From: a virus
Direction: 5' to 3' (one strand)
Virus record (IMG/VR): IMGVR_UViG_3300043788_000101
Location: 1 to 64,000 of that record
Length of the DNA: 64,000 bases
Shown: one piece after another, positions 1 through 64,000 of the stretch
Numbering within the stretch: the first letter of the stretch is position 1
Layout of the letters: each line of letters starts with the position of its first letter
Notes under the pieces: model-generated
The model's database searches: none
What the model was told of the DNA's origin: nothing
Seen by the model: the letters and a program-made list of their open reading frames with translations, nothing else
Translations under genes and position numbers: made by a program

Positions 1-444
1 GCGAACTTGGCCCGCGCGGACTTGGCCGGCGCTCGGAACGTCCCAGCTTCACTGAAAGACCACGTCGATCCGACCACGCCATACGTGCGCAAGTCGACGC
101 CGGACACGCGGCAGGCGCGCGCGCAGCGCTACCGCGAAGCGCACCCAGAGGTGCCTGTTGTCGAGAATCTTGACGCCAAGATACTAGAAGCCGTCACGAC
201 GGGCGGCGGTCACTTGGACATGTCGACGTGGCATGTCTGCGAGACGACGCACTGCCGCGGTGGCTGGACGGTTCATCTCGCGGGGAAGGCAGGCTACGAG
301 CTGGAGGCTAAGCTCGGCGGGACCGAATCGGCCGCGCGTGTCATCTACCGCGCCTCAACAGGTCGTGTGCCGCATTTCTACGCGACGAATGAGCATGCAC
401 TCGAAGACATCCGTCGCTGTGCCGCGGAAGACGGGAGCGTGTAA
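1..444 (+). CDS. Pentapeptide-repeat protein, 5' truncated by window edge
   Basis: Frame from base 1 reads ANLAR-ADLAG (A[DN]Lxx repeats), followed by a C-terminal domain LDMSTWHVCETTHCRGGW. Confidence 0.7.
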   Translation, partial: ANLARADLAGARNVPASLKDHVDPTTPYVRKSTPDTRQARAQRYREAHPEVPVVENLDAKILEAVTTGGGHLDMSTWHVCETTHCRGGWTVHLAGKAGYELEAKLGGTESAARVIYRASTGRVPHFYATNEHALEDIRRCAAEDGSV

Positions 445-707
445 TGGCAAGATCGAAGCTGACGGTGAAGGCGTCCGACACGCTGGTCGCGGCGTTCGTC
501 GACGACGGGCAGGGACCGCGGGTCGTGCTCGCTCCGGTCGAGCGCGGGTTCTTCGGCGACCGCATGGGGCACACGGTCGTCATCGGCACCAGCCGCGACG
601 AGGTCCGGGGCGTCATCCGCGCGCTGGCCGCGTGCCTCGAAGAGATGCCGGGCGCTGCGGTCGTCAGCCCGAGCGACGATCGCACCAAGCGAGTCACGTC
701 GCTATGA
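444..707 (+). CDS. Hypothetical protein
   Basis: TAATG overlap upstream and ATGA overlap downstream. Confidence 0.7.
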   Translation: MARSKLTVKASDTLVAAFVDDGQGPRVVLAPVERGFFGDRMGHTVVIGTSRDEVRGVIRALAACLEEMPGAAVVSPSDDRTKRVTSL

Positions 708-1210
708 AAGAGATCGCGCTGTCTCAAGGCAAGGCCGCTCTGGTCGACGACGCGGACTTCGAATGGCTGTCGCAGTGGAAGTGGAGAGCGATTCAGCCGG
801 AAAAACGGATCGAATGTTGGTACGCCGTACGCTATGAGGGTGCGAGGCCGAAGAGAGAAACGGTTTACATGCATCGTCAGATCGTGGGAGCGCCAGTCGG
901 CGCTCAGGTCGACCACAAGAGCAGGGATGGTCTCGACAACCGCAGGGAGAATCTGCGGATCGCCACGCGATCACAGAATATGGCCAATCAGCCCATTAGC
1001 CCGAAAAATACGTCTGGCTATAAAGGCGTTGCAATGCATCACACCGGCAAGTGGCAGGCCTACATCAAAGTGGATCAGCGGATACGATGGCTCGGGTCGT
1101 TTACAGATCCGCGTGTGGCCGCCCGGGCCTATGACTTCGCCGCCATGGCCCACTTCGGCGAGTTCGCCAGGCTCAACTTCCCACGACAGGGCACGGAGAC
1201 CGCACAATGA
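704..1210 (+). CDS. HNH endonuclease with C-terminal AP2 DNA-binding domain
   Basis: VDHKSRDGLDNRRENLRIATRSQN (HNH) plus NTSGYKGV...WQAYI...LGSF...AARAYD...FARLNFP (AP2); ATG at 704. Confidence 0.92.
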   Translation: MKEIALSQGKAALVDDADFEWLSQWKWRAIQPEKRIECWYAVRYEGARPKRETVYMHRQIVGAPVGAQVDHKSRDGLDNRRENLRIATRSQNMANQPISPKNTSGYKGVAMHHTGKWQAYIKVDQRIRWLGSFTDPRVAARAYDFAAMAHFGEFARLNFPRQGTETAQ

Positions 1211-1707
1211 ATGGATCGCCACTGAGCCCAGTTGGAGATTGGGTGATCGCAATCTGCGCAGGCAAAGACCTGATCGGGCAACCGCACTACGCCGGGCGAC
1301 CGCTTCGCTCCGTCGGTGGAAGCGTCGTCGGGCGCTCGACGGACCCAGGCCGCATCGTCTCGCTCTCCCCCGTCTTCGAGCTGCAAATCAAGATCGAAGT
1401 CCTGCAGGTCATGGACGCCAGAACGCGCCAGGCCGCGCGCGATCCCCAGGGTAATCCCATGCTTCAGCAACGCGCTCAGTACAGCGCGGTCCCGGTCCTG
1501 CTACTCGCGTCGCTGGCCAGCATCGACCTGCCCGAAGGCGCCATCCTCATCGAGGTGACGTCGCTGTCTCCCGAGGACCGAAAGCGCATGGCCTCATGCG
1601 TTGCGCAAGCCGAGGGGATGCAGGCGAACATGCGCGCGGCCGAGACCAACCTCACGCTCGTGTCGAGCCTGCCGGCCGGGATGCCGAAGCCGCCGGGGCT
1701 GCCGTGA
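1207..1707 (+). CDS. Hypothetical protein
   Basis: ATGA coupling, GGAG RBS. Confidence 0.75.
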   Translation: MNGSPLSPVGDWVIAICAGKDLIGQPHYAGRPLRSVGGSVVGRSTDPGRIVSLSPVFELQIKIEVLQVMDARTRQAARDPQGNPMLQQRAQYSAVPVLLLASLASIDLPEGAILIEVTSLSPEDRKRMASCVAQAEGMQANMRAAETNLTLVSSLPAGMPKPPGLP

Positions 1708-2003
1708 GAGCGATCGACATCACGGCGCCCGATCCAGACTGCGCCCACGAGTGGAAATTGCAGAGCGGGAACGAGTACGTGTGCCAGCGATGCGGCATGC
1801 TCGGCTCGATGGGACAAGACGACCCCATCAAGCTCGGCGTGTGCCGAGATGCGGCTGGCGCGCTCCGAGTGGGACTCGAGATCACGAACGGGAAAAGCCG
1901 CGTGGCCATATGCCTAACGGAACCGGCAACGCGCGAAATCGCCAAGTCGTTCGTGGTCGCAGCCGACAAGCTCAAAGAACTGATCGCGAAGGAAGTGTCA
2001 TGA
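1704..2003 (+). CDS. Hypothetical Zn-ribbon-like protein
   Basis: GTGA overlap; CAHEW...CQRC. Confidence 0.65.
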   Translation: MRAIDITAPDPDCAHEWKLQSGNEYVCQRCGMLGSMGQDDPIKLGVCRDAAGALRVGLEITNGKSRVAICLTEPATREIAKSFVVAADKLKELIAKEVS

Positions 2004-2233
2004 CCTACGCCGAGAAGGTTCAGTTCTTCCGCGACGCCTTCGAGGGCGTGCCGCTCGCGGAGTTCGACGGGCCGGAGGCGTTCGCCATGTTCCGCAAGAT
2101 GTCGGTGCACGCGTGCCGGGTCGCCGAGTTTCCGTACGACGAAGAGTGGCCGCTCGCGGCGCTGGAGGTTCTCTGCGAGGAATCGCCGGCCGCGAAGGAG
2201 TACTACGGGCGGACCAAGGAGCATATCTCATGA
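2000..2233 (+). CDS. Hypothetical protein
   Basis: ATGA overlaps at both ends, AAGGA RBS. Confidence 0.7.
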   Translation: MTYAEKVQFFRDAFEGVPLAEFDGPEAFAMFRKMSVHACRVAEFPYDEEWPLAALEVLCEESPAAKEYYGRTKEHIS

Positions 2234-2484
2234 GCGAAGAACAGCAGCCGCGTAACCGCCACGAGCGCAGGGCCGCAGACGCGTACCAGCTGTCACGGCG
2301 ACAGCGGGCCGGCATCGAGAGGCGAACCCAAGCGACGCTGCTCGACCTCTTCATCGTGAGCAACCGTGCGCTTAAAGCGCGGCTGCTCAAGATCGAAACG
2401 CGTGGCCTGCCCGCGTTCACCGGAACGGTGGCGTGGGACATCATCCGAACGAGACGCAAGGCCGTCGCGGAGCAGATGCCGTGA
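2230..2484 (+). CDS. Hypothetical protein
   Basis: AAGGAG RBS, NRHERRAA motif common in small phage proteins. Confidence 0.65.
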   Translation: MSEEQQPRNRHERRAADAYQLSRRQRAGIERRTQATLLDLFIVSNRALKARLLKIETRGLPAFTGTVAWDIIRTRRKAVAEQMP

Positions 2485-3566
2485 GCGACACCGAGCAAAC
2501 GCTCAAGCTTCTCATCGACCTTCTCCGCGCCAAGGTCGTCGACTTCAATTCGGAGCCGCCGCTCGAGTGGGACGCGGATGGCCACGAGGTCACGTGGAAG
2601 ACGCACGAGGGCGTGGCGTGGCATCAGACGCTGACGCTCACGCCGTACGATGCGGACGCGCGTCGTCAGTGCAAGGTCATGGCGCTCACGGGCTGGATCC
2701 GCGAGATGGGGACGCACGTGCGGCTTGGGCGAATTACGGGCGTCGAAGTCTTGCTCGACAAGAGCATGGACGCGGCAGAGCGATTGATGCGCGACGGCGT
2801 CATCACGGGCGAGGCGAGACTCAGCATCGGTGAGCTGTTCGCGGGCGCGGACGTCGACGCCAACGCCGAAGTAACCGAGCGACACGCCATCCGTGCCAAG
2901 GCCCAGGCGGAGCACGTCAAGGCAAGTAGCGAAGCGCTGACCGAGGCGCTCGCTCCGGTGGCCGCCGAGTTCGCGGCCAAGCACGGACTAGAAGCGCCGT
3001 CGCTGAGCTTCGAGCAGAGGCCATGCCCACCGGGCAGCTACGCGGGCTCGTTCGACTATTCGAACATCCCGAGAGGCGAAGCGCTGCCGCGAGAGAACTT
3101 CGAGCGAGCGGTGCGAGAGATGCGTGAGCAGGCGGACGGCTTGCCGCTCTTCGGTCCGCCCGTTCATGTCGATCCCGCGGCCATACGCGCCCGAGCCAAC
3201 GCCGCGCGTCCAGCGCCGTGGATCCACGAGTACTTCCACGGCACCGTCATGCTGCCGGGCGCGATCGGCGAGCCGTTCGGTTGCGAGTCGACGCGCGACG
3301 ACATGGTCTTCATCGGCTACGCCCGCGAGGATGTGCCGCAGCTACTCGACGTCATCGACGTGCTCGCGCGGCTGCTGCTCAACCCGGGACACGAGATCGA
3401 ATACGAGGGCGAGCGCGTCTTCACGTACCGACCGGGCGAGGTCATCGAGGCGCTCGCGGCGCTCGGGCTCGACACGGTCGAGAAGCGGGACGCAGCGCGG
3501 AGCAAGCTGTCGTGGTCGGGGGGCGGGAGTCTTGGGACAACGGACACGAAACCTGTAGGAGGATAG
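2481..3566 (+). CDS. Hypothetical protein with Ead/Ea22-like segment
   Basis: AIRARANAARPAPW...FIGYAREDVPQLLDVI resembles Ead/Ea22-type proteins; GTGA overlap. Confidence 0.55.
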   Translation: MSDTEQTLKLLIDLLRAKVVDFNSEPPLEWDADGHEVTWKTHEGVAWHQTLTLTPYDADARRQCKVMALTGWIREMGTHVRLGRITGVEVLLDKSMDAAERLMRDGVITGEARLSIGELFAGADVDANAEVTERHAIRAKAQAEHVKASSEALTEALAPVAAEFAAKHGLEAPSLSFEQRPCPPGSYAGSFDYSNIPRGEALPRENFERAVREMREQADGLPLFGPPVHVDPAAIRARANAARPAPWIHEYFHGTVMLPGAIGEPFGCESTRDDMVFIGYAREDVPQLLDVIDVLARLLLNPGHEIEYEGERVFTYRPGEVIEALAALGLDTVEKRDAARSKLSWSGGGSLGTTDTKPVGG

Positions 3567-3570
3567 ACGA

Positions 3571-3858
3571 ATGGCAACGAAAGCAATCGAACTCGGCGAC
3601 ACGGCGAAGGACACAATCTCGGGCTTCACCGGAGTCGTCACGGCAGATCTCGTGTACCTCAACGGCTGCCATCGGGTCGCGCTCTCGCCACCGATCGCGA
3701 AAGACGGAACGTTCAAGCAGACGGAGTACTTCGACGTCGAGCAATGCGCGGTCGTCAAGAAGGGCACGCACAAGCGGCTAGACCCGGGCGGCGGACCGAT
3801 GGAGAAACCGAACCGGCTTCCGAATCCGATGCCGCGACCTGGGCCTGTACCGCGGTGA
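3571..3858 (+). CDS. Hypothetical phage protein
   Basis: AGGAGG RBS; LGDTAKDTISGFTGVV...LNGC small beta-rich domain. Confidence 0.75.
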   Translation: MATKAIELGDTAKDTISGFTGVVTADLVYLNGCHRVALSPPIAKDGTFKQTEYFDVEQCAVVKKGTHKRLDPGGGPMEKPNRLPNPMPRPGPVPR

Positions 3859-4070
3859 TCGTCGCGTCTCTCATCGGAGCGGCGGCACTCGTCTGGGTGT
3901 CGTCGCTCGTCTTCGCCAACGGTGTACTCAAGCGGCAGGCCATCATCGAGAAGGACCCGCGCCTCGACTTGCTACAGAAGACGCACGACCAGTATCTGCA
4001 CGTCGGGATGTACTCGTCGGCGGTCGAGGTCAAGAAGGAAATTGTCGCGATCATGGGAGAGCAGCGGTGA
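3855..4070 (+). CDS. Small membrane protein
   Basis: GTGA overlap; N-terminal hydrophobic helix. Confidence 0.6.
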   Translation: MIVASLIGAAALVWVSSLVFANGVLKRQAIIEKDPRLDLLQKTHDQYLHVGMYSSAVEVKKEIVAIMGEQR

Positions 4071-4186
4071 GCCCTAAGCGTTTCAACCTCGCGTCGGTCG
4101 ACTGGGTGGGTGTAACCGTCTACGGCGTGCTTCTCCTATCGATTGCGGCGTGCCTCTACGGCGCCTGCCAGGACCCGCCGCGATGA
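4067..4186 (+). CDS. 39-aa membrane peptide (not in ORF track)
   Basis: GTGA and ATGA overlaps fill the gap exactly; VGVTVYGVLLLSIAACLYG. Confidence 0.55.
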   Translation: MSPKRFNLASVDWVGVTVYGVLLLSIAACLYGACQDPPR

Positions 4187-4668
4187 ATCACATTTTATGC
4201 GACGAGTGCGTACTCGCGGTGTTCCGCGATGCCGTGCCAGGCGAAAAGACGTGCACGCACGGCTGCTACAACGCGAAGTGTATCCGGTGCGGAAAGCAGA
4301 ACCGGAGCACGCTCATGCATCCAATCCCCGAAGAGACGTTGATGCACTGCTTCGGCGGCGTGGACGGAAATCCGTACGACGCGGACCCGCAAGCGAAAAC
4401 CGCTCGCTCGCGGTGGGCGGAGAAGTTTGGAGAGACCGAGCACAAGACGCGGTGCTACTTCCGCGCGACCGTGCACCTCTTCGATCGCGAGAAAGTGGGA
4501 CTTGAGAAGCGAGAGCTTCGCTGCGAACTGGAGCGCGGCCATTCTGGATACTGCGAGCTGAGCTTCCCGAATGAGCCGGAGTACGGCTACTCACAAGGCA
4601 AGCGATACGTGTGGGACGGACGCGGCGACTACTTACGTGAGCACGGTGCGCGGAGCCTGGACACGTGA
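4183..4668 (+). CDS. Cys-rich hypothetical protein
   Basis: ATG at 4183; several CxxC pairs. Confidence 0.65.
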   Translation: MNHILCDECVLAVFRDAVPGEKTCTHGCYNAKCIRCGKQNRSTLMHPIPEETLMHCFGGVDGNPYDADPQAKTARSRWAEKFGETEHKTRCYFRATVHLFDREKVGLEKRELRCELERGHSGYCELSFPNEPEYGYSQGKRYVWDGRGDYLREHGARSLDT

Positions 4669-5039
4669 CGCCGCTCGTCTTCACCGTCGACGGTCCGCCG
4701 CAAGGCAAGCAGCGCCCGCGACTCGGCAAGGGCGGCAACATCTACACGCCCGCCGAGACGCGCGCCTACGAGCGCCGCGTCAAGGTGCTCGCGCTGCAGG
4801 CCGTCCGCTCGCACGAGTCGTGGCCCATGGCGACGAGCCTGCCGGTGCGCGTGACCCTGCGACTATTCTTCGAGAACAGCCGCAGGCACGACGCGGACAA
4901 CGTCGCGAAGGCTATTTTGGACGCGGGCAACGGGGTCGTGTGGAAGGACGACGATCAGGTCGCGGAGCTTCACGTCTACAAGTGCCTCGATGCGGAGAAG
5001 CCGCGGGTCGAGGTGAGCGTCGAACTGGGGGCGTTCTGA
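4665..5039 (+). CDS. rusA: RusA-family Holliday junction resolvase
   Basis: GPPQGKQRPR...DADNVAKAILDAGNGVVWKDDDQV. Confidence 0.93.
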   Translation: MTPLVFTVDGPPQGKQRPRLGKGGNIYTPAETRAYERRVKVLALQAVRSHESWPMATSLPVRVTLRLFFENSRRHDADNVAKAILDAGNGVVWKDDDQVAELHVYKCLDAEKPRVEVSVELGAF

Positions 5040-5040
5040 G

Positions 5041-5247
5041 ATGACCGACGACCAACTGACCTGCCGCTGCGGCCAACCGCTGCCGACGTTCTCGCTCACG
5101 AACACGCACGGGCCGCGGTTCACGTGCGGGTGCGGGCGCCAGTATGGTCCGCCGGACATCAACGTCGGCGTGCTACTCGATCGCGTGGACGCGCTGCAGG
5201 CTCGGGTCGAGGCGCTCGAGGCGAAGAATGAGGAGCACAAGCTGTGA
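5041..5247 (+). CDS. Small Zn-ribbon plus coiled-coil protein
   Basis: CRCG...CGCG followed by heptad helix. Confidence 0.6.
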   Translation: MTDDQLTCRCGQPLPTFSLTNTHGPRFTCGCGRQYGPPDINVGVLLDRVDALQARVEALEAKNEEHKL

Positions 5248-5612
5248 AAGTCCTCGTCACCGGCTCGCGCAAGTGGACCAACTGCGATCTCATTCGCGCC
5301 GAGCTAAAAGCGTGGGCCGCAATCGACCCTCAGCTCATCGTGGTCCACGGCGCGTGTCGAGGCGCCGACGCGATCGCGGGCTCGATTGCGAAAGAGCTGG
5401 GGCTCACCGTGCGCGAGTACCCGGGCGACTGGCTTCGCTACGGACTCGCAGCGGGGCCCATTCGCAATAGCGAGCTTCTCAAAGCGGAGCACACCGACTG
5501 CGACGTCAAGATCGATCTCTGCCTCGCGTTCGGCGACGGGCCTGGCACGCGCGACATGACGCGCAAGGCGTTCTCGAAGGGGATCCGAATCGTGGAGATA
5601 CACGAGGTATGA
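5244..5612 (+). CDS. SLOG-family (DUF2493-like) protein
   Basis: KVLVTGSR...VVHGACRGAD...AAGPIRN...AF.DGPGT. Confidence 0.88.
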   Translation: MKVLVTGSRKWTNCDLIRAELKAWAAIDPQLIVVHGACRGADAIAGSIAKELGLTVREYPGDWLRYGLAAGPIRNSELLKAEHTDCDVKIDLCLAFGDGPGTRDMTRKAFSKGIRIVEIHEV

Positions 5613-5857
5613 GCATCCCGACGCGCCTGGACATCGCCGCCGAGTTCATTCGTCAGTTCCCGCGCTGCCGGCTGACCTACGACGAGCACGTCTTCTTGCA
5701 GATGATCCACGTCGCTCGCTCGAACGGCGTCGGCTACGGCTGGATGCGCCAGGCCATCGGGCTCGCTTGGAAGCTCGACGACCCGGTCGGCTACATCGAC
5801 GACGAGCGCCTCATCGCTCTCTCGAAACTGATTGAAAAGGACGGCGACGAAGCGTAA
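5609..5857 (+). CDS. Hypothetical protein
   Basis: ATGA overlap. Confidence 0.65.
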   Translation: MSIPTRLDIAAEFIRQFPRCRLTYDEHVFLQMIHVARSNGVGYGWMRQAIGLAWKLDDPVGYIDDERLIALSKLIEKDGDEA

Positions 5858-5887
5858 AGAATCAGGCACGCTCGATAGGAGGGCACG

Positions 5888-6712
5888 ATGACAGAACGGA
5901 CGAACGGGCAGCGACTAAGCCCGGATCAACAGGCTGACCTTACTTGGTACTTTTGCGAAGCCGAGGCTGCGCTTGGGGTGAGGTCGAGCCTGGGTGCCCA
6001 GATCAACATGCTCCAATCACGCGCGATGCCGGAGCGCAGCCTGGCCGAAGCGCATGCCGCGTGGGACGTGTGGGACGTTCCGCTGGCGGGGCCGCAGGAC
6101 GCCAAGGCGCGCAAGTGGGCCAGGGCGGACGCGGAACTTCGAGCCGTGTGGCAAACGCTGGCCGTGTCGGGCGCCTCGCAGGGCGATTGCACGAGGTACG
6201 GCATCGCGTTCGATGACGTGCGCCACGGCGACGAGCAGGGGCTCGGCCTGGACTTCGTGACGTACGAACCGGACTGGACGCGGATAGCGGGAGGCGCCGC
6301 GCAGGTTCGGCAACGGAGTCGTAGGGTGTGGGGCGCGCTACGCACGATGAAAGAGAAGCCAGGTGGCCTTCGGCACGAACTGGTCTTGTTTCGAATTTAC
6401 GGGCCAAAGATTGCGGTGCTTCAAGAGAGCAAGATGGTCGCGAAGAACGAGCGCGAAAACTTCGAACTTGTGCCGCTGTTTGAGTACTGCGGCGAAATCA
6501 CGAGGCGCTTCGATGGTACAAGTGATCGTCGGCGCGTGCTCGAGTTGGCCCTGCGAAAGCCCACGGAAGCGCTCAAGCGTGTGCTACGCGAGCAAGCGAA
6601 AGAGCTTTTGGCACACGCGTCGGTGGCCTATTCCGCAGCCGCGGAGTCCGCGATAGTCGAATTGAGAGACAAGAAACGATCGCGCGTGATTCGACTCATG
6701 GCGGCTGCGTAA
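5888..6712 (+). CDS. Hypothetical 274-aa protein, possible late transcription regulator
   Basis: AGGAGGG RBS; lies between RusA cluster and terminase; function inferred from position only. Confidence 0.6.
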   Translation: MTERTNGQRLSPDQQADLTWYFCEAEAALGVRSSLGAQINMLQSRAMPERSLAEAHAAWDVWDVPLAGPQDAKARKWARADAELRAVWQTLAVSGASQGDCTRYGIAFDDVRHGDEQGLGLDFVTYEPDWTRIAGGAAQVRQRSRRVWGALRTMKEKPGGLRHELVLFRIYGPKIAVLQESKMVAKNERENFELVPLFEYCGEITRRFDGTSDRRRVLELALRKPTEALKRVLREQAKELLAHASVAYSAAAESAIVELRDKKRSRVIRLMAAA

Positions 6713-6720
6713 GGAATCAT

Positions 6721-6885
6721 GGCTGCGCGGGGCCAGGCTAGGCTCAGCAAGGCATCGTGGGTCAACGCAAGGCGTGGGAACGTCACGAGGAGAAGCCTAT
6801 AGGAGGGCAAGACATCGCTTGTCTCGGCAACACCAGGCATCGCACGTCCCGACGCAGCTCAGTAAGTCTAGTCAACGCAAGGCAA
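6721..6885 (+). repeat. Degenerate pentanucleotide array, 33 units, consensus GGC-NN
   Basis: 17 of 33 in-phase pentamers have GC at positions 2-3; GTCAACGCAAGGC occurs at 6761 and 6871, exactly 110 nt apart; followed by AGGC-TTCG-GCCT hairpin at 6887-6898. Confidence 0.85.
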
Positions 6886-6912
6886 GAGGCTTCGGCCTAG
6901 AATGAATCGCAA

Positions 6913-7323
6913 GTGAGTAAGTCAGCAGCACTCAAACTCCCGACCGGGCTCGCGAGGTCAGTCTCGATGTTCGGGCTGGCTGGGCGCGTCGCGAAGGTCA
7001 CTGGGCAGACGCAGTCCGCTTGCTACAAAAGAATCCGCAGACAGCTAATCAAGTGGCTCGGTCAAGACGTCGCAGAAGGGCACCCGCCGTGGATGTACCG
7101 GCAGCCTGGGCGGGCGCGCAATATCGCTTGGCGAATCAACTTGCCAGCGTTGCGAAAATGCCATCCGACATTTTTCGAGGACATCTCTCCCAAAGAGATT
7201 GAGGACCGCGTCGAAGTTCTCGAAGCTCAGGTCGTCGAACTCGAGTGGGCACGCGACGCGATGGCGGAGGAGATCGGAAAGCTTCGCGGTCAGGTGGCGA
7301 TCGCGCGGAGGGCGAGCGGATGA
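6913..7323 (+). CDS. Putative DNA-binding protein with C-terminal coiled coil
   Basis: HTH-like VAKVTGQTQSACYKRIRR; heptads IEDRVEVLEAQVVELE. Confidence 0.55.
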   Translation: MSKSAALKLPTGLARSVSMFGLAGRVAKVTGQTQSACYKRIRRQLIKWLGQDVAEGHPPWMYRQPGRARNIAWRINLPALRKCHPTFFEDISPKEIEDRVEVLEAQVVELEWARDAMAEEIGKLRGQVAIARRASG

Positions 7324-7562
7324 GCGTCGCCGAGTGGAAGCGCTACGGCCGAGTCGGCGGCACCACGCACGCCGCGCATCTCTTCGAATGGGCGAAGCAG
7401 CTCTGCACGGTGAAGCACTCTTTCTTCGCGGCCAAGAGCAAGACGGAGCAGGCGAAGTTCAAGCCGGCGCATCCGGCGGGGCTCCACCCTTCCGGGCTTC
7501 CGTTCGGGCACATCTGTCCGAGGTGTCTCAAGCTCTGGGAAGCGCGGAGGAGAGAAGCGTGA
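7320..7562 (+). CDS. Hypothetical protein
   Basis: GGAGG RBS, ATGA overlap, CPRC. Confidence 0.65.
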   Translation: MSVAEWKRYGRVGGTTHAAHLFEWAKQLCTVKHSFFAAKSKTEQAKFKPAHPAGLHPSGLPFGHICPRCLKLWEARRREA

Positions 7563-7834
7563 TCGACGATTCGACAGCAGCGCTCGCCGCAGCGTGGACT
7601 CTCGTCTGCGGCATCGTCGTCGGCTGGATCTTCCGAGGCGCCGAGGAGCGAAGGCGTGCGGTGGCGAGACTCGAGGCGATCGCAGCGGAGCGGTACGGGT
7701 GGGAATGCGTCGAGTCGAAGTTTCGCTGGGTCCGCATGCGCCAGCCGCCGACTCGTCCAGCGCTTCCGGGCGAGACGGACCCGCCAGTGATCGCTGACTC
7801 AGGAGCAACCAGTCAACGAAAATCGCGCGGCTGA
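7559..7834 (+). CDS. Small membrane protein
   Basis: GTGA overlap; ALAAAWTLVCGIVVGWIF. Confidence 0.6.
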   Translation: MIDDSTAALAAAWTLVCGIVVGWIFRGAEERRRAVARLEAIAAERYGWECVESKFRWVRMRQPPTRPALPGETDPPVIADSGATSQRKSRG

Positions 7835-8134
7835 GTTCTAAGTGCGCGACTTCTATGCGTTCCGTCGTGACTGCAAGCCTTGACGGAAATAGAACTGAGC
7901 CGTCACATTGCGCAACTTACAGTGTATTACCAATCTACGTAGTGTAGCGTCACTTCAGTTGGCCACTGTTGGACGTACTTGACCATATCCTACATGAAGT
8001 GTTTAGGAGTCTCGCAGTGGCCGCTTCGTCTGGGCCCTCCTACAACTCGTCGCTTCGACCGCGCGGGCTCCGCTAACGTTGACGCAACCTGACGCACTGC
8101 GTAGGTTCCACGTGACAACACGTCTCATCCGTAA

Positions 8135-8644
8135 GTGCCAGCCAAGAAGCGCAGACCACCCACAACCACAGCCCACGCCGCCAAGCGCGAGAGCGTCCTC
8201 TCCCGCCTTCTCGGCTTCGAGCCGCTGGCCGACATCGCCGCCTCCGAGCGCGCCACACCGGCGGCCATCAGCGACCGGATGAAGGTCGAGCTTGCGGCGG
8301 TCGTCCTGGCCCCGGCCGAGTTCGAGCACTTGCGGGCCATCGAGACGCTTCGGCTCGACCGCTACCGGCGGGCGCTCGATAGCTTGGCCATGACGGGCGA
8401 CGCGCAGGCCGTGCGGGTCTGCATCGACGCCTCTAAGGCCGTTCTCGCCTGGGCGCAAGCCGGGCAGGCGGTCAAGGTCGAGCACTCGGGCACCCTGAAG
8501 CACCTGAACGTTGACGCCACCAAACTCAGCGACGCCGAACTTCGAGACCTTGCGGCAGGCGCTTGGCCCCAGGCCCCCGAGGGAGCTATCGGCGGCGGCG
8601 GAGTTGGAGCGGCGCCGGAGACTGAGAGCGGCGGGGCTCCTTGA
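8135..8644 (+). CDS. Putative terminase small subunit
   Basis: Directly upstream of and overlapping the large subunit; KVEHSG...LSDAEL tail typical of small terminases. Confidence 0.6.
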   Translation: MPAKKRRPPTTTAHAAKRESVLSRLLGFEPLADIAASERATPAAISDRMKVELAAVVLAPAEFEHLRAIETLRLDRYRRALDSLAMTGDAQAVRVCIDASKAVLAWAQAGQAVKVEHSGTLKHLNVDATKLSDAELRDLAAGAWPQAPEGAIGGGGVGAAPETESGGAP

Positions 8645-9992
8645 CTTCGTTCCGATGCTGTCGCCGGAGTACGATAGCCCGCGGCACCTAAGGCCGCTGA
8701 CGTTTCAGCTCGAGCGGGCGCTCCGAGAGTCGGTCCGGTTTCTCTTCAGCGTTCCGCCGCAGCACGCCAAGACCTCGACGCTCGCGAGCGGCATCGTCTG
8801 GACGATGCTCCGCGACCCTACGCGGTCGCACATCTACGTCACCTACCAGACCAAGCGGACGCGCGAAGTCAGTATCCTGACCCGGAAGCTCGCGGAGCGC
8901 GCTGGGCTCCGGCCGGAAGGGACGCAAGACCTCTGGCGGCTGCCTGAGGGCGGCCAGATCAGCTTCACCTCGTTCGAGGGGCAGCTCGGCGGGACTCCCG
9001 CATCGGGGCTCATCATCGTCGACGACCCGCACAAAAACCGGGGCGAGGCGGAGTCGTCGATCGTCCGCGAGCACGTCTGGAGCGAGTTCAAGTCCTCGGT
9101 CATGACGCGTATGCACAATACGACGTCGGTGATAGTCGTTCACACACGCTGGACGCTCGACGACCTCATCGCGCGGCTCGAGAAGCAGCCGGACCCGATC
9201 GACCCGGAGCGCAAGCTCTGGACCTACAAGAACCTGCCGGCCATCAACGAGGCGGGCGAGCTTCTATGGCCGGAGCACAAGTCGCATCGACTCATCGAGG
9301 AAGCTCGGGCGCGCGGCGAGTACGATTGGTGGTCGCTCTACATGGGCGAGCCGCGTCCGCCGGGTGGGACAGTCTTTCGAGACGTCCAATACTACGACGA
9401 GCTTCCGAAGACGTACCGCGTAGCATTCGGCCTGGACCTCGCCTACACGGCGACTGCTAGATCGGACTATTCGTGCGCGGTTGTGCTCGCCGAAAGCGGC
9501 GGCAACTACTACGTGCTCGACGTCAAGCGTGATAGATGCGCGCCGTATGAGTTCGCCCCGAAGCTTCGCGAGATTCACGCGATGTACCCCGGCGCGCAAG
9601 GCCTCTGGCATACCAGCTCGACCGAGACGGGCACGGCCGACCTGATGCGCAAGGAGATGGGCTTTCACGTTCGCAGCGAGATTGCGAAGGGGAAAGGCTA
9701 CCAGCGCGCGCAGCCGGTCGCAGCGGCGTGGAATCCGCGCGAAGGCAAGCCGGGCCGAGTATTTCTACCGCGCGACAAGCCATGGGTGTCCGAGTTCGTG
9801 ACCGAGATCCTCAACTTCACCGGAGACGAGCGTCAGCACGATGACCAAGTGGTAGCGTTGGCGAGCGCGTTCACGCAGCTCGGGAGCACGGTGACGGAAG
9901 TGCCCCGCGCCTTCCCAACCAAGTTCACCAAGCAAGTCGGGGGCGGTCCCGTGTTTCCGCAGGGCGACAAGGGCGGCGGGTTCGTATGGTGA
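8511..9992 (+). CDS. terL: Terminase large subunit
   Basis: Walker A VPPQHAKT, Walker B IIVDDPHK, HTRW..DDL, nuclease motifs GLDLA..SDYS and HDDQV; start uncertain. Confidence 0.95.
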   Translation: MTPPNSATPNFETLRQALGPRPPRELSAAAELERRRRLRAAGLLDFVPMLSPEYDSPRHLRPLTFQLERALRESVRFLFSVPPQHAKTSTLASGIVWTMLRDPTRSHIYVTYQTKRTREVSILTRKLAERAGLRPEGTQDLWRLPEGGQISFTSFEGQLGGTPASGLIIVDDPHKNRGEAESSIVREHVWSEFKSSVMTRMHNTTSVIVVHTRWTLDDLIARLEKQPDPIDPERKLWTYKNLPAINEAGELLWPEHKSHRLIEEARARGEYDWWSLYMGEPRPPGGTVFRDVQYYDELPKTYRVAFGLDLAYTATARSDYSCAVVLAESGGNYYVLDVKRDRCAPYEFAPKLREIHAMYPGAQGLWHTSSTETGTADLMRKEMGFHVRSEIAKGKGYQRAQPVAAAWNPREGKPGRVFLPRDKPWVSEFVTEILNFTGDERQHDDQVVALASAFTQLGSTVTEVPRAFPTKFTKQVGGGPVFPQGDKGGGFVW

Positions 9993-10180
9993 TGCCGACA
10001 ACGTGCTCGTGCGGTCGCCACTTCTGGCACGACGTCATGCGAGTCTACGTCGCGCGCCTCTCGTCGGGCCTGGTCATCCTCAAGGCGCACGCGTGGCCGG
10101 TCTGCGTGCAGCAGCTCGACGCCGAGCGTCTGGCGCGGAGCGAAGAGGACACGCGACCAGACCTCGACGTCGTCAAGTGA
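9986..10180 (+). CDS. Hypothetical protein
   Basis: Overlaps terL stop and is coupled to next ORF. Confidence 0.5.
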   Translation: MVMPTTCSCGRHFWHDVMRVYVARLSSGLVILKAHAWPVCVQQLDAERLARSEEDTRPDLDVVK

Positions 10181-10599
10181 TCCCGAGGCGCCCTCATCCC
10201 AGCGACACTCCGAGCCGCCAGCCCGTCCTCGACTGGGTGCGAGCCAACGCGCCAGACCTTCGCCTCGGCAAGAAGCTGGAGGGCGATCACCGGGTCTGCT
10301 TCGCGCGCTTCACGTTCGCCGGAGTCGTCTACGAGTTTCGTGCGAGCGGCGAGGACTACGCGAACCCGGACGACGAGATCGTGCGGATGTGCGAAGCCGC
10401 GCAGCGCAAGGCCATGAAGCTCAAGTCGCCGCCGGGGCGCGTGCAGGGTCCTGGCCTCGAGCAGGCGATCATCGCCGCCGAGCTGGCCGGCGACCCGGGC
10501 GAGGTCGCGGCGCTCACGCAAGAACTCATGACAGGCAGGCCGCGCGAGGAGTCGCGCTTTCAACGCATTCCCACCAAGTGGGGCACACGGACCGTATGA
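10177..10599 (+). CDS. Hypothetical protein
   Basis: GTGA overlap; GC3-rich codons. Confidence 0.65.
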   Translation: MIPRRPHPSDTPSRQPVLDWVRANAPDLRLGKKLEGDHRVCFARFTFAGVVYEFRASGEDYANPDDEIVRMCEAAQRKAMKLKSPPGRVQGPGLEQAIIAAELAGDPGEVAALTQELMTGRPREESRFQRIPTKWGTRTV

Positions 10600-10775
10600 C
10601 GACCGAACGAGAAGACAAGCGAAAGCCTCGAGTCCCCCAAAGCCGAGTCGGCAGACGCCAGGCCCCGTCGCCCGTCGTGATCGTCCGCCGACGCTACACG
10701 GGCGCAGCCGGCGCAAGCATCGGAGACTTGCCAGACCGCGAAGCCTTCGACCGAGGGAGCCGCGTCACCAAGTGA
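10596..10775 (+). CDS. Small basic protein
   Basis: ATGA and GTGA overlaps. Confidence 0.5.
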   Translation: MTTEREDKRKPRVPQSRVGRRQAPSPVVIVRRRYTGAAGASIGDLPDREAFDRGSRVTK

Positions 10776-10966
10776 GCCAGCCGAGCGCGCAGGCGGAGCA
10801 AGACTTCGTCGAATGGGCGACACTCTGGCCGCTCGACAAACCCGAGCCGAGGGTCGAGCACGGGACTCGCTGGCGCTACTTCCGCAGCTTCTACAACGGG
10901 CCAACGCTCATCGGCGTCTTGCTCGGGTCGCGCTGGGAGCCGTGGCTCGCGAAGTACGTGATATGA
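10772..10966 (+). CDS. Hypothetical protein
   Basis: Coupled at both ends. Confidence 0.6.
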   Translation: MSQPSAQAEQDFVEWATLWPLDKPEPRVEHGTRWRYFRSFYNGPTLIGVLLGSRWEPWLAKYVI

Positions 10967-11199
10967 CCTCCGACCGCAAGCTCGCGCTCATCAAGCGCCA
11001 TGCGCCAACCTTCGTTCTCACCGAGTTCATTCACGGCGGGCAGCGCGGATGGTGCGCCACCGTGAAGGTCGGCGGCAAGCTCTTGAATCTCTCGGAGGTC
11101 GGGGCCCCCAAGTTTTTCAACATGATTCGCGACAACATCATCCAAGCCTGCTTCGAGGACGACCGAATCGTGCCGCGCCACGCGAGGCTTAGCGCCTGA
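10963..11199 (+). CDS. Hypothetical protein
   Basis: ATGA overlap. Confidence 0.6.
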   Translation: MTSDRKLALIKRHAPTFVLTEFIHGGQRGWCATVKVGGKLLNLSEVGAPKFFNMIRDNIIQACFEDDRIVPRHARLSA

Positions 11200-11570
11200 T
11201 GCCGAGGCCCGAGTTCTTCAAGTCCTCGCAGTTCACTGGCACAACGCCGGTACGATTCGACGGAGCCCCGGGCGGTCCGTTCGCGGGGGACACGAAGTGG
11301 CGTGGGGTCAAGGACTTCCAACATTCGACTTTGTGTCGTGCATTTTCCTTGTCGCAGTCGGCCTTCTTTTTTGACTTGCCAAGCACGGTGCGCGGCATCG
11401 GCTCTAGCAGTGGAGCCCACTCTAGCACGCGTCGCCTCATCAACGGCTACGTCATGATGGCAGGACGCGACACGCCAGTGGGCAAACTCACCATCATCAC
11501 CGGCGCGGACAAGTTTCGCGATGGGGATCCGCTGAGCGAGCGCGAGTTCTTCGACCTTTCGACGAGCTGA
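11199..11570 (+). CDS. Hypothetical protein
   Basis: TGATG overlaps at both ends. Confidence 0.55.
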   Translation: MPRPEFFKSSQFTGTTPVRFDGAPGGPFAGDTKWRGVKDFQHSTLCRAFSLSQSAFFFDLPSTVRGIGSSSGAHSSTRRLINGYVMMAGRDTPVGKLTIITGADKFRDGDPLSEREFFDLSTS

Positions 11571-11854
11571 TGGCCGAGACAAGCGACATTCCCGATCACG
11601 TTGTGCGGATGATTGAGCAGCTGACCGCCATCATCACGGACAGCACGGCGCCAAACGTCACACGCGGCTACGCAATGCGAGACCTCGCGCGGCTCTGCGA
11701 GAGCCACTGCCCGCATCTCGAGCTAGTCGCCACCGAGCGGCAACGATTCGCGGAGGCTCTGGGTAAGCTCGGCGCCGAGCGCGCGCTCCCTTACGAGCCC
11801 GCCACCGCACCAACGATAGTTCCTTCAGGCAGTGACGAGGCAGGCACGCGATAA
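11570..11854 (+). CDS. Hypothetical protein
   Basis: TGATG overlap. Confidence 0.6.
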   Translation: MAETSDIPDHVVRMIEQLTAIITDSTAPNVTRGYAMRDLARLCESHCPHLELVATERQRFAEALGKLGAERALPYEPATAPTIVPSGSDEAGTR

Positions 11855-11896
11855 ACCGCGGCCCGCCCACCTGGGCCGCTCCAGGGAGACACTCGA

Positions 11897-12349
11897 ATGA
11901 ACGCAGCATCGATCGCCGCAGCGAACAAGCACAACGCGACGCAGTTTCTCACCAAGTACGGATGCATCGCGGCGCGTATCGGCACAGACCACATGATCAA
12001 GCTCCGCGTCGATTGGACGACCGAGCAAGGTCGCATGGTGCGCAAGGGCACGAACGTCCAGCTCTCGTGCCAGGACATCACGCGGCACCCCGAGCTGACC
12101 AAGGCGCCCGGTGTCGTCAAGTGGCACTGCGTCTACTGCCGGCAGGACTGGGATACGAAAGAGGAGCTTCTCGCTTCTCACCCGGACAACCGCATCCTCG
12201 CCAAGCAAAACGAGACGCACCTCTACTACGCGACGGCGCAGCGGGCGGCAGCACCGGGCAAGGCGGCCAAGATGGACGGCAACAAGGTCGTCGCCGAGGC
12301 GGTCGAGCCGACGGAAAGCGTGGCCATGTTGCTCTCGGATGAAGAGTAG
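11897..12349 (+). CDS. Hypothetical protein with CxxC...H Zn-finger-like motif
   Basis: GGGAG RBS; HCVYCRQDWDTKEELLASH. Confidence 0.7.
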   Translation: MNAASIAAANKHNATQFLTKYGCIAARIGTDHMIKLRVDWTTEQGRMVRKGTNVQLSCQDITRHPELTKAPGVVKWHCVYCRQDWDTKEELLASHPDNRILAKQNETHLYYATAQRAAAPGKAAKMDGNKVVAEAVEPTESVAMLLSDEE

Positions 12350-12381
12350 ACGAAAGGCATAAAGCCCGAGGGGCTAGCTAG

Positions 12382-14289
12382 ATGGCAAACCCCACGAACG
12401 GAGGCGGCTGGAACAACGGCCCTCAGCCTAGCAACGGCCAGACGGGCGTCTTGCGCGGCGCGGGCGGCAACACGCTTTACGACCAGTTCGGTAACTGGCT
12501 GCCGCCGACCAACGATCCCGCGTTTCAGCCGCCTGGCAATCCGCTCCGTGACGTAGGGGCGGCCAAGGCCCGCGCTCGCGTCATCAACCGCGAGATCCCC
12601 GACGTCGTCGTCGAGACGGGCTGGAGCCCGGGGACGATTCGCGCGGCGCTGATGGATCTGGTCGTCGGTCTTTTCGACCGGCCGAGCCAGCTGCACGAAA
12701 GCATCATGTCCGACTCGCGCGTGCAAAGCGCGATGAAGTCGCGAAGCGGCGGCCTTCTCGGTCGCGCCATCCGGTTCAAGATCCCCAAGCGGTTCAAGGA
12801 CGACGACCGCGCGATCGAATGCCACGCGGCGTGGGAGCGGCACTGGCCCTCGATGCACGCGGAGCCAGCACTCCTGCAGATGCTCGAGACCGCGCACTCG
12901 CTCGGCTTCTCCTACTCGCAGATTCTCTGGGACACGAGCCGGCGCATCTGGAAGCCGTATCTCGTCCCGTTCAACGCGCGCTACTGCTACTACCACTGGA
13001 CGCTCCGCACGCACGTCGCGGTCACGCTCGACGGGCAGCTTCCCATCACGGGTGGCGACGCGCACTGGGTCCTGCACGCTCCTTACGGGAGCTACCGCGG
13101 CTGGATGTTCGGGGCGCTGCGGTCGATCGCGCAGTGGTACCTCGCGCGCAACTACGCCCTTCGCGACTGGGCCCGCTACTGCGAGCGCCACGGCTTCCCC
13201 ATCCCACTCGCCGACACGCCGTTCGGCGCAGACCCGCAAGACATCGCGGCCTACCAGGCGCAGCTCGCCAACCTCGGACAAGAGTCCGTCATGCAGCTGC
13301 CGGGTTCGGTCGACGTCAACAAGTACGGCAAGTACGACCTACGCTACCTCGAGCCGACCGACGACAACTGGCAGGCGTTCAAGGCGCTCATCGAGCAGTG
13401 CAACGATGAGATCACGCTCTCGCTTCTCGCGCAAAACCTCACGACGCAAGTCAAAGAGGGAAGCTTCGCGGCCGCGCGCGTGCACGCCGACGTGCGCCAG
13501 GCGCTGCTGGAGGCCGACGCGAGGGCGCTCGCCAAGACGCTCTACGTTCAGGTCGCGCGCCCGTTCGCGGCCATCAACTTCGGCGACGCGAACCTCGCGC
13601 CCGAGATCACGTGGGACGTCCGGCCGCCCGAAGACCTCAAGACGAAGGCCGAGACCGCCGAGTCGCTGTTCGTTGGCATGGCGCAGCTTCGCCAAGCGGG
13701 ACTTCGGATCAAGAACCCGGAGAAGTTCGCCCGCCGCTTCGGCATCCTCGGTCTCGAGCTTGAGGAAATCGATCCGCTCCAGGTCGAAGCCAAGCTCGCG
13801 CAAGCCACGGGCAAGGTGGACGCTGGAGACAACGCTACACCGACTGCCGACGACGAAAAGAAAAAGAGCAAGAAGTCCGACGAGCAAGACGAGGGCAAGG
13901 AAGACAAGGGCGAGGAGAGCGCCCTGTCTAGGTCCGAGCTTCGCCGCGTCGAACGCCGCCGCACGGCGCGAATGGTCGCCAAGGCCACGCGCAGGGCGGC
14001 CCGCGCGGTCATTGCCCCAGCGCTCGCGACGGTCGAAGCGCAAAGCGTGGACACGGCCGAGCGGCTGGCCGCCTTCGGGGCGCAGCTCGCTGAGCTTTCG
14101 TCGAGAGAGCCGCCTCCACCGCCACCAGCGCCCGAGCCACCGCCCGAGCCAGAACTGTCCTTCGCACAACGTAACGCGGGTTTCCTCGCCGACCTGAAAG
14201 AGATGCGCGACCTCGGACTGAAGACGGACAGAGACGCGATCGAGCGGCTCGCAGAGCTTCACGGCGTGCCGCCCCCTGAGGTCGAGTAG
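12382..14289 (+). CDS. Portal protein, DUF935/Mu gp29-like, with C-terminal low-complexity extension
   Basis: WARYCERHGFP, CNDEITLSLLAQNLTT, GSFAAARVHADVR motifs; position after terL. Confidence 0.9.
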   Translation: MANPTNGGGWNNGPQPSNGQTGVLRGAGGNTLYDQFGNWLPPTNDPAFQPPGNPLRDVGAAKARARVINREIPDVVVETGWSPGTIRAALMDLVVGLFDRPSQLHESIMSDSRVQSAMKSRSGGLLGRAIRFKIPKRFKDDDRAIECHAAWERHWPSMHAEPALLQMLETAHSLGFSYSQILWDTSRRIWKPYLVPFNARYCYYHWTLRTHVAVTLDGQLPITGGDAHWVLHAPYGSYRGWMFGALRSIAQWYLARNYALRDWARYCERHGFPIPLADTPFGADPQDIAAYQAQLANLGQESVMQLPGSVDVNKYGKYDLRYLEPTDDNWQAFKALIEQCNDEITLSLLAQNLTTQVKEGSFAAARVHADVRQALLEADARALAKTLYVQVARPFAAINFGDANLAPEITWDVRPPEDLKTKAETAESLFVGMAQLRQAGLRIKNPEKFARRFGILGLELEEIDPLQVEAKLAQATGKVDAGDNATPTADDEKKKSKKSDEQDEGKEDKGEESALSRSELRRVERRRTARMVAKATRRAARAVIAPALATVEAQSVDTAERLAAFGAQLAELSSREPPPPPPAPEPPPEPELSFAQRNAGFLADLKEMRDLGLKTDRDAIERLAELHGVPPPEVE

Positions 14290-14723
14290 TGGCCGGCGTC
14301 ATCTACAACTGTACCAAGGCGATGTTCGCGGGGGACACCGACTGGGCGTCGCCCGCGCAGACGTACAAGGCGCTTCTCGCAACCGACGATTACGAGCCCA
14401 AGGCCTCGCATCGGCGCGTGAGCGACGTCGAAGCGGAACTCTCCGGCAAAGGCTACGAGCGCCAGACGCTACACGGCCGGAGCATCGTCGCCAACGAGAC
14501 GGACGGTCGCGCGGACTGCCACGCCGAGGCCGTGACCTTCGGCAAGCTCGCAACCAAGGAGAGCTACCGCTGGCTCGTCGTTTATCGCGAGCGCGACAAC
14601 GACGCGCGTTCCGAACTCGTGTGCGCGGTCGATATGGACGAAGTCTCGCTCGCGGGAATCAGCGAGCACACGATCCGCTGGGACGGCGAAGAGAAACAAG
14701 GACGAGTCTTCTCGCTCCGATAG
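14289..14723 (+). CDS. Putative virion protein
   Basis: DW...YKALL..DDY.P...ELSGKGY resembles minor structural proteins. Confidence 0.55.
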   Translation: MAGVIYNCTKAMFAGDTDWASPAQTYKALLATDDYEPKASHRRVSDVEAELSGKGYERQTLHGRSIVANETDGRADCHAEAVTFGKLATKESYRWLVVYRERDNDARSELVCAVDMDEVSLAGISEHTIRWDGEEKQGRVFSLR

Positions 14724-14737
14724 GAAACACTCCCACA

Positions 14738-15595
14738 ATGAGCAACTGCCTCTTCGGCCTCGGCCGCAACGACTTTCTGACCAAGGTCCTCAACTGGACC
14801 TCCGACACCAACAAGGCGACGCTGCTCTCGATGAGCACGCAGGCCGGCAAGATCTATCTCGTGACCGGGGCGACCAATGCCTCGCCCATCGTGCTCAGCC
14901 TCACATCGACTACGGGTATCACGACGGGCGATATCGTCGTCGTCGGCGGCGTCGGCGGAAACCTCGCAGCGAATGGGACATGGCAGGTCGGCACGGTCGT
15001 CGCAAACACGTCGATTCAGCTTCTCACACGTCTCGACGGAAACAACTCCACGGGCAGTGGAGCCTGGACAAGTGGCGGCTGGATCATCGACGTGTCGAGC
15101 GCAGCGACGCTCAGCGACGTGTCCGCAAACACCATCGGGACGGACGTCGCGCTATCGGGCGAGACTGCCACTCTCGGCGTTGCGAACGCGAGCAGCTGGA
15201 CGTGGACGAGCCTCACGGCCACGGAAGCCTGGGCGGTTGCTATCTACAGCAACACCGCATCGAACGACCTTATTGCCTTCTACGACGGGACCTATCAGGT
15301 CTACGTCATCACTCAAACCGCGGCGACATCGACAAGCATCCCGGTCGCGCGGCTATCGGTTCAGATTCCGAGCGGTAGCGTGCTCAACTTCTCAGACGGC
15401 ACGACGGCGACATTGACCGCGCAGGCGAACGTAGGCGACACGTCGCTGACGGTTTCGTCGACGGCGGCGATCATTCATCGACAGGCAACGGCGGACGTAA
15501 CTACGCTGGCCGCGGGTCTGCCCGTTACGCCGGCCTCTGGAGGTTCGCTGCAGTTCACGCCTTCGAGCGGAGTCAACAAGCTCTTTGCGCTCTAG
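14738..15595 (+). CDS. Putative virion protein with FCCH-like beta module
   Basis: VTGATNASPIV...GITTGDIVVVGGVGGNLAANGTW; Thr/Ser rich. Confidence 0.7.
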   Translation: MSNCLFGLGRNDFLTKVLNWTSDTNKATLLSMSTQAGKIYLVTGATNASPIVLSLTSTTGITTGDIVVVGGVGGNLAANGTWQVGTVVANTSIQLLTRLDGNNSTGSGAWTSGGWIIDVSSAATLSDVSANTIGTDVALSGETATLGVANASSWTWTSLTATEAWAVAIYSNTASNDLIAFYDGTYQVYVITQTAATSTSIPVARLSVQIPSGSVLNFSDGTTATLTAQANVGDTSLTVSSTAAIIHRQATADVTTLAAGLPVTPASGGSLQFTPSSGVNKLFAL

Positions 15596-15601
15596 CACGA
15601 G

Positions 15602-16651
15602 ATGATTCTCCTCACATCGACGTCTGACCTTGTCCAGGTTGTCACAAGTGCAGGCCTGACGGTCCACGTCCAAGCCAGCTACGTCGACGTCAGCGGGTCG
15701 ACGGTCACGCCGGGTCGGCTCAACACGATCATCTCGTCGGCTGCGACCACGACAGTAGTTGGGTCGCCCGCGTCCTCGACGCAGCGCAACCTGAAGGAGC
15801 TATCGGTCTTCAACACGTCCAGCACGACGGCGGAGACCGTGACGGTCCAGCATACGGACGGGTCGAACGTCATCGACCTATTCTCCATCTCGCTCAACCC
15901 CGGTTCATGCATCAAGTACGACGACCTGTCCGGGTGGAAGACCTACGACAACCTCGGCAACATGATGCAGAGCATCTCGTCGCCGGGGCGCCTACTGCGC
16001 TCGACGCTGCTGACGAGCACGTCGGCCTCCACGTCCTTCACGACCGGCAGCGGGACCAACACGATCCGCGTGCGGCAGTGCGGCGGCGGCGGTCAGGGCG
16101 GCGGTGTTTCTACAACGACTGGTGAGGTCGGTGCTGGCGGTGGTGCGGGGGCATCTGCTGAGGCGATTTTTGCAGCATCCCCAAGCCTTGGATGCACGTA
16201 TCAGTGTGGCACGGGAGGGACTACAGGCGGGACCGGCGCGGGTGGGCAAGCGGGCGCGAATACGACGTTCGTCATCAACGGTGTGACGCTTACGAGCCCA
16301 GGGGGCTCTGGTGGCGCTGCCCAGACGGGCGCCGTCGCCGTCAATGCTCTCGGAGGCGCGGGCGGCGCCGTCTCGACAATCTCGTCTGGTTCGGCCGTTT
16401 ATTTGGCGGCGGGCGCGAACGGTAACAACAGCACGGCGTCTGCCACTGCGGCGGACGGCATTTCTGGCTGCGGCGGCTCGACTCCGTTCGGCGGCGGTGC
16501 GAATGGCCAGGTTGAATCAGCGAACGCGACGGGTCTTAGTGCAGCGGCGCTCGGGTACGGCGGAGGCGGTGGTGGTGCTGCTGGTACTGGAACAGCCCGA
16601 GCGGGCGGTGCGGGTGCGCAGGGCTGCGTGATCGTCGACGAATATTCTTAG
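15602..16651 (+). CDS. Glycine-rich fibre-like protein
   Basis: GGGGQGGG...GGAGAQGCVIVDEY C-terminal Gly-rich domain. Confidence 0.75.
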   Translation: MILLTSTSDLVQVVTSAGLTVHVQASYVDVSGSTVTPGRLNTIISSAATTTVVGSPASSTQRNLKELSVFNTSSTTAETVTVQHTDGSNVIDLFSISLNPGSCIKYDDLSGWKTYDNLGNMMQSISSPGRLLRSTLLTSTSASTSFTTGSGTNTIRVRQCGGGGQGGGVSTTTGEVGAGGGAGASAEAIFAASPSLGCTYQCGTGGTTGGTGAGGQAGANTTFVINGVTLTSPGGSGGAAQTGAVAVNALGGAGGAVSTISSGSAVYLAAGANGNNSTASATAADGISGCGGSTPFGGGANGQVESANATGLSAAALGYGGGGGGAAGTGTARAGGAGAQGCVIVDEYS

Positions 16652-16674
16652 TCCAAACTCCTGACGTGTGAGCC

Positions 16675-17061
16675 ATGCCGAAGCTACAACCGACGCTCGA
16701 GGGGGCCGGCGCCTTCCTGGGCGGAGGCCAGTGGCATTGCCCGGGGCCGCAGCGCGTCATCGAGTGTCACGCGGGCTGGGGCACTGAGAGGCCGATAGCG
16801 GCCGGCAACGTCCGCGTCGTCCAGATCGCGACGCTCGACGGCGCGGTCCCGCCGCTGACGATCGGCGACGGGGAGAACGACTACGTACGGAGCGACGCGC
16901 GGGTGGTCGGCGGTTTGCCGCCCGGCGGCGTCGCAGTCATCTACCGGGCGACGATCGCCGTCGCGCGCGTCGCGCTGCACGGGCAGGCGCCGCCGGTGCG
17001 GATCGTCTTCTCGACCCCGGCGGAGTCGCCGACCGTGACCCTCTACGAGTTCGCGCCTTGA
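16675..17061 (+). CDS. Hypothetical protein
   Basis: ORF coupled to next gene. Confidence 0.6.
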   Translation: MPKLQPTLEGAGAFLGGGQWHCPGPQRVIECHAGWGTERPIAAGNVRVVQIATLDGAVPPLTIGDGENDYVRSDARVVGGLPPGGVAVIYRATIAVARVALHGQAPPVRIVFSTPAESPTVTLYEFAP

Positions 17062-17780
17062 GCTACGGCCTCGTCCAGACGGCGACGACGCTCAACGGCG
17101 GCACCTCGCAGACCGCGACCTACGCGTCAGCCCAGACGGCCGGTAACCTGAACGTCGCCGCGGTCTACCTGGCGAACACCGGGACGCAGGCCGCGATCAC
17201 CAGCATCAAGGACACGAAGACCAACGGCGTCGGCGGCGCGTACGAGGTGCCGAGCGGCGGCAGCGGCACGGTCAGCGGCACCGACGTCGCGGCGATCTAC
17301 TACGCCTTCAACATCGCGGCAGCGGCGGCGAGCGCCAACGTCGTCACGATGCTCAGCAACGCCGACGGCACGTTCGGCACCTTCACGATCGCCGAGTTCT
17401 CCGGCGTCATGTCGACGGCCGACCCGACCGACGGTGCGAATAGCGCCAATCAGCCGAGCGGCGGCGACACGCTCCCAACCGTCACGGTCACGACGAGCGT
17501 ATCGAACGATCTGGTCGTATCGACGTGCGCGGGCGACATCGGGCAGAGCGCGGTCGGCACGATCAGCGGTGTGACGGCAACCGCGGTCCACATCGCCAAC
17601 TTCACCGTCAGCCAGTACGGGACCGGCACGAGCATGAGCGTCGTCGTCGACGCGAATTCGACCGACGACATCTGGCTCATCACTGCGGCCGCCTTCAAGG
17701 CGATACTAAGATTTTCGGACATCATTCCGATGATCGGTGGGGGCCGAGACGGGCGAAACAGCGTGCTGTTCAAGATGTGA
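17058..17780 (+). CDS. Putative virion beta-sandwich protein
   Basis: LVQT...AQTAGNLNVAAV...ITSIKDT...IAEFSGV; TTGA overlap. Confidence 0.65.
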   Translation: MSYGLVQTATTLNGGTSQTATYASAQTAGNLNVAAVYLANTGTQAAITSIKDTKTNGVGGAYEVPSGGSGTVSGTDVAAIYYAFNIAAAAASANVVTMLSNADGTFGTFTIAEFSGVMSTADPTDGANSANQPSGGDTLPTVTVTTSVSNDLVVSTCAGDIGQSAVGTISGVTATAVHIANFTVSQYGTGTSMSVVVDANSTDDIWLITAAAFKAILRFSDIIPMIGGGRDGRNSVLFKM

Positions 17781-17795
17781 AAGGCGTGGACCTGA

Positions 17796-18272
17796 ATGAG
17801 TAAAGTTTGGACAGTGATCGGTCCAAAGACCGCGGTCACTGCCGCGCAAGACTTGATGGAAATTGCCCCGGCGGCTGGGCGCCCTGTCGAAATCCTATCG
17901 GTACGCATCGGGCAGAACAATCGATCGCAAGACGCCGAAGACGCCATGCAGCGCGTTCAGATCTTGCGAGGTCACACGACAACGGGAAGCGGCGGCAGCA
18001 GTGAGACGCCTGCCGCGCTGACGAGTCCGAGCGACGGAGCCACATGCGGGGCTACGTGCGCGGCATTCAATACGACGCCCGCGAGCGGCGGCACCGCAGT
18101 CACGCTCGTGGAAGATTGCTTTGACGTGCGCGCCGGATGGCTTTACGTGCCGACACCGGATGAAAGACCCCAGGCGCCGGTGACAACGAACCGCATCGTC
18201 GTGACGCTGCCGGACGCGCCGAGCGCGAGCACAAACTTTTCGATTACGGTGAACTTCCGCGAAATAGGATAA
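17796..18272 (+). CDS. Putative virion protein
   Basis: Intact ORF in structural block. Confidence 0.65.
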   Translation: MSKVWTVIGPKTAVTAAQDLMEIAPAAGRPVEILSVRIGQNNRSQDAEDAMQRVQILRGHTTTGSGGSSETPAALTSPSDGATCGATCAAFNTTPASGGTAVTLVEDCFDVRAGWLYVPTPDERPQAPVTTNRIVVTLPDAPSASTNFSITVNFREIG

Positions 18273-18276
18273 GACC

Positions 18277-20565
18277 GTGGCGGATTTCGTTTTCCGCAAT
18301 CCACCGCAGCCGACTCAGAAGCGACCGATCACATCGTTCGCCACGCACCCGAAGCCTGCCAACACGGCGGTGCTCGATGGTGAGTGGGACTACTCGCTCG
18401 TCCCTGTAGCTTGGTTTGACGTCGACGAAGTCAACAATAGCACCCCGGCCCTCATCGGCGGTTGGGTCGACGTTGACTATCTCAATCCGCCATCGGCTGT
18501 CACGGCCTATGCGGCGCCATTCGGCATCGAGCCGGGTGAGTTTCTCGGCGCAAGCTCAGTCCTAGCGTTCGTCAAGCCTTTCGGTGCTGACCCTGGCGAA
18601 ACGCTCGGGCCTCCGAGCATCGCCGTCGTCGTATCGCCGCAGGGCGTACCGTCCTTCGAAGTCGCTGGCGCTTGCTCGGTAGCGACGGTTGTCACTGCGT
18701 CAGGCATCGAGTCCGGCGAAGGCGCTGGCCCGCCATCACTTCTACCCTTCGCGCAACCGGCGGGGATCGATTCCGGTGAAGCAGCCGGGCCTCCGGCGAT
18801 TGCGCTGGTATTCAAGCCGTTCGGTGTCGAGTCTGGTGAGCAGACGGGCGCACCGAGCGCGGCGCTCGTCCTGTCGCCAGCTGGCGTACCGACCGGCGAG
18901 TCCTCAGGGCCCACAAGCCTCACGCCGTTCGTTGCTCCGACGGGCATCGACACGGGAGAACAGGCGGGTGCGCCAAGCGTTGCCGTCGCGGTATCGCCCT
19001 CGGGCATTGCGTCCGTCGAGTCGCTCGGACAAGAGACTCTTACTCCGACGGTGTCTCCGTTCGGGCCCGAGTCTGGGGCTAACCCGGGCGCTCCAGACGT
19101 AACACCTGTCGTCGCCGCGTCAGGCGTCGAGAGCGGTGAGACGCTCGGTCCCCCCACTGCACTTCTCACCGTGACGCTCGCGCCTGCGGGCGTGGACTCG
19201 GGTGAGGCGCTCGGGCCTCCTGTCGTTACTCAGGTTCTCGCGCCATACGGCGTAGACAGTGGCGAAATGTCAGGGGCGCCAAGCCTGGCGCTCACGCTCA
19301 AGCCGAGCGGTGTTGATTCGGGCGAGCAGATCGGAGCAGCCACCGCGACGCTCACTGTCACGCTGGCTCCGGCTGGCGTAGACTCCGGGGAGGCCGTCGG
19401 CCCTCCTATACTTCTGCCGACCGCAAGCCCGGCCGGCATCGATACGGGCGAGAATGCGGGGCCTCCTGCTCTGGCCCTCGTCGCCAAGGCGACCGGGATC
19501 GAATCAGGCGAAGCGGTCGGTGCGCCATCGGTCGCCGTCGCCGTCGCCCCAGCCGGAATCGACAGCGGCGAGGCTCCGGGTGCTCCGACAGCGCTGCCGA
19601 AGCTTGCCCTCTCGGGCATCGACCCCGGCGAGCAGGTCGGTGCGAGCGACGTCGCTCTCGTGGTCTCGGCCTCTGGCGTCGATTCGCAAGAGAGCGCTGG
19701 CGCACCAAGCCTCGAGCCGACGATCTCGGCAAGCATCGACCCCGGCGAAAGCGTCGGGCCTGCTTCGGTCACGCCGCAGATTCACGCGAGCGGCATCGAT
19801 ACGGGCGAAGCTATCGGGGCGCCCCTCATCGTCTCGGCCTCGGGACCACTTCCGAGCGGCATCGAGAGCGGCGAAGCGGTCGGCGCTCCGACCATCATAT
19901 CGATTGTCTCGGTCTTCGGCATCGAGACTGGCGAGGCGCTTGGCGCCGCGACGCTCACGCCCGTCGTCTACGCGTCGCCGCAAGGCGTCGACAGTGGCGA
20001 GGACGTTGGCCCGCCGTCGCTTACCGCGACCGGACCACAGGCGCTGCCGCGCACGGGCGGCGACTTCGTTGGCTTCGGGATCTTCGACCGCACGCGGCGA
20101 TCAAGCGTCGCCAGCGCGAAGGCCCTTCTTGCCGTCGACTTCGATCTCGCCGAGCCGACGTTCGTATCGGTCCGCGCGAAGAAGGCCAAGCCGAAGGCAG
20201 CAGCCCACGGGCCAGTCGAGCAGGCGCGACCAATCAGCGACTCTGCCGCAGTTTGGTTGGCCGAGGCGATCGGCCAAGCCGCTGAGGTTCGAAGCCACGC
20301 GAGCGCGTCCGCTCAGTCGCTCACGCTCAACCTCATACAGCCTGCTGCCACGTCGGCGTCCAGCGGGCACGCGGTCATCGGCGAGGCGCGCGAGGCCACG
20401 CTGGCGAAGGCCAATGCGGTCTCTGCGGCGTCCGCTTCGGCTGGCATCATCGTCAAGCAGGGACCACCGAGTGAGCGTGAACGCGCGGTTGCGGAGATGC
20501 GTCTCGGGTGGCGCACGGCGGCGGTCGCGAGCCGGACGAGCCATCGTCACAAGTGGGCAGCGTGA
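18277..20565 (+). CDS. Repeat protein with 25 units of about 20 aa (PxG[IV]xSGExxGxPx)
   Basis: Counted 25 G[IV][DE][SPT]GE-type units, GIEPGE through GVDSGE. Confidence 0.85.
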   Translation: MADFVFRNPPQPTQKRPITSFATHPKPANTAVLDGEWDYSLVPVAWFDVDEVNNSTPALIGGWVDVDYLNPPSAVTAYAAPFGIEPGEFLGASSVLAFVKPFGADPGETLGPPSIAVVVSPQGVPSFEVAGACSVATVVTASGIESGEGAGPPSLLPFAQPAGIDSGEAAGPPAIALVFKPFGVESGEQTGAPSAALVLSPAGVPTGESSGPTSLTPFVAPTGIDTGEQAGAPSVAVAVSPSGIASVESLGQETLTPTVSPFGPESGANPGAPDVTPVVAASGVESGETLGPPTALLTVTLAPAGVDSGEALGPPVVTQVLAPYGVDSGEMSGAPSLALTLKPSGVDSGEQIGAATATLTVTLAPAGVDSGEAVGPPILLPTASPAGIDTGENAGPPALALVAKATGIESGEAVGAPSVAVAVAPAGIDSGEAPGAPTALPKLALSGIDPGEQVGASDVALVVSASGVDSQESAGAPSLEPTISASIDPGESVGPASVTPQIHASGIDTGEAIGAPLIVSASGPLPSGIESGEAVGAPTIISIVSVFGIETGEALGAATLTPVVYASPQGVDSGEDVGPPSLTATGPQALPRTGGDFVGFGIFDRTRRSSVASAKALLAVDFDLAEPTFVSVRAKKAKPKAAAHGPVEQARPISDSAAVWLAEAIGQAAEVRSHASASAQSLTLNLIQPAATSASSGHAVIGEAREATLAKANAVSAASASAGIIVKQGPPSERERAVAEMRLGWRTAAVASRTSHRHKWAA

Positions 20566-20572
20566 GGCGGAG

Positions 20573-20959
20573 ATGCATCGAACTCTCGTGTGCGGCGGGC
20601 CACGCGTTGGGAAGTCTTTCCTGAGTGCGCGCCTCGGTCTCGAGAGCGGCATCTACGTTCGCGGCACCGACGAACTCATCGCGCAAGGCGTGAAGTTTCA
20701 GGATGGGCCCGCGGTCGTAGCCGAATGGCTTGGGGCCCCGTCCCACTGGATTGTGGAAGGCGTGCATACGACGCGCGCGCTTCGCATCTGGCTCGCGGAG
20801 CACGACGAGGGTCTGCCGTTCGATCGGATCTTCTGGGGCCAAGAGCCGAAGGTTGAGCGCAACAAGTGGCAGGAGTCCTGCGCCAAAGGGATCAACACGG
20901 TATGGCAACAAATCGAGACGAAGCTCATCGAGAGAGGGGCCGTCATTCAGAGGTTCTGA
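20573..20959 (+). CDS. Small P-loop NTPase/kinase-like protein
   Basis: LVCGGPRVGKS, TDEL, WIVEGV; GGAG RBS. Confidence 0.7.
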   Translation: MHRTLVCGGPRVGKSFLSARLGLESGIYVRGTDELIAQGVKFQDGPAVVAEWLGAPSHWIVEGVHTTRALRIWLAEHDEGLPFDRIFWGQEPKVERNKWQESCAKGINTVWQQIETKLIERGAVIQRF

Positions 20960-21012
20960 GTGCACGCGCCGAGGTCCTCTCGAAGCCGCGCCTCTTTCGT
21001 CCCGAGCCGCGC

Positions 21013-21855
21013 ATGGGCGAATGCCTGGCGATGCGGCCCGAGGCTGCCGACTTCTCCTTTCTCTGGACCGGCATCAAGCCCAACGATCGCACCAAGGACA
21101 ACATCGCGATCGTCGACATCAACGGTCCCCTCGAACACCACGCCACGTGGATGTGGGATTCGTACGAAGCCATCATCGAGCGCTTCGAGTCCGCGCTCAC
21201 CGGCCAGGACATGGTCGACGCGGAGATCCGCAGCGTGACCGCGGGCGGGTGGCTGCCACTGCCCAAGGATTACGAGCCGCCCGCGCCCATCCCCGCGAGC
21301 GCGGTCGTCCTTCTCACGGACTCGCCAGGCGGCGAGGCGGCGGGCGCAACGTGGTGCCACCGCAAGATTCAGTCGCTCAAGAAGCGATACGGCACGCCGG
21401 TCTACGCGTACGCGAACGAGATGGCCTGCAGCGCGGCCTACGAGATCGCGTGCGCCTGCGACGAGATCTGGCTGCCGGACACTGGGGCTGTCGGTTCGAT
21501 CGGCGTCATCGCGACGCTGTTCGACCGCACGCGCCAGAACGAAAAGATGGGTCTCAACGTCGAGCTGATTACGTCCGGTGAGTTCAAGGCGGACGGGCAC
21601 GCCGACCGGCCCATCACCGACGAGATCCGCGAGCGCATGCAGGACCGGGTGATGGTCCTGGCTCAGATATTTTGGAAGGTGGTTGCCAAAGCGCGCGGCA
21701 CCAGCCCCAAGGCCATCGCGGAACTCGAGGCCGGCGTCTTCATCGGGGAGGACGCGGTCGATGTGGGCATCGCAGATGGTGTATCGGGACTCGGTTCGCT
21801 CCTCAAGACGATCGCGAAGACTCTAGATACTGAGCAGCCATCCGAAGCCGCGTAG
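21013..21855 (+). CDS. S49 (SppA-like) head maturation protease
   Basis: DSPGGE, MACSAAYEIA, VGSIGV, SGEFK; start uncertain. Confidence 0.92.
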   Translation: MGECLAMRPEAADFSFLWTGIKPNDRTKDNIAIVDINGPLEHHATWMWDSYEAIIERFESALTGQDMVDAEIRSVTAGGWLPLPKDYEPPAPIPASAVVLLTDSPGGEAAGATWCHRKIQSLKKRYGTPVYAYANEMACSAAYEIACACDEIWLPDTGAVGSIGVIATLFDRTRQNEKMGLNVELITSGEFKADGHADRPITDEIRERMQDRVMVLAQIFWKVVAKARGTSPKAIAELEAGVFIGEDAVDVGIADGVSGLGSLLKTIAKTLDTEQPSEAA

Positions 21856-22330
21856 GGTCCTCACCGAGCAGACCAACGCCATTATTGCAGCGCATACATA
21901 GAAGACCGCGCACACGCCCGGTTGCATGGTCGTGGTCTACGTGAAGCGGTATCGCTTTACCATGCCTCCGCACGGTTTCTGGGCAGAGGCAAATAGCGCA
22001 TACGCCATTCTGAGAAGCAAGTAGCCTGTTGAAGTCCGCGATACCAATACCGAACGTTGTCTTGAGGTGATAGTCGCGAAGGTATTCGTACTGACGCGAA
22101 GCCCAGCGCTTGTGGCACGCAGCTCTCTTGGCAACCTCGACCTCTGGACTCTGACGCTTACGTATTAGCTCAGGGTGTTCTGCCAAGAACGCGGCTCGTT
22201 GAGCCGCTAGCACGGCACGTCCGGCACGGTGTCTTTCCGTATCCTCACGTCTTCTGCGCTCGCGATGTTTATCTCGATAGCGCTTCTGCACCAATCCGAT
22301 CCGAGGGTCCTTGGGATCCTTGTAGGCCAT
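21803..22330 (-). CDS. Endonuclease VII-family homing-type endonuclease, antisense
   Basis: QNGVCAIC...LHVDHDHATGRVRGLLCMRCNNGVG. Confidence 0.92.
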   Translation of the reverse strand: MAYKDPKDPRIGLVQKRYRDKHRERRRREDTERHRAGRAVLAAQRAAFLAEHPELIRKRQSPEVEVAKRAACHKRWASRQYEYLRDYHLKTTFGIGIADFNRLLASQNGVCAICLCPETVRRHGKAIPLHVDHDHATGRVRGLLCMRCNNGVGLLGEDPTRLRMAAQYLESSRSS

Positions 22331-22336
22331 CACTCA

Positions 22337-22345
22337 ATAGTACCA
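22337..22345 (-). promoter_or_regulatory. Extended -10 promoter (TGgTACTAT) for leaderless EndoVII mRNA
   Basis: TGnTAnnnT ends 6 nt before ATG 22330. Confidence 0.6.
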
Positions 22346-22370
22346 GTCATCTCATCGAAGGAATATCCCA

Positions 22371-23594
22371 ATGACTCTTCTCAGCCTCACCAAGAACCGT
22401 GACGACGCTCTCAAGGCACTGGCATCGGCCGGTGACGCGGGAGCACGCAAGAAGGCCCTCGCCCGGCTCGAAGCCGCGTCGCGCGCCCTCGCCAACTTCG
22501 AGGTCAAGCTCGCTGCCAAGGCAGCGGCTCGCAAGCCGGCAGCCAGCGTCGACGCCGACGAAGATGGCGACGACGACGAGGACGACGAGGAGGACGAGGA
22601 GAGCGAAGAGGAAGAGGAGGAAGAGTCGACGGACTCCTCGGACGACGAGCCCAAGAAGCCGATGGAGAAGAAGTCCAAGAAGGCGAAGGCCAAGTCGAAA
22701 GACAAGGACGACGACGACTCGGATGACGACTCCGACGACGATGACGGAGACGACGAGGAGGACGAGGATGAAGAAGACGAGGACGAGGAGGAAGAGACCT
22801 CGGACTCGGACGACGACGAGGAAGAGGAAGACGAGGAGGACGACGAAGAGGAGGAAGAGGAGCGTGCTGCCAGCGCGACGGCTCTCGCCTCGGCTCGCTC
22901 GGTTCTCTCGGCTGCCAAGAAGAGCAAGAGCGCTCTGGCAATCTCCTCGGCCCGCGCCCACTTCAAGAGCGTCAAGTCGGCCGTCGCGGCCATGGGCAAG
23001 GCGTCCGTCCGCTACCGCAAGCTCAAGGCGGTATGCGCTGCGGTCACCGGCAAAAAGAACCTGCAGAGCATCATCGGCGGCGTCCAGGGCCTCGCCGTGA
23101 AGGCCGCGCAAGAAGAGGCCAACACGCGCGACATCGCCAAGATGAAGGCGACCGCCAAGGCCAAGCGCGTCAACGAGATGCTTTCGGCGGCAGTCTCTGC
23201 GGGCAAGATCACGCAAAAGACGGTGCCCATCCTGCGTGAGGGTATGACCAACACCAAGACGCTCAAGGCGTACCTCGATGCGCTCCCCAAGCTCGTGCGC
23301 ACCCAGAAGGACGGAGAGCACGTGGGTCGGACGCTCCGCGGCGGCACCGACGAGACGGCGGACGCGGACCGCGCCGAGGCGCTCAGCTTCCAGAACCTCA
23401 GCGCGGAGCAGCAGAAGTTCGTGACTGAGGAGGCTGCGTCGCAGGGCAAGAGCATCGACGACTTCATGAAGTCGATGGTCAAAGTGACCGAGAAGATTGC
23501 CGGCACCTCACCGCTGTCGGTGAAGCGGGAAGCGGTCGACTTCAGGGAATACCGCGACCTCCGGTCCAATGGGCCCGTCACCGTAGGCAACTGA
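22371..23594 (+). CDS. Putative capsid scaffolding protein with long Asp/Glu tract
   Basis: Between protease and capsid genes; AVSAGKIT motif; about 100-aa D/E region. Confidence 0.7.
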   Translation: MTLLSLTKNRDDALKALASAGDAGARKKALARLEAASRALANFEVKLAAKAAARKPAASVDADEDGDDDEDDEEDEESEEEEEEESTDSSDDEPKKPMEKKSKKAKAKSKDKDDDDSDDDSDDDDGDDEEDEDEEDEDEEEETSDSDDDEEEEDEEDDEEEEEERAASATALASARSVLSAAKKSKSALAISSARAHFKSVKSAVAAMGKASVRYRKLKAVCAAVTGKKNLQSIIGGVQGLAVKAAQEEANTRDIAKMKATAKAKRVNEMLSAAVSAGKITQKTVPILREGMTNTKTLKAYLDALPKLVRTQKDGEHVGRTLRGGTDETADADRAEALSFQNLSAEQQKFVTEEAASQGKSIDDFMKSMVKVTEKIAGTSPLSVKREAVDFREYRDLRSNGPVTVGN

Positions 23595-23667
23595 ACCCAG
23601 TCGCGCGCACGCGGCAGCGCCCCAAAAGAAAACTCAACTCAATCAAAGAAGGACATAGGTAATCACA

Positions 23668-24540
23668 ATGAGCGCCACGACCCAGGACATCAAGGCCGAC
23701 AAGCTTGGCACGGAGGACATGCCCCCGCCTGGGCTCCTCGGACTGCCCATCGAGACCAACACGATCATCTACGGCGGCACTCCGGTCTTCAGCGATGCCA
23801 ACGGCTACGCGGTCGACGGAACCCCGGCCAGCGGTGGACTCTTCTGCTGGGGACGCTGCGAGCACGAGGTCAACAACCTCAACACCAACACGCCCTACGG
23901 CGCTGCGGCTGCGCAGAACGTGACGATCCGGCCTGGATGCTACTACTTCGCGTCCGACGGGTCGGTGACGGCCGCGCAGATCGGCAAGGCGGTCTACGCG
24001 CTCGACAACCAGACTGTGACGTCATCGCCGGTGGCGCTGCCGACCTCCACGGTATGGCTCCCGTACCTTGGGATCGTGCAGCCGCCTGGCGTGGGCGAGG
24101 CCGGCATCTTTTTGCCGGTCAACACCAAGGTTCCGGTGTACCTCGGCTATCCGACGCCGGGCACGACCATCATCATGAAGGCAGCGATCCCGCTGTCGCT
24201 TGCGTTCATCAAGACGCAGACGAGCGGAACGGCGTTCCCGCTCGGACCGGTCATGCCGGCGAACGCGAAGCTCATGGACGCCGAGGTCATCAACGTCGTC
24301 GGCTTCGGAACCATCACGACGCTGACGGCGGAGCTGCAGGGCGGCACCGATTCGGCGGGGACCATTCTCGCCGCCGAGACCGTGTACGCGCTAGGTGCCA
24401 TCAACGCAACGCCAGGTACGAACCCATACCAGTCGCGCGGTGGGCAGCAGATCTACTGCACGCTCACGGGCGGAGCCGCGCTGTCGACGGCGACTCTCGG
24501 TTCGCTGCTGGTCAACCTTTACTACACGATCGCGTTCTAG
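23668..24540 (+). CDS. Putative head decoration/cement protein
   Basis: IIYGG..V..DANGYAV...GRCEHEVNN...VTAAQIGKAVYALDNQTV; adjacent to capsid gene. Confidence 0.7.
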   Translation: MSATTQDIKADKLGTEDMPPPGLLGLPIETNTIIYGGTPVFSDANGYAVDGTPASGGLFCWGRCEHEVNNLNTNTPYGAAAAQNVTIRPGCYYFASDGSVTAAQIGKAVYALDNQTVTSSPVALPTSTVWLPYLGIVQPPGVGEAGIFLPVNTKVPVYLGYPTPGTTIIMKAAIPLSLAFIKTQTSGTAFPLGPVMPANAKLMDAEVINVVGFGTITTLTAELQGGTDSAGTILAAETVYALGAINATPGTNPYQSRGGQQIYCTLTGGAALSTATLGSLLVNLYYTIAF

Positions 24541-24605
24541 GGCGCTGCGCGTCTACGCCGCCAACCTCTCGAAGGCAAAACTCCCAACACCCATAGGAAA
24601 CGGAC

Positions 24606-25655
24606 ATGCTGATCACTCCTAGCAACTTGAATCTGTTTTTCACCGCCTTCGAGACGCGGTTCTGGACGGCCTACGGCGCAGCGCCGCAGGTCTACACCAA
24701 GCTCGCGAGCATCTATCCAGTAGGAACCGAGACCTGGATCTCGGGCTGGATCGGAATGCTCGACAAGATGCGCGAGTGGATCGGGCCACGAGTCACTCAC
24801 ACGCCCGCGCCGCAGACGTACTTGGTGCCCATCCAGGTCTTCGAAGAGACGCAAGGCGTCGACCTCTTCAAGCTGGAAGACGACCAGTACGGGATCTACA
24901 ACCCGGTTGTTGCCTTCATGGGCGTCCAGGCGGCGAAGTGGCCCGACTACCAGCTCCGCGACCTCCTGCAGAATCAGGGATCGCAGACGGGGGCACGGCA
25001 GCTCTGTCTGGACAACTTGAACTACTTTGCCACAAATCACCCTGTCGATTTTTGGGACGCCTCGAAAGGGACGTTCTGCAACGACTACACGAACGGCGGC
25101 GTGAGCGTGAACGGTATCCTCGTCGGTGGCGCCCTCTCCTCGAACGCGTTCGCGACCGTGTGGGAAGATATGGCGGCGCGCAAGACGGAATCGGGCGAAG
25201 CATGGGGCCTCATGCCGGACATGACGTATGCCGGGCCGAAACTCAAGTTCCCGCTATCGACCATCCTGCAGGCGCAGTTCATCGGCCTGCCGGTCATCGG
25301 GACGATCGGTACCCAGGTCACACAGACCGCTGGCTCGACGGCTCTACCCAACAGCCCGCTCATCGGAGCAACGGAAAGCCTGACGCGAGGCCTTACGGAC
25401 CTGCTCATCTGGCCGGACTTGAACGGAAGCGGGACCGTCGGTGGCGGCACCTACGATCAGGTCTGGTACATGGCCACGAACAGCGGCCCGGTGCGCGGAC
25501 TCTCGTGGCTGCTCCGTTCCGCGCCGGACTTCACGGTCCGCAATCGTCCCGACGATCCCGTCGTCTTCGACACGCACACGATCCAGTACGGAAGCAAAGC
25601 GCGAGGAGCGCCGGCTTGGGGCTTTCCGGCTTTCCTTAGTCGTTCCGGGGCTTAG
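24606..25655 (+). CDS. Major capsid protein, Mu gpT-like
   Basis: MLITPSNL, WIGMLDKMREWIGPR, LEDDQYGIY, YFATNHPV, YGSKARG...WGF. Confidence 0.93.
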   Translation: MLITPSNLNLFFTAFETRFWTAYGAAPQVYTKLASIYPVGTETWISGWIGMLDKMREWIGPRVTHTPAPQTYLVPIQVFEETQGVDLFKLEDDQYGIYNPVVAFMGVQAAKWPDYQLRDLLQNQGSQTGARQLCLDNLNYFATNHPVDFWDASKGTFCNDYTNGGVSVNGILVGGALSSNAFATVWEDMAARKTESGEAWGLMPDMTYAGPKLKFPLSTILQAQFIGLPVIGTIGTQVTQTAGSTALPNSPLIGATESLTRGLTDLLIWPDLNGSGTVGGGTYDQVWYMATNSGPVRGLSWLLRSAPDFTVRNRPDDPVVFDTHTIQYGSKARGAPAWGFPAFLSRSGA

Positions 25656-25681
25656 CGCGCACTAGTTGAAGTAATGCATCA

Positions 25682-25711
25682 TGTAGATGTCTACAGGGTG
25701 CGTGCTAGACT
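25682..25711 (+). promoter_or_regulatory. Inverted repeat TGTAGA-TG-TCTACA plus extended -10 TGcTAGACT
   Basis: Palindrome 25682-25695; -10 at 25706-25711, 6 nt before ATG 25718. Confidence 0.55.
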
Positions 25712-25717
25712 GGCTGC

Positions 25718-26284
25718 ATGGCCGGACGGCGTTGGAAGTACGCGAGCAAGGTCGAGGCAACGCAGGCGCGCATAGAGCGGCAGCGTCGATACGACGAGGC
25801 CAGGTATCCACGCGAGGCTGAGCGCCGCAAGGCACGCACTGCGGCGTGGCGCGCAGCGAACCCAGAGAAAAAACGCGCGCAACGCAAAGCCGAGTACGAG
25901 CGCAATAAGGAGGCCGCGAAGGCTGCCGCTCGCGAGTGGACGCGTACCCATCCAGAGCACGCAGCGGCCACGCATCGGGCGTACCGAGCGGCCAATCACG
26001 AGGCTGTTCTCCACGCAGAGCGCGTGAAAAACGCTCGTCGCAAAGGCGCTCCAGGCCACTTCACCGCCGAGGACATCAGGCGCATCTACAACGAGCAAGA
26101 GGGTTGCTGCTACTACTGCGGCAAGTCTCTGACGCGTTACCACATCGAGCACAAGACTCCGATCGTGCGCGGTGGCAGCAACGACCCGGAGAACATCGCC
26201 GTAGCGTGCGCGAGGTGCAACTTGCGCAAGGGCTACATGACCGAGCAAGAGTTTCGTGAGGTCAGAGCGCAATCGTCTGCGTAG
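25718..26284 (+). CDS. HNH endonuclease
   Basis: CYYCG...HIEHKTPIVRGGSNDPENIAVACARCNLRK. Confidence 0.93.
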   Translation: MAGRRWKYASKVEATQARIERQRRYDEARYPREAERRKARTAAWRAANPEKKRAQRKAEYERNKEAAKAAAREWTRTHPEHAAATHRAYRAANHEAVLHAERVKNARRKGAPGHFTAEDIRRIYNEQEGCCYYCGKSLTRYHIEHKTPIVRGGSNDPENIAVACARCNLRKGYMTEQEFREVRAQSSA

Positions 26285-26329
26285 GTGAGCACGTCTCAAT
26301 GATGTTGCTCGCAGTGGGAGCAACATCGA

Positions 26330-26626
26330 ATGTGGCATGACCTAACAGGTTACATTCCAGGATACGGTGCCGGCACAAGCGGCACCGGCACCGTGGTCGT
26401 CCCGTCGGGCGGGTGCATCACGGGAATCCTGGCGCACGCCTCCGCGGGTTCGGCCACGGTCACCATCTTCGGTGGAGCGGCCATCCCGATCATCAACGGA
26501 GCGCCGCCGACGTTCATCCCGTTCAATCACGACCTCTACGTGTCGAACTCCGGCAATAGCGGAGACGTCGTATTCCTGAACACGGACGTTGCGGTCGTCT
26601 TCTGGGTGCGCGCCGGCAACTACTAG
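26330..26626 (+). CDS. Putative virion protein
   Basis: GGAG RBS; position after capsid gene. Confidence 0.65.
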   Translation: MWHDLTGYIPGYGAGTSGTGTVVVPSGGCITGILAHASAGSATVTIFGGAAIPIINGAPPTFIPFNHDLYVSNSGNSGDVVFLNTDVAVVFWVRAGNY

Positions 26627-26633
26627 AGAAAAC

Positions 26634-27074
26634 ATGACCCTCTACGCCCAGGTCACCGACGTCGTGAGCGTAGGGATGCAAGCGAACGTGGTCTCACGCC
26701 TGCAGCCTTCCCAGCAGCAAGCGTGCCTCGCGGACGCAAGCTCGGAGGCCGACGCGCACTTTCGTGGGCGCTGGGGTTACTACAACGTCCCGCTTCTCGC
26801 GTGGGATCCGGTCATCACCGGGGCCGTGGCGCGAGTCGCGGCCTACCGCATGGTGCTCGTCTCGGGCATCAACGTCGACAGCAACGATTACAAGCTGGCC
26901 GAGGCGCTCTACAAGAGCGGGCGCGAGACGTTCGACGCCATCCAGCGTCAGCAGCTCCACCCGATCGTGACGCTCGCGAATGGCCAGCTCCCGGGGCAAC
27001 AGCAGCCGAAGGTCATCTCGTTCTCGGTCATCGACCTTGCGACTGGAGCAAAGGCGGCACGACGTGGCTGGTAG
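26634..27074 (+). CDS. Head-tail adaptor, Mu gp36/DUF1320-like
   Basis: YAQVTD...LADASSEADAHFRGR...PL...VAAYR. Confidence 0.8.
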   Translation: MTLYAQVTDVVSVGMQANVVSRLQPSQQQACLADASSEADAHFRGRWGYYNVPLLAWDPVITGAVARVAAYRMVLVSGINVDSNDYKLAEALYKSGRETFDAIQRQQLHPIVTLANGQLPGQQQPKVISFSVIDLATGAKAARRGW

Positions 27075-27522
27075 TGGAGACGCGGCTGCAGCCGAGATGC
27101 AGAAGATCGCGAGCGCGATTCGAGCGCTCACGCACGTGCCATCGCGCGCGAGCCGCGGGGCAGCGCACTCGATCGGCCAGCTCATCGATCGTCAGTTCGA
27201 CACGGGGACCGATCCGTACGGCAAGCGGTGGAAGCCGCTCAAGCCGAGCACGATCGCCCGCAAGGGCCACGCTCAGATCGGCGTCGATACCCATCGCATG
27301 CGCGATTCGCTCGAGGTCAAGCCGATGAGCGGAGCCGGTGTGCAGATCACGGCCGGGCCCGAGTATACGGCCTACTTCTCGCGCAAGCGTCCGCTCTTTC
27401 CGACGCATGGCCTCCCTCGCGCGTGGCGCAACGCCATCACGGACGCCCTCAACGTCGAAGCCAAGGCGGTTCTCGCCGGCACGGGCGCGACGGGCGCGAT
27501 CCTCGACCAGGCCGCGGAGTAG
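27064..27522 (+). CDS. Virion morphogenesis/tail completion protein (Mu gpG-like)
   Basis: QFDTGTDPYGKRWKPLKPSTIARK...DTHRMRDSL; start uncertain. Confidence 0.8.
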   Translation: MAGSGDAAAAEMQKIASAIRALTHVPSRASRGAAHSIGQLIDRQFDTGTDPYGKRWKPLKPSTIARKGHAQIGVDTHRMRDSLEVKPMSGAGVQITAGPEYTAYFSRKRPLFPTHGLPRAWRNAITDALNVEAKAVLAGTGATGAILDQAAE

Positions 27523-27525
27523 AGC

Positions 27526-28128
27526 GTGACCGGAGTCATCACGCAGATCGTCGCCGCGCTCGGCGACACGCTGAACGTCCTCCTCACGAACGCGCAGCAA
27601 CGCCCGCTCCAAGATGGCAAGATCCTTATCGGTCGCGAGCACGTGGCGGACGGTTCCGCGGCTCCGCGCGTCGTCATGATCCCGATGACGTCGCGCTACG
27701 AGGTCGCGCGGCATTCTCCGTCGACGTACCTGCCCGTCGACGCCAATGGGCGCGCATTGCGATGGCGAGCGCGCCCGCTCTGGTCGGAGGCGCTCACGAT
27801 GCAGTGTCACTGCTGGGGCGACACCGAGAGCTTCTCGGCCACCGACCCAGCGCGCGGCTTCAACGCCGCCCAGGCCCTAACGCATCGTCTCTTCACCGCG
27901 GCCTACCTCATCATGACGGCCAACGGCTGCAGGCCGACCGCGGGCGCATGGGGAGACCAGGCGACCGACAAGCCGGATCTACTCACTTCGGGTCACTACA
28001 CGGTAGTGGGGCTCGAGGTCGACATTCCGATCACCGATCAGGCGCTGCGATTCGTGCCGCCTGGCACGATGATCGAACGGCCGGATCCAGCGCGCAGCCC
28101 GCTATTCACGGCGCCAGCTGGCGACTAA
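27526..28128 (+). CDS. Putative tail terminator
   Basis: Position before sheath; PRVVMIP. Confidence 0.55.
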   Translation: MTGVITQIVAALGDTLNVLLTNAQQRPLQDGKILIGREHVADGSAAPRVVMIPMTSRYEVARHSPSTYLPVDANGRALRWRARPLWSEALTMQCHCWGDTESFSATDPARGFNAAQALTHRLFTAAYLIMTANGCRPTAGAWGDQATDKPDLLTSGHYTVVGLEVDIPITDQALRFVPPGTMIERPDPARSPLFTAPAGD

Positions 28129-28239
28129 CTGGGCGCTTTCGCACATACGGAAACCGCACGCATGCGCGTGTAACGCAGGCGCCCAGCCGGGCTGCCATGG
28201 GCCGACAACTATCAACGGCAGCAAGAGGCAAAGAACTAC

Positions 28240-29808
28240 ATGGGCAGCAACGGATACGTTCAGGTCAATTTGGTCGACGGAGGAGGGGCCGCAATCGTCG
28301 TCCCCAACACGCAAGTGCAAGTCGTCATTGGTGTTGCTTCGTCTGGCACCGTCAGCACCATTACGGCCACGAAGTCGCCATCCACGCTAGCCTCAACCTT
28401 CGGCTGGGGTCCGCTGCCTGAGGCGGCAGCGCTCACGTGCCTCGCGGGCGGCACCGTGCTCGCGATTCCGGTCACCAAGGCTACAGCAGGCGCGCTCTCG
28501 GCGGTTACGACATCGCAGGGCACTGGAGGCTCGACGGGCACTTCGGTCACGACTGTCAGCGGCACGCCATACGACACATATTTCGTCGAGGTTCTCTATA
28601 CGACGGGCGGCACGATCGGAACTGGGCCAATCGCGTTCACGATATCGCTCGACGCCGGGCGGAGCTACTCGCCGACCATTCAGATCACGACCGCGACCAC
28701 GTACCTCATTCCGGGCACGAACATCACGCTCAACTTCGCGGCAGGCACCAAGGTCGCCGGCAACTACGATCAGTTCTGCTCGACTGAGCCGCTCTGGAAC
28801 GATGCGGGAGTGCTCGTGGCGCTCAACGCGCTTGCCGCGAGCCCGTACGGTCAACAGGGCTTCGGCAGCATGCACATCGTCGGCGGGTCGACGTCGCCAG
28901 GCTTCGGCACGAGCGGCGCAGCTGGCAGCGACGTGACGGCCATCGCAGGGGACTCGTCGGGCTACATCACGGCGTGGTCCACGAACACCCAGCCCATCTA
29001 CGCGGATGCGATCTTTTCGGCGCGTGACGCGGAGGCACCGACTGTCTGGGGCGGCAGCGGCGGTGAGACCGACTCGCAGTGGCAGACGTCGATCCTCACG
29101 GGTTTCAGCGCCGTCGCGGCGCGGCGCGCGAGCGTCTGCGCGGCCTACTACAACATGCCCTCGGCGCTCATCAACCCGCTCGGAATGGTGCCGCGGTTCC
29201 GGCGTTCGATCGCCTACAGCGTGGCACAGCGCACCGTGCTCATGAGCGGTCCGCAGCGGAGCTGGGGCCGCGTCAAGGATGGCCCGCTCGGCAATATCGT
29301 CATCAATCCGCTGTCGGACCCGACCGACGGGTTCAACTACCACAACGAGGCGATCAACCCGGGGCTCAACGCCGGTCGCTTCGTCACGACGACGACGCGC
29401 GCGTATCTCCAGGGCGTCTACGTCCTTCAGGCCAACAACTTCGCCAGCACCGGCTCGCAGATCAACTCGCGGCCCCTCATGGCCGTCTGGAACGTGGCGG
29501 CCACGATCCTCGTCCAGGTGGGGCAAGACCTCATCAACGACAACGTGCGACTGCTGCCCGCGGGCACGCTCGATCCGCGCGACGCGGCGACGATTCAGTC
29601 GAACCTACTCTCGGCCATCACCTCGAATATGACGGCGCAGCAGATGATCTCGAGTGCCACGGTCATCGTCGACCAGACCGCCAACGTTGGGCTCAACGGC
29701 ATCGTGCCCATCACGTGCACGCTGACGGCGCGCGGCATAGTGCTCCAGGTCAACATCAACCTCCAGTACAGCGACTCGAGCCAGGCCGGCCCGGGACAGC
29801 TCGGCTAG
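28240..29808 (+). CDS. Contractile tail sheath protein
   Basis: VVIGVASSG...FGWGPLPE, SWGRVKDGPL, LNAGRFVT; size and position. Confidence 0.85.
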   Translation: MGSNGYVQVNLVDGGGAAIVVPNTQVQVVIGVASSGTVSTITATKSPSTLASTFGWGPLPEAAALTCLAGGTVLAIPVTKATAGALSAVTTSQGTGGSTGTSVTTVSGTPYDTYFVEVLYTTGGTIGTGPIAFTISLDAGRSYSPTIQITTATTYLIPGTNITLNFAAGTKVAGNYDQFCSTEPLWNDAGVLVALNALAASPYGQQGFGSMHIVGGSTSPGFGTSGAAGSDVTAIAGDSSGYITAWSTNTQPIYADAIFSARDAEAPTVWGGSGGETDSQWQTSILTGFSAVAARRASVCAAYYNMPSALINPLGMVPRFRRSIAYSVAQRTVLMSGPQRSWGRVKDGPLGNIVINPLSDPTDGFNYHNEAINPGLNAGRFVTTTTRAYLQGVYVLQANNFASTGSQINSRPLMAVWNVAATILVQVGQDLINDNVRLLPAGTLDPRDAATIQSNLLSAITSNMTAQQMISSATVIVDQTANVGLNGIVPITCTLTARGIVLQVNINLQYSDSSQAGPGQLG

Positions 29809-29831
29809 GCGCGTAGGAGAACTGCAAGCCC

Positions 29832-30365
29832 ATGGCAAACGTAGGACTAAACCTCGGCGTCCAGGTCGGGGGTTTCGGCGTCCCGCTCCAGTACCCGCTT
29901 ATCAACGGCGTGTCGTACTCGTTCGCGTCGATCGAGTTCAAATTCGCCGGAGGACCGCCAATCACGGCGGTTTTGTCGGTCGATTACAAGATCAACCGAG
30001 AGCGCAAGAAGACGTTCGGGACCAACGTCAACCCACTTCGCAAGACGCGAGGCAAGATCGACTACTCTTCCAAGTGGAAGATGGCGCTGCCCGAGGCCTA
30101 CAACCTCATCGGAGCCCTGGGCGCACAGGACCCTTCCGGGCTGAACGCCTACGGCGACGTCTTCTGGGTGGCGACGGTCACGTACTCGGAGAACGGGTTC
30201 TCGACCAACGTCATCACCATCGAAGGCAACACGATGGACACCTGGGAGAACTCGCACGCGGAAGGCGTCGAGGAGCCGGTGGTGGAATTTGAAACATCTC
30301 CATTAATGATATTGTTGAATGGCCAGCCCATGTCGTCGATTCCGTTGTCGGCGCCTCAGTTCTGA
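29832..30365 (+). CDS. Tail tube protein
   Basis: PLINGVSYSFASIE...PLRKTRGKIDYS; follows sheath. Confidence 0.85.
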   Translation: MANVGLNLGVQVGGFGVPLQYPLINGVSYSFASIEFKFAGGPPITAVLSVDYKINRERKKTFGTNVNPLRKTRGKIDYSSKWKMALPEAYNLIGALGAQDPSGLNAYGDVFWVATVTYSENGFSTNVITIEGNTMDTWENSHAEGVEEPVVEFETSPLMILLNGQPMSSIPLSAPQF

Positions 30366-30371
30366 TATACT
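30363..30371 (+). promoter_or_regulatory. Extended -10 (TGaTATACT) for leaderless HNH mRNA
   Basis: 6 nt before GTG 30378; the TG is part of the tube stop codon. Confidence 0.6.
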
Positions 30372-30377
30372 GGGCGC

Positions 30378-31085
30378 GTGAAACGGGGCCCACGCAATCA
30401 TACCGAACCTCAACGCTGCGACCTTTGCGCTACTGAGAACTCACTAGCGTTCAAGACGCAATGGCAGCACGTTTGCGAACCCTGCAAAGCTGCTAGGCGC
30501 GCGAAGTACCGCGAGACGAATAGTAAACATGTGCTCGCGTATGCACGAGAGCGGTCCGCAAAGATTCGGGCTGAGCATCCCGAAAGAATCAGGGCGGCGA
30601 AACGAGCCTCGGACCGTCGATGTGCGGCGCGCAAGCGAGCCTACGATAAAAAGTACGCCGCCGAGCACCCAGACAAGATGCGTGAGATTTCGCGACGCGC
30701 AGTCAAGAAGTGGATGGCCAAGCCGGAAAACAAGGCGAAGCATATAGCCTGGACGAAGGCGAACCCAGAAAAGCGTCGCGCCTACGCCCGCAAGTGGATT
30801 GCCGCCAACCGCTGGCTGACGTGCCTGTACTCGCAAAACCGCCGGGCGCGTGAGCAACTGGTAGCCCACACCCTGACGCTAGCCGAGTGGCGAGCCATCC
30901 TCGACTACTTCGGTCACGCGTGCGCGTACTGCCTGCGCGGCAACGTGAAGCTCACCATCGAGCACGTCGTCCCAATCATCGAAGGCGGCCCACACTCAGC
31001 CGAGAACGTGGTGCCAGCCTGCGCATCGTGCAACTCGACGAAGGGCCGACGTAGCATCCTCACGATGCTCAACCGCGCAGCCTAG
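30378..31085 (+). CDS. HNH endonuclease
   Basis: CAYCLR...[31 protein letters not shown]. Confidence 0.93.
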   Translation: MKRGPRNHTEPQRCDLCATENSLAFKTQWQHVCEPCKAARRAKYRETNSKHVLAYARERSAKIRAEHPERIRAAKRASDRRCAARKRAYDKKYAAEHPDKMREISRRAVKKWMAKPENKAKHIAWTKANPEKRRAYARKWIAANRWLTCLYSQNRRAREQLVAHTLTLAEWRAILDYFGHACAYCLRGNVKLTIEHVVPIIEGGPHSAENVVPACASCNSTKGRRSILTMLNRAA

Positions 31086-31180
31086 TCACTCACACAAGTT
31101 TACCGGCCGGGTCACCAGCCGAGCAACGCAAAGCGGGTCGCCGCCGAGCGTTGCACCTTCATCCAAAGGAGACCCGAGCC

Positions 31181-31519
31181 ATGTCCGTCAGCGAAAGTGT
31201 AATCCCGCAAGCGAAACTCGAAGCCCTCGAAGCCATGCACAAGCGCATCGGCGTCGTCACCCACCCCGACGGCAAGTCGTGGGCGGTCGTGCTGCGCAAG
31301 CCTGCGCGCTCCGAGTACAAGCTGTTCAAAGCGAACGCCAACAACCCGAGCACGCAGGCGGAGGCGCAAGAGAAGCTCTTCAAGGCGACCTGCTTGATCC
31401 CCGAAGGTCAGCCGGCCATCGAAGCGCTGCTCGAGGACTGGCCGGGCATTCCTGAGGCCTGCAGCAAGACCTTTCAGATGCTCGCCGGCATGTCGGGTGT
31501 CGAAGAGGGAAAATCCTAA
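31181..31519 (+). CDS. Tail assembly chaperone (G-like)
   Basis: AAGGAG RBS; between tube and tape measure; ends in slippery G GGA AAA. Confidence 0.8.
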   Translation: MSVSESVIPQAKLEALEAMHKRIGVVTHPDGKSWAVVLRKPARSEYKLFKANANNPSTQAEAQEKLFKATCLIPEGQPAIEALLEDWPGIPEACSKTFQMLAGMSGVEEGKS

Positions 31520-31686
31520 TGTCCCTGCGCTACAAGCAGCGCAGGGACGCGATCACCTTTGCAGACGGGCTCGACGAGATGCTCCGCGGCGAGGACACGC
31601 TACCCGCAGAGGCTGCGCGTCTAAACGTCGCGGAGCTTCTTCTTATTTGCGGCAACTATATGACGGATGGTAAGTTCAGTAAGTGA
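31507..31686 (+). CDS. -1 frameshift extension of the chaperone (T-like)
   Basis: GGGAAAA at 31507-31513; -1 frame open (GKILMSLRYKQRRDAITF...) to TGA 31684-31686. Confidence 0.7.
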   Translation, partial: GKILMSLRYKQRRDAITFADGLDEMLRGEDTLPAEAARLNVAELLLICGNYMTDGKFSK

Positions 31687-32219
31687 ACCTAGCCAACTAC
31701 GCGCGCGGCCCGCGACCCAAGGGAGAGCCGCTTTGCTGCAACGGATGCGAGACGACCGATCCGAGCGCATTCCGTAACCCACTATGCGACAGATTCTGCA
31801 TATCGTGCAGAGCTATCAGGCGTAAAGCCAAGCTCAATCGGCCGTACTACATAAAGTACGCGAAACGCAGGCAGCAGGACCCGGAATTGCGAGCCCGTGA
31901 CCGGGCGCAGAAACGCAAGCGCGAACGTGAGCGCTACGAGACTGAGCCTGGATACAGGGACCATAGGCGCAAGCGTCACGCGGCATGGAAACTGGGCATT
32001 GCGAGGTCCGACGTAGAGAGCCTCATCGAGGCAAAACGTAGGCCTTGTCCGATATGTATGAGACAAAGAACGGTGCGGCATATGGCGATAGACCATGACC
32101 ACAAGACTGGGAAGGTACGCGGCGTTATATGCATTTCGTGCAACACCGGAATAGGCCAGTTCCGAGATGACATAGAAGCCATGATGCGCGCCGTCGCGTA
32201 CCTCAAAGAGCATAGTTAG
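31683..32219 (+). CDS. Endonuclease VII-family homing-type endonuclease
   Basis: CPIC...MAIDHDHKTGKVRGVICISCNTGIG; TGgTAAGTT 6 nt upstream of GTG. Confidence 0.9.
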   Translation: MNLANYARGPRPKGEPLCCNGCETTDPSAFRNPLCDRFCISCRAIRRKAKLNRPYYIKYAKRRQQDPELRARDRAQKRKRERERYETEPGYRDHRRKRHAAWKLGIARSDVESLIEAKRRPCPICMRQRTVRHMAIDHDHKTGKVRGVICISCNTGIGQFRDDIEAMMRAVAYLKEHS

Positions 32220-32486
32220 ATGGCCCGCATCCGAATCGTGACCAAGCGACCACCGCAGCCCGAACGCGTGCCTGGCTATCCGCGTATCAACGGCGTGCAG
32301 ACGAGCCTCGTGGACTGCTACTTCTACGCCGTTGCCGACGACGGAACGGAGGAGCCGCTTCACGGCGTGACAGCGTTCGCGATTGATTGCTCGGAACCGA
32401 CGGAAGCCCTCCGAGCCACGATTCAGTTCGTCGATGTGGACATCGACATCGAGGCGGAGACCAGCGACATACCGGAGCACGGGTAA
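32220..32486 (+). CDS. Hypothetical protein
   Basis: Fills the gap between EndoVII and tape measure. Confidence 0.65.
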   Translation: MARIRIVTKRPPQPERVPGYPRINGVQTSLVDCYFYAVADDGTEEPLHGVTAFAIDCSEPTEALRATIQFVDVDIDIEAETSDIPEHG

Positions 32487-32489
32487 AGC

Positions 32490-34370
32490 GTGGCGATCGT
32501 ATGGGGCGTGACGCTCAAGGACGGAGTCTCGACGTCAGCGAACCTGATTGGGTCCGCTATGGGCGACGCCGCCTCGCAGGCCAAAGTGCTCGCTGGGGCG
32601 ATGAAGTCGGCGCAAGCAGCGGTCGCAAAGGCAGCGGCGCTCGGTGACGTGAAGGGTGCCCAAATAGCGGCAACACGGTTTCATGCTCTGAGCGCGACGT
32701 TAGAGTCACTGCCTCCGCACGCGGAAGCCGCCTCGGAAGGCGCCAGGGGACTTGGCGAGTCAATGACTGAATCCGTCTTCAAGGCGGAGGTGCTCAAAGA
32801 CGCGCTCGAGGAGCTTGGCAAGAAAGCCGTCGAGGCGCTCAAGACGGGCTTCGAGTTCGCCATCGAGGCGAGCGAGAACCTCAAGCGCATGACAGCGCAG
32901 TTCGATGCGCTCGGGCCCGCAGGGCAGCACGCGGGCGCGCAGACCATCGCGGCCATCCGAGGGATCGCCAAGGAGGTCCCGCAGTCCGAGGCGCAGATCG
33001 CCGGCTGGGCTCGTTCGCTCCAAGCGACGGGCACGATCAAGCTCGACAAGCTCAAAGACCAGATCAAGGCCATCGCCGGGGCCGATGCGCTCGGTGCGGT
33101 CGAGGGTGCAGGGGAGGCGACACGAGCCGTCCTCGCGAAGCTCAACGAGACGTCGCAGAAGGGCGGCAAGACGCGCTTTACACTCGCGGAGCTGGCACCG
33201 ACAGGCATCAGCGAAGCCGAATTGTTCAAGGCCATGGGGCCAAACATGAACGCGGCAGGCTTCGAGGCGGGCAAAAAGGCTGGCGCGATTACAGGCGCCC
33301 AGATCTCCGAGGCAATCACCAAGGCCATCAACATCAAGAGCGGCGGTGCGCTCGCGGCGCAAATGGACGAGCTGTCGACGATCGCGACCAAGGCCAAAGA
33401 CGGCTTGATGCACCTCTTCGAGGACGTCGACGTCTCGCCGCTGACAGATAGTCTCAAAAGCTTCTTTTCGATATTCGATCTTTCCGCGCCAAGTGGACAA
33501 GCGATCAAGCGAGGCATCACGGCGGCATTCAAGGAGGTTTCCGCCATCCTACTCAAGGTCGGAGACGGTGTCCGCCACGTCATCATCGCGTTTCTGCAGG
33601 GAGCGATATTCATCAAGAAGCACGGCGAGGGAATCAAGGCGGTTGTGCTCGGGGTAGGAGCCACGATTCTCGTCGCCTTCGGGCCCGCGGCACTCATAGC
33701 CATTGGGGCGTATACGGCAGCCATGTGGGGCGCGGCGGTTGCGACCATTGCCGCTAATCTACCACTCATCTTGTGGGCGGCTGCCATAGGACTAGCGGTC
33801 GCCGCTATTATGTACTTCGCGCCGCAAATCAAGAAGTCGGCTCTCGCGATTGGCGAGTTTGCGACCAAGGGCTGGAACATGGCCGTCGACTTCGTGGCCA
33901 GTCTAGTGGACGGGTTCATGAGTGGCGTCAAGAAGGTCGAGGACGCAGCAAGCAAAATTGCGCACGCGGCAATCGACGCCGTCAAAAACATCTTCAAGGC
34001 TCATTCGCCATCCCAGGTCATGATGGATCTCGGCGTAGGCATTCCCGAAGGGATGGCTACCGGGATTTCGCAAGGCACCGGAAAAGCCGTCGGCGCGTCT
34101 CAAGACATGAGCGCGGACGTCATGAGCGCGGCAACTCCTGGGCCACAATCTGGCAGCGGCGTCGAAGCGGCGCCAAAAGGCAGAGGCGGCGCAGCGTTAG
34201 GCGGTAGGGGTGGTGGAGGTGGCGGCTTCAATATCACGATCGAGAGCTTCGTCATCGAGGCGGGTCACGCATCCTCACCCGGGGAACTGAAGGAACTCGT
34301 CGAGGAAGGTTTCTCGACGCTCGCCGATAGGCTGGCCATCATGGTCGGATCAGGACCTAGCCCGGCGTAG
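32490..34370 (+). CDS. Tail tape measure protein
   Basis: Ala-rich helical protein, hydrophobic segment, HSPSQVMMDLG motif. Confidence 0.88.
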   Translation: MAIVWGVTLKDGVSTSANLIGSAMGDAASQAKVLAGAMKSAQAAVAKAAALGDVKGAQIAATRFHALSATLESLPPHAEAASEGARGLGESMTESVFKAEVLKDALEELGKKAVEALKTGFEFAIEASENLKRMTAQFDALGPAGQHAGAQTIAAIRGIAKEVPQSEAQIAGWARSLQATGTIKLDKLKDQIKAIAGADALGAVEGAGEATRAVLAKLNETSQKGGKTRFTLAELAPTGISEAELFKAMGPNMNAAGFEAGKKAGAITGAQISEAITKAINIKSGGALAAQMDELSTIATKAKDGLMHLFEDVDVSPLTDSLKSFFSIFDLSAPSGQAIKRGITAAFKEVSAILLKVGDGVRHVIIAFLQGAIFIKKHGEGIKAVVLGVGATILVAFGPAALIAIGAYTAAMWGAAVATIAANLPLILWAAAIGLAVAAIMYFAPQIKKSALAIGEFATKGWNMAVDFVASLVDGFMSGVKKVEDAASKIAHAAIDAVKNIFKAHSPSQVMMDLGVGIPEGMATGISQGTGKAVGASQDMSADVMSAATPGPQSGSGVEAAPKGRGGAALGGRGGGGGGFNITIESFVIEAGHASSPGELKELVEEGFSTLADRLAIMVGSGPSPA

Positions 34371-34383
34371 CTGCAGACGATGG

Positions 34384-34647
34384 TCAACCGTGATTGGATA
34401 GATCCCACGTTTTCTCTAGCACAATAGTCTCTAACGCCTGCAATTGGACAATCATACTTCGTAGATCGATTACATAAAGACGAGCTTCGAGGTCGTCGGT
34501 AAAGCGTCGCACGGGACGTGTGGCCTCTGGGTTGAAGCAGCGCGCGCATGCAGCGATGTCACGCAAGCTGAACGACTCTACGCGCCCAGACGAATCACGC
34601 AAAGTGTCGATGGTCATGGTTGGAACAGATGATTTTGGCGTGTTCAC
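34384..34647 (-). CDS. Antisense moron-like hypothetical protein
   Basis: AGGAGG RBS before GTG; lower GC; CARC. Confidence 0.45.
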   Translation of the reverse strand: MNTPKSSVPTMTIDTLRDSSGRVESFSLRDIAACARCFNPEATRPVRRFTDDLEARLYVIDLRSMIVQLQALETIVLEKTWDLSNHG

Positions 34648-34689
34648 GGAACCTCCTATGGCTTGTCACAAACACTATCACGGAGCACG

Positions 34690-35304
34690 ATGACGCTTCA
34701 AGTCTCCACGGGTAGCTACCAAGTCAGCGCCAAGGCCGTGGGCGCCGCCCAATACAACCCGATCGATTACCCGGACCTCTACGACTACATCTACGTCAAC
34801 GGACAGGAGTGCCCAGGCTGGTGCGTCGTCAGCGGCTGGGTCCGAAAGTGGGGATGGGAGAAAAAGACAGGCAAGGGAATCCAGGGAACGGTGCTCACCT
34901 TCACGGGCAAACCCTCGGCTGAGGGCGACATCATCTTCTATTTGACGGAGCCGGCAGATTTTGAGGAGTGGGTTACCTTCTTTCTCAACTTCAAATACGA
35001 TGCAACGAAGAAGAAGCAGCTCTTCGCGGTGGACGTGCGGCATCCGCTGCTCGTTGATATAGGCGTGCGCGCCTGCGTCGTCGAGACCATCAGTCAGATC
35101 GAGCACGAGGGCCTCAACCTCTGGTCGCGCAAAGTGCACCTCGTCGAGTACGCGCCTCCGCCGAAGGCCGCTTCCGTATCAACGCCGCAGGGCTCCACCA
35201 ACAAGAGCGACGTGAACACGTTCATAGGACCGCCTGCGCCTGACCCCACGAATCCGCTAGATACCAAGATAGCCTCGATGGCCGTAGAGCTTGGCCAGCC
35301 ATAG
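34690..35304 (+). CDS. Putative tail tube initiator
   Basis: Follows tape measure; YVNGQECPG...RKWGWEKKTGKG..G. Confidence 0.6.
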   Translation: MTLQVSTGSYQVSAKAVGAAQYNPIDYPDLYDYIYVNGQECPGWCVVSGWVRKWGWEKKTGKGIQGTVLTFTGKPSAEGDIIFYLTEPADFEEWVTFFLNFKYDATKKKQLFAVDVRHPLLVDIGVRACVVETISQIEHEGLNLWSRKVHLVEYAPPPKAASVSTPQGSTNKSDVNTFIGPPAPDPTNPLDTKIASMAVELGQP

Positions 35305-35307
35305 GCG

Positions 35308-35958
35308 ATGGCTCTCTGTCTCGTCAGCGGCCAGACCGCCGTGCACCTCGATCTCTCGATCCCGCTCTACGGCCTTTGGGTGGCGGATGTGGCGCTGTCG
35401 CTCGGCACCCTCATCGCCTCCGGTCCAGTGAGCCTCACGCTCGGCAACATGACGCTCAGCGGCGCCGTGTACCGGCAGAACGTTTTCGCGGGGCAAGTGA
35501 AGGCGCGGCTCGTGGGTGGCGCTGGCGGCTGGAACAAGAAGGTCGCGGCGCGCGGGTACAATAACCCGGCTGGCGTTCTCCTTTCGATGGTCCTCGGTGA
35601 CGCGGCCATGGAGGTCGGTGAGACGGTCAGCGTCGCGCAAGATCAGGTCATCGGCAACTTCTACGCGCGCTTTGCCGACAAGGCCTCGCGCGTGCTCGCG
35701 GCCGTCGGGGGCCCGTCGTGGTGGGTTGATAGCTCCGGCGTGACACGTATCGGCCCGCGCACGGCGTCCACAATCAAAAGCTCGTTCGTCGTCGAGGACT
35801 ACAAGCCGCACACGGGCGAGCTAGTCGTGTCGACCGAGGACTACGCGAGCTGGCAGCCGGGCGCGATGTTCACGTCAGCCACGACAGGCACGCAGACGAT
35901 CGCGAGCGTGCGTCACCAGATGAACGACACGGCGACCATGAGGGTGATGGCCGCATGA
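35308..35958 (+). CDS. Baseplate hub-like protein
   Basis: Synteny; WWVDSSGVTRIGPR. Confidence 0.6.
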   Translation: MALCLVSGQTAVHLDLSIPLYGLWVADVALSLGTLIASGPVSLTLGNMTLSGAVYRQNVFAGQVKARLVGGAGGWNKKVAARGYNNPAGVLLSMVLGDAAMEVGETVSVAQDQVIGNFYARFADKASRVLAAVGGPSWWVDSSGVTRIGPRTASTIKSSFVVEDYKPHTGELVVSTEDYASWQPGAMFTSATTGTQTIASVRHQMNDTATMRVMAA

Positions 35959-36410
35959 GCAACGCGACGCCGGAGATCGATCGCTGGGTCGCATCGATGC
36001 GCGAGATCGTGCGTCAAGAGAACGCGCGCTTCCTTTGGGGCGTCTACGACTACGTCGTGCAGAACGCCAACGGACCCGCAGACACGGTCGACTGCACGCC
36101 AGCCGATCCGAGTACGGGGGCTCCGTCGATCTCAGGGCTCGTCATCTGGACGGGGCTCCCGGGCAGCAGCTGCACGCCGGCCATCGGTTCGCACCTCGCG
36201 ATCGTTTTTCTCGACGGCAACCGGGCGAAACCGCGTGTGATCTCGTTCGACGCGACGTCCCCGATCCCAGGCCAGACGCCACCTCCGATCGTCATCGGAA
36301 GCCAAGAGCCGTCACCCCCGGTTCCTCTGCCAGGTGCCGCTGCGCGCGTCGGCGACGCTGCGGGCCCGTTTCTGGTGACCACAGGCAGCAGCCTCATCTC
36401 ACTCGGGTAA
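35955..36410 (+). CDS. Baseplate spike-like protein
   Basis: OB-like PAIGSHLAIVFLDGNRAKP and AARVGD. Confidence 0.65.
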   Translation: MSNATPEIDRWVASMREIVRQENARFLWGVYDYVVQNANGPADTVDCTPADPSTGAPSISGLVIWTGLPGSSCTPAIGSHLAIVFLDGNRAKPRVISFDATSPIPGQTPPPIVIGSQEPSPPVPLPGAAARVGDAAGPFLVTTGSSLISLG

Positions 36411-36414
36411 GAAC

Positions 36415-36645
36415 ATGCCGCTTGTAGGATCCGCACTATCGGCCGAGCTATTTACCGCGATGAGCGCGCGCGGTTGGTTCAACAAGGAATCGGTCGACGC
36501 GCAGCAGTTCTGCGACGACCTAGCGGACACGATTGTGTCGTACTTCGTCGCGAACGCCGTCGTACTCCCTCTCACGCTCGGCGTCCCCACTCTCATCGCA
36601 CCGTCAGGCGGCGGGCCAGTGACTGGCGTCGGATCCATCGAATAG
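36415..36645 (+). CDS. Small baseplate/spike-tip-like protein
   Basis: LADTIVSYF...GGPVTGVGSI after spike. Confidence 0.55.
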   Translation: MPLVGSALSAELFTAMSARGWFNKESVDAQQFCDDLADTIVSYFVANAVVLPLTLGVPTLIAPSGGGPVTGVGSIE

Positions 36646-36661
36646 AAAAGGACATTTTCCC

Positions 36662-38116
36662 ATGAAAGCAGGAAGTCTCACGCTCCTCTATAGGATCGGC
36701 CTTGCGTGCGCAGTCATCGCCGCATGCTCGGGTGTCAAGCAACCATCGCCACGTGTGAGCGCGATCTACGTGCCGCCAAGCTCCCTCACGGTGGCGCAGT
36801 GGTACATCGACGTTCAAAATACGACCACGTGCGCCTCGGACCAGAACAACGGGACCTCGTCGACGTGCGGTGGCTCGGACTCGACCGGCACGCCCAACGG
36901 CCCGATGCTGACAGGCTACGGCCTCGTGACGGGGCGCTGGAATTGCCAGTCCTCGCTGCAGGGCTGCGCGCGTCTGCCGCAGAACACGACGATCACATAC
37001 CTCAGCGAGTACGCCACGGCGGCAGCTGCGGCAGCTGACCTCATGTACCTCAGCCCGTCGCTCGAGGGCGGTTCCTATCTCAGCATCGTGTGCAATCTCC
37101 CGGCGCCGATTGGAACGGGAACTCTCGGTACGGTCACGGCGCTCAATGCTCCCGAAGGAGTGCTGCTCCAGTCGACCACGGTGCCAGGATCGCCATCGCC
37201 GGGCACGCTCGTGGTCAACACGACGCACCCGGGCTACGCGTGGGTCCAGACGGCCGCGAATCCCGACGGCGGGGCTCCGACGACGTACACGCTCACGCAG
37301 CCACTTCTCGCGCAGGCCGTGCCACTGACGAACGGCACACCGCCGGCCGAGGTCAACTCGTGGGCGACGAGTGACGCGGTCAACGTGTACCAGCCTGGCT
37401 ACGTGGCGTTCGCGGCCATCACCCCGATCGACGAGAACCTCGGTTCAAATTCCAACGGCGGGCGGGTCTATGTCTCTGGCTGCGCGAATGCCGCGGAATC
37501 GGGCAACGCCCAAACGACGCTGAATGGCAACGTTCACTTCATTCAGTCTTCGTCAGCACGCACGATTGTCATGTCGTCAGCGGGCGGTGGAGCGGCGTCG
37601 CAATATTTCACGAACGATTACCTGTCATCGCCCGTTTACATGGGCAGCGTGAACCGCGGAACTATGACGGTTTTCGTGGGAGGCTATGCGAGCGCCATCA
37701 ACGGCGGCAGCGTCGTGCTCGACGGAGACCTCCAGGTAGGTAGCGCAAACATCGGAAGCGGGTCGGTGCTCGGGCGCGTTCAGTGCGCAACGATTACAGC
37801 CGCCGATGGCGTTGTGAAGGCGGCGATCGCGAACTACGGGAATCCGGCCATATACGGGTCCTGCATCGTCAACGCCAACATCGCGCACGTGGTCTACTCA
37901 GGCGACGCAGGTCCGAATGCCGGCAATACGTTTCTCAACGTGGACGCGGGCGGGGTGCTGCAGGCGAACGGTCAGACCAAAACGTGCATCGGCGTCCCGA
38001 GTTTCTCGGCCATCGGCGCGTGCAATACGACGCTCACGCCTGCGAACCTGCAATCGAACCTTGCCGACGGAGGCAGTCTCTTTGTTCCTGGCGGCGGCTC
38101 TTTCGGAACGCTCTAG
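36662..38116 (+). CDS. Predicted lipoprotein, beta-rich, inside baseplate operon
   Basis: Signal peptide with lipobox VIAAC; WYID...ASDQNNG; DAG/PDGG motifs. Confidence 0.7.
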   Translation: MKAGSLTLLYRIGLACAVIAACSGVKQPSPRVSAIYVPPSSLTVAQWYIDVQNTTTCASDQNNGTSSTCGGSDSTGTPNGPMLTGYGLVTGRWNCQSSLQGCARLPQNTTITYLSEYATAAAAAADLMYLSPSLEGGSYLSIVCNLPAPIGTGTLGTVTALNAPEGVLLQSTTVPGSPSPGTLVVNTTHPGYAWVQTAANPDGGAPTTYTLTQPLLAQAVPLTNGTPPAEVNSWATSDAVNVYQPGYVAFAAITPIDENLGSNSNGGRVYVSGCANAAESGNAQTTLNGNVHFIQSSSARTIVMSSAGGGAASQYFTNDYLSSPVYMGSVNRGTMTVFVGGYASAINGGSVVLDGDLQVGSANIGSGSVLGRVQCATITAADGVVKAAIANYGNPAIYGSCIVNANIAHVVYSGDAGPNAGNTFLNVDAGGVLQANGQTKTCIGVPSFSAIGACNTTLTPANLQSNLADGGSLFVPGGGSFGTL

Positions 38117-38136
38117 CCGGAGCGCGCGCATTCGCC

Positions 38137-38544
38137 ATGAACTCGACCACGACGGACTATGGCTCGGACATGAGCCTGCTCATGGATCTCGATCCCATGG
38201 GCACCGTTGTAACGGGTCGGCTCTTGCTCGCGCAAGCGCTCATCCGTCGGTGGACGACGCCGCGTGGTCGGCTGCTAGATGATCCGAACTACGGCTACGC
38301 GGTCACCGACGAACTCAACGATGACCTCGGCCCCGCGGACATCAATCAGATTGCGGCCAACATGGACGCCGAGGCCATCAAGGATGAGCGCGTGGTCTCG
38401 AGTCAGACGACCGTGCAGTTCAATCCGGCTACGGGTTTTCTCATCACGACCACGATCATCGACGACGGTTCGGGTCCGTTCCCGCTCGTGCTCCAGATCA
38501 GCGACGTCACCGTGACCATCCTCTCGCAGCAGCTTCTGGTCTGA
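38137..38544 (+). CDS. Baseplate wedge subunit (gp25/W-like)
   Basis: LAQALIRRWTTPRGRL.DDPNYG...KDERV. Confidence 0.85.
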   Translation: MNSTTTDYGSDMSLLMDLDPMGTVVTGRLLLAQALIRRWTTPRGRLLDDPNYGYAVTDELNDDLGPADINQIAANMDAEAIKDERVVSSQTTVQFNPATGFLITTTIIDDGSGPFPLVLQISDVTVTILSQQLLV

Positions 38545-40409
38545 TGGCATCCCCCCTCACGATCGATCAACTATTCACTCCGTCGCCACCTGGCATCAAC
38601 AGCCAGAACCCCGCAGGCACGATCGCGCCGAACTCATGGCTCGCGACGCTGCTTGCGGACGGGACGACGTTGGGACTGCCGACGACCGCATGGCAGGCGG
38701 GTCAGCCGATCCGCACCGTCATGGCGATCCAAGCCGTAGAGCTTGCGAAAGAAGACAGCTTCATCTCGCAGCAGGCGCAGGGAGGTTTTCTCGACTTTGC
38801 CGCGACGGGCACCGTCACCTTCACGGATCTCGACGGGACGACGACGACGGTTCCCGTCAGCCCAGACCCGAGCATCCCGGGCCAGAACCCGAACGCGAAT
38901 CTCACCTGGCTCGATCTCATCGCCAACAGCGTCTACAACATCTACCGTACGCAGGCGACCGCGGCTTCGGGGCCGCTATATTTTGCAAACCTTGGCACGT
39001 CCACTTCGGGTACGTATGCGGCTGGCGTATTCCACACGGCCAACACGCAGACGAACGCCACGTTCTCCAATCAGACGGCGTTCACGGGGACACAGTCCAG
39101 CATACTCGGCACGAATATCACTGTCGCCACAGCCGCGTCGCCAGTTTCGATTACGACGCAATCCGCGCACGGTCTGACGACCGGCAACGTCGTATACATT
39201 GCGAACGCAGTCGTCACACCCAACGGTTTCTATGCGGTCACCGTGGCAAGCGGGACCGTATTTACGCTCAATGGGTCGAGCGGATCGGGATCTTATACGG
39301 GCACGAGCGGCCTCGTCTACTCGACGCAGGCCATCACGACGGCCGCCGATGTCGTCGGCACATCGAGCAACTCGCCGCCAGGACTCATCACGAAGCTCAT
39401 CACGAGCGCGCCCAACTGCTATGTCGCCAACCTCACAAGTTTCGCGGGAGCCAACTGGCAGAGCAACGTCTCGCTGGCTTCGCAGTGCCGCGCCAAGCTC
39501 GCGGCGCTGTCGCCCAATGGTCCGCAGGGCGCGTACCTCTTCTACGCGCTCGCGTCGTATCTGATCCTGAGCGGTGAGTCGCCAGTCGCAAACGTCAACA
39601 ATGCAACTGCGGTAGCGGCTGCCAATTACCTATCGGCGACGGGACTCATGCTGCCGAGCCCGTTGCCAACGAACGTCGTGCTCGACGGAGGCGCAATCAC
39701 GCGTGCTCTGCCGCTGGCCTCGACCGCCACTGGCGTAGTGACAACGACACTTGCGAACGGCAACGGGCCAGTAGATGGTTGTATCAATAACGCGATCACC
39801 AACGTCACAGCGACAAGCCCGATCCAGGTCACGACAGGATCGCCGCACAATCTGGTCACGGGCGATTATGTGCAGGTGAACGCGGTTCAGGGAGTGACGG
39901 GCGCGAATGGCGTCGCCGTCTGCACGGTGCTCTCCAGCACCACAGTCTCGCTGAATGGGACGTCTGGCACTGGCGTTTACACATTTGGCGGGCAGCTCTC
40001 GGGCGGAGACGTCTACGCTGTCAATCAAGTCATTCAAGCCTTCTGCGTCCCCAATGGCGTCACCGCGATCACGCAGTCCGCCAACCCAGTTACCGCCACG
40101 ATAGCGGCCACGGTATACGTACCTGCAGCCTACGTTCCGACGTACACGACGGCTCTCGGGATAGGGCTGACGGCCTATTTCGCCTCATTTCCGATTGGAG
40201 GTCTCAACGTCGACAACGCGCTCAACGTGCTGCCCATTGGAGCTATCGAGGGGCTGCTCTATGCGCTCGGGTCGGTGGCCGCGGGGCAGTTCTACACGCG
40301 GAGCGTTACCGGGGTACTCATCAACGGAGTACCGAACGATCTGAGCCTCACGGCCACGGGCGTCGCGGTGCTGGGTTCGCCCGCCGGTATCGTCATCATC
40401 GGGCAATAG
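38544..40409 (+). CDS. Baseplate J-like protein with two FCCH-like insertions
   Basis: WLDLIA..VY..YR.QATAASG, LSPNGPQGAY; TGATG overlap. Confidence 0.8.
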   Translation: MASPLTIDQLFTPSPPGINSQNPAGTIAPNSWLATLLADGTTLGLPTTAWQAGQPIRTVMAIQAVELAKEDSFISQQAQGGFLDFAATGTVTFTDLDGTTTTVPVSPDPSIPGQNPNANLTWLDLIANSVYNIYRTQATAASGPLYFANLGTSTSGTYAAGVFHTANTQTNATFSNQTAFTGTQSSILGTNITVATAASPVSITTQSAHGLTTGNVVYIANAVVTPNGFYAVTVASGTVFTLNGSSGSGSYTGTSGLVYSTQAITTAADVVGTSSNSPPGLITKLITSAPNCYVANLTSFAGANWQSNVSLASQCRAKLAALSPNGPQGAYLFYALASYLILSGESPVANVNNATAVAAANYLSATGLMLPSPLPTNVVLDGGAITRALPLASTATGVVTTTLANGNGPVDGCINNAITNVTATSPIQVTTGSPHNLVTGDYVQVNAVQGVTGANGVAVCTVLSSTTVSLNGTSGTGVYTFGGQLSGGDVYAVNQVIQAFCVPNGVTAITQSANPVTATIAATVYVPAAYVPTYTTALGIGLTAYFASFPIGGLNVDNALNVLPIGAIEGLLYALGSVAAGQFYTRSVTGVLINGVPNDLSLTATGVAVLGSPAGIVIIGQ

Positions 40410-41566
40410 CAGAGGGCGCGAAGTCCACTCGCGTTACTAAAATCGGATTCAAATCGTTAGGCACCCAATTTCAGACGGACATCGTCAGCGATCAGGTCGC
40501 GCCGCCGTGGCTTCAGAACCCGACGGGAAGCGCGTACCTCCAGGCGATGGGGCAAGGCCTCGATCTCGTTCGGTATCGGAGCGCCCTGGCGTCGCTGCTG
40601 CACATGCCTGGGCAGATGCCAATCTCCGCGATCGCGACGTCGGCCGACTACTACATCGGTCTCGATAGGCTGCTGACGCAGGGTCCGAATGAAACGCAGT
40701 CCGCCTTCGAAGCGCGATTGAGCGCGGCGTTCGATACGTGGCAGCATGCCGGAAACGATTGGGCAGTACTACAGCAAGCGCTTGCGCAGCTGTCGCCGTA
40801 CCAGCCGAAGGTGAGCGTCGTAAGCGACTCGAACACCTGGAGCTGGTACAACGAGGCGCAGCCATCCAGCGTACCCCCAAACACGTTCCTATCTCTATTT
40901 CTAAACTGGGACTGGGACGGGGAGAGCTACGATCCACATCCGTTCAATGCGACGTCGTGGTGGCGCTTTTGGCTCATCTTGCAGTCCGGGTTGTCGATTG
41001 TGGGTGGGACGATCAGCGGCGCTACCGCGGGCACACCGGTCGAGATCACGACCAGCTCTCCGCACGGCCTATCTACGGGAGCGACGGTCTATATTGACCA
41101 AGTGCAGGGCGTCGTCGGCGCAAATGGCGGGCCGTTCCTGATCACGGTGATCGACACCACTCACTTCACGGTGCCAACGTCGGGCACCGGCTCCTACACG
41201 GGCGGTGGCTACGTTTTGACGCCAGACGCGCAGAACTGGGCGCATCCGTTTCCGTCACTCGGAACCACGCACGCGCCAGCGCTCGGAGGCAATCCTGTCG
41301 TATCGCTCGGTTTCGGCAATGTCCCGCCTACATTCTGGACGACGCTCAGGCAGGTACTCCAGACGTTCAAGGCCGCGCACGCATGGCTTCGGTGGATTGT
41401 CGTCTCGTACGACGCGTCATGGTTCAACCAGGACACGGGAATCATCGGCACCGAGATGCCGGATGGCAGCTGGGGACCGAACGTTGTGATTGAGTTTCTT
41501 GGAGGCAAGGGCGTCTACGTCGCCACTCGCTACAGCAATGCCCGGTTCGTTCCGGGTGTGATCTGA
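40406..41566 (+). CDS. Baseplate I-like/wedge protein; true start probably upstream of first ATG (40547)
   Basis: Frame open from the J stop through APPWLQ; IGLDRLL..GPNET.SAFEARL...WQHAG. Confidence 0.65.
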   Translation: MAEGAKSTRVTKIGFKSLGTQFQTDIVSDQVAPPWLQNPTGSAYLQAMGQGLDLVRYRSALASLLHMPGQMPISAIATSADYYIGLDRLLTQGPNETQSAFEARLSAAFDTWQHAGNDWAVLQQALAQLSPYQPKVSVVSDSNTWSWYNEAQPSSVPPNTFLSLFLNWDWDGESYDPHPFNATSWWRFWLILQSGLSIVGGTISGATAGTPVEITTSSPHGLSTGATVYIDQVQGVVGANGGPFLITVIDTTHFTVPTSGTGSYTGGGYVLTPDAQNWAHPFPSLGTTHAPALGGNPVVSLGFGNVPPTFWTTLRQVLQTFKAAHAWLRWIVVSYDASWFNQDTGIIGTEMPDGSWGPNVVIEFLGGKGVYVATRYSNARFVPGVI

Positions 41567-41576
41567 GGTCGACAGC

Positions 41577-42455
41577 ATGACTGGGCAATTGTACGGAGGG
41601 ATGCCGGGCAACATCAGTAACCCGGCAGCCATCGCTATCACAAGCTCGACGGCCGCGAACCCGATCGAGATCGCGACAAGCACCGTGCATGGCCTGACGA
41701 CGGGAGACTGGGTCGACGTCTATTCGCACCTTACCAACCTTCCAGCCAATTGCGTGAATACGCAAGTCACGGTCGTCGACACGACGCACTTCACGATCCC
41801 GATCTCTGGGATCGGTTACACAGCGGGCGGAGCGAGCGGATACGTCCAGCCCCTCTCGTACACCCAGAACGTCGCGACGATTCCGGCCGACGGTGATCCG
41901 TACGCCGCCGCCACATACACGCCTGGGTACACGGCCGCGCTCGACCGGAGCGCCTTCGAGCGAGCGAACTCTGGAGCCTACAAGCTCGTTTACTACAATG
42001 TCGCCAAGATCTCCGAGACATTCTCAACGACATGGTTCACGAATACGACGAGCGCGGCGACCGTGCAGACGCAAATCTTTGGCATAGGCACGCCGCCGCC
42101 AGCGGTCGGTGTCAACGATACCGTCGTCATCACGGCTGACCTCACGCTAGCCAATAGCAATTCGAACAACGTTGTCGCGTCTATTGGGTGCACATGGGGC
42201 AACGCATCTATCGTTACCAAGATCCCTGGCTCCTCGAAGTTTCTGATCTCGCAGGGGGCCTCGTCGATCTGGAGCTTTCAGCTTACCGCCGTTTTCCAGG
42301 CCGACTTCGGGATCACGGCTCCGCAGACAGTTAGTCCCATCGGACTGATTAGCTTTCTCTACAACCAGACCGTGTCCACAGCGGCGCTATTCGAGGGCGC
42401 CGGTGACGTCACGTTGCAGGTCTGGGTCTACAGGCCGACGCTCATTCTTCAGTAG
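41577..42455 (+). CDS. Putative tail fibre/receptor-binding protein
   Basis: FCCH-like N-terminus; follows baseplate. Confidence 0.6.
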   Translation: MTGQLYGGMPGNISNPAAIAITSSTAANPIEIATSTVHGLTTGDWVDVYSHLTNLPANCVNTQVTVVDTTHFTIPISGIGYTAGGASGYVQPLSYTQNVATIPADGDPYAAATYTPGYTAALDRSAFERANSGAYKLVYYNVAKISETFSTTWFTNTTSAATVQTQIFGIGTPPPAVGVNDTVVITADLTLANSNSNNVVASIGCTWGNASIVTKIPGSSKFLISQGASSIWSFQLTAVFQADFGITAPQTVSPIGLISFLYNQTVSTAALFEGAGDVTLQVWVYRPTLILQ

Positions 42456-43258
42456 CCGGGTGGACAGCACCATTCCGTTTCGCCGACAGGCGCGGCGTAA
42501 GGATATGCCATCGACGTACAACTGTGGCCCGTGGCGGCGGGGGACGCGGCACCTGGAGGGCATAGCACTATCCAGCCCTGATACGCGCCCGTGCTAGAGG
42601 GGTCGCATGTCGGCGCAGAGTCCCCAATGCGATAGAAGCACGTGGGCGTGGAGCCGCATACGTTCGCTACCCCACCACCTCCGCACGATTCGCCGGACGG
42701 ACATATCGGACTGCCGTTGGCGTCGTTCTGCCCACATCCAGTGGTGCCGCCACATCCGTCTGGAAACGTGCCGCATCCGTTTGCGGGGCACGACGCGACA
42801 TCGAATGGCGTGCATCCGCAGTCGTTCGCTACCCCACCACCGCCGCAGGTCGCGCCAGGCTTGCTGCACGTTCCCGTACATTCGAGCGTACCGCCGCAAC
42901 CGTCTGGCATCGTTCCGCAGTGAGTGAGCGCGACCCCTGAGAGGACATAGTCGCAGCCGACTGGCACGCAGGCCTCGGGCGCGGCGTCTCGTTGACTAGG
43001 GCCGCCGTCAGGCTCTTGGGGCGCATCCGGCACGCCAGCGTCGCTTGCATCAATATCGGTGGAGGCTTCTACTGGAGGCGAGGCGACGGCATCTGCCTGG
43101 GCGTCCGGCGTGGTCTCGGAGCCAACGTCCGGTTCGGCGACCGCACCGGAGTCGTCACTCGTCATCATGTCCGAATGGGCAGGGTCGAGCGGACCGCCAC
43201 CGCAGGCACAGAACGCTAGCGCAATCCACGTCCAGGCCCATCCAATAGCACGCCTCAT
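42449..43258 (-). CDS. Antisense Cys-rich lipoprotein, myxobacterial type
   Basis: GGAGGG RBS, lipobox FCAC, DAG-rich linker, two CGTxPDGCGGT...CGGGGVANxCG repeats. Confidence 0.85.
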   Translation of the reverse strand: MRRAIGWAWTWIALAFCACGGGPLDPAHSDMMTSDDSGAVAEPDVGSETTPDAQADAVASPPVEASTDIDASDAGVPDAPQEPDGGPSQRDAAPEACVPVGCDYVLSGVALTHCGTMPDGCGGTLECTGTCSKPGATCGGGGVANDCGCTPFDVASCPANGCGTFPDGCGGTTGCGQNDANGSPICPSGESCGGGGVANVCGSTPTCFYRIGDSAPTCDPSSTGAYQGWIVLCPPGAASPAATGHSCTSMAYPYAAPVGETEWCCPPGY

Positions 43259-43295
43259 CGTCCAACCCTCCCAAAGAGCGCAATGCCCATGCCAT

Positions 43296-43323
43296 ATCAT
43301 ACGGCCCAGCCGCGCTTTTACAA
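43296..43323 (-). promoter_or_regulatory. Sigma70-like promoter TTGTAA-N16-TATGAT
   Basis: Upstream of the antisense lipoprotein gene. Confidence 0.45.
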
Positions 43324-43341
43324 TAGGGGACCGGGTGTCCA

Positions 43342-43740
43342 GTGAGTAGCCCGCTCGCTCTCAACCTGACGCTCCGGGCGGGGTGCGCCGAGACAGGCTC
43401 TCTCCGCTGGCAGACCGGGGCTCCGCCGCCTTCGGGGGCCACCGACGTGGACCTGACGGGCTGCACGGCCATCGCGACGGTCTGGGCGCCGCAGCAGTGG
43501 ACCTCGCCGCTCGTGACCATCACGACGACGCCGGGCGCTTACGGGTCGATCTCGATCGGCACCTTCGGCAGCGCACAAGTCCCGAGCGTCGTCACGTGGC
43601 TTTTCACGGCGGCTGGCGTCGCGCTCTTGCTACCGAGCGCTCCGCTTGACGAGGCGCGGCTCGAGTGGGGGCTCAACGTTATCTTTCCGAGCACGGGGCC
43701 ATGGCCGCTCATTCGCGGGCGCGTCACGGTCAAGCCATGA
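43342..43740 (+). CDS. Putative tail-associated protein
   Basis: VDLTGCTA...LIRGRVTVKP pattern seen in baseplate upper-protein-like domains. Confidence 0.6.
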   Translation: MSSPLALNLTLRAGCAETGSLRWQTGAPPPSGATDVDLTGCTAIATVWAPQQWTSPLVTITTTPGAYGSISIGTFGSAQVPSVVTWLFTAAGVALLLPSAPLDEARLEWGLNVIFPSTGPWPLIRGRVTVKP

Positions 43741-43741
43741 C

Positions 43742-44146
43742 ATGGGAACACCGAATGTCACAAATCTCAACCTCCTCAACGTCATCCTGCCGTTTGGTCC
43801 GGCCGCGCAGTCGGGGATCACGGCCTACTACCCGAGCATCGGGACATTCGTCCCACGCATGTCCGGCGCGGTGGGGCCGCCGATAGTGGGAAATTACCAG
43901 ACCGTCCAAACAGACTTTGTGGCGCTACCAGGGCAGCCAGCGCTCAACTTCCTGCCGCCGCTCAAGGCCGCGAATGATGGCGCGAACGCGAGCACCGACG
44001 TGAGCACGACGCAGATTCAGTACGGCACGAACGCCGCGTTGCCGTCGCAGCCTGTCGCTCAGTACACCCTCTATCTCGCGACCGACAATGGCGCGATTTA
44101 CGTCAGTAGTGGGAGCGCGTGGCTCCAGATACTAGGGCCGGCATGA
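43742..44146 (+). CDS. Putative tail-associated protein
   Basis: YLATDNGAIYVSSGSAW fibre-type motif. Confidence 0.6.
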   Translation: MGTPNVTNLNLLNVILPFGPAAQSGITAYYPSIGTFVPRMSGAVGPPIVGNYQTVQTDFVALPGQPALNFLPPLKAANDGANASTDVSTTQIQYGTNAALPSQPVAQYTLYLATDNGAIYVSSGSAWLQILGPA

Positions 44147-45180
44147 CCAAACTTCAGAAACTCATCATCGGCGCTGTGCTGCTTTGCTACGGAGTAATGC
44201 TCTCCGTGCTATTCGTGCGTCATAGGCCAGCCACGTCGCCGACGCAGCCGCATACCTACGGAGCAGTCGGCGGCTACACGCTGCCCGCTGGAGCGGCGAC
44301 CGGGACCACAGTCTACGCGAACAATGCCGGCGGATGGTCGACGTTGGCGCCAGGAAGCAACGGGCAGACCTATCAGCTCTCATCCGGTATCCCTTCGTGG
44401 GCTACAGCCTCTGGTGGCGCCACACTGCCGGACGCGGGCACCGGCGGCATGTGGTTTCAGAACGACGCCGGAGTGGTCACGCCTGTCGCGGCAGCAACTG
44501 TCGTCGGACAGCCGCTCCTGAGCGGCCCTGGCGAGTACCCGGCGTTCGGTACGCCCACATTCGGCACGGGGCTTGTTGGTACAGGCAATGTTACACCACC
44601 TCCTACCGTAGCGGGTGGCGGATGGACATCGATCAACAACTCGACAGGTCTAACGGCGAGCGATCAATCCAACGGATCGATTCTCATCGTATTCCAGAAT
44701 GCAGCCAGCGCTGGTAACGGCTATGTGAGAACTGGCTGGACCACCGGCGTAGAAATTGGCTTCGATATGGATGATATATTCATAACGACCGTGGCCGGAG
44801 GCTCGGCGCAGCAGCTTTGGGCTGGCGTCTGCATGTGGAACGGCACGCAGTACTTGCTCATGGGCATTCTTAGCTATTGCACCGGCGCAACAGGCTATTG
44901 CGGAACGGGCCTTATCCTTACCGGCACGGATGCTTCGGGTACACAGACGCAGGGCAACTGGTCTCAGTGGTCCAAACCATTCGTGCGAATGCAGATATCC
45001 GGCTCGAACATCATATCGCAGTTGTCGGTCGACAAGCAGTTGTGGTCGACCATCTACACGACGGCGATCTCGACGGCGTTCCCAAGCGGCACGCCGACCT
45101 ATGGCGGAGTGTGTGTCGGGCACCCGCCGTCGAACAATGGGGCCGTTGGCCTAACGCTCTTCGACTTCGTCCTGAACTAG
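44143..45180 (+). CDS. Membrane-anchored fibre/lectin-like protein
   Basis: N-terminal TM helix; LAPGSNGQ...SGIPSW fibre motif; DAG motifs; beta-rich C-terminus. Confidence 0.65.
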
Positions 45181-45189
45181 GAGAGCGCA

Positions 45190-45231
45190 GTGAGCGATCC
45201 AAACGATTCGCAAGTCGTTTACACGATTGGC
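45190..45231 (+). pseudogene. Orphaned duplicate of the 5' end of gene 45829
   Basis: Reads (V/M)[13 protein letters not shown] versus [14 protein letters not shown] at 45829. Confidence 0.7.
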
Positions 45232-45257
45232 TTTCGACGCGGTATAATGCGCGCTGG

Positions 45258-45842
45258 ATGCCTGCAAAGCTGACGTGTCCGAAGAGATGTTCGAAGTGCG
45301 GATCGGCGGGCCCGTTCTACAAGAACAGGGCAATGCGAGATGGCCTGACGAACCAGTGTCGACGCTGTCACAACGCTAGTGCGACAAGATGGGCAAAGGC
45401 AAACCCGGAAAAAACGCGGGCCATCGGGAGACGATTCGAGCGTGCGCACCGTCATGAGCGCAGCAAGTGTAGGACGACGCCGCAAGTCCTAAAGGCCTGG
45501 AGAAACGCGAATCACATCAAGCTCGTTGCACAAGCGCGAGAGTGGTGGAAAACCCATCCAGAGCAACTCGCAGCTAAGAAGGCACGACGTCGCGCAAGAG
45601 TGCACGGAGTCGAAGTACGATTGACCGCCAAAGAATGGCGAGACATCGTCGAGTTCTTCGGACACAGATGCGCGTACTGCCTGCGAGGCGACGTCAAGCT
45701 GACGCAGGATCATGTGGTCGCGCTGTCGCGTGGCGGGACACATACGGCCGAAAATGTCGTGCCGGCATGCTTGCCGTGCAACTCGAAGCATAAACGAGAA
45801 CTACCTGTTTTCTGGATGGTGAATATTCATGGGCGATCCTAA
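45258..45842 (+). CDS. HNH endonuclease, paralog of 30378
   Basis: [38 protein letters not shown]; TATAAT at 45243-45248. Confidence 0.92.
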
Positions 45843-46233
45843 TGACCCGATGCAGGTCTTCACTATAGGGGTTCCTGGTCCGAGCGGCCTTCCGATGCTA
45901 TGGCAAGGCGCGCTGCCGATTACGCCAGGTCAGTCGCCGTACTCGGCCGCGATCCTGCAGCCCGTACCGGTCGATTGCCGCACGGGCCCAGTGACGATTC
46001 AGCTGCCGGCGCTCACCGACTCCTCGACGTGCGTCGTCGCGATCAAGGACTTGTATGGCGCGAGCGCGACCAACAACATCACGTTGCTCCCAGTCTCTGG
46101 GCTCAGTACCGTGGTCGAGCAGCCTGGCGCTCTAGGCACGTACGCCTCCACCGGGGTCATCGCGAGCAATGGCGCTGTCGTTTGGCTCGTGTCGATGTTC
46201 TCGATCAACGCATGGGTCATCTGGGTGCACTGA
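45829..46233 (+). CDS. Putative fibre-associated protein
   Basis: [13 protein letters not shown]...IKD..G.SATNNIT motif of fibre domains. Confidence 0.7.
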
Positions 46234-46587
46234 ATGCTCGAAGATTACCAGCCTCAGACCGAGTTCGAGCGAGTCGTGTTGGCCCTCGTGAGCCGCGCAG
46301 AAACAGCAGCCATACGTGCCGAGGAATCCGCGAAGGCGGCCATGAATGCAGCCGTCGCCACGCACGCATGCGTCGACGAGATGCGTCTGGAGCTTCGACA
46401 GGCGGCCAGCAATGTAGCGACAGCGCGGCGCGAAGCCGAAGTGTGTGCGCTCCGCGCCGAAGCCGCCGAGGACTATGTGCGCGCAGCCACTCGGGAAGCG
46501 CGCTCTGTCGACCCGACGCCGCGAGAGCTTCCTAACTCCAGTATGCCTCCGTCGTCGAGCGTGCCACCAGTTCCAGAGGGCAAGTGA
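46234..46587 (+). CDS. Coiled-coil hypothetical protein
   Basis: Adjacent ORF coupled to next. Confidence 0.6.
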   Translation: MLEDYQPQTEFERVVLALVSRAETAAIRAEESAKAAMNAAVATHACVDEMRLELRQAASNVATARREAEVCALRAEAAEDYVRAATREARSVDPTPRELPNSSMPPSSSVPPVPEGK

Positions 46588-46886
46588 CGCCCGAAGCCGA
46601 CATCGCGCTCGCGGCGATTGTCGTCGCTATTGTGAGTGGCCTTGTTGCGACTGTGTTCGCGCTTTTCACGCTGCGTGTGCGCGACCTCGAAGAGAAGACA
46701 ATCTCGCGGGAGCTTTTCCAAATTCACCAGAAGCACGTCGACGATCGGCTCGACAAGCAAGACAAGGCGCTTGAGTCTCACGGTGCCACGCTGCAGCAAA
46801 ACACGAACGCCACCAACCGCGCGCTAGGCATCCTTGAACGTTTGGAGCGTAAAGCTTCACCACCACCTCGGAGCTACGGTGGATGA
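46584..46886 (+). CDS. Single-TM coiled-coil protein, holin-like candidate
   Basis: IALAAIVVAIVSGLVATVFALFTL followed by heptads. Confidence 0.55.
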   Translation: MTPEADIALAAIVVAIVSGLVATVFALFTLRVRDLEEKTISRELFQIHQKHVDDRLDKQDKALESHGATLQQNTNATNRALGILERLERKASPPPRSYGG

Positions 46887-47096
46887 GTGTCGCACCCATT
46901 CGAGCCCGACGAAGCGCCGACCAAGCCCGAAGGATTTCGAGCGGAGCTACGCCTCATCGCAGAACGCGTACTGGCGTGCGAACCCGGTGACATTGCGGTC
47001 CTCAAGATGCTTCGGGAGTCGGCCACCAATTCGGACGCTGACATGGCTCGGTATCTATCGGCCTGCCACAAATTCGTCGAGCGGTTGCTCGGCTGA
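46887..47096 (+). CDS. Hypothetical protein
   Basis: Starts directly after previous stop. Confidence 0.5.
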   Translation: MSHPFEPDEAPTKPEGFRAELRLIAERVLACEPGDIAVLKMLRESATNSDADMARYLSACHKFVERLLG

Positions 47097-47134
47097 GATT
47101 CCTACCACACCATCGAAAGACAAGAGGCGATCTG

Positions 47135-47794
47135 ATGCTCAAGCACTTCAATTTCGCAATCGGAACGTGGACGCTGCCATCGTGGCTGACGCTCATCGGC
47201 TCGACGATCAGTGCCGCAATCCTGACCTACGTCATGTCGGTGCCGCCTGGGACGCTCATCACGTCGCTGACGACTGCCGCGGGGTTCACGGCTCTTTGGC
47301 ATGGAGCACTCGTCGCCGTACTCGTCGCCGTGGTCAACCTCGCCAAGACGCAGCTCACGCCGGCGGACGCGAAGGCGAAGGCCGCGCTCGCGGCTGCGGC
47401 CGTCAAGACGCTGACCACGCTGGTCATGACGTTCGCCTTCGTGCTTATGTGCGCAATCCTCGCTGGCTGCGGCTCATTCCTCAGTGCCTCACCGACGGTG
47501 CCTGTCACCCCAGCGAACTCCGCTCAGGTCAGTTCGTGTGAAGCGACGGCGACGGGCCACAATCTCGGAGCCATCGGCGGAATGACGCTGGCCGGCGGAG
47601 CCACGGTGGTGGGCGTCATCGACTCGCAGGAGTCGAACGCCAAGACGCAGCAGGCCCTCGGGTGGACGGCTGCAATCATCGCAGCACTCGCGGGCGTCGA
47701 TACGCTGTTCACGACCATCGAGAGCGCGAACTACGCACAGAGCCAGTGCTCGGAGCTGCTCGGGCCCCTGCCCGTAGCAAAGGTGGCCCAGTGA
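47135..47794 (+). CDS. Multi-pass membrane protein with internal lipobox (holin/spanin candidate)
   Basis: Several hydrophobic helices; ILAGC; GAGG RBS. Confidence 0.6.
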   Translation: MLKHFNFAIGTWTLPSWLTLIGSTISAAILTYVMSVPPGTLITSLTTAAGFTALWHGALVAVLVAVVNLAKTQLTPADAKAKAALAAAAVKTLTTLVMTFAFVLMCAILAGCGSFLSASPTVPVTPANSAQVSSCEATATGHNLGAIGGMTLAGGATVVGVIDSQESNAKTQQALGWTAAIIAALAGVDTLFTTIESANYAQSQCSELLGPLPVAKVAQ

Positions 47795-48771
47795 GAATCC
47801 AGCAGCACACGGTCCAGCACCATGTGGGGGGCCGCAAGCGCCCCGACTTCGCCGCGCTCGCCGGCCATCACCGGATGGCGAAGTACATGACGCTGTCGAC
47901 GCTACCGACGCCTCCGGCAAGCTTCAACTATTGGCCGCTCGCGAATCAGGCCGCGGTTGCGGATATCCTCGGCAACAACACGCTCGGCGACTGCACCGCG
48001 GCGGGCGCCTGTCACCTCGCGGACGTCTACTCGGCGGGTGGGGGCTCGCAGGCTGCAATGACATCGGCGCAGGCGATTGCGTTCTACTCGCTGTCGACTG
48101 GATACAACCCGGCGGACCCGAGCACGGACCAGGGGGGCGACGAGGTCACGGTGCTCACCGACTGGCAGACCAAAGGATTGGACGGCGCAGGCCTGCACGC
48201 GATCAAAGGTTTCGTGAGCGTGGACGGATCGAACGCGGCGCTCCTCTTCGCGTCCTGCTGGCTTTTCGGAGGATTGTACTTCGGGCTGGAGCTGACCGAG
48301 GCCATGGCCAACACGAGCGGCTCGGGCTTTCTCTGGGTGCCAGGTACGGCCAACCCGAACGACGGTCACTGCGTCGTCGGCGCGGGGGGCGACTCCTCGG
48401 GCAAGGGGCAAATCCAAATCAACACGTGGGGTCTTCTCGGCGGCTTCGAGATGGATGCCATCGCGGAGCTTTGCGTCGAGTCGGCGGGCGGCACCGTGTT
48501 CGTTCCCATCAGCGCCGAGTGGGTGAACGCCGCGAAGTCTGCGGCGCCGAGCGGCTTCGACTGGGAGCAGCTTGCCTCGGACTTCGACCTCGACCTCGGT
48601 GGGGCGGTACCTGTGCCTTCGCCGGTTCCGCCTCCCGCGCCATCGGGCCCCGCCACGCAGGCCAGCGTCAATGCGGCTCTCGCGGGCGCGTTCCAGTACG
48701 ACATGATGACCAAGTCGCAAGCCGTCACGCAGGCGCAGGCCTCGGTGGCGGCCCTTACGTGGCCGGCGTGA
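47791..48771 (+). CDS. Papain-like cysteine peptidase
   Basis: LGDCTAAG (Cys), DQGG, GHCVVGAG (His), INTWG. Confidence 0.8.
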   Translation: MRIQQHTVQHHVGGRKRPDFAALAGHHRMAKYMTLSTLPTPPASFNYWPLANQAAVADILGNNTLGDCTAAGACHLADVYSAGGGSQAAMTSAQAIAFYSLSTGYNPADPSTDQGGDEVTVLTDWQTKGLDGAGLHAIKGFVSVDGSNAALLFASCWLFGGLYFGLELTEAMANTSGSGFLWVPGTANPNDGHCVVGAGGDSSGKGQIQINTWGLLGGFEMDAIAELCVESAGGTVFVPISAEWVNAAKSAAPSGFDWEQLASDFDLDLGGAVPVPSPVPPPAPSGPATQASVNAALAGAFQYDMMTKSQAVTQAQASVAALTWPA

Positions 48772-49037
48772 AGCTCGACGCCGCGCTGCTCTGGGCTGGC
48801 TGCTTGGCCCTGACGTTCGCCCAGTGCAACGCCTGCCAATCGACACCATCCGCCGTGTCGCCGTCGACCATCTGCGCGGAGCTATCAGAAGCCGGTTGCC
48901 TGCAAATCAGCTCGGATTGCGCCTCGTCGATCACCGTTCAGCTTGAGGGCGGCGCCGGAGCCAATCCGCTACTCTCGACGGCCATCAACTGCCTCGCCGC
49001 GGGCGGGACGGTGCCGAGCTGCGGAGGGTGCCCGTGA
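48768..49037 (+). CDS. Small Cys-rich secreted protein or lipoprotein
   Basis: Signal-like N-terminus; multiple Cys. Confidence 0.6.
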   Translation: MKLDAALLWAGCLALTFAQCNACQSTPSAVSPSTICAELSEAGCLQISSDCASSITVQLEGGAGANPLLSTAINCLAAGGTVPSCGGCP

Positions 49038-49213
49038 GCCTCGATTGGAAAGAGCCTGGCACGTTCGACCAGTGGCGCGACCAGTTCGTGAACGCGCTCG
49101 GGTCCGCTGCGACGTGCGCCGACAGTCCTACGCACATCGTGGACGCGGCCGACATGATCGCTCAAGCCGCCGTCGAGCTGATTCAGCAGCGCGCGAAGGA
49201 AGCGGGGCGATGA
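49028..49213 (+). CDS. Hypothetical protein
   Basis: Coupled ORF. Confidence 0.55.
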   Translation: MPVSLDWKEPGTFDQWRDQFVNALGSAATCADSPTHIVDAADMIAQAAVELIQQRAKEAGR

Positions 49214-49316
49214 TCGGCCGTCTGTCAAGGCTCGACTACGCGCGCGATGCCGCAGCAGGCAAGACCGGCTTTACGCGCTGGCTTGCCTGGGCGATTGCGC
49301 TTATCCTCGGGCCCCC

Positions 49317-49802
49317 ATGAATCCAGCCTACATACTCGCAGCCCTTCTCGCGTGGAACCCCGGTGGCAAGCAGGGGGCCAGAGGCTCCACGACGGATGCA
49401 GTTCTCACGGAATGGGCGACCGCCATCGCGGATGCCTGCAACCTTGACGAGGACGGGCGCAAGCTGACGCCGCTCGAGTGCCTCACGCAAGCGGCCATCG
49501 CCAGCGAGGAGACACGGTTTGCTCCGTACATCCTCGACGGATCGTGCAACATCCAGGGATGGCGCGCGCTGCACCATCTGGACAAGAAGTGCGACGGCGA
49601 CAAGGCGTACGGACCATGGCAGGTCTGGCAGCCAGCGTGGGTCAGTGTCTGCCCTGCCGGCGGCGAGAACCCAGACACGCGTGACCCATTCATCAACGCG
49701 CTCGTGGCTAGACGCCTTCTGCTCAAGAACCCGCACGGCTGGATGACGTACGACGCCGCGAAGGCGAAGGCCGAGGCCTGGACGGCGACGCACAAGGAGT
49801 AG
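49317..49802 (+). CDS. Lytic transglycosylase/lysozyme-like protein (candidate endolysin)
   Basis: AAIASEETRF...GPWQV fits the E[ST]...GxxQ pattern; hydrophobic N-terminus. Confidence 0.55.
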   Translation: MNPAYILAALLAWNPGGKQGARGSTTDAVLTEWATAIADACNLDEDGRKLTPLECLTQAAIASEETRFAPYILDGSCNIQGWRALHHLDKKCDGDKAYGPWQVWQPAWVSVCPAGGENPDTRDPFINALVARRLLLKNPHGWMTYDAAKAKAEAWTATHKE

Positions 49803-49804
49803 CG

Positions 49805-50116
49805 ATGTGCACGTTTTCGATGATCGTCGATCAGTTGGGGCCGAAGATACCGGACATCACGTCGCCGAATCCGTTCGCGCCTTGGGTTGCGCCGCAACCT
49901 CCGATGTCGTTCACGCCGTACACGCACGAGCAGATCGAGGAGTGGCGCAAGTTCTTCGAGGAGGCCAAGGCAAAGCTCGCAGCGGCGAAAGCCGAGGACG
50001 AAGCGGTCGGCACGCCAGACTGCACGGACCCCGCGAAGCGCCCCATCCTAGAGCGGCTCGCGGAAATGGAACGTCGACTCGCAGCGATCGAAAAGGCCGT
50101 TGGCCTGAAAGGATAA
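49805..50116 (+). CDS. Hypothetical protein
   Basis: AAGGAG RBS. Confidence 0.7.
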   Translation: MCTFSMIVDQLGPKIPDITSPNPFAPWVAPQPPMSFTPYTHEQIEEWRKFFEEAKAKLAAAKAEDEAVGTPDCTDPAKRPILERLAEMERRLAAIEKAVGLKG

Positions 50117-50119
50117 CCC

Positions 50120-50362
50120 ATGCACTATCGAAACGGACGCGAAGCCAAGAACGGGGACCAAATCGTTTCACTCGGGCCTGACGGCAAGGTGCTCGGCGTC
50201 GGCATTCTCTACAACGCCGTGGCTGGCAACGACTACTGCAACGGGAGCCTTGCGCTGATTCCGGGCCCCGCGTACGCGTGCCTGGTCGACGCGTTGCACG
50301 TTGACGACCTCGCGGCCCTCCTCGCCGAGAAGGGCCTCGACAAGCGTCCGGCCGGCAAGTGA
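50120..50362 (+). CDS. Hypothetical protein
   Basis: AAGGA RBS; MHYRNGREAKNGD. Confidence 0.75.
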   Translation: MHYRNGREAKNGDQIVSLGPDGKVLGVGILYNAVAGNDYCNGSLALIPGPAYACLVDALHVDDLAALLAEKGLDKRPAGK

Positions 50363-51018
50363 CCGATTACGCCGTAGCACCCGCACGGGTCGGCCTCTGG
50401 CTCGACTGCGACACGATCGGCACGCTGACGCCGTCTAGGATCGCGGCTGCCATGGCGCATGTGCACCCGACCTACGGCAAGGTCCAAGGAATCGAAGGCT
50501 ACAGCGAGCTTCCGAACGAACGCGTCGACGGGACCATCTGGACGGCCGACTCGCTCGCGATGGTCGTCGCTGCTGGGGCGCAAGCGCTCTGGATACAGCA
50601 CCCACTCGCGCCGGGTTGGATACCGTCCGAGAACCTCGGGGCTATTCACGAGGAGCACGCGAGCGCCTACGCGGCCTCCTGCGGATTCCCGATGCCGATC
50701 CACGGCGGCGTCGACATCGAGGGCACCGCGGGGCCTTCGTACGGCTACGGGCTCACGTGGGCCACGAATCGAGTGCAGCGCGGCGGCAAGTGTATGGGCT
50801 ACTACGGCTACCAGCTCGGGATGAGCCTCGCTGACTTCGCTGCGATGGCGAACGTCACGGCGTATTGGGAAGCCTTCAATCAGCCGCGCATCGGTGGGCG
50901 CGGGCCGTGCCTTGTCCAGGGTCCTACGCTCACGATCCCAGGCTTCGGCGCGGTCGACACCGACCTGATGGCGGCCGACCTGAAGGGTGAGCTTCCCATG
51001 GTCTGCCAAGCCGCCTAG
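50359..51018 (+). CDS. Glycoside hydrolase-like (DUF1906/GH25-type) candidate endolysin
   Basis: VDIEG, GYYG, YW, VQ, VDTD pattern of GH25-like barrels. Confidence 0.6.
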   Translation: MTDYAVAPARVGLWLDCDTIGTLTPSRIAAAMAHVHPTYGKVQGIEGYSELPNERVDGTIWTADSLAMVVAAGAQALWIQHPLAPGWIPSENLGAIHEEHASAYAASCGFPMPIHGGVDIEGTAGPSYGYGLTWATNRVQRGGKCMGYYGYQLGMSLADFAAMANVTAYWEAFNQPRIGGRGPCLVQGPTLTIPGFGAVDTDLMAADLKGELPMVCQAA

Positions 51019-51047
51019 CAATCGCGACCTGCACAGCAGCGTCAAGC

Positions 51048-51088
51048 GCCCCCACCTGGCTTCGGCTGGGTGGGGGCTTTCTGCTTTT
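51048..51088 (+). terminator. Rho-independent terminator at convergence of the two arms
   Basis: GCCCCCACCTGGC-TTCG-GCTGGGTGGGGGC then TTTCTGCTTTT. Confidence 0.9.
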
Positions 51089-51117
51089 GTGCGCCCTCTC
51101 GCCCGAAGTCGCCTAGG

Positions 51118-51315
51118 CTAGCACGTTGGGCAGGGGCGGCGATGCTCGTCGCAGTAGTCGCAGTTGCCTAAATGCTGGCCGCAATCCGGGCACTTGACCT
51201 CGGCGGACAACGTCTCCGCCCACGTGCGCCAGTGGACGGTGGACGGACACGGCGGGTCCGAATCGGGCCGGCCAGTGTAGGGCCGGTGGCACCAGGCGCA
51301 AGTCTCGTCGCTCAT
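51118..51315 (-). CDS. Small Cys-rich protein
   Basis: GGGAGAG RBS after TGCGCGC; four CxxC pairs. Confidence 0.65.
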   Translation of the reverse strand: MSDETCAWCHRPYTGRPDSDPPCPSTVHWRTWAETLSAEVKCPDCGQHLGNCDYCDEHRRPCPTC

Positions 51316-51352
51316 TCGCTCTCCCTTGCGCGCACTCCCGCGCCGTTCGTCC

Positions 51353-51559
51353 TTACTTTTCACCACGCGAAATCAAGATGACATCGGCGACGAGTAGCGG
51401 TCGCTGCCACTTTCCCTTTGAGGCGAGACCATTCTCGCGCGTGAATCGGTAGCTGCCACAATTCGAGCAGTCTTCGCGCGCCATACTGCCGAACCCGAAC
51501 GCGACCATTGGCTTCGGGTGACGGCATCGCGCGAGGCGCAGCACGGCGGTGTGAATCAT
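51353..51559 (-). CDS. Small Zn-ribbon protein
   Basis: ATGA overlap; CRH...CSNCG. Confidence 0.6.
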   Translation of the reverse strand: MIHTAVLRLARCRHPKPMVAFGFGSMAREDCSNCGSYRFTRENGLASKGKWQRPLLVADVILISRGEK

Positions 51560-51990
51560 CGGCGTCCCGTCACGTCGAGCGACGAAGCCTCATCGAAAAC
51601 GCCCGCAGAAGCGTTTGGCTCCGTCTTCGCTTCTGAAAGCCTACGCGCCTCATTCACAAGGCTGTAGGTCTTGTCGCACTCGGCACAATGCTCAACGCAC
51701 GACGCGCCGGGGCACGCGCACCCGAGCGCGTACTGGTCGAGGCGAGCAATTGTCCTCGCGAGCATCGTACGCAAGGCGTCGCCGTACTGTTTCTGCGCGT
51801 CGGCAATCACCGTCCAGCGGTTCCGAGCCTTCGTCATCTCTTCGAGATCGGCTTCCGCCATAGCGAGCCTTGCGCGACTCTCGATTAGCCGCGTCTCGGT
51901 GCCGGCTAGAAGCTCTGGGCAGAACGCCTGGTGTTCGACGCCGCGCGCTGTCTTACGCCCGCCGCACGCATCGCAAACGAGGTAGCTCAT
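51556..51990 (-). CDS. Cys-rich coiled-coil protein
   Basis: ATGA overlap at 51990. Confidence 0.65.
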   Translation of the reverse strand: MSYLVCDACGGRKTARGVEHQAFCPELLAGTETRLIESRARLAMAEADLEEMTKARNRWTVIADAQKQYGDALRTMLARTIARLDQYALGCACPGASCVEHCAECDKTYSLVNEARRLSEAKTEPNASAGVFDEASSLDVTGRR

Positions 51991-52238
51991 GGCAACGGCT
52001 CCCATCGTCCAGGCAGCCAGTGAAGCGCCTCTCCGATGCCCCAATTCTTCCAATGCTCATCGCACCTGAGCGAGCGAACTATCACGCGACCGCTTCGCGT
52101 TCGACGATGCCTCGTAGGCCTCTGAGGGCAACGTCCGTCGCCACTCTCATGCTGGCATCGGCGGTGCTCAGTTTCGGTATGCGGGGTATCGACGCCGCAC
52201 ACGGGGCATGAAAACGTACCTGTCGGAACTGCACTCAT
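51987..52238 (-). CDS. Small Cys/His-rich protein
   Basis: GGAGG RBS; CPVCGVDTPH. Confidence 0.6.
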   Translation of the reverse strand: MSAVPTGTFSCPVCGVDTPHTETEHRRCQHESGDGRCPQRPTRHRRTRSGRVIVRSLRCDEHWKNWGIGEALHWLPGRWEPLP

Positions 52239-52297
52239 GTCGCCTCCGTTTGCCATTGTCCTAAAGCCCCTCGCGCGTAAAACAACGCCCATATTCC

Positions 52298-53106
52298 CTA
52301 CAGCGGTAGCCGCTCAGCGAGCCCAAACCCCGCACTATTGCGGTGTCCGCCTCCGCCGTACTTCTTGGCAATCTCCGAGACGTCCACGCCTTCGGGACCG
52401 CGCGACCGAAGCGAGTAGGCATAGATGCCGTCCGCTCGCTGGAACCATCCAAGGGCGAACGGGGCCGACTCCGCGAGCTTGCCGACTAGCTCTGAGATGT
52501 TGATGTACGGCGCATTCACGATCGGGATGCGGTAACCCTCGAAGTCGACCGTCCGGGCTTGTTCGACCATCTCCGATACGTAGCGGTCGACGAACGCGAG
52601 CACCGCTTCCCCCTTGTCGATGACAGCGGCAAGCGATAGGTCATTCAGTGCGCTCCACTCCGAGAACGAATCGCGCTTGCAGGCCGAGATCCAAGCGTTC
52701 GCCTCCTTGCTCTTGTCGAATTTCCACCGCCACAAGTCGCGGTCCTCCACGAAATCGATGAGCCACGGTCGTGCAGTCCGGTGCAGCAAATCCCATGTGA
52801 GGCCGGCGCCACTTCGATCCATGTCGAACGTGGCGAAGTCGAGCCCTTCGAGCGCGCCTGCGCCGTCTTGTGGTGGTCGAACACGGATAGTCCGGAAGCC
52901 TTCGCCTTCATGTCCAGCATGACGTCGCGCGGGTAGCTGAAGTCGACGACGAGCACCGACCGTCCGGTCACGTCGGGCGGTGCGTCGCCGTAGCTGGCTG
53001 GTAGGTACTCGGCCTCATCGCCGTACTTGAGCCACGCCGCCCACGCAGCGGTGTACCCGTCGATACAGTTCCCATGGTAGATTACGAGTCGCTTCTTCTC
53101 AGCCAT
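52298..53106 (-). pseudogene. DHH/DHHA1 phosphoesterase split by a 1-nt frameshift
   Basis: YHGNCIDG, VDFSY, DHHKT in one frame; SGAGLTW, EDRDLW, SLRS, GGGGHRNSAG in another; switch near 52855. Confidence 0.85.
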
Positions 53107-53145
53107 GGCCTTTCCTTTCCTGCGTGATCCTACGGGTTGCGCGCA

Positions 53146-53421
53146 TCACTTCGGGCATCGTCCGTACATCAAACCGCACCCCTCACACTCCCAGTGCGCC
53201 ACGTAGGAAGGCGGCGGCGGTCCTCCGATTCGGTCTGAATGGCGGTAGCGCACTACACCGGAAACGCGTCCACCACATACGCGGCACGGCGCAGTCTCGG
53301 GAGCGTATTTACCGACCCTGCGTCTCTTATCCTCTTCGTCCGCACGCCGCTCTGCCATGTGCTTCGGTATCTCGCGAGCTATGCGCGCCACGTCCTCGGG
53401 AGTGAACTTGGGCAGCTTCAA
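53146..53421 (-). CDS. Zn-ribbon hypothetical protein
   Basis: GAGGAG RBS, TTG start; CRVC, CEGC. Confidence 0.7.
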   Translation of the reverse strand: MKLPKFTPEDVARIAREIPKHMAERRADEEDKRRRVGKYAPETAPCRVCGGRVSGVVRYRHSDRIGGPPPPSYVAHWECEGCGLMYGRCPK

Positions 53422-53507
53422 GGTGTCTCCTCTCTCAGTGCGCGCATCACTTCGCCGATGACACCGACAAGTCTTCGAGTGCGCACGTCAAACCGTGTAG
53501 CATGTCT

Positions 53508-53732
53508 TCACTCCAGAATTCTTGTCGTAGGCGTTCCACCCGTCGCACGGCATCCGTCCGCCGTGACAGTCTCTTCAGTCTGCCCATTGGCATGCAGTTC
53601 GTGAGTGTCTAACCATGGACGCAGGCCGTCATCCAAACCGCTCCACGTGAAAGACGATCCGCACGGGCAAACGTACGTGGACGTATCAAGATCAACTTGA
53701 AGCTTTAGCGGTCCGGTCTCTCCCGCTCTCAT
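53508..53732 (-). CDS. Hypothetical protein
   Basis: GGAG RBS; CPCG. Confidence 0.55.
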   Translation of the reverse strand: MRAGETGPLKLQVDLDTSTYVCPCGSSFTWSGLDDGLRPWLDTHELHANGQTEETVTADGCRATGGTPTTRILE

Positions 53733-53758
53733 GTTGCTCCGTTCCTTTCTTCCGTCTC

Positions 53759-53995
53759 CTAGTCGTCCGCGCGCATCACTTCGCCACATCCAGGCGCGCA
53801 AGGTTCGCCTGCTCCCGCGCCACACAAGACGCACGTCGGTTTGCACCGTCCGCCATGGCCAGCGGGCAGCCGGCAGTGCCGTACGTTGCGCTCGTAACAG
53901 GGAATGTCACTCACCATGCGCGGCTTACACCGCTCACATCGACAGATGCAGGCGCGCGTCTGGCAATGAATCCCGTTTAGACAGTGCCCCGTCAT
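53759..53995 (-). CDS. Cys-rich hypothetical protein
   Basis: GGGAG RBS; numerous Cys. Confidence 0.6.
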   Translation of the reverse strand: MTGHCLNGIHCQTRACICRCERCKPRMVSDIPCYERNVRHCRLPAGHGGRCKPTCVLCGAGAGEPCAPGCGEVMRADD

Positions 53996-54029
53996 CTTCG
54001 TCTCCCTAGCGCGCGCAGCGTCGGCGCGA

Positions 54030-54302
54030 TTAGCAGTAGCATTCCGGACATGCGTGATGGCCCGTGTTCGGGCAGCCGATCTCGTTCTCTTTCTCACACG
54101 GGACGGCCTTCATATCCTTGAAGCAGAGAACGCGAGCGCCAAGACACTTCTTGCAGGCGAGCCCGCGAGGTGGGCGCATGCGCTCGTTCATTCGAGCCAC
54201 GATTCGAGCGGCCAGCTCGGGCGTGTCGACCATGCCAACGCACACGTCGTCAAAGTAGAGCGTGCGTCCCAATTTTCGTCCCACTCGCCACCTGGGAATC
54301 AT
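54030..54302 (-). CDS. Hypothetical protein
   Basis: WRVGRKLGRTLY...VGMVDTPELA; Cys-rich tail. Confidence 0.75.
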   Translation of the reverse strand: MIPRWRVGRKLGRTLYFDDVCVGMVDTPELAARIVARMNERMRPPRGLACKKCLGARVLCFKDMKAVPCEKENEIGCPNTGHHACPECYC

Positions 54303-54322
54303 CTAGCTCTCCCTCGCGCGCA

Positions 54323-54511
54323 CTACTTCGGCCTTCGTGACGACGTGCGCTCACATGGCGGCCATGACGTCGTGGCGTCGATTGTGACGTGCACACCTTC
54401 GTGCCCGCGTTCCCGATGGCATCGCATCCGGTGGTTGTTCGGCGGCTCCGCGCGGTACGCCCACGACCGACACCGCGCAGCTTTCTTTGTTCGGATGACC
54501 ATCTGACTCAT
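54323..54511 (-). CDS. Small basic Cys/His protein
   Basis: GGGAGAG RBS. Confidence 0.6.
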   Translation of the reverse strand: MSQMVIRTKKAARCRSWAYRAEPPNNHRMRCHRERGHEGVHVTIDATTSWPPCERTSSRRPK

Positions 54512-54532
54512 CTATCTCTCCCTCGCGCGCAG

Positions 54533-54922
54533 TTAGACCGCCGATGCTCCAGACACTTGCGCACTGACACTCACCGGAGTGTAGGCGTCACACTTCCCGC
54601 ACCTGGCGCACTTGTAAGGCGCGTGGTCGTAGTGCCGGTGCGGGATTGGGTCGTCGCCCTGACACTCGCAACGGTCGGGGTGCTCGTAAAAGCCGCGACC
54701 GCACCAGCTTAGCGCGCCGCCCTCGTTGTTGATTCGGTCTAGCCGTGCGTGGTCGACGTCCTCGGCTCGAATCTTCCCGATGGCGTCGTAAGCCCGAAGG
54801 ACGACACGTACCCTTTCCCATTCCTCGTCTGATGGGCGCACCCCTGGTGTTTCCAATTCTTGGAGTCGCCCACACTCGTCGTTGAGAGCAGATAGGATGT
54901 CAGCGATGGCTTTCGACTTCAC
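54533..54922 (-). CDS. Hypothetical protein with Cys/His-rich tail
   Basis: GTG start; CARCGKC. Confidence 0.7.
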   Translation of the reverse strand: MKSKAIADILSALNDECGRLQELETPGVRPSDEEWERVRVVLRAYDAIGKIRAEDVDHARLDRINNEGGALSWCGRGFYEHPDRCECQGDDPIPHRHYDHAPYKCARCGKCDAYTPVSVSAQVSGASAV

Positions 54923-54961
54923 GTTGTCACCCTTCGTCCGTGTCCCGGTTCATCGCGCGCA

Positions 54962-55129
54962 TCACTTTTGGGATGCTTCCGGCTTCGGAATACCCATCCG
55001 CACTTTGCGCAGAATGACGCATCCAAGGCACTTGCATCCGCGTGCGATGTATTGGCCCGTCTTCTCGTTCCCCAGCGTCCGCCATGCCTCTGCGGCTAAG
55101 CGGTCTGGTAATTCGATCGTTACCTTCAC
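54962..55129 (-). CDS. Small hypothetical protein
   Basis: GAGGAG RBS, GTG start; KVTIELPD. Confidence 0.6.
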   Translation of the reverse strand: MKVTIELPDRLAAEAWRTLGNEKTGQYIARGCKCLGCVILRKVRMGIPKPEASQK

Positions 55130-55170
55130 GGCGTCTCCTCTCTCAGTGCGCAGCGTCGGCGCGATGTTCC

Positions 55171-55419
55171 TCACGTATGCCCACCGTCTAAAACCTCGGA
55201 GGCGACGATCAGCGCCGGATCGTTTGAACCCTTGTGCTGCACGCCACAAATTGTCGATCCTGGAACATGCTCCATCGCACACTCGATTGCGCGCATTGCA
55301 GTTGGAGCCACAACGGCCAGCATCCGATTTTCGGACCACCGACGTCCCGCTGCCTCATCTTTCGGCAACGTGACCGTCACATGCCACACGTGCTGCCCCT
55401 TGAATACTTGAATGGCCAT
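55171..55419 (-). CDS. Hypothetical protein
   Basis: GAGGAGG RBS. Confidence 0.7.
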   Translation of the reverse strand: MAIQVFKGQHVWHVTVTLPKDEAAGRRWSENRMLAVVAPTAMRAIECAMEHVPGSTICGVQHKGSNDPALIVASEVLDGGHT

Positions 55420-55448
55420 TTCGTGCCTCCTCTAGAAGTCCGCGCGCA

Positions 55449-55739
55449 TCACTTCGGGGATGCTGGCGACACGTGCCCACCATTTTCGATGATCCGAACC
55501 GCGTCCTCTAACGCATGACCAGCCATCCGTCGGTCGCCATTCTTATATCGCTCCCACGAGGCGAGCGCCTCTGCCTTGAGCCAAGCAACGATGAGAGCCC
55601 GCTCGCTCTTCACGCCCTCATCGTACCCCGCCGCACGCATGATGCTCGGGACGTCTATCGGCGGTTGCTGCCCGACGTCCACGTAGATGACGGCGTTTGG
55701 CGCCAGTGTGCCTCGTAGGTCTGTCGGTTCATTAGCCAT
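55449..55739 (-). CDS. Hypothetical protein
   Basis: AAGGAGG RBS; ERALIVAWL. Confidence 0.7.
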   Translation of the reverse strand: MANEPTDLRGTLAPNAVIYVDVGQQPPIDVPSIMRAAGYDEGVKSERALIVAWLKAEALASWERYKNGDRRMAGHALEDAVRIIENGGHVSPASPK

Positions 55740-55784
55740 CGTGCATCCTCCTTCGCCTCGCGCGCAGCATCGGCGCGATTGTCG

Positions 55785-55991
55785 TTACACTTCCTCACGG
55801 TTCGCGAACCCATCAGTGTTCGGGCAAGTCTGCGAGTTTGGCCTGATGTGATTGTCGAGGATGCCTACGTACTTGCATTGGGAGCACCGCTCCAGACGAG
55901 GCTTTTTCTTTGGCCACGACAGGCCAACGACGCCGAGCACGATGGCGACCACGAGCAGAAACGTGAGGTACTGAATCGAGAAGCCTTGCAT
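55785..55991 (-). CDS. Small membrane protein
   Basis: AGGAG RBS; TM helix then KKK and CSQC. Confidence 0.7.
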   Translation of the reverse strand: MQGFSIQYLTFLLVVAIVLGVVGLSWPKKKPRLERCSQCKYVGILDNHIRPNSQTCPNTDGFANREEV

Positions 55992-56090
55992 GGTCGCCGT
56001 CTCCTAGAAGTCCGCGCGCAGCCGCGCGGCAATTGTCACTACAGATTCTCACCGCCGTTGACCAGGATGATCCCCTTGGCTTCATAGGAC

Positions 56091-56270
56091 CTAGCGCGCC
56101 TCTCGCGTTCTCGCGTTCCTCACAAGCTGCTCCACGGCCCCGCTCCGCGTCTGACCGCGCTGGCTCGCGATGGCGTCGAGTCGGGCAAGCGCCTCGGGAC
56201 TCAGCGTCAGCGTCACCATGGGGCGCGTGCGCTTGGCGTTGGGGGTCGTGGGGGTGCCGGAGCGGGTCAC
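56091..56270 (-). CDS. Ribbon-helix-helix (CopG-like) DNA-binding protein, 59 aa, not in ORF track
   Basis: MVTLTLSPEALARLDAIASQRGQTRSGAVEQLV; GTGA overlap. Confidence 0.8.
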   Translation of the reverse strand: MTRSGTPTTPNAKRTRPMVTLTLSPEALARLDAIASQRGQTRSGAVEQLVRNARTREAR

Positions 56271-56479
56271 GACTTCGATCGTTCGATTTCGATGATGCGA
56301 GCTATCTCGTTCAAAGCATCCCGGCGTGACCCGCGAACGGACGCCATCAACGTTCGGGAAGCATGTTCCCAGCCGACCGTAAAGCCTCGCCCGTCACTGT
56401 CGCGGCGAACGCGAACGTAGGCGCACTTCCCGTTGACGACAAGCTTGCGCGCGTCCCAGCCTGTCCATGTTTCTGACAT
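56267..56479 (-). CDS. Small hypothetical protein, probably leaderless
   Basis: ATG 7 nt after the TACTAT box. Confidence 0.65.
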   Translation of the reverse strand: MSETWTGWDARKLVVNGKCAYVRVRRDSDGRGFTVGWEHASRTLMASVRGSRRDALNEIARIIEIERSKS

Positions 56480-56486
56480 GAGATAG

Positions 56487-56515
56487 ATAGTACATGCGCC
56501 GTACGTACAGCGCAA
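56487..56515 (-). promoter_or_regulatory. Sigma70-like promoter TTGCGC-N17-TACTAT with GTAC repeats
   Basis: 17-nt spacer, extended TG, GTACGTAC palindrome at 56501-56508. Confidence 0.7.
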
Positions 56516-56596
56516 GGGATAATCGTACGCGCTATGTCGATTTCTGCGGACGCGGCTAAGTGCGCGAAAAGGCTGGGCGCGCGCATGGCACTTACT

Positions 56597-56884
56597 CTAC
56601 CGAAGTGCGTTTCTGCACTCGTCCAATGTGCGCTGAACGAGATAGTTGAACTCGGTTGGTCCGTCGATCAGGCCCCGTGCCATCAACAGTGTGGCTGCCG
56701 CGCTGTTCAGTGCGTCTCGAAGACGTTGCGTCTCCGCATCCTTCGTCTGCTCGATAATGACCTTGCGGACACGGTCATACAGCGTCTCGAAACCGAAGAC
56801 GATCATTGTCCCGTCGCCACCATCGCTCTGCCGAGCTGGGTCGATGGTGCGTCTCACGAGTCGGTCAAGCTCTTCGTCCGTCAT
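56597..56884 (-). CDS. Hypothetical protein
   Basis: AGGAGG RBS. Confidence 0.7.
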   Translation of the reverse strand: MTDEELDRLVRRTIDPARQSDGGDGTMIVFGFETLYDRVRKVIIEQTKDAETQRLRDALNSAAATLLMARGLIDGPTEFNYLVQRTLDECRNALR

Positions 56885-56930
56885 CGGGTGATCCTCCTGG
56901 TGCGCGCGCATCTGAGTTAGCTCACCCTCC

Positions 56931-58574
56931 CTAGTTGCTCTGGATGGCGACGGCCATGTTGGTGAAGTTCGACGTGCTGCCCGAGTTGTTGCCGAAGCTC
57001 GGCGTCGCGCTCCCGGTGAACGTGCCGGTTTCGAGCGTGGCCGAGTCGCAGTCGCAGGATCCCTCTAGGCCGTCCCAGTTCCACGTGCTGCCGAGCGCCG
57101 TGTAACCGGCGCCGGCCGACGAGGGATTGAATCCGTACGTGACCGCCACGACCAGCGACGGTACGTCGAACGTGAGGGTAGGCAGCACGTCCGGCTGCGT
57201 CCCGTTGCCCCCGCAGCAGTCCTCGAAGACGACGTTGGCCGACGAGCCGACCACGGGTAGCGGGCCGGTGCCCGCGATCTCGAGCACCGCGATCGTCTGC
57301 CACTGGTTCACCCCGTCGAAGGTCGATGTCACCGTGAGCCCGCCGGGCGCCGCCGGGACGCCCGTGGCGGCGAAGCCGAGCATCGCGCCGAAGTCGGGCG
57401 CGTCGGTAACCGAGTCGAACTGCGCGTACGAGTTCCCCGCGCCGTCGGTAATCGTGATGGGCGGCGGGGTCATATCGCCGTTGTTGTCCTCGGCCGAGAA
57501 GACGACGATCGTGCTGCCGGCGAGCACCGGGCCGAGGGTCGCGTAGATCGCCTCGTTGTTGCTGTTGCCCTCCGGCGGGCAGTCCCCGTCGCACTGGAAG
57601 GCCGCCCACTGCCGGACGTACGCCGCGACGCCACCGGCATCGGGAGCGGCGTCTGGGGCAGCGTCCGCCGTGGCGTCGACACCGCTCTCGGTCTCGCCCG
57701 CTTCGTCGCTAGAGGCCTCCGCCTCTGCCAGAGCATCTAGCGTGCTGGAGTCGCTGGCGTCACTCGAAGGGGCCGCGTCATTGGCATCGCTGAGCGCTCC
57801 ATCGGTCGCGTCCGAGCCCGCCCCGGCGTCCGAGGCGTCCGATACGTTCGCGTCGGATGCGTCGGCAACGGCCGCGTCATTCGCGTCGCCGCTCCCGTCC
57901 GAGGCGTCGCTGCCCGCATCGTGCGCCGCATCGGTGCTGGCGTCGCTCGACGCGTCGGCCGCGCTGTCCGCCCCCGCGTCCGAGCTGCCGGCCGCCGCGT
58001 AGACACGCATCTGCCCGGTCGTCGTGTAGTAGTTCAAGCCGCCAGGCGCGCCGTACACGCGGATCGCAGTGCCCGTCACGGCCGGGAAGGTGAACGTGTA
58101 GGTCTCGAAGTTGACGCCGTTGTCGCCGCCGAACGCCGGGCTCGTCGTCACACCCGAGACGGTCGTCCACACCCCGCCCTGCTCGACCTGCACGGCAACG
58201 CTCGTGAACCATCCGCCGTTCCAGTACTGGATGCCCTGCTGGTAGACGACGCCGCCGAACGTCTGCGCGGTCGCGTAGGTGTAGCTGATCCAGTTCGCCG
58301 TCTCGGTCTTGCCGGTGTACGCGTTGAACTGCTGGGCGGAGTCGGTGGACCCCTGCGGCTCGAAGATGCCGTCGTAGATGACCGATAGCGGCCCGGCCGT
58401 CCCGAGCGCGGCGTGCGTCGGGGTATCGCCGAACGCGGCCGTCCCGCTTGCGGTGATGTCGGTGCCGAGCACCGCCTGGCTCTGGCTCTCGACGCGCTCT
58501 GGTGGGGCGGACGCACTGCAGCCGAGCAAAGCAGAAACGCAAACGGCGAGAACGCTCGTCTTATGGATCATCAT
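56931..58574 (-). CDS. Large lipoprotein: discoidin/CBM-like domain, DAG/DAS linker, beta-sandwich domain
   Basis: Lipobox LLGC, ESQSQAV; WISYTY...GGVVYQQG...GGWF...AIRVYG; acidic SDA repeats. Confidence 0.85.
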   Translation of the reverse strand: MMIHKTSVLAVCVSALLGCSASAPPERVESQSQAVLGTDITASGTAAFGDTPTHAALGTAGPLSVIYDGIFEPQGSTDSAQQFNAYTGKTETANWISYTYATAQTFGGVVYQQGIQYWNGGWFTSVAVQVEQGGVWTTVSGVTTSPAFGGDNGVNFETYTFTFPAVTGTAIRVYGAPGGLNYYTTTGQMRVYAAAGSSDAGADSAADASSDASTDAAHDAGSDASDGSGDANDAAVADASDANVSDASDAGAGSDATDGALSDANDAAPSSDASDSSTLDALAEAEASSDEAGETESGVDATADAAPDAAPDAGGVAAYVRQWAAFQCDGDCPPEGNSNNEAIYATLGPVLAGSTIVVFSAEDNNGDMTPPPITITDGAGNSYAQFDSVTDAPDFGAMLGFAATGVPAAPGGLTVTSTFDGVNQWQTIAVLEIAGTGPLPVVGSSANVVFEDCCGGNGTQPDVLPTLTFDVPSLVVAVTYGFNPSSAGAGYTALGSTWNWDGLEGSCDCDSATLETGTFTGSATPSFGNNSGSTSNFTNMAVAIQSN

Positions 58575-58598
58575 CAGAAACCTCCCTGCAAGGTGAAC

Positions 58599-59081
58599 TT
58601 AGAACGTCGGCACGTCTTCGTCAGCGTCACTGTACTCGCCGAAGCTCGGCGCCTCGAACGCAGGAGCCTCGAAGCTGGGAGCCTGCGGCGGCGGCCCGTC
58701 TGGCCACTCGGTCTCGCCAGCAAGCGCGCGCGCCTCTGGGGGCGGCGGCACGACGCCGGAGCGGATGCGGCGGGACCACCCCCTAGCTCTCGCAGCTGAG
58801 CGACGGTTGCCGGCGACATACTTGAGCTTGTCGGGCTTTGGGTTGTTAGCCGCGTAGGTCATGGCCTCAGCCAGGGCCTCTAGGAACTCGGGCGAGCACT
58901 GGCTCATTCGTTTGCCGGTGTAGTCGGGCCCACGGAAACTCTTCGGCGAAAAACGAATCTGCTCGTCACCGTACTGCGAGTCAAGATCACTGTCGCTAGC
59001 AAACAGTCCGCTCGCGGACTCAAGGTAGGCGACCCGATCTCGCAGGTCCTTGAAAGCCTTTCGCAGCGCGTCCTCGTTCAC
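58599..59081 (-). CDS. Hypothetical protein with acidic C-tail ending VPTF
   Basis: APSFE/APAFE repeats; DEDVPTF resembles SSB-type tails. Confidence 0.7.
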   Translation of the reverse strand: MNEDALRKAFKDLRDRVAYLESASGLFASDSDLDSQYGDEQIRFSPKSFRGPDYTGKRMSQCSPEFLEALAEAMTYAANNPKPDKLKYVAGNRRSAARARGWSRRIRSGVVPPPPEARALAGETEWPDGPPPQAPSFEAPAFEAPSFGEYSDADEDVPTF

Positions 59082-59584
59082 TCGGTCCTCTGCGCAAAAC
59101 GAGAGGGCGTGGTGAGAGCACGTTCAATAGACCATCCTACAGCTAGCCGTTCGCAGAGCGAGCACGGCTGGATGCCAATGCGTCGAGCCCAATCACTTAT
59201 AGTGAGACACTCTCCCCGGAATGAGATTCGACGATTGGTCGTACGATTGTTCGCCTGTTCTTTCTGCGTCGCCCATCGACAATTGCGCGACGTATAGTTG
59301 CCGTTAGTGTTGTTGCGCTCAAGCGTGTGTTTTGGAGATGGCTTGCGACCCATGTCGGTTAGGAAGTTCTGAAAGCCGGTCCGCCCAGACCATCGAGCGC
59401 AGACCTGGATGCCGCGAGCGCCGTATCGCTTGAAGCGCGATGAGCTTTCGATCTCGCAACGCGCGTGCATGTTTTGCCAAGCAGTGTACTCAGGCGTGGC
59501 CTTGCGACCAAGTGACTGACTAGGAGATTCGCCGTGCGTCGTAAGCGCGGCTCGTGCGGCTGCTATCTGATTCGGGTTGCCCAT
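59078..59584 (-). CDS. HNH endonuclease
   Basis: THG...TPEYTAWQNMHARC...YGARGIQVC...LERNNTNGNY...NCRWAT..EQANN. Confidence 0.9.
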   Translation of the reverse strand: MGNPNQIAAARAALTTHGESPSQSLGRKATPEYTAWQNMHARCEIESSSRFKRYGARGIQVCARWSGRTGFQNFLTDMGRKPSPKHTLERNNTNGNYTSRNCRWATQKEQANNRTTNRRISFRGECLTISDWARRIGIQPCSLCERLAVGWSIERALTTPSRFAQRTE

Positions 59585-60714
59585 CACGCGACCTCCTTCG
59601 GCTTGAGCGCCCGGGGCCGACGTGGAGCCTTCGCAGCCCCGATCGGCTTGGCCGCAATGATACGCGAGACCGGGGACTCCCGGTAGCATTCCGCGATCTC
59701 TTCCTCAGTGGCCCCGCGCTTGCGGGCGAGCGCGAGCAGAGACTCCGCGTGCAGTCGTTCGCTGGAACTGAGCGACTCGCGTAGCTCCCGCCCGTCCGGC
59801 AGCGGCAGACGCTCTTGACGGGCCCGCTCCTTGATGAGGTCGAGGACGCGTTCGAGAAGCGGCTTCATGCGGTCGTGGCCGAGCACCCAGGCCTCGCCGA
59901 GCTGCTCGGGCGTGGCGGTCGCCAGCGTACCATCGACGGCCACGAGGTCGGGCAGCATCGAGCGGACGAGGGCCTGTTTCGCCGGGCAAGCGCCCGACGT
60001 GAGGGCCGGGCAGTACCGGCACCATTCGCCCTCGTTGACGTCTGGCGTGCCTTTGGCCAGGTAGACGCGCTTTGCCTCCTTCGACGCCGCGAGCGCCGCC
60101 TCAAGCTCATCGAGGAAGCCGTCGAAGTCGAAAGCCGTGTGCACCGCCGAGTCGTTCCAGACCTTGCCGCTCGTCTTGACGCTCGAGATGCGAAACTCGA
60201 CCTCGGGCGCGTCGTGGGCCAAGTGCACCGCGCTCGCGAGCATGAGGCCCTGGCCGTTGTAGGCGGCGGGCTCGACGTCTAAGAATCCTGTCTTTATATC
60301 CGTAATCCTCGGCCTGCCGTCGACGTCGTTCCCGAGAATGTCGATGCTGCCAGGCACGTCCCACTCGCCGAGCGGGCCATCCTTCTCGTATTCGCGGCCG
60401 ATGTCGACCCCGATGAAGCGCGCGGTGCGCTCGCGCACGTTGACGATGTATGAAACTTCGCACGAGATGTCGCTGAGGTCGCCGCCGATCTTGTGCCAGT
60501 CGATCGCGGCGCATGTCTCGCGCGTGGCCGGATCCTTCACGGCTTCGAGTGCGCGTGCGACTGGCGTGCCGGTGAGCACAGCCTTGCCGTATCGGTGGAT
60601 GACGGTGCCGCGGACCGCGTGCGGGCTGTCGCTGTCGGCGTGGCTGAAGGCTAGCCAACTCGGGCACATGAGGGTGCGCGTCGTCGCGCTGGCGGAGCCG
60701 TTCGGGTATCTCAC
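59584..60714 (-). CDS. PD-(D/E)XK exonuclease, Cas4/DUF2800-like
   Basis: CP, RGTVIH, CEV, GSIDI, ITDIKTG, GEWCRYCPA...C. Confidence 0.85.
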   Translation of the reverse strand: MRYPNGSASATTRTLMCPSWLAFSHADSDSPHAVRGTVIHRYGKAVLTGTPVARALEAVKDPATRETCAAIDWHKIGGDLSDISCEVSYIVNVRERTARFIGVDIGREYEKDGPLGEWDVPGSIDILGNDVDGRPRITDIKTGFLDVEPAAYNGQGLMLASAVHLAHDAPEVEFRISSVKTSGKVWNDSAVHTAFDFDGFLDELEAALAASKEAKRVYLAKGTPDVNEGEWCRYCPALTSGACPAKQALVRSMLPDLVAVDGTLATATPEQLGEAWVLGHDRMKPLLERVLDLIKERARQERLPLPDGRELRESLSSSERLHAESLLALARKRGATEEEIAECYRESPVSRIIAAKPIGAAKAPRRPRALKPKEVA

Positions 60715-60902
60715 GGGCCCTCCTTCAAAGCGGTCGCAATCATATTGCAGATGTCGCGGTCGTGAATAGCAGGAAGCGCCTCGACGAGGAGGCGCTCTAG
60801 CACGATGCAGCGGAGCACGAGGCGCCGCGTGCGTGGGTCATCCGCGAACCCGTCGTCGACCATCGAGTCGTCTTCGAGCGGGGCGGAGATGACGGCGGTC
60901 AT
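60711..60902 (-). CDS. Hypothetical protein
   Basis: Coupled at both ends. Confidence 0.6.
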   Translation of the reverse strand: MTAVISAPLEDDSMVDDGFADDPRTRRLVLRCIVLERLLVEALPAIHDRDICNMIATALKEGP

Positions 60903-61330
60903 GACCAGCGCCCAAGTGGCTTATCAAGCGGTATGCCGCGTTTCAGTCGAGACCACACCGTACCCTTGTCGAGGCCAAAGCGATCTGCCCACGCTTGCAT
61001 ACAAAGAGTCTCGCCACGGAACGTAATCATGCGGTTGTTCCGACGATTTCGGTTCTGCTCTGACGACGTCGCCCAGCGCACGTTTCCCGGCTCGTAGTTC
61101 CCGTTTGGGTTTGGATGACGATCCAGAGAATGCCATGGGCTGGGTCGAGGGCCAACGGACGCGTAGAAAGCCTCGAATGAACCCATCCAGCTGGAGCAGA
61201 CACGAATCCCACGGCCACCATACAGATGCCAGTACTCGTGCGTAGAACGAGTACACCTGGCCTTCATACTATGCCAGGCCGAGTACTCGGGTGTCCCGTA
61301 CATGCCGTGAGTAGTCTGCGAGTGGGTCAT
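60899..61330 (-). CDS. HNH endonuclease, paralog of 59078
   Basis: THGM..TPEYSAWHSMKARC...YGGRGIRVC...SLDR...NGNYEPGNVRWAT. Confidence 0.92.
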   Translation of the reverse strand: MTHSQTTHGMYGTPEYSAWHSMKARCTRSTHEYWHLYGGRGIRVCSSWMGSFEAFYASVGPRPSPWHSLDRHPNPNGNYEPGNVRWATSSEQNRNRRNNRMITFRGETLCMQAWADRFGLDKGTVWSRLKRGIPLDKPLGRWS

Positions 61331-62295
61331 CGCGCAAGCGTCCCCTGCTGCGCGCCACCGAATGGGATCGGAGGTTCCTCAGGGCCGTCATACGAGTCAC
61401 CGCGCTGATTCGGCGGGAGGTACGGCTTCGTGTTCGCGGGCGGCGCCGTGGTCGAGGCGGACCCCTTCGGCTCGTCTTTCTTCTTCGCGCCGAGGGTCAG
61501 ATTGTAGAACGTCCGAAGCTCTGCCCCCATGGCCTCCGGCGCGTCCGCCGAGAACTTCCCGATGAGCGCGTGGACGGCCTTCTTGTCCTCGGTCTTGCCC
61601 GACGCCGCTGCGTCGGTGACGGCCTGCTTGAGCACGTCGGCCTCGGCCTGCCAGTCGCGCGCCGCGACCTGCGGAGGCGGAGCGCCTGCCGTGACGACTT
61701 CGCCCTGCATCTCGTCCTCAAGCTCGTCGATGGTAGGCAAACCCATGGTCGCGTCGGGAAACCAGATGTCGGCCGCTTCCGATCGGGCGCGAGCCTGCAT
61801 CATGCGCCGAGGGAACTTCTCATAGTTGGAGTCGGGCTTCACGACCCCCATACGCTTCGCGTCTTCGATCGTGAACTTGACGAGCTGTTCGGGCGAGCCC
61901 TTCCGTTTGACCTTCCACGTCGCGTGCGTCGTGTCGCTCGAGACGTGCTCGAAGATTTCGCACTGCGGGTGACGCAGGACGAGCGCCTGCTTGAGCGCCG
62001 CCGAGAGGCCGGTGCGCCCGTAGAGGTCGTAGACGTGCTGCATCGCGATGACGGCAGGAATGCCGAGGTTGCGCCCGGTCATGAGGCGCATGAGAGCCTG
62101 CTGCTCAGTGAGCTTCGCTGCGCCCTTCGGCGCCCACATGCCCGAGTCGGAGATGATCTTCGCGAGGCTCATCGCGTGCTGAAAGTCGTTCGGTTCGAGC
62201 GCGAGCGCGAACGAGTTGTCAGGCGTGGTCTTCGCGAGCGCGACGCTCGGACGGCTCGGGTCGTCGTGGCTGTTCGGCGGAGTCGTGGTCATCAT
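61327..62295 (-). CDS. RecT-like single-strand annealing protein
   Basis: GRNLGIP..AMQ, FTIEDAKRMG, NYEKFPRRMMQARA, FPDATMG; paired with exonuclease. Confidence 0.78.
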   Translation of the reverse strand: MMTTTPPNSHDDPSRPSVALAKTTPDNSFALALEPNDFQHAMSLAKIISDSGMWAPKGAAKLTEQQALMRLMTGRNLGIPAVIAMQHVYDLYGRTGLSAALKQALVLRHPQCEIFEHVSSDTTHATWKVKRKGSPEQLVKFTIEDAKRMGVVKPDSNYEKFPRRMMQARARSEAADIWFPDATMGLPTIDELEDEMQGEVVTAGAPPPQVAARDWQAEADVLKQAVTDAAASGKTEDKKAVHALIGKFSADAPEAMGAELRTFYNLTLGAKKKDEPKGSASTTAPPANTKPYLPPNQRGDSYDGPEEPPIPFGGAQQGTLAR

Positions 62296-62321
62296 GATCT
62301 AGCCCTCCTACAGGCCGAGAG

Positions 62322-62350
62322 AATGTAACGCCTCATTCGAGCGAATGCAA
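62322..62350 (-). promoter_or_regulatory. Leftward promoter TTGCAT-N17-TACATT with overlapping inverted repeat
   Basis: CATTCG-AG-CGAATG at 62334-62347 overlaps the -35. Confidence 0.7.
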
Positions 62351-62352
62351 GA

Positions 62353-62559
62353 TTATTGCGATGCGGTCGGGTCCGCGAGTCGACGCCGTTTGGCGTAGCG
62401 CTGGACCGCGGTGCGGGCGAGCGTCTTGAGCGGTTGTCCCATCCCCCATCGATAGATGCTGGACTGAGAAACGCCGAGCGCCTCGGCGAGCTTGCCGACG
62501 CCGCCGGCAGACTCTGCGAGCTGGAGCCACGCGCCCTCGAGCGACGTCTTGCGGCTCAT
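62353..62559 (-). CDS. Cro-like HTH regulator
   Basis: GGVGKLAEALGVSQSSIYRW. Confidence 0.88.
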   Translation of the reverse strand: MSRKTSLEGAWLQLAESAGGVGKLAEALGVSQSSIYRWGMGQPLKTLARTAVQRYAKRRRLADPTASQ

Positions 62560-63383
62560 GCGGACACCAACGCAAGGCGCGGTTTTGTATAGCGGTCGAG
62601 GTAAGCGCCGACGTCTGGGCGCCCTTGTCTCTCAAACAGACCCACGAGTCGATTACACGCGCTATGAACAAGCGCCCGCGGGACCCCAGTGGCGTGGTCA
62701 TGGTCGCGGTGCACGGAGTCACCGCGGTTTCCGTGCGGCCGCATGGGCTTGCCGCAGCAGGCGCAAAGCCCACACTGAGATTCCCACGCAGCCTCGAATG
62801 CCTCACGAGTCCAGCCGGTACGTTTCTCGATCTGGGCGTAACGGTATCCGTTCGCCTCGCGACGGGTCTTGTCGTGGCTTCGAAGATGAGTCTCGCATAG
62901 AAGTGGACTACCGAGCTTGCGATTCTGCAAAAACGCATTGCAAACCTTGCAATACGGTGGGCGCGGCCTTTTCGTGTATGGCCGCTTCGGCTTCCGCATC
63001 TTTGCCTTCGCCTCTTCGGAATGAGGACGACCAATCCACGGGTGGTGCTGCGAGCGATACTCAGCACGCGAGGCAAGAAAGAGATGGTCGATGCGAACGC
63101 ATGCCCTATTGCGGCAGCGCCATAGAAGGACGAGCCCGTGCGGAATTGGCCCAACAGATACGCGCCAAGCTACACGATGATTGTGTGTCTCGCGCTTTTC
63201 GCCAGGAATGCTAATCGAAATCGTGCCGTACCATTCCAGGCATTCCCCTACCGACACACAGTCGACCGAGAGGCGGTGCCGCGCGACAGCAATCCGTTCG
63301 TCTGGCGTCATCGCTTGCGGTGCGCGCCCAAGAAGGTGAGAGCAGTCGCCGGGACAAGTTTCGGGCACTTGCGCGTGTCGCAT
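62556..63383 (-). CDS. Fusion of degenerate HNH, NUMOD3 and Endonuclease VII domains
   Basis: CLEW...HRVAW...GPIP...CRNRACVRIDHL; GRPHSEEAKAKM; QCGLCACC...HRDHDHATG..RALVHSACN. Confidence 0.8.
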   Translation of the reverse strand: MRHAQVPETCPGDCSHLLGRAPQAMTPDERIAVARHRLSVDCVSVGECLEWYGTISISIPGEKRETHNHRVAWRVSVGPIPHGLVLLWRCRNRACVRIDHLFLASRAEYRSQHHPWIGRPHSEEAKAKMRKPKRPYTKRPRPPYCKVCNAFLQNRKLGSPLLCETHLRSHDKTRREANGYRYAQIEKRTGWTREAFEAAWESQCGLCACCGKPMRPHGNRGDSVHRDHDHATGVPRALVHSACNRLVGLFERQGRPDVGAYLDRYTKPRLALVSA

Positions 63384-63391
63384 GGCGAATC

Positions 63392-63420
63392 AAGCTAACG
63401 CACGATTCAAATATTGACAA
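63392..63420. promoter_or_regulatory. Divergent promoter region
   Basis: Minus strand TTGTCA-N17-TAGCTT 8 nt before ATG 63383; plus strand TTGACA at 63414-63419; TCAA-ATA-TTGA inverted repeat. Confidence 0.6.
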
Positions 63421-63470
63421 CGCGAAAGCGTCGTGGCAGCGTGGCCGGCATCCTCGGAGGCGACCATCCC

Positions 63471-63923
63471 ATGAGCAAGACTCCCGACCAGAACGACCGC
63501 GGCGTGCGCGAGTTCGCAGCCCAAGAGCCGAAGGCCTTCGGCGTCATCTTCTCACAGCTTGAGGACGGGCAGCTGCAGCTCGACGCGACCGCGCGCCTGG
63601 CCGAGCTTTGCGCCGAGCTGTCGCGCCAGGCGGACGCGACGGGCGGCAAGGTCAAGGGCTCCTTCACGCTCAAGATCAAGATCGCCGCGGAGCGCGGAGG
63701 CGTCGTCGACATCGACTCGGACATTACCATCGTCAAGCCCAAGGCGCCGCGTCACCGCAGCGTCATGTGGCTGAATGCAAAGGGTGCTCTCTCGAACGAG
63801 AACCCGAAGCAGCTCTCGCTCGGGGTGCGCGACGTCTCGAAGCCTGCCGAGGAGAAGCCGCGCGAGGCGCCTGCGGTCAAGACCGCGGTGGCGCACGACG
63901 CGGCGACCGGCGAGCTTCGGTAG
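63471..63923 (+). CDS. Hypothetical phage protein, first gene of a rightward unit
   Basis: GGAGG RBS; KGSFTLKIKI...GALSNENPKQLSL. Confidence 0.8.
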   Translation: MSKTPDQNDRGVREFAAQEPKAFGVIFSQLEDGQLQLDATARLAELCAELSRQADATGGKVKGSFTLKIKIAAERGGVVDIDSDITIVKPKAPRHRSVMWLNAKGALSNENPKQLSLGVRDVSKPAEEKPREAPAVKTAVAHDAATGELR

Positions 63924-64000
63924 GAATCTTCAAAAAAAAGAGAAGCAGCCGGACGCGTCCGCGAGCCTGTGGTGGGTCATCGCGGGCGTAGTCCGGCACC

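Follow-up and report, generated by a model that had tools for sequence, protein, structure and literature searches.

The intergenic tract and its five-base periodicity

The stretch of DNA analysed here, referred to as the window, is the first 64 kb (64,000 nucleotides) of a complete 90,916-bp virus record (IMG/VR IMGVR_UViG_3300043788_000101) with 118-bp direct terminal repeats. The locus of interest is an intergenic tract at 6713-6900, bounded on one side by the stop codon of a gene that we call gene A (6710-6712) and on the other by the GTG start of a gene encoding a 136-aa protein (Table 1). Gene A has eight homologues, with which it shares 54-95% identity, and no match in Pfam, PHROGs, PDB sequences or the ESM Atlas; its AF2 model is poor (pLDDT 39). 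The large terminase gene follows at 8511-9992. A short distance upstream, a RusA resolvase is encoded at 4665-5039 and a protein of the YspA/SLOG family at 5244-5612, which places the locus at the boundary between the replication/recombination and packaging modules. Elsewhere in the window, ARAGORN reports a tRNA-Ala (anticodon TGC) on the minus strand at 13934-14026, which at 93 nt is unusually long for the bacterial type and may hold an intron or insertion. A scan of the tract for promoters and terminators found no sigma-70-like promoter and no intrinsic terminator.

Table 1. Features at the locus, and related genes and arrays in other genomes. Coordinates are those of the window unless another genome is named.
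Feature	Coordinates	Strand	Remarks
Gene A	5888..6712	+	274-aa ORF adjoining the guides; its own site homologous to the vrRNA-1 target is 6473-6498
Predicted vrRNA-1	6716..~6790	+	Guide, then tail starting GTCAACGCAAGGC
vrRNA-1 guide region	6716..6760	+	9 pentamer units
vrRNA-1 3' tail	6761..6790	+	Opens with GTCAACGCAAGGC; 3' end approximate; matching of the variable dinucleotides to the target ceases here
Putative vipr leader/ribosome-binding site relic	6791..6810	+	..AGGAGGGCAAGACA; ends at the deletion junction
Predicted vrRNA-2	6806/6811..6899	+	Guide, then tail with UUCG hairpin at its end
vrRNA-2 guide region	6811..6870	+	12 units; possible extra 5' unit GGCAA at 6806-6810 (12-13 units)
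vrRNA-2 3' tail	6871..6899	+	GTCAA CGCAA GGCAA G, then hairpin AGGC-UUCG-GCCU (6887-6898)
136-aa gene	6913..7323	+	GTG start, immediately downstream of vrRNA-2; weak sub-threshold DivIC match only
vipr genes of sister phages	L005 1079-1699; L003 1058-; L001 7981-8799		Identified by profile and fold
Arrays beside Vipr relatives in MAGs	L013 2901-3000, 3562-3680; L014 2860-3000, 3538-3680; L015 1-110, 645-800		

Read in pentamers from 6721, the tract stays in phase for 33 units. Position 1 of the unit is G in 18 units, C in 10 and A in five, and is never T; position 2 is G in 24 of the 33 (73%); and position 3 is C in 25 and T in four, so that C or T stands there in 29/33 (88%). Positions 4 and 5 are variable, and 45 of their 66 bases are A or T in a genome of 63.7% GC. 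GC occupies positions 2-3 in 17 units, and among the remaining units CCTAT alone is without both G2 and C3. The counts of in-phase units, of GC at positions 2-3 and of A/T given by the first-pass annotation of this DNA, a reading of the sequence made without database searches, were thus reproduced exactly. At lags 5, 10 and 15 the autocorrelation of the tract is 0.42, 0.37 and 0.42, respectively, and at other lags approximately 0.22. Its period-5 G statistic is 89.8, compared with 12.7 +/- 5.3 (maximum 38.9) for 2000 dinucleotide-preserving shuffles (z = 14.6), and nothing is elevated at periods 2-4, 6-9 or 11-12, period 10 being a harmonic of 5. No other part of the 64-kb window has so strong a period-5 signal. 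In the complete genome the only comparable signal is a peak at ~90,727, which we set aside as a candidate vrRNA locus: it lies in coding sequence for pentapeptide repeats, whose period is 15 nt. That sequence (A[DN]LAxA..., genome 90,640-90,916) extends into the 118-bp direct terminal repeat (window 1-118).

Periodicity of this kind might have origins other than a guide RNA. TRAP binds (G/U)AG triplets with a spacing of 2-3 nt, and a triplet with a 2-nt spacer also has period 5. With the terminase module downstream of the tract and small ORFs of 43-47 aa overlapping it, one could imagine an RNA leader for a TRAP-like ring, a signal that acts at the DNA level close to the packaging genes, or a short coding ORF. 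We find such an unrelated element scarcely credible. A period of five is incompatible with coding, as the first-pass annotation had also judged, and a search of Rfam (evalue mode) over 6000-8000 returned no family. An element of this type would moreover leave unexplained the homology to the flanks of vipr genes, the tail shared across the family and the matches in codon register found with a 1-nt skip only, all of which are described below. The resemblance to the TRAP-binding trp leader RNA of Bacillus, in which triplets 2-3 nt apart are wrapped by a repeating protein, is one of geometry only: there is no TRAP-like gene, the motif differs, and a TRAP site has no need of complementarity to a target.

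Two candidate vrRNAs and a deletion junction

VIPR is a CRISPR-like phage silencing system that was first described in 2026 (bioRxiv 10.64898/2026.04.26.720920). Its guide RNAs (vrRNAs) are built of five-nucleotide units, each bound by one Vipr protomer, in which two variable bases (NN) pair with the target DNA and one target base in three is skipped, and targets show at least 80% NN identity (10.64898/2026.04.26.720920, 10.64898/2026.04.26.720927, 10.64898/2026.10.15.759431). A vrRNA has 9-16 units, and both a 'related consensus' and 'internal degeneracy' of the scaffold have been noted (10.64898/2026.04.26.720920). The first-pass annotation had noted a resemblance to the GGY/NN RNAs of this system, which is borne out both by the published work and by the presence of vipr at exactly the same locus in sister phages (see below). 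It had also taken the tract for one 165-nt guide RNA ending in a UUCG hairpin. Judged from its sequence, the tract instead comprises two vrRNAs, with the 13-mer GTCAACGCAAGGC opening both tails, at 6761 and 6871; the hairpin (AGGC-TTCG-GCCT) is indeed present at 6887-6898 but belongs to the tail of the second. The 33 in-phase units fall accordingly into two blocks, of ~12-13 and ~16 units, and the pentamer phase begins one unit before 6721, at 6716. With tail units counted, the number of units per RNA is within the published range of 9-16.

The guide of the predicted vrRNA-1 reads ATCAT GGCTG CGCGG GGCCA GGCTA GGCTC AGCAA GGCAT CGTGG, giving the NN letters AT TG GG CA TA TC AA AT GG; those of the predicted vrRNA-2 are AT TT TC AA CA AT AC CC GC TC AA TA. 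The vrRNA-1 tail is homologous to tracts that lie upstream of vipr in the related phages L003 and L005. That of vrRNA-2 recurs in a third relative, L001, at 9996-10020 (GGCTTCGGTCT), where the hairpin retains a G-U pair, and another copy at L001 6878-6900 (GCCC-TTCG-GGGC) carries compensatory hairpin changes. Matches to the tail motif at 4699 and 20682 of the window were dismissed, as they are inside coding regions and show no periodicity. The guide regions fold no better than their shuffles (vrRNA-2, z = +1.5), which fits a single strand coated by protein.

The tract thus holds tandem 5-nt units of the type that defines vrRNAs (a GGY or related scaffold plus NN, in at least four and typically 9-16 copies), followed by a conserved and structured 3' tail, although this tail is unlike the pseudoknot of the vrRNAs of Escherichia phage SUSP1. 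The vrRNA-2 scaffold is much looser than GGY, with CAC, GTC, GAC and AGT all present; this agrees with the GAC-NN and GGC-NN arrays found beside relatives of Vipr and with the G-D-Y scaffold of L005. On sequence grounds such looseness could mean that binding by a Vipr is not assured, and it could also reflect decay after loss of vipr. No vipr gene adjoins the tract in this phage; one is present at the homologous locus of L003, L005 and L001. For lack of this neighbour, the tracts belong with the 'solo' vrRNAs, a published sub-class. Between the two predicted RNAs, the presumed deletion junction is at ~6810/6811, directly past an orphan ribosome-binding site, with no start codon after it in the window.

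Sister phages carry vipr at the same locus

In L003, gene A is 95% identical to that of the window and the first half of the tract is conserved nearly letter for letter, with identical guide letters, upstream of vipr. The identical sequence AGGAGGGCAAGACA is followed there directly by the ATG of a vipr ORF starting MHRAIAKLESTSPYSQSKHYD. A homologous tract in L005 likewise precedes a vipr ORF (206 aa), with a ribosome-binding site directly before the start as in L003, and a pentamer array of ~360 nt comes after this ORF. The third relative, L001 (IMGVR_UViG_3300043777_000073), is a 62-kb phage contig that is syntenic on both sides of the locus, with a gene A of 56% identity. In the slot between its gene A and its homologue of the 136-aa gene (6820-10025), a short tract comes first, followed by two ORFs and by a 272-aa ORF whose product has a glycine loop of the RAMP type; next are a small, weakly RHH-like ORF, a ~410-nt pentamer array, one more ORF and a last tract. 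This last tract is homologous to window 6831-6899, has the same tail and is followed by the same gene, the homologue of the 136-aa gene (10026-10424) lying directly 3' of the homologous vrRNA.

The VIPR cassettes in this slot differ: L003 and L005 have the 206-aa Vipr and G-D-Y/NN arrays, and L001 has a divergent 272-aa Vipr and GGN/NN arrays. Another relative, L004, has a sigma-70 region-2 protein directly after gene A (980-1526), with no pentamer tract and no vipr. These comparisons suggest that VIPR cassettes are exchanged and lost especially often in the slot between gene A and the gene for the 136-aa protein.

The phage under study has no complete VIPR system (a vipr gene with or without vap). 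When all six frames of the complete 90,916-bp genome were searched with a Vipr profile and with single sequences, no vipr was detected (best E 1.9), and the same searches recovered the genes of L005, L003 and L001 as positive controls (1e-10 to 1e-79). Gene A is not detectably RAMP-like in a Vipr profile search. The earlier observation that no RAMP-like gene is recognisable in the window is borne out, as far as vipr is concerned, across the whole 90.9-kb genome. The accompanying suggestion that the partner might be new does not: the protein in question would be Vipr, kept in the sisters and apparently lost here by deletion. Together, the homology to L003, L005 and L001 and the genome-wide search identify the tract as the flank of a vipr gene that sister phages possess and this phage lacks.

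The sister-phage genes are Vipr

The assignment of the sister-phage genes is supported by profile, structure prediction and context. The family of the L005 ORF comprises 946 clusters at 50% identity (E <= 1e-3), and a 60-sequence profile of it has a sole match in the PDB, the Vipr protein of SUSP1 (36pp_D, E = 8e-13). The same profile detects the truncated gene of L003 at 1e-20 and the divergent 272-aa ORF of L001 at 2e-10. The AF2 model of the L005 protein has a pLDDT of 96.6, and its top Foldseek matches are all RAMPs of the Cas7 type (type VII Cas7, Csm3, Cmr4 and Cascade Cas7). The G-loop of the sister-phage proteins reads GIGRFRPE or GIGEWRPE. By sequence profile and by predicted fold, the genes at the homologous locus are bona fide vipr genes. 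A search of IMG/VR with the single L005 Vipr as query yielded no close relative. In MAGs of different phyla, all five of the further Vipr relatives inspected have strong period-5 arrays abutting vipr, and these arrays, among them those of L013, L014 and L015, end in xxCAA xxCAA G, as do the tracts in the window. Scaffolds of the MAG arrays are GAC-NN in Saccharibacteria and Geobacteraceae MAGs and GGC-NN in a Sandaracinaceae MAG, and such lineage-specific scaffolds imply that scaffold position 2 is not fixed as G in the L005 Vipr family. In a profile alignment, the SUSP1 residues reported to read G1 and G2 (D177, R138 and W178) align with R, F and F in the clade of L005 and of P0160, the full-length Vipr of the closest sister; these substitutions could explain the looser scaffold.

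The guides match a rival vipr and a rival allele of gene A

Targets were sought by the published NNxNN rule, that is, gapless with every third target base skipped (a 1-nt skip), and were called at NN identities of at least 80%. The vrRNA-2 guide matches the vipr gene of L005 (minus strand, within 1395..1349) at 22/24 positions (0.92), with 16/16 in the last eight units, and the site encodes TKYFEAGVMCIDSI, a conserved Vipr motif (YFEAGVMC codons). The vrRNA-1 guide matches the gene-A homologue of L004 (748..723, minus strand) at 17/18 positions (0.94), where the site encodes PIFEYCPEI; at the homologous site in the phage's own gene A, only 14/18 positions agree (0.78). None of 1000 shuffled guides reached the target score for vrRNA-1, and none of 1000 for vrRNA-2. 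The skipped bases of both matches all fall on codon position 3, the wobble position. When the skip was set to 0, 2 or 3, or the register was shifted by 1-4, scores stayed at the null level; the sole exceptions, the 'matches' at skip 3, are trivial self-homology, being the homologous tracts themselves and not targets. The idea put forward at first reading, that a fixed 3-nt scaffold and a variable dinucleotide make up a gapped guide whose NN string should be searched with gaps of 0-3 nt, is thus upheld, with matches that are significant at a 1-nt skip only. Within the phage's own genome no self-target reaches 0.8; the best scores, 14/18 (0.78) and 17/24 (0.71), are within the null distribution of shuffled guides. 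Both guides hence combine a natural target at 80% or more with no self-targeting at that level, as is characteristic of vrRNAs.

Exact searches of IMG/VR were also made. The eight-unit core of vrRNA-2 has four exact matches, one of which is inside a second vipr gene (L010). Those in L008, L009 and L011 were taken as chance, since they fall in non-Vipr ORFs and the pattern itself dictates the peptide. The L010 gene (436-1057, minus strand, IMGVR_UViG_3300010396_000018) is split over two frames, covering profile positions 1-135 and 133-187, and is either a frameshifted pseudogene or an assembly error. The exact ten-unit vrRNA-2 pattern has no match in IMG/VR, and the exact nine-unit vrRNA-1 pattern has one, in an unrelated AT-rich phage ORF (L012) that was again taken as chance. 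The best targets found are imperfect, and no full-length perfect target was found in IMG/VR. At the vrRNA-2 site, P0160 has YFEAGVMS, with S for C at one targeted codon. In the reverse direction, the arrays of L001 and L005 have no target in this phage at 17/18 or better.

A comparison of the vrRNA-2 core with the last vrRNA of L001 revealed changes at 9/24 scaffold positions and at 0/16 NN positions (Fisher p = 0.006), a disparity suggesting that the guide letters are under selection. L003 is nearly identical to the window overall, and the identity of their NN letters is therefore of no help in this respect.

These results bear on whether the RNAs are still in use. The tracts might be a non-functional relic, left unused and decaying by a recent deletion of vipr. 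The absence of vipr from the genome, the orphan ribosome-binding site at the junction and the degenerate scaffold of vrRNA-2 would all be expected of such remains, and L003 is so close that the time elapsed may have been too short for decay to be visible. We nevertheless consider this unlikely. Both guides still match real targets at 0.92-0.94, and the NN letters of the anti-vipr core are unchanged relative to L001, despite nine scaffold changes and a gene A that is only 56% identical. Furthermore, no genome that carries a given vipr is compatible with a guide against it, so that the presence of an anti-vipr guide here looks selected rather than accidental, and published VIPR-null lineages do retain solo vrRNAs (10.64898/2026.10.15.759431).

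A different role, as a decoy or sponge, would have the RNAs mainly titrate the Vipr of a rival or divert it to harmless sites instead of silencing the predicted targets. There is precedent in the solo vrRNAs of E. coli satellites, which redirect Vipr to decoy sites (10.64898/2026.10.15.759431), and the tract offers ~25-30 units to which protomers could bind. A sponge, however, has no need of specific NN letters, yet the letters here have been conserved and correspond, in codon register, to vipr and gene A, and we think it very improbable that titration or diversion is the main function.

A probable guide-only locus in a phage that lacks vipr

Several features of the locus were observed directly: the repeat architecture, the homology to vipr flanks, the absence of vipr itself and the wobble-aligned matches that are specific to the published rule. 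The explanation that we favour, and hold to be probable from the sequence comparisons, is that vipr was deleted from the middle of the tract, leaving the phage with a pair of VIPR guide-RNA genes that stand alone ('solo' or 'orphan'). Both RNAs would be series of 5-nt units in which three scaffold bases, of a relaxed G/C-G-Y rather than a strict GGY type, are gripped by one Vipr protomer, and the two variable bases would pair with double-stranded DNA, every third target base being skipped. The units would be followed by the conserved tail (GTCAACGCAAGGC...), which on the second RNA includes the UUCG hairpin. In a phage with no Vipr of its own, the RNAs, once transcribed and processed, would act only by being loaded into the Vipr of a co-infecting or resident VIPR-positive relative. 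Silencing by vrRNA-2 would then fall on the conserved YFEAGVMC codons of the vipr gene that the relative itself carries, and vrRNA-1 would steer Vipr onto a rival allele of gene A while sparing the phage's own. A guide against a given vipr can be tolerated only where that gene is missing, as it is here and also in L001, where the Vipr is of a different type. The phage may derive a fitness benefit from this arrangement, a point that is unproven even for the published solo vrRNAs (10.64898/2026.10.15.759431).

Solo vrRNAs on a VIPR-null phage are of a kind already reported in 2026. Lopez et al. described 346 VIPR-null phages of Enterobacteriaceae that lost vipr-vap1 and retain one or two solo vrRNAs, of which many align with the vipr genes of rivals so that the skips fall on wobble positions (bioRxiv 10.64898/2026.10.15.759431). 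The present locus resembles those of the VIPR-null SUSP1-family phages and F5 satellites in that vipr appears to have been lost by a deletion inside the VIPR locus that left one or two vrRNAs behind, in that one guide is aimed at the vipr of relatives with the skips on wobble positions, and in that the self-match is below the match to the rival. It differs in its lineage, which is an unrelated, uncultured one of 63.7% GC and 91 kb that does not belong to the phages of Enterobacteriaceae and is known here from sequence alone. The Vipr clade of its sisters is also distinct (the 206-aa L005/P0160 type, with a G-loop of GIGRFRP against GVGDWRP), as is the tail: where SUSP1 has a pseudoknot, GTCAACGCAAGGC and a UUCG hairpin are present here. 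The scaffold follows a relaxed G/C-G/T/A-Y pattern, in which position 3 remains a pyrimidine and positions 1-2 are loose, and the other guide, vrRNA-1, would be directed at a rival allele of the gene right beside it. What the sequence adds is thus a new, GC-rich lineage with a relaxed scaffold.

Comparison with systems that retain their effector is also instructive. The type II VIPR system of SUSP1 (Vipr, vap1 and vrRNA1-4; PDB 36pp) shares with the locus the pentamers of scaffold plus NN, the 9-16 units, the conserved 3' tail and the 1-nt skip with wobble alignment, and the sister loci have its layout of one vrRNA upstream and further vrRNAs downstream of vipr; unlike SUSP1, the genome studied here is without vipr or vap, and G1 and G2 are not strictly G. 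The parallel with the crRNA of Class 1 CRISPR systems on its Cas7 backbone lies in the RAMP filament, the fixed periodicity of the guide and the bases that are flipped out at regular intervals, and the Vipr models of the sister phages match Cas7 and Csm3. In contrast to those systems, CRISPR repeats, spacers and other cas genes are absent, reading of the target is gapped, and the period is 5 with two bases read, as opposed to 6 with five.

To date, solo vrRNAs on VIPR-null phages have been reported only for phages of Enterobacteriaceae and their satellites. To find this arrangement again in an uncultured phage that is unrelated to them, and with another clade of Vipr, speaks for the 'guns for hire' model as a general one. 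With two guides that have predicted targets, a vipr-positive sister and a rival allele, the locus further provides a compact natural test case for whether orphan guides commandeer the Vipr of a competitor and for how far a Vipr depends on the GGY scaffold. More tentatively, and with rather less confidence than we have in the orphan guides themselves, we raise the possibility that guide-only loss of vipr arose here independently, far from the enterobacterial SUSP1 group, that it is coupled to a linked module of guide and resistant allele (vrRNA-1 directly behind the escaping gene A), and that it involves a Vipr clade which apparently reads little of GGY beyond the pyrimidine. If this is true, phages in conflict with one another would resort generally and repeatedly to hijacking a rival's Vipr with guides alone, and the scaffold code would allow more variation than the published GGY rule.

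Follow-up and report, generated by a model that had tools for sequence, protein, structure and literature searches.

Gene array and linkers

The stretch of DNA analysed here (the window, 64,000 nt) is included in the complete 90.9-kb genome of a phage designated G000. It carries an array of small genes, all of them on the minus strand, promoter-less and placed behind one conserved promoter before g3. The heptamer TGCGCGC is the unchanging centre of a three-part intercistronic linker, roughly 33-70 bases long, that recurs along this array.

Gene g1 encodes a 547-aa protein with an F5/8 type C domain, and the g1/g2 core (56904-56910, minus strand) has a loose context, consisting of a stop codon plus 20 nt. 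The head module (56480-56585, minus strand) begins with a core at 56579-56585, followed by a conserved region of ~95 nt that includes a sigma70-like promoter (-35 at 56515-56510, 17-nt spacer, -10 at 56492-56487) situated 7 nt before the start of the leaderless g3 (56479-56267), the first gene behind the promoter. This module was ~85% identical to the metagenome locus L151, with the homology starting exactly at the core. The next gene, g4 (56270-56091), encodes a ribbon-helix-helix protein of the CopG type (Pfam RHH_1, 3.7e-6).

The following linkers are all on the minus strand. Those before g5 (55992-56044, core 56014-56020) and between g5 and g6 (55740-55790, core 55760-55766) have a left module with the stop codon plus 18 nt, and in the g6/g7 linker (55420-55472, core 55442-55448) the left module is translated, ending in ..SPK, and the stop codon abuts the core. 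In the g7/g8 linker (55130-55176) the core is shortened by 2 nt (55146-55152) and shares its right flank with the core at 53440-53446. Linkers g8/g9 (54923-54985, core 54955-54961), g9/g10 (54512-54555, core 54525-54531) and g10/g11 (54303-54346, core 54316-54322) come next, followed by g11/g12 (53996-54041, core 54011-54017), with a left module 6 nt shorter, and g12/g13 (53733-53799, core 53769-53775), in which g12 is translated through the core and its stop codon is the TAG of the right module. Linkers g14/g15 (53422-53470, core 53440-53446) and g15/g16 (53107-53169, core 53139-53145) precede a decayed linker between g16 and g17 (52239-52303), with TACGCGC at 52273-52279 and a leader of the type named R5. 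The cassette g17-g18-g19 (51353-52238), whose three genes have overlapping internal starts and stops, is followed by the g19/g20 linker (51316-51358); its core, at 51328-51334, had already been noticed in the original prediction. The array and the convergent plus-strand operon are closed by a GC-rich, 13-bp hairpin at 51048-51077, a two-way terminator. Upstream of the array, in the same transcription direction, PHROGs identified an exonuclease (59584-60714, minus strand) and a RecT-like annealing protein (61327-62295, minus strand), which were the only recombination machinery found.

Distribution of the heptamer

Between positions 53139 and 56910, the minus strand contained 14 exact copies of TGCGCGC versus 1.28 expected (Poisson P = 1e-10), an expectation taken from the background of the whole 90.9-kb genome (0.34 copies per kb per strand). 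The latter agrees with the chance rate of around one per 4 kb assumed in the original prediction, and the enrichment over background was found locally, within the array. Twelve of the 14 copies are at gene junctions according to the gene map, after a stop codon and ahead of the next ribosome site (the exact cores given above, from 56910 to 53145), and two are within genes, at 55289-55295 in g7 and at 53794-53800 in g12, both without linker flanks. The earlier count of 12 exact cores plus one variant has therefore to be raised to 14 exact copies, the variant at 55152 being the core that is 2 bases shorter. The mid-gene copy at 55289 had been recognised correctly, but not the second one, at 53800; the copy at 53769 lies, as stated, in the last codons of g12.

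The entire window was not enriched in TGCGCGC, with 56 copies on both strands versus 60.5 in shuffles, and the heptamer ranked only second among the locally clustered 7-mers of the genome. The array signal is thus local, strand-specific and positional. From g4 to g20, all gaps of at least 10 nt (13/13) carry the element. The core-less junctions overlap or nearly abut (GTGA at g3/g4, a 4-nt gap at g13/g14 and ATGA at both g17/g18 and g18/g19), in accordance with the earlier observation that they are mostly ATGA/GTGA-coupled. Also as noted before, the proteins encoded between cores are unrelated, in this case ORFans, and many of them are Cys-rich.

Structure of the linker

The core that had been described at the gene junctions is present there, but not as a bare 7-mer, since it is embedded in a conserved element of ~33 nt. 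The linker is composed of a 24-nt left module, the core and a right module. The left module carries the stop codon of the upstream gene at one of two positions, 18 nt ahead of the core or directly next to it, and in the latter, abutting form the module is translated, so that the protein tail ends in ..SPK. The right module carries the ribosome-binding site, sometimes plus a mini reading frame. The distance from the core end to the start codon was 12-45 nt, and in the shortest linkers (12-13 nt) the ribosome site abuts the core.

The heptamer was invariant in 39/39 aligned copies. Conserved positions in the left flank were G-22 (33/39), T-21 (31/39), A-13 (32/39) and W-12 (35/39) and, nearer to the core, C-8 (28/39), G-7 (30/39) and G-2 (28/39), together with R+7 (36/39) on the other side. 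The base that follows the core depends on the lineage, being A in 7/9 copies of the relative G003 and G in most others. A scoring matrix from the 39 copies, trained on these same copies, matched only in arrays. The decayed linker (52279) and the linker 2 nt short (55152) are both followed by intact genes, which indicates that not every gene needs the core.

Upstream pairing of the core was not above background, as it was predicted for 87% of the junction copies versus 79% of 148 non-junction copies, the mean energy being -11.5 kcal/mol at junctions and -11.9 kcal/mol elsewhere (P 0.5-0.7); no specific hairpin was detected. The 39-copy alignment showed no conserved inverse core, the linkers had no U tracts and no -35/-10 pair, and Rfam gave no match. 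A sigma70 consensus scan of positions 50500-63500 detected a single promoter-like site, and none at any linker.

Linkers in related phages and gene turnover

The comparison comprised four genomes (G000-G003) and four metagenome fragments (L146, L151, L152 and L171). Copies of the linker were found in G001 (9), G002 (5) and G003 (9), and more in the four fragments. Besides G000, then, at least three phages and several metagenome fragments have the same linker, which separates almost entirely different genes in them and is conserved to the base among phages otherwise unrelated in genome; G000 and G002 have just four proteins in common, and their terminases are 26% identical. The linker-bearing phages are a group of uncultured high-GC soil phages.

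The gene content of the array was almost wholly replaced between relatives that keep the linkers, and homologues in other arrays were limited to g17-g19 in G001, g4 in G003 and g19 in G002. The g4 homologue heads the array of G003, which is located on the other strand, and even there the orientation of the element follows that of the genes. The additional cassettes of G001 are each bounded by cores, and RtcB, encoded outside the array in G000 (69640-70827), lies between two cores in G001, in line with cassette capture. One right module stands before six unrelated genes, including those for a C5 DNA methylase and a PAPS-reductase-domain protein. The right module of the g15/g16 linker was also found in L152, before a gene without protein-level match to g16.

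Evidence of cassette exchange

Positions 52277-51317 of the window were 95.8% identical at the nucleotide level to G001, while the length-weighted identity of the backbone was 77.9%, with a maximum of 90.9% (31 kb). The left break of this shared block (g17-g19) is at the core 52273-52279 and the right break is 12 nt after the next core. These values indicate that g17-g18-g19 was exchanged recently as a block with both ends in linkers. The block, ATGA-overlapped inside and common to G001 as one piece, is also an example of the one- or few-gene units that the core had been proposed to delimit.

In a four-gamete test six quartets were complete, as each of the two commonest left modules was combined with the same set of four right modules, and the re-paired left and right modules have only the letters of the heptamer in common. 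In every comparison, the two edges of the core were the exact points at which the modules switched. On the other hand, in the near-identical pair G002/L146, the end of homology coincides with the outer limit of the right module and not with the core; breakpoints against relatives, expected at the core, are found there in some cases and at outer linker edges in others. Taken as sequence comparisons, these data support cassette exchange at linkers.

Searches for candidate machinery

No match to Phage_integrase, Resolvase, Y1_Tnp or RVT_1 was obtained in six-frame searches of complete G000 or of its three relatives. PF00589 had no match in complete G000 or in G001-G003, and the control genomes all matched. 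Twenty further non-structural ORFs, compared with Pfam, gave only HNH, N6/N4 methylase and DUFs. No T7-type RNA polymerase was found, which is weak evidence of absence because the control genomes were also unmatched in the same search. Sigma70 region 2 was present only in G002, and no RHH protein was found in the G002 fragment.

Interpretation of the linker

On balance, we regard it as probable that TGCGCGC marks a modular linker separating promoter-less accessory cassettes in the variable part of the early operon, and that cassettes are exchanged via the linkers. The best reading of the array is that of the variable ('hyperplastic') part of this operon, and that of the linker is a recombination and expression element similar to the promoter-early stem-loop (PeSL). 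Cassettes would move between co-infecting phages through recombination templated by linkers and carried out by the exonuclease/RecT pair of the phage itself or by host functions, the GC-rich heptamer being the shortest patch in common. The linker would persist because incoming genes also receive a translation start and a stop context from it. An overlap of seven bases is far below the known requirement of RecT/Red-type annealing, so plain homologous recombination leaves the re-pairing exactly at the core unexplained. That the heptamer never varies while its flanks do suggests a specific reader. Gene-boundary breakpoints are also expected from selection after random illegitimate recombination.

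Other explanations assign the element to gene expression, among them the RNA processing or protein-binding site that the original prediction gave as an alternative. The linker may be an RNA-level signal on the polycistronic early transcript, for ribosome hand-over (termination-reinitiation, partly through a mini reading frame starting at the xUG of the core) or for processing or stability, with exchange as a by-product; we consider this rather unlikely, even though the element is at every non-overlapping junction, absent where stop and start overlap, and always oriented as the genes, also in G003. In addition, the stop codon occupies one of two fixed positions, the abutting form gives an overlapping stop and AUG, the core-derived frame is closed before or at the next start in 26/36 linkers, 19/36 starts are of the NTGA type and the R5 module has a conserved mini-ORF overlapping the ribosome site. 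However, half of the cores would begin with CUG (C at -1 in 19/39), the pairing values and Rfam results given above show no specific structure, and sense-strand in-gene copies are not avoided (2 in G000; ~3.7 expected across three arrays). Clearly less probable is a DNA operator with orientation-dependent, stoperator-like control of transcription, bound by a sequence-specific protein such as the RHH protein of g4 or a host factor. The site is asymmetric and intergenic and keeps the same orientation with respect to transcription, an RHH gene is at the head of the array in both G000 and G003, the base after the core is lineage-specific, and the conserved skeleton positions recur every ~9-10 nt, as might be expected on one helix face. 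Against this proposal, lysogenic silencing is unlikely because the complete genome has no integrase, the sites are restricted to ~5 kb instead of genome-wide, no RHH turned up in the G002 fragment and the left module is conserved even when translated; palindromes in two RHH promoters, unlike the core, would be the expected RHH operators. We find it very hard to believe that each cassette is preceded by a promoter for a sigma factor or RNA polymerase specific to the phage. An asymmetric element of ~30 nt upstream of each gene, followed by a purine and with GGAAC-like letters 13 nt before the core in many copies, would be in agreement with such promoters, but in the shortest linkers only 12-13 nt, with an abutting ribosome site, separate the core from the start codon, melting would have to occur in a stretch of nothing but GC, the consensus scan gave no sigma70-like site at any linker, sigma70 region 2 is confined to G002 and, as weaker evidence, no T7-type polymerase was found.

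Another explanation retains exchange as the primary role. In a dedicated site-specific cassette system with integron-like logic, DNA would be cleaved and rejoined within the 7-bp core by an as yet unrecognised enzyme of phage or host, and the unit excised or inserted would be the right module, the gene or genes and the left module. The invariance of the 7-mer (39/39) beside discrete and variable flanks, the switch of modules at the edges of the core, the occurrence of all four left/right combinations, the homology to L151 and G001 beginning at the core, the co-oriented cassettes with one promoter ahead and the sharing of linkers by phages with unrelated backbones are all consistent with such a system, which we nevertheless judge improbable, considering the searches for recombinases in G000 and its three relatives, the 20 additional ORFs with only HNH, methylase and DUF matches, the lack of attC-like folding above background and the breakpoints at outer linker edges. 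The same low credence is given to its fullest form, in which the heptamer is a strand-exchange site for integrase-free cassette exchange, unrelated soil phages share a common pool flanked by half-linkers, and a phage or host enzyme joins any left with any right half precisely at TGCGCGC. The crossover core for cassette gain and shuffling put forward in the original prediction is thus upheld by comparison only (gene turnover and all four left/right combinations), but not as a dedicated system, since neither an integrase or resolvase nor a Y1 transposase or reverse transcriptase was found in the complete genome.

If the reading of the linker as an exchange and expression module holds, linkers would be a sequence handle to find and delimit accessory genes in metagenomic phages of high-GC soil hosts, and a cassette pool would be common to several phage lineages. 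The accessory genes (ORFans, methylases and RNA-repair enzymes) probably have host-takeover or anti-defence functions. The origin of phage mosaic joints at gene boundaries is an old question that becomes testable here in a defined sequence.

Comparison with known systems

The linker behaves much as known phage gene-shuffling regions do, although its sequence is new and no enzyme is known to act on it. Stoperators of Cluster A mycobacteriophages are 13-bp sites distributed genome-wide in temperate phages and bound by the immunity repressor (PMC9283540, PMC6550527). Like them, the elements described here are short, asymmetric, located in small intergenic gaps and oriented with transcription, but they are confined to one array, in a phage without integrase or recognisable immunity repressor.

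The SAS of Cluster K mycobacteriophages is a 13-mer containing a Shine-Dalgarno sequence (AGGAG), 3-7 bp before the start, and the ESAS consists of paired 17-bp inverted repeats (Pope et al. 2011, PMC3203893); SAS have no known function and no gene-exchange role was proposed for them (PMC3203893). The linker is similarly a short asymmetric repeat in one orientation, restricted to the non-structural region and placed before unrelated gene families, just upstream of start codons, conserved across lineages as the SAS is across subclusters, and at times overlapping the upstream stop codon. In contrast, its invariant part is another heptamer, 5' of the ribosome site and 12-45 nt before the start, which does not correspond to the 13-bp consensus, and paired inverted repeats were not seen.

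With integrons it has in common the promoter-less, co-oriented cassettes behind a common promoter, a feature that alone does not define the family, as well as a conserved 7-base core at cassette boundaries and variable but related sequences 3' of the genes. It differs in having neither IntI or other tyrosine recombinase (G000-G003) nor attI, and no attC-type imperfect hairpin with an inverse core; the core sequence is also different and the element belongs to the operon of a lytic-looking phage. If the reading of integrase-free exchange were true, phages would have their own counterpart of the integron, based on new chemistry.

PeSL cassettes occur in hyperplastic regions of T4-type phages (Arbiol et al. 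2010, PMC2839356; Comeau et al. 2014, PMC4122927). A PeSL consists of an AT-rich sigma70 promoter and an adjacent terminator stem-loop, so that each cassette is its own transcription unit, and PeSL mini-circles were demonstrated by inverse PCR (PMC2839356; PMC4122927). The linkers lack a sigma70-type early promoter, as well as U tracts and a terminator stem-loop above background, and they bring together instead, within one operon, a stop context, the invariant GC heptamer and a ribosome site. As in PeSL regions, a short conserved intergenic module is repeated among small ORFan genes of a variable region, the insertions, deletions and replacements between relatives end in modules (here G000/G001, the G001 cassettes and G002/L146), no dedicated recombinase is known and the general recombination machinery of the phage is invoked, and the module serves expression too. 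What sets the linkers apart from PeSL, and constitutes their unusual point, is the sharp re-pairing of their halves exactly at an invariant 7-nt core without a known recombinase.

Genome organization

The window represented the first 64 kb of a complete virus record of 90,916 bp (one contig, 63.7% G+C). The IMG/VR class of the record was that of genomes with direct terminal repeats, and the first 30 bases were found again at 90799. Up to about 50 kb, the plus strand encoded terminase, portal and tail proteins. From about 62 kb downward, the minus strand carried genes for an exonuclease and a RecT-like protein together with a long series of small genes (g1 to g20 in transcription order in the array region), with a GC-rich two-way terminator hairpin at its end (51048-51077). 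No close cultured phage was detected by blastn and tblastn among 50,697 phage records, the best cultured-phage terminases in the tblastn search being at most 31% identical.

Directly upstream of the array, g1 (547 aa; 56931-58574, minus strand) carried an F5/8 type C (discoidin) domain, with a signal-like segment at its N terminus and a long low-complexity stretch rich in Asp, Ala and Ser; no relatives of it were found in phage or viral-contig searches. The sole DNA similarity of the 7.6-kb region to phage records was a 108-nt stretch of g16, a DHH/DHHA1 phosphoesterase gene (52298-53106, minus strand); its nearest match at the DNA level was in Caulobacter phiCbK-like phages, whose DHH gene is 74% identical to it over 108 nt. 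In this genome g16 occupied two overlapping frames, 53106-52645 and 52822-52298, with the shift near 52851-52860. Because a sensible protein sequence resumes in the other frame past a GC run, the split is an apparent 1-nt frameshift, to be explained by either a pseudogene, an error in the assembly or programmed slippage.

Distribution of the core

The original prediction of a heptamer repeated at the junctions of a small-gene array was confirmed: TGCGCGC occurred in 14 exact copies on the minus strand between 53139 and 56910, 12 of them, by the gene map, in the interval from a stop codon to the following ribosome site. In-gene copies were two, at 55295 and 53800. The copy previously placed at 53769, in the last codons of its ORF, does fall at such a position, since the core at 53775 lies within the last codons of g12 and translation of this gene passes through it; the variant copy, also predicted, was located at 55152 and is a core that has lost two bases. 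Also present were a decayed copy at 52279 and a further exact copy at 51334.

Given a whole-genome background of 0.34 heptamers per kb per strand, 1.28 copies were expected against the 14 seen (Poisson P about 1e-10). The window-wide count showed no overall enrichment (56 versus 60.5 in shuffles) and one low-complexity 7-mer clustered slightly more than TGCGCGC, so that the signal of the heptamer resides in position and strand and not in total count. Each of the 13 gaps of at least 10 nt in the g4-g20 stretch held the core or a decayed form, and the junctions lacking it were overlaps (GTGA, ATGA) or one 4-nt gap. Chance or composition as the source of the repeats was ruled out, the enrichment being local, strand-specific and positional, and the element being kept in other phages.

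The proteins encoded between cores belonged to no Pfam or PHROG family, apart from g4 (ribbon-helix-helix, RHH) and the frameshifted g16 (DHH/DHHA1). Between g4 and the first array linker, a 14-codon frame (56031-56075, minus strand) terminates at the linker's own stop codon and looks like the remnant of a deleted cassette.

Relatives carrying the same linker

The complete linker consists of a left module with the upstream stop codon, the core, and a right module with the ribosome site. Relatives carrying it were found by DNA-pattern scans, of which the productive pattern was an AT-richer right module; most GC-rich motif scans returned chance matches, a scan of IMG/VR with the commonest left module gave no further relatives, and protein-based searches yielded only the relative G001. 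This is a 62-kb fragment, ending inside its array, with nine linker copies and a backbone 66-91% identical in DNA to this genome. G003 (38 kb) also has nine copies, on the opposite strand, which is still the coding strand, and its structural proteins are about 30-57% identical. G002 (30.7 kb, five copies) is the same phage as locus L150 and has a near-identical strain, L146; only four detectable proteins are shared with this genome and the terminases are 26% identical, with linkers matching over about 25 nt with a single mismatch. The linker was also present in metagenome fragments L151, L152 and L171. Two exact patterns, run against 185,579 bacterial and archaeal species genomes, revealed no host or prophage copies. 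All of the evidence comes from comparison, of four genomes and four fragments.

One of just four proteins common to this genome and the otherwise unrelated, linker-bearing G002 is an N6/N4 DNA methylase (85386-86150 of the complete genome, L184:1386-2150, minus strand), 25% identical to its G002 counterpart. About 4 kb upstream of its array, G002 (L125) also encodes a sigma70 region-2 protein (24044-24241, minus strand, in a 227-aa frame). In G003, a T5orf172/MUG113 (GIY-YIG-like) protein is encoded between the RHH gene and the linker array (L180:6107-6586), possibly a nuclease adjoining the array; this gene is not present at the corresponding place in this genome.

Structure of the linker

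A total of 39 junction copies from this genome and the relatives were aligned, anchored on the core. The heptamer was invariant, within a larger skeleton of G-22, T-21, A-16, A-13, W-12, C-8, G-7, G-2, R+7 and A+8. In the short left flank, the type originally quoted, the stop codon abuts the core; in the long one, the stop codon is followed by exactly 18 nt and then the core, a spacing that holds in 12 of 13 such copies. Both flanks are one and the same module of 24 nt, which occurs in two states. The stop codon of the long state begins with T at -21, while in the short state the triplet at -21 is a sense codon and translation continues to TGA at -3, with the consequence that unrelated proteins share the same tail (e.g. 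..ASPK). Right modules are of several discrete types, each with a ribosome site; the distance from the end of the core to the start codon is 12-45 nt. With a scoring matrix built from the 39 copies, the full element was found in arrays only and on the coding strand, the other about 65 heptamers of the genome lacking linker flanks; as the matrix was trained on the same copies and is circular, this result describes specificity and is not independent support.

One right-module type, R5 (about 35 nt; 52239-52272, with homologous leaders in L119, L124, L180, L151, L152 and L171), includes a conserved mini reading frame (MANGG, then E or D). This frame runs over the main ribosome site; with respect to the start of the next gene, it terminates there, overlaps it or is in frame with it. 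Before g3, the core at 56585 (minus strand) forms the left edge of a promoter module composed of -35, 17 nt, -10, 7 nt and the start of g3; its match to metagenome locus L151 starts exactly at this core and is about 85% conserved. This sigma70-like promoter (56480-56530, minus strand), 7 nt before the g3 start, would give a leaderless mRNA. Its spacer includes an 8-bp palindrome, GTACGTAC, with an imperfect inverted repeat on its flanks, a likely operator of the adjacent RHH protein g4.

Evidence for cassette exchange

Homologues in other arrays were found only for g17-g19 (in G001), g4 (in G003) and g19 (in G002), and the turnover of array content is almost complete. The block 52277-51317 (g17-g19) was 95.8% identical to G001, compared with a mean of 77.9% and a maximum of 90.9% over 31 kb of backbone alignments, which marks a recent exchange. 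Breakpoints of gene gain and loss had been proposed to coincide with the core, and in the comparison with G001 they fell in linkers: the high identity of the block starts inside the upstream linker's core, the left modules there being different, and stops 12 nt past the core of the downstream linker, and at the place occupied here by g20 alone, G001 holds about 2.8 kb of extra genes, each bounded by cores. Among these is an RtcB gene (Pfam 2.4e-120; L119:2515-3726), with 72% nucleotide identity to the RtcB gene of this genome, which is located outside the array, on the other strand, near the tRNA cluster (69640-70827); the G001 fragment stops short of the region where a second copy could sit.

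The modules were also re-paired. R5 precedes six unrelated genes in six contigs, including a C5 DNA methylase (4e-37) and a PAPS-reductase-domain protein, and stands there behind at least five different left modules. The two left modules seen most often (8 and 7 copies) were each combined with the same four right modules; the six complete quartets of this four-gamete test indicate that the linker halves were re-paired repeatedly. The only letters common to the parental linkers were those of the heptamer. The predicted role of the core as crossover point was in part upheld by this re-pairing around the heptamer, but some breaks lie at the outer linker edges: in the near-identical pair G002/L146, homology is lost at the end of the right module. 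Such breaks are what recombination templated by the whole linker would be expected to leave.

Possible functions of the linker

The best-supported explanation, somewhat probable on these comparisons, is that the element acts as a standard linker between the cistrons of a hyperplastic accessory-gene array, where it would supply expression signals to whatever gene is plugged in, in the manner of the promoter-early stem-loop (PeSL) of T4-type phages, and would serve as a patch for cassette exchange between related and unrelated co-infecting phages, run by the exonuclease/RecT pair or by host functions. The main weakness of this explanation is that ordinary recombination by annealing needs more than seven shared bases, which keeps alive a true site-specific system. 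This would need an unrecognised enzyme, and is improbable: neither tyrosine or serine recombinases (Phage_integrase, Resolvase) nor a Y1 transposase (Y1_Tnp) or reverse transcriptase (RVT_1) were detected in the complete genome or the three relatives, and Pfam searches of 20 further non-structural ORFs gave only DUF2303, DUF7873, HNH, N6/N4 methylase and DUF5131. The rival readings overlap in part with the PeSL-like linker.

RNA-level coupling or a processing signal is unlikely, if less so than the site-specific system. In 26 of 36 linkers the frame read from the core meets a stop codon no later than the next start, NTGA-type starts occur in 19 of 36, and in short-form linkers the stop overlaps AUG; a relay mini-ORF from the core is possible on these frames, although half of the cores would need a CUG start. 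A three-frame stop adaptor was rejected (all frames closed in only 8 of 36 linkers). On visual inspection, several types of flank could base-pair with the core. A specific RNA or ssDNA hairpin with the core as 3' arm was likewise rejected, as folding was no better for junction copies than for 148 non-junction copies in these GC-rich genomes; folds of +/-45 nt revealed no shared pairing partner, and Rfam gave no match at E up to 1 in 50500-58000. A DNA operator is marginally less probable than a site-specific system: an RHH gene heads the array in both this genome and G003, and the palindromes in the RHH gene's own promoters are unlike the core. A promoter is very improbable and was discarded as a reading of the linker. 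No T7-type polymerase was found in the complete genome or the three relatives, a search in which the control genomes likewise gave no match; no NusG/RfaH-like factor, relevant to an ops-like reading, was detected in the same four genomes; and the sigma factor was seen in G002 only, no counterpart being found in this genome.

Comparison with known systems

The PeSL-like linker shares its logic with the PeSL of T4-type phages (PMC2839356, PMC4122927), but, lacking both promoter and stem-loop, it is not itself a PeSL. Neither is it an integron, since IntI and an attC fold are absent here. The start-associated sequence (SAS) of Cluster K mycobacteriophages shows a like positional behaviour (PMC3203893), but the linker differs from it in sequence and position and is therefore not an SAS. 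Finally, the lack of lysogeny genes in the phage and the restriction of the sites to one array distinguish it from a stoperator system.

Follow-up and report, generated by a model that had tools for sequence, protein, structure and literature searches.

Background

In T4-type phages, the PeSL (promoter-early stem-loop) cassettes have been proposed to shuffle via homologous recombination between their elements, which are about 100 nt long and combine a strong sigma-70-like early promoter (-35, -10 and an AT-rich upstream region) with a terminator-type stem-loop; mini-circles arise from exchange between neighbouring elements (Arbiol et al. 2010, PMC2839356; Comeau et al. 2014, PMC4122927). A second kind of repeat, the SAS/ESAS of Cluster K mycobacteriophages, consists of the 13-bp GGGATAGGAGCCC at the position of the ribosome-binding site (RBS), 3-7 bp from the start codon; its role is thought to lie in expression and it has not been reported to mark mosaic breakpoints (Pope et al. 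2011, PMC3203893). The stoperators of Cluster A mycobacteriophages, as cited in the same paper (PMC3203893), are repressor-binding sites that lie in short intergenic gaps genome-wide.

The main reservoir of unknown genes, among them genes for host take-over and anti-defence, lies in the accessory regions of phages, whose fast turnover is only partly understood. Two further classes of repeated element are relevant here. The attC sites of integrons are imperfect palindromes of 57-141 nt, with R''/L'' and L'/R' boxes and a GTTRRRY core, and integrase-less integron arrays (CALINs), which lack an IntI-type tyrosine recombinase, are reported in phages. REP/RAYT elements carry a conserved GTAG followed by a palindrome and are associated with a Y1 (RAYT) transposase.

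Here we describe an array of small genes in a high-GC soil phage whose complete genome measures 90.9 kb (G000 where a handle is needed). All coordinates refer to the window, that is, the whole stretch of 64,000 nucleotides analysed (positions 1 to 64,000 of IMG/VR record IMGVR_UViG_3300043788_000101). The portal of this phage is Mu/Mx4-like, the nearest cultured portal being that of Myxococcus phage Mx4 (36% aa). Our reading of the array, to which we assign a probability of roughly two in three, is that junction elements of about 50 nt bound single-gene cassettes and that recombination between these elements shuffles whole genes. It draws on sequence comparison: the anatomy of the element, its conservation in eight arrays, its unlinked flanks, the turnover and reordering of cassettes, and breakpoints that fall within the core.

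Results and discussion

An array of small genes at the end of the early arm

The array occupies 51118..56934 on the minus strand, at the distal end of the leftward early arm. Gene models, translations, family searches, a paralogy check and an element scan describe it as about 17 small, mostly Cys-rich ORFan genes and a DHH phosphoesterase cassette, with the junction element between genes. The small ORFan proteins matched no Pfam or PHROG family, and no paralogy was found among the proteins of the array. A gene for a ribbon-helix-helix-like repressor (56091..56270, minus strand; phrog_4738, E 9.6e-6) lies at the array head and is conserved in two of the related contigs described below, L143 (94% aa) and G003 (56% aa).

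The element recurs at 15 gene junctions, with cores on the minus strand from 56910 down to 51328. A preliminary description had given its range as 53424-56040; the motifs are indeed there, but the true feature is larger. In 51.3-56.9 kb, minus-strand TGCGCGC occurs 15 times against 1.9 expected from the remainder of the genome (Poisson P=1.7e-9). When a weight matrix was built from the relatives only, the nine top matches of the whole 90.9-kb genome, on both strands, all fell within the array; all copies point the same way, and none lies outside this one 5.6-kb stretch.

Anatomy of the junction element

The element is intercistronic, 45-50 nt long, and has three parts: a left flank, a core and a leader. 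The left flank spans 22 nt with conserved G-22, T-21, A-16, A-13 and T-12, and these positions are kept whether the flank is translated or untranslated. It often opens with GT and a stop codon, although only the GT is constant, being followed by TAG, TAA, TGA or a sense codon (TCG, others). The stop codon of the upstream gene is found at -21..-19 or abutting the core, two positions in the same frame. The core, TGCGCGC, is strictly invariant in 63 of the 65 junctions that make up our comparison set (eight arrays, the one under study and seven others). In the leader, of 10-35 nt, a Shine-Dalgarno sequence begins 1-8 nt past the core and leads to the next start codon, which places the core 13-39 nt from that codon. 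'Empty' junction pairs are also present. Exact identity across the core is short, with a median of 8 nt; the longest tract within the genome measures 19 nt and the longest between phages 33 nt.

At the head of the array, junction 1 (56885..56934, minus strand as are all that follow; core 56904-56910) has an atypical left flank and the leader GCACCAGGAGGATCACCCG before ATG 56884. In the head element (56480..56609; core 56579-56585) the core is followed by about 100 nt of non-coding DNA, 93% conserved with L143; the element ends in TACTAT-N7-ATG (56479) without an adjacent RBS. An inverted repeat at the head element (TGCGCG-N13-CGCGCA) was considered as an operator and rejected, as it is not conserved in G003. 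Junction 3 (55992..56044; core 56014-56020; ATG 55991) joins a left flank of type B2, CCGCGCGGC, to the right flank GGACTTCTAG, and its left flank folds back onto the core over 7 bp (CCGCGCG-GCTG-CGCGCGG, 56012-56029), a structure already seen in the preliminary description.

Left flanks of type B1 stand at junctions 4 (55740..55790; core 55760-55766; left TAA-CGACAATCGCGCCGATGC, right GAGGCGAAGGAGG; ATG 55739), 6 (55130..55176; variant core TGCGCAC, 55146-55152; right (AC)TGAGAGAGGAGAC; GTG 55129) and 10 (53996..54041; core 54011-54017; left TAA-TCGCGCCGACGC, right GCTAGGGAGACGAAG; ATG 53995). Type A is found at junctions 5 (55420..55472; core 55442-55448; left GCATCCCCGAAGTGA, in which TGA is the stop, right GGACTTCTAG; ATG 55419), 7 (54923..54985; core 54955-54961; left AAAGTGA with the stop, and a long leader; GTG 54922), 12 (53422..53470; core 53440-53446; right ACTGAGAGAGGAGAC; TTG 53421) and 13 (53107..53169; core 53139-53145; TGA stop, right AACCCGTAGGA...; ATG 53106, which opens the DHH phosphoesterase cassette), and as a variant at junction 9 (54303..54346; core 54316-54322; AAGTAG stop, right GAGGGAGAGCTAG; ATG 54302). 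Junction 8 (54512..54555; core 54525-54531; ATG 54511) carries GGTCTAAC, with a TAA stop, on the left and GAGGGAGAGATAG on the right. Junction 11 (53733..53800; core 53769-53775; ATG 53732) is an 'empty' pair, with a second core 25 nt upstream (53794-53800); here the left AAGTGA is out of frame, and a 78-aa upstream ORF runs through the core to stop at the TAG of the right flank GGACGACTAG. Junctions 14 (52257..52303; core with one substitution, TACGCGC, 52273-52279; left G-TAG-GGAAT..., right GAGGGGCTTTAGGACA; ATG 52256) and 15 (51316..51358; core 51328-51334; left type C, TAA-GGACGAACGGCGCGGGAG, right AAGGGAGAGCGA; ATG 51315) form the upstream and downstream ends, respectively, of a block shared with the relative G001.

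Left and right flanks assort independently

The preliminary description had proposed that the two flanks of the core assort independently, and the motifs on which it relied are as it gave them. In plus-strand coordinates, the left flank AAGTGA abuts the core at 53139, 53440, 53769, 54955 and 55442, and AAGTAG does so at 54316; the left type ATCGCGCCGAYGC is found at 54011, 55146 and 55760, the core at 55146 being TGCGCAC. Each of the right types GGACTTCTAG (55442, 56014), ACTGAGAGAGGAGAC (53440, 55146) and GAGGGAGAGnTAGATG (54316, 54525) combines with two different left types. Four predicted genes do end in Lys-stop by virtue of the flank, three through AAG TGA (55739->55449, 55129->54962 and 53421->53146) and the fourth through AAG TAG (54511->54323).

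Over the 65 junctions, left-flank and right-flank similarity are independent (Mantel r=0.034, P=0.18), and a single junction pair is alike on both sides against 2.2 expected. The right type GGACT was seen with left types A, B1, B2 and C, and the leader of the 'MANGG' cassette is preceded by five different left flanks. Adjoining coding sequence is similar in only 2 of 67 pairs with similar left flanks and 4 of 68 with similar right flanks, and the flank types are not a by-product of gene homology. Since they are common to unrelated genes, exchange or selection must act also at the borders between flank and gene, beyond the core. Independent assortment is, by itself, not diagnostic. Neither linked flanks nor a fixed gene order was found across the relatives, whose gene content and order differ. 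Repeated crossover at the core, as first suggested, agrees with the unlinked flanks, the varied order and the breakpoints in the core, but leaves the flank-gene borders and the invariance of the core unaddressed.

The unlinked halves also bear on the idea that the junction is a small mobile repeat, REP-like or MITE-like (GTAG plus a palindrome), inserted between pre-existing genes. REP elements are also found after stop codons, and many left flanks here open with GTAG, GTAA or GTGA and continue into a GC-rich segment able to pair with the core. With its left and right halves unlinked, however, the element is not moving as one piece. It differs further from REP/RAYT elements in that GT alone is conserved, not GTAG, with any of the three stops or a sense codon next, and the complete genome has no RAYT/Y1 transposase (PF01797). 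All copies, moreover, share one orientation and one array. When 120 bacterial loci matching the left-plus-core pattern were rescanned with the weight matrix, none contained an array, and the element was thus identified neither in a host nor in a prophage. Scanning IMG/VR for a 14-nt motif, and bacterial genomes for a 19-nt one, returned single hits only. Insertion of a mobile repeat is therefore disfavoured, and we hold it to be highly improbable.

Folding and expression signals

In 34 of the 65 junctions the left flank can form a Watson-Crick stem of at least 5 bp with the core, against 7.8+-2.6 when the left flank is dinucleotide-shuffled. Stems of 5-7 bp are present in all flanks of types B2 and C and in about half of those of types A and B1; they adopt several registers and are missing from about half of the junctions. 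The folding energy of the whole element is no better than that of shuffles (mean z +0.12). No sigma-70-like promoter site was found in 51000-57100 (1.3 in shuffles), nor any terminator-like site or intrinsic terminator at the junctions, and the element matched no Rfam family; sigma-70 region 2 was not found. A reading of the element as an ECF-type promoter (GGAAC-like box plus core) was rejected, since a conserved Shine-Dalgarno sequence 1-8 nt past the core leaves no space for a transcribed leader.

These observations are pertinent to an account in which the element is purely an expression signal, be it an operator for the ribbon-helix-helix repressor, a device for translational coupling or restart, or an mRNA-processing or stabilising hairpin, and has no role in recombination; illegitimate recombination would then strike anywhere, and selection would keep the joints at gene borders. 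Such an account is served by the invariant core, by left-flank positions conserved whether translated or not, by the fixed orientation between stop codon and Shine-Dalgarno, by the excess of fold-back stems, by the shortness of the exact homology and by the repressor-like gene conserved at the array heads of G000, L143 and G003. It fits poorly with junctions that lack sigma-70-like promoters, intrinsic terminators and an Rfam family and that fold, as whole elements, like shuffles. As expression and recombination roles are compatible, the account competes with ours only in denying any role in recombination, and in that form we consider it unlikely, for reasons that include the 'empty' junction pairs and the breakpoints described next.

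Cassette turnover and breakpoints among relatives

The same element is present in seven further arrays, in the IMG/VR contigs G001, G003 and L277 and in the soil contigs L141, L143, L144 and L146. Most cassettes are found in one array only. Those that are shared change neighbours and order: cassettes B, D and F run B<D<F in G001 and F<D<B in L143, while I and J adjoin in L277 and lie apart in L146. An RtcB-like gene that is an array cassette in G001 is located elsewhere, on the opposite strand, in G000. Other routes to relatives gave little: IMG/VR protein scans with a 547-aa protein, the exonuclease and the RecT-like protein found none, a DHH gene search returned only non-syntenic phages without the motif, a metagenome-contig protein scan with the gene adjoining the array end had no matches, and a DNA-level search of a phage collection recovered no relative.

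A three-gene block (51317..52277, minus strand) is 95.8% identical over 961 bp to G001 60539-61499. It starts 2 nt inside one core and ends 17 nt past the next, in an alignable backbone that is about 75% identical (65-87%; length-weighted by hand). The same block is found core to core, in unrelated surroundings, in contigs of two soil runs, which match 51326/8-52277 only and then diverge from the window; these are assembled contigs from which rare variants are dropped, so that the joints represent junctions of relatives and not events within a population. Elsewhere, the start lies at core position 0 or -1 in the G001/L146 and G000/L143 blocks, and the end at +6 or +7 in the G001/L146 and G001/L143 blocks. 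Five of 14 free block ends fall inside the core window, which covers about 3% of positions (P=3.9e-5), a statistic resting on 14 ends because only seven inter-array blocks reach at least 80 nt. Six block ends lie in junctions, five within 2 nt of the edges of the 7-nt core and one at +17. Ends so clustered within a junction of about 45 nt, and a 96% block bounded core to core in a backbone of about 75%, both count against an account that denies the element any role in recombination.

The invariance of seven nucleotides across backbones of 65-87% identity exceeds what a passive patch of homology would need, which suggests an added, direct function of the core.

Candidate machinery

Upstream of the array, in the same arm, lie genes for a RecT-like single-strand annealing protein (61327..62295, minus strand; phrog_561, E 7.6e-17; 20.7 bits, below cut-off, against Pfam RecT) and for a PD-(D/E)XK exonuclease, its candidate partner (59584..60714, minus strand; PF12705, E 1.5e-5; phrog_69, E 1.2e-15). 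The preliminary description had named this pair as the candidate machinery; the annealer-exonuclease module is real, but what connects it to the array is synteny. Annealer-exonuclease modules are common in phage early regions and operons, and their presence upstream is thus weak evidence. G003 carries, in the same place, an Erf-like annealer and a RecE-like exonuclease that are not homologous to the G000 pair. No homologues of the G000 arm proteins occur in those parts of the relatives that are available, so the co-occurrence of RecT can be checked by function only, in G003. Exact identity this short (median 8 nt, at most 19 nt within the genome) is, in addition, at or below the lengths efficient for Red/RecET-type recombination. 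The absence of an integrase, first noted for the window, holds for the complete 90.9-kb genome, which has no PF00589, PF00239 or PF01797 and no integrase, resolvase or HUH transposase.

This inventory is relevant to a further possibility, namely dedicated site-specific or structure-specific cassette exchange, an integrase-free analogue of integron attC sites. The variable, cassette-specific left arm would fold onto the 7-nt core, where strand exchange would take place, catalysed or triggered by an unrecognised phage enzyme such as an HNH or endonuclease VII-like nuclease of the same arm; an HNH + Endonuclease_7 gene (62556-63383) and two HNH paralogues are found there. Crossover points within an invariant core accord with this scheme, as do left-flank types that differ from one another yet can each pair with the core region (every B2 and C flank, about half of A and B1), left flanks that move with the upstream gene and right flanks with the downstream gene, as in attC cassettes, and contig L141, which assembles as a 1334-bp unit of two cassettes with identical 123-nt ends, although such ends could equally come from a circle, a tandem repeat or an assembly cycle. 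Yet the complete genome is without a tyrosine or serine recombinase or HUH enzyme; the hairpins are very short, in several registers and missing from about half of the junctions; flank types common to unrelated genes are unexplained by exchange at the core alone; G003 has an identical core despite different upstream genes; and the element, at 45-50 nt, falls short of the 57-141 nt of attC. Taken together, exchange of this kind is decidedly improbable. One specific version, in which TGCGCGC and its fold-back arm constitute a minimal attC-like site, a nuclease or the ribbon-helix-helix protein starts the exchange and the annealer-exonuclease (RecT-like; Erf-like in G003) completes it, we likewise regard as quite unlikely; if true, the attC-like reading would mean that lytic soil phages capture genes in the manner of integrons by a new enzymatic route.

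In the shuffling that we favour, each element would bound one single-gene cassette in the accessory ('hyperplastic') end of the phage early operon. As the element recurs at every boundary and is common to the family of soil phages, it offers short, portable homology at each of them. Recombination between elements, within one genome or between co-infecting relatives, would delete, insert, replace or reorder whole genes while leaving the stop and restart signals of each intact. The exchange itself may proceed by homology-guided annealing, for which we infer a role of the phage annealer-exonuclease (RecT-like plus PD-(D/E)XK) or of host recombination. Invariance would be kept because the element serves also as a stop/restart linker in expression, and possibly as a short hairpin or protein-binding site.

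The locus is an unusually clean case, combining a short, strict junction, eight independent arrays, near-complete cassette turnover in backbones of 65-87% identity and breakpoints resolved to a 7-nt core. It provides a defined substrate (the core, two sets of flanks and a candidate annealer-exonuclease pair) for examining phage annealing proteins in modular evolution, and the junction can be used as a search handle for accessory-gene arrays in soil metagenomes.

Comparison with known systems

Stoperators, to the extent that the citing paper describes them, share with the element a short asymmetric site repeated between genes along the direction of transcription, and here too a repressor-like gene is nearby; however, they are distributed genome-wide, whereas the soil-phage element is restricted to one 5.6-kb array and any operator role is putative. 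SAS/ESAS are likewise short, conserved, asymmetric motifs of one orientation, found with non-structural genes only, just ahead of the start in genes of unrelated families and sometimes with an upstream inverted repeat. The sequence is nevertheless a different one, and the present core stands 13-39 nt from the start, has a separate RBS and is tied to the upstream stop.

The resemblance to integrons lies in an array whose single-gene cassettes, mostly ORFans and without promoters, all face one way, with a conserved 7-nt core at the cassette borders and a variable, cassette-specific arm able to pair with it. In contrast to integrons, the soil phage has no IntI or other integrase, and its element has neither R''/L''-L'/R' double boxes nor a GTTRRRY core (the core being TGCGCGC), forms single hairpins of 5-7 bp that are not universal, and is shorter than any attC.

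Of the known systems, the PeSL cassette of T4-type phages comes closest. Both elements span the interval from the stop codon of one gene to the Shine-Dalgarno and start of the next, and both are concentrated in a plastic, ORFan-rich region; here, too, the indels and replacements that distinguish related phages fall on the elements, and L141 may be a circular by-product comparable to the PeSL mini-circles. The differences are equally clear. The soil-phage element has no sigma-70-like promoter and apparently no terminator-type stem-loop, is GC-rich and about 50 nt rather than about 100 nt long, has a strictly invariant 7-nt core, and appears inside a polycistronic transcript instead of at the start of a new one; it also belongs to a high-GC soil phage of about 91 kb with a Mu/Mx4-like portal and not to a T4-like myovirus. 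Because genes and gene orders differ among relatives and the swaps fall on the junction, the junction can be viewed as a high-GC counterpart of the gene-shuffling linkers of T4-type phages. Linker-mediated shuffling, described for AT-rich T4-type phages, would thus extend to unrelated high-GC soil phages, with a linker in which neither a promoter nor a terminator-like site was found.

The junction array and its genomic setting

The complete IMG/VR genome of this phage (G000), whose bases 1-64000 make up the window, comprises 90,916 bp with a 118-bp terminal repeat and 63.6% GC. Its structural genes (terminase, portal, protease and tape measure) lie on the plus strand, and its closest cultured portal relative, that of Myxococcus phage Mx4, is 36% identical in amino acid sequence. 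The leftward arm occupies the minus strand from about 63.4 to 51.1 kb and encodes, in order, an HNH/Endonuclease_7 protein (62556-63383), a small regulator, a RecT-like annealer (61327-62295; PHROG 561, E 7.6e-17), an HNH endonuclease (60899-61330; phrog_3377, E ~1e-46), a PD-(D/E)XK exonuclease (59584-60714), a second HNH paralogue (59078-59689; phrog_3377, E ~1e-46), a 547-aa F5/8-type-C protein and, last, an array of about 17 small genes. The exonuclease gene is flanked on both sides by the two HNH paralogues. A strong, GC-rich hairpin of 13 bp with a T run after it (51048-51077) closes the arm between the convergent arms, facing the plus-strand genes, and is likely to be a bidirectional terminator of the array.

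The array contains 15 junctions, from 56910 to 51328, that share one layout on the coding (minus) strand: upstream gene, stop codon, left flank, the core TGCGCGC, a leader with its ribosome-binding site, and the next start codon. The core is perfect at 13 junctions and carries a single change at two (TGCGCAC at 55146-55152 and TACGCGC at 52273-52279); these 5.6 kb contain 15 copies of TGCGCGC on the minus strand, where 1.9 would be expected (P=1.7e-9). The motifs quoted in the preliminary description could all be confirmed in place, as could its claim that the flank creates Lys-stop endings: four array genes take their last codons from AAGTGA or AAGTAG. A fifth AAGTGA (53769) is out of frame, and its gene crosses the core to stop at a TAG in the right flank. 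The proteins encoded between junctions span 55-153 aa, many with abundant CxxC pairs; the array proteins matched no Pfam or PHROG family and displayed no detectable paralogy among themselves.

Two parts of the array merit separate description. The DHH phosphoesterase cassette (52283-53106, minus) is divided between two reading frames, residues 5-88 of a homologue from an unrelated phage (L006) corresponding to 53094-52843 and residues 71-277 to 52894-52283 in the other frame; a frameshift, a sequencing error or a pseudogene could account for this. In the unrelated phages that carry it (L006-L011), the DHH gene is a single ORF and does not belong to any such array. A ribbon-helix-helix, repressor-like gene is kept at the head of three arrays: at 56091-56270 (minus) in the window, at 3220-3384 in the soil metagenome contig L143 and at 5907-6071 in L269, the locus of the IMG/VR contig G003. 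Upstream of this gene in the window is a core-containing non-coding stretch (56480-56585) ending in TACTAT-N7-ATG, possibly a leaderless start.

The same element in related phages

Through its portal protein (86% aa identical) we found G001 (IMGVR_UViG_3300043777_000073), a 62-kb fragment whose minus strand carries nine junctions built as in G000. The core plus right-flank pattern led to arrays on four soil metagenome contigs (L141, L143, L144 and L146), and the left-flank patterns to two further IMG/VR contigs (G003 and L277), giving eight arrays in total; 65 junctions were curated from seven of these, L277 being used for the cassette map only. Of the 65, 63 carry the unaltered core; the left flank conserves G-22, T-21, A-16, A-13 and T-12, and position +8 is a purine. 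A stop codon lies at -21 to -19 in 27 junctions and at -3 to -1 in 21, and its frame is the same throughout. Since identical left-flank nucleotides are untranslated in some junctions and form C-terminal '..ASPK' codons in others, conservation acts at the nucleic-acid level. When a weight matrix trained on the relatives' junctions only was run against the whole G000 genome, its nine best matches all fell within the array.

Flank assortment, gene order and homology breakpoints

The independent assortment of left and right flanks, proposed from this one array, extends to the relatives. Over 2080 junction pairs, how similar two left flanks (22 nt) are does not correlate with how similar their right flanks (14 nt) are (Mantel r=0.034, permutation P=0.18), and a single pair reaches 80% similarity or more on both sides where 2.2 would be expected. 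The right type GGACT is found after left types A (AAGTGA/AAGTAG), B1, B2 and C, and the GAGGG type after A, B1, C and others. The flank types are not brought along by homologous genes: similar coding sequence adjoins just 2 of the 67 pairs with similar left flanks and 4 of the 68 with similar right flanks.

Gene content is almost wholly different among the relatives, and the few shared cassette families swap neighbours and order. With a letter for each shared family and a dot for a cassette found in that array alone, the arrays read ..A...........BC in G000,.B.D..EFC in G001,.AFHDB..... in L143, ..E.IH.JE...... in L146 and ...IJ in L277. Linked flanks and a fixed gene order would have spoken against repeated crossover at the core; what we find instead is unlinked flanks and variable order. 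An RtcB-like ligase gene is an array cassette in G001 (locus L138, 58310-59520, minus), where its left flank and core are of the standard form; the G000 copy (69640-70827, plus strand), 72% identical in nucleotide sequence, lies outside the array and beyond the window.

G000 and G001 are collinear as far as the array end, and where their DNA can be aligned it is about 75% identical (65-87%), the former figure being a length-weighted average from the alignment table. The sole block common to their arrays (window 51317-52277, G001 60539-61499) is 95.8% identical. Base by base, it starts 2 nt inside the core of junction 14 and stops 17 nt past the core of junction 15, where a GAGGGAGA-type leader is common to both phages. 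Other block ends are similar: starts lie at core position 0 (G001/L146) and -1 (G000/L143), and ends at +7 (G001/L146) and +6 (G001/L143). Overall, 5 of 14 free block ends fall within -3 to +9 of a core start in both partners; such spans account for about 3% of all positions in the arrays (binomial P=3.9e-5). In two soil runs, contigs match 51326/51328-52277 only (about 95-97%) and are unlike the window beyond it. Five different left flanks, in G000, G001, G003 and, twice, L277, precede one leader with its opening codons, that of the gene at 52256 ('MANGG..').

Three 'empty' junction pairs were observed (53800/53775 within 53769-53800 of the window, 921/900 within L144:900-927, and 3577/3521 within L277:3521-3583), their cores 21-56 nt apart and separated by a left flank only or by a start codon plus left flank; they look like scars of cassette loss. 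Contig L141 (1-1457) has identical 123-nt ends, defining a 1334-bp unit of two cassettes and two junction elements that could be a circle (like PeSL mini-circles), a tandem repeat or duplication, or an assembly cycle.

Mechanism and function of the core

The best-supported reading of these comparisons is that the junction elements act as portable short homology, recombination between which would exchange, delete or reorder whole genes. In T4-type phages, the PeSL elements have been shown to play such a role (PMC2839356, PMC4122927). Stretches of exact identity spanning the core are short, with a median of 8 nt and a maximum of 19 nt inside G000 and 33 nt when phages are compared, which makes relaxed, annealing-type recombination more plausible than classical long-homology exchange. 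The RecT-like annealer and exonuclease, upstream of the array in the same arm, had been put forward as candidate machinery on the grounds that the window holds no integrase. This absence of a tyrosine integrase extends to the complete G000 genome, where no serine recombinase, Y1/HUH transposase or sigma-70 region 2 was found either. At the position of the G000 pair, G003 encodes a non-homologous Erf-like annealer and RecE-like exonuclease (L269:3358-4871); next come the same repressor-like gene and, after it, the array. Ahead of a conserved junction array, the recombination module has here been replaced by a non-orthologous one. As a pointer to the machinery, this annealer-exonuclease synteny is suggestive only.

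Neither sigma-70-like promoters nor intrinsic terminators were found at the junctions, and the element matched no Rfam family. Because the Shine-Dalgarno sequence starts 1-8 nt past it, the core most likely lies within a polycistronic mRNA and does not function as a promoter. The earlier observation that some left flanks fold back onto the core describes a tendency commoner than chance, though not a universal one: uninterrupted Watson-Crick pairing of 5 bp or more between left flank and core region is present in 34 of 65 junctions, whereas dinucleotide shuffling of the left flank alone gives 7.8+-2.6. Such stems are present in all B2 (CCGCGCG-GCTG-CGCGCGG) and C (GCGCG-GGAGTG-CGCGC) flanks; A (GCATC-N8-GATGC) and B1 flanks form them in about half of cases, in differing registers. 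Folding energy of the whole element is no better than that of dinucleotide shuffles (mean z +0.12), and no G-U bias assigning the stems to an RNA strand was seen; the fold-back may reflect a hairpin in RNA or in DNA, or may be a by-product. That the core hardly varies points to a further, direct function, which might be that of a stop/restart linker, a hairpin or a putative protein site, for example for the ribbon-helix-helix protein.

Comparison with known systems

The junction arrays provide a well-resolved comparative signal together with testable candidate machinery. From the Cluster K SAS/ESAS elements (PMC3203893) the junction element differs in sequence and position. With integron attC sites it shares a topology, in that a variable arm pairs with an invariant core where the borders fall, but it fails the attC-defining features and has no integrase. 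PeSL is the closest known system: although the junction element is without one PeSL-defining feature, the promoter, and probably without a second, the terminator, and although its size, its composition and the phages that carry it are different, it appears to work in the same way.
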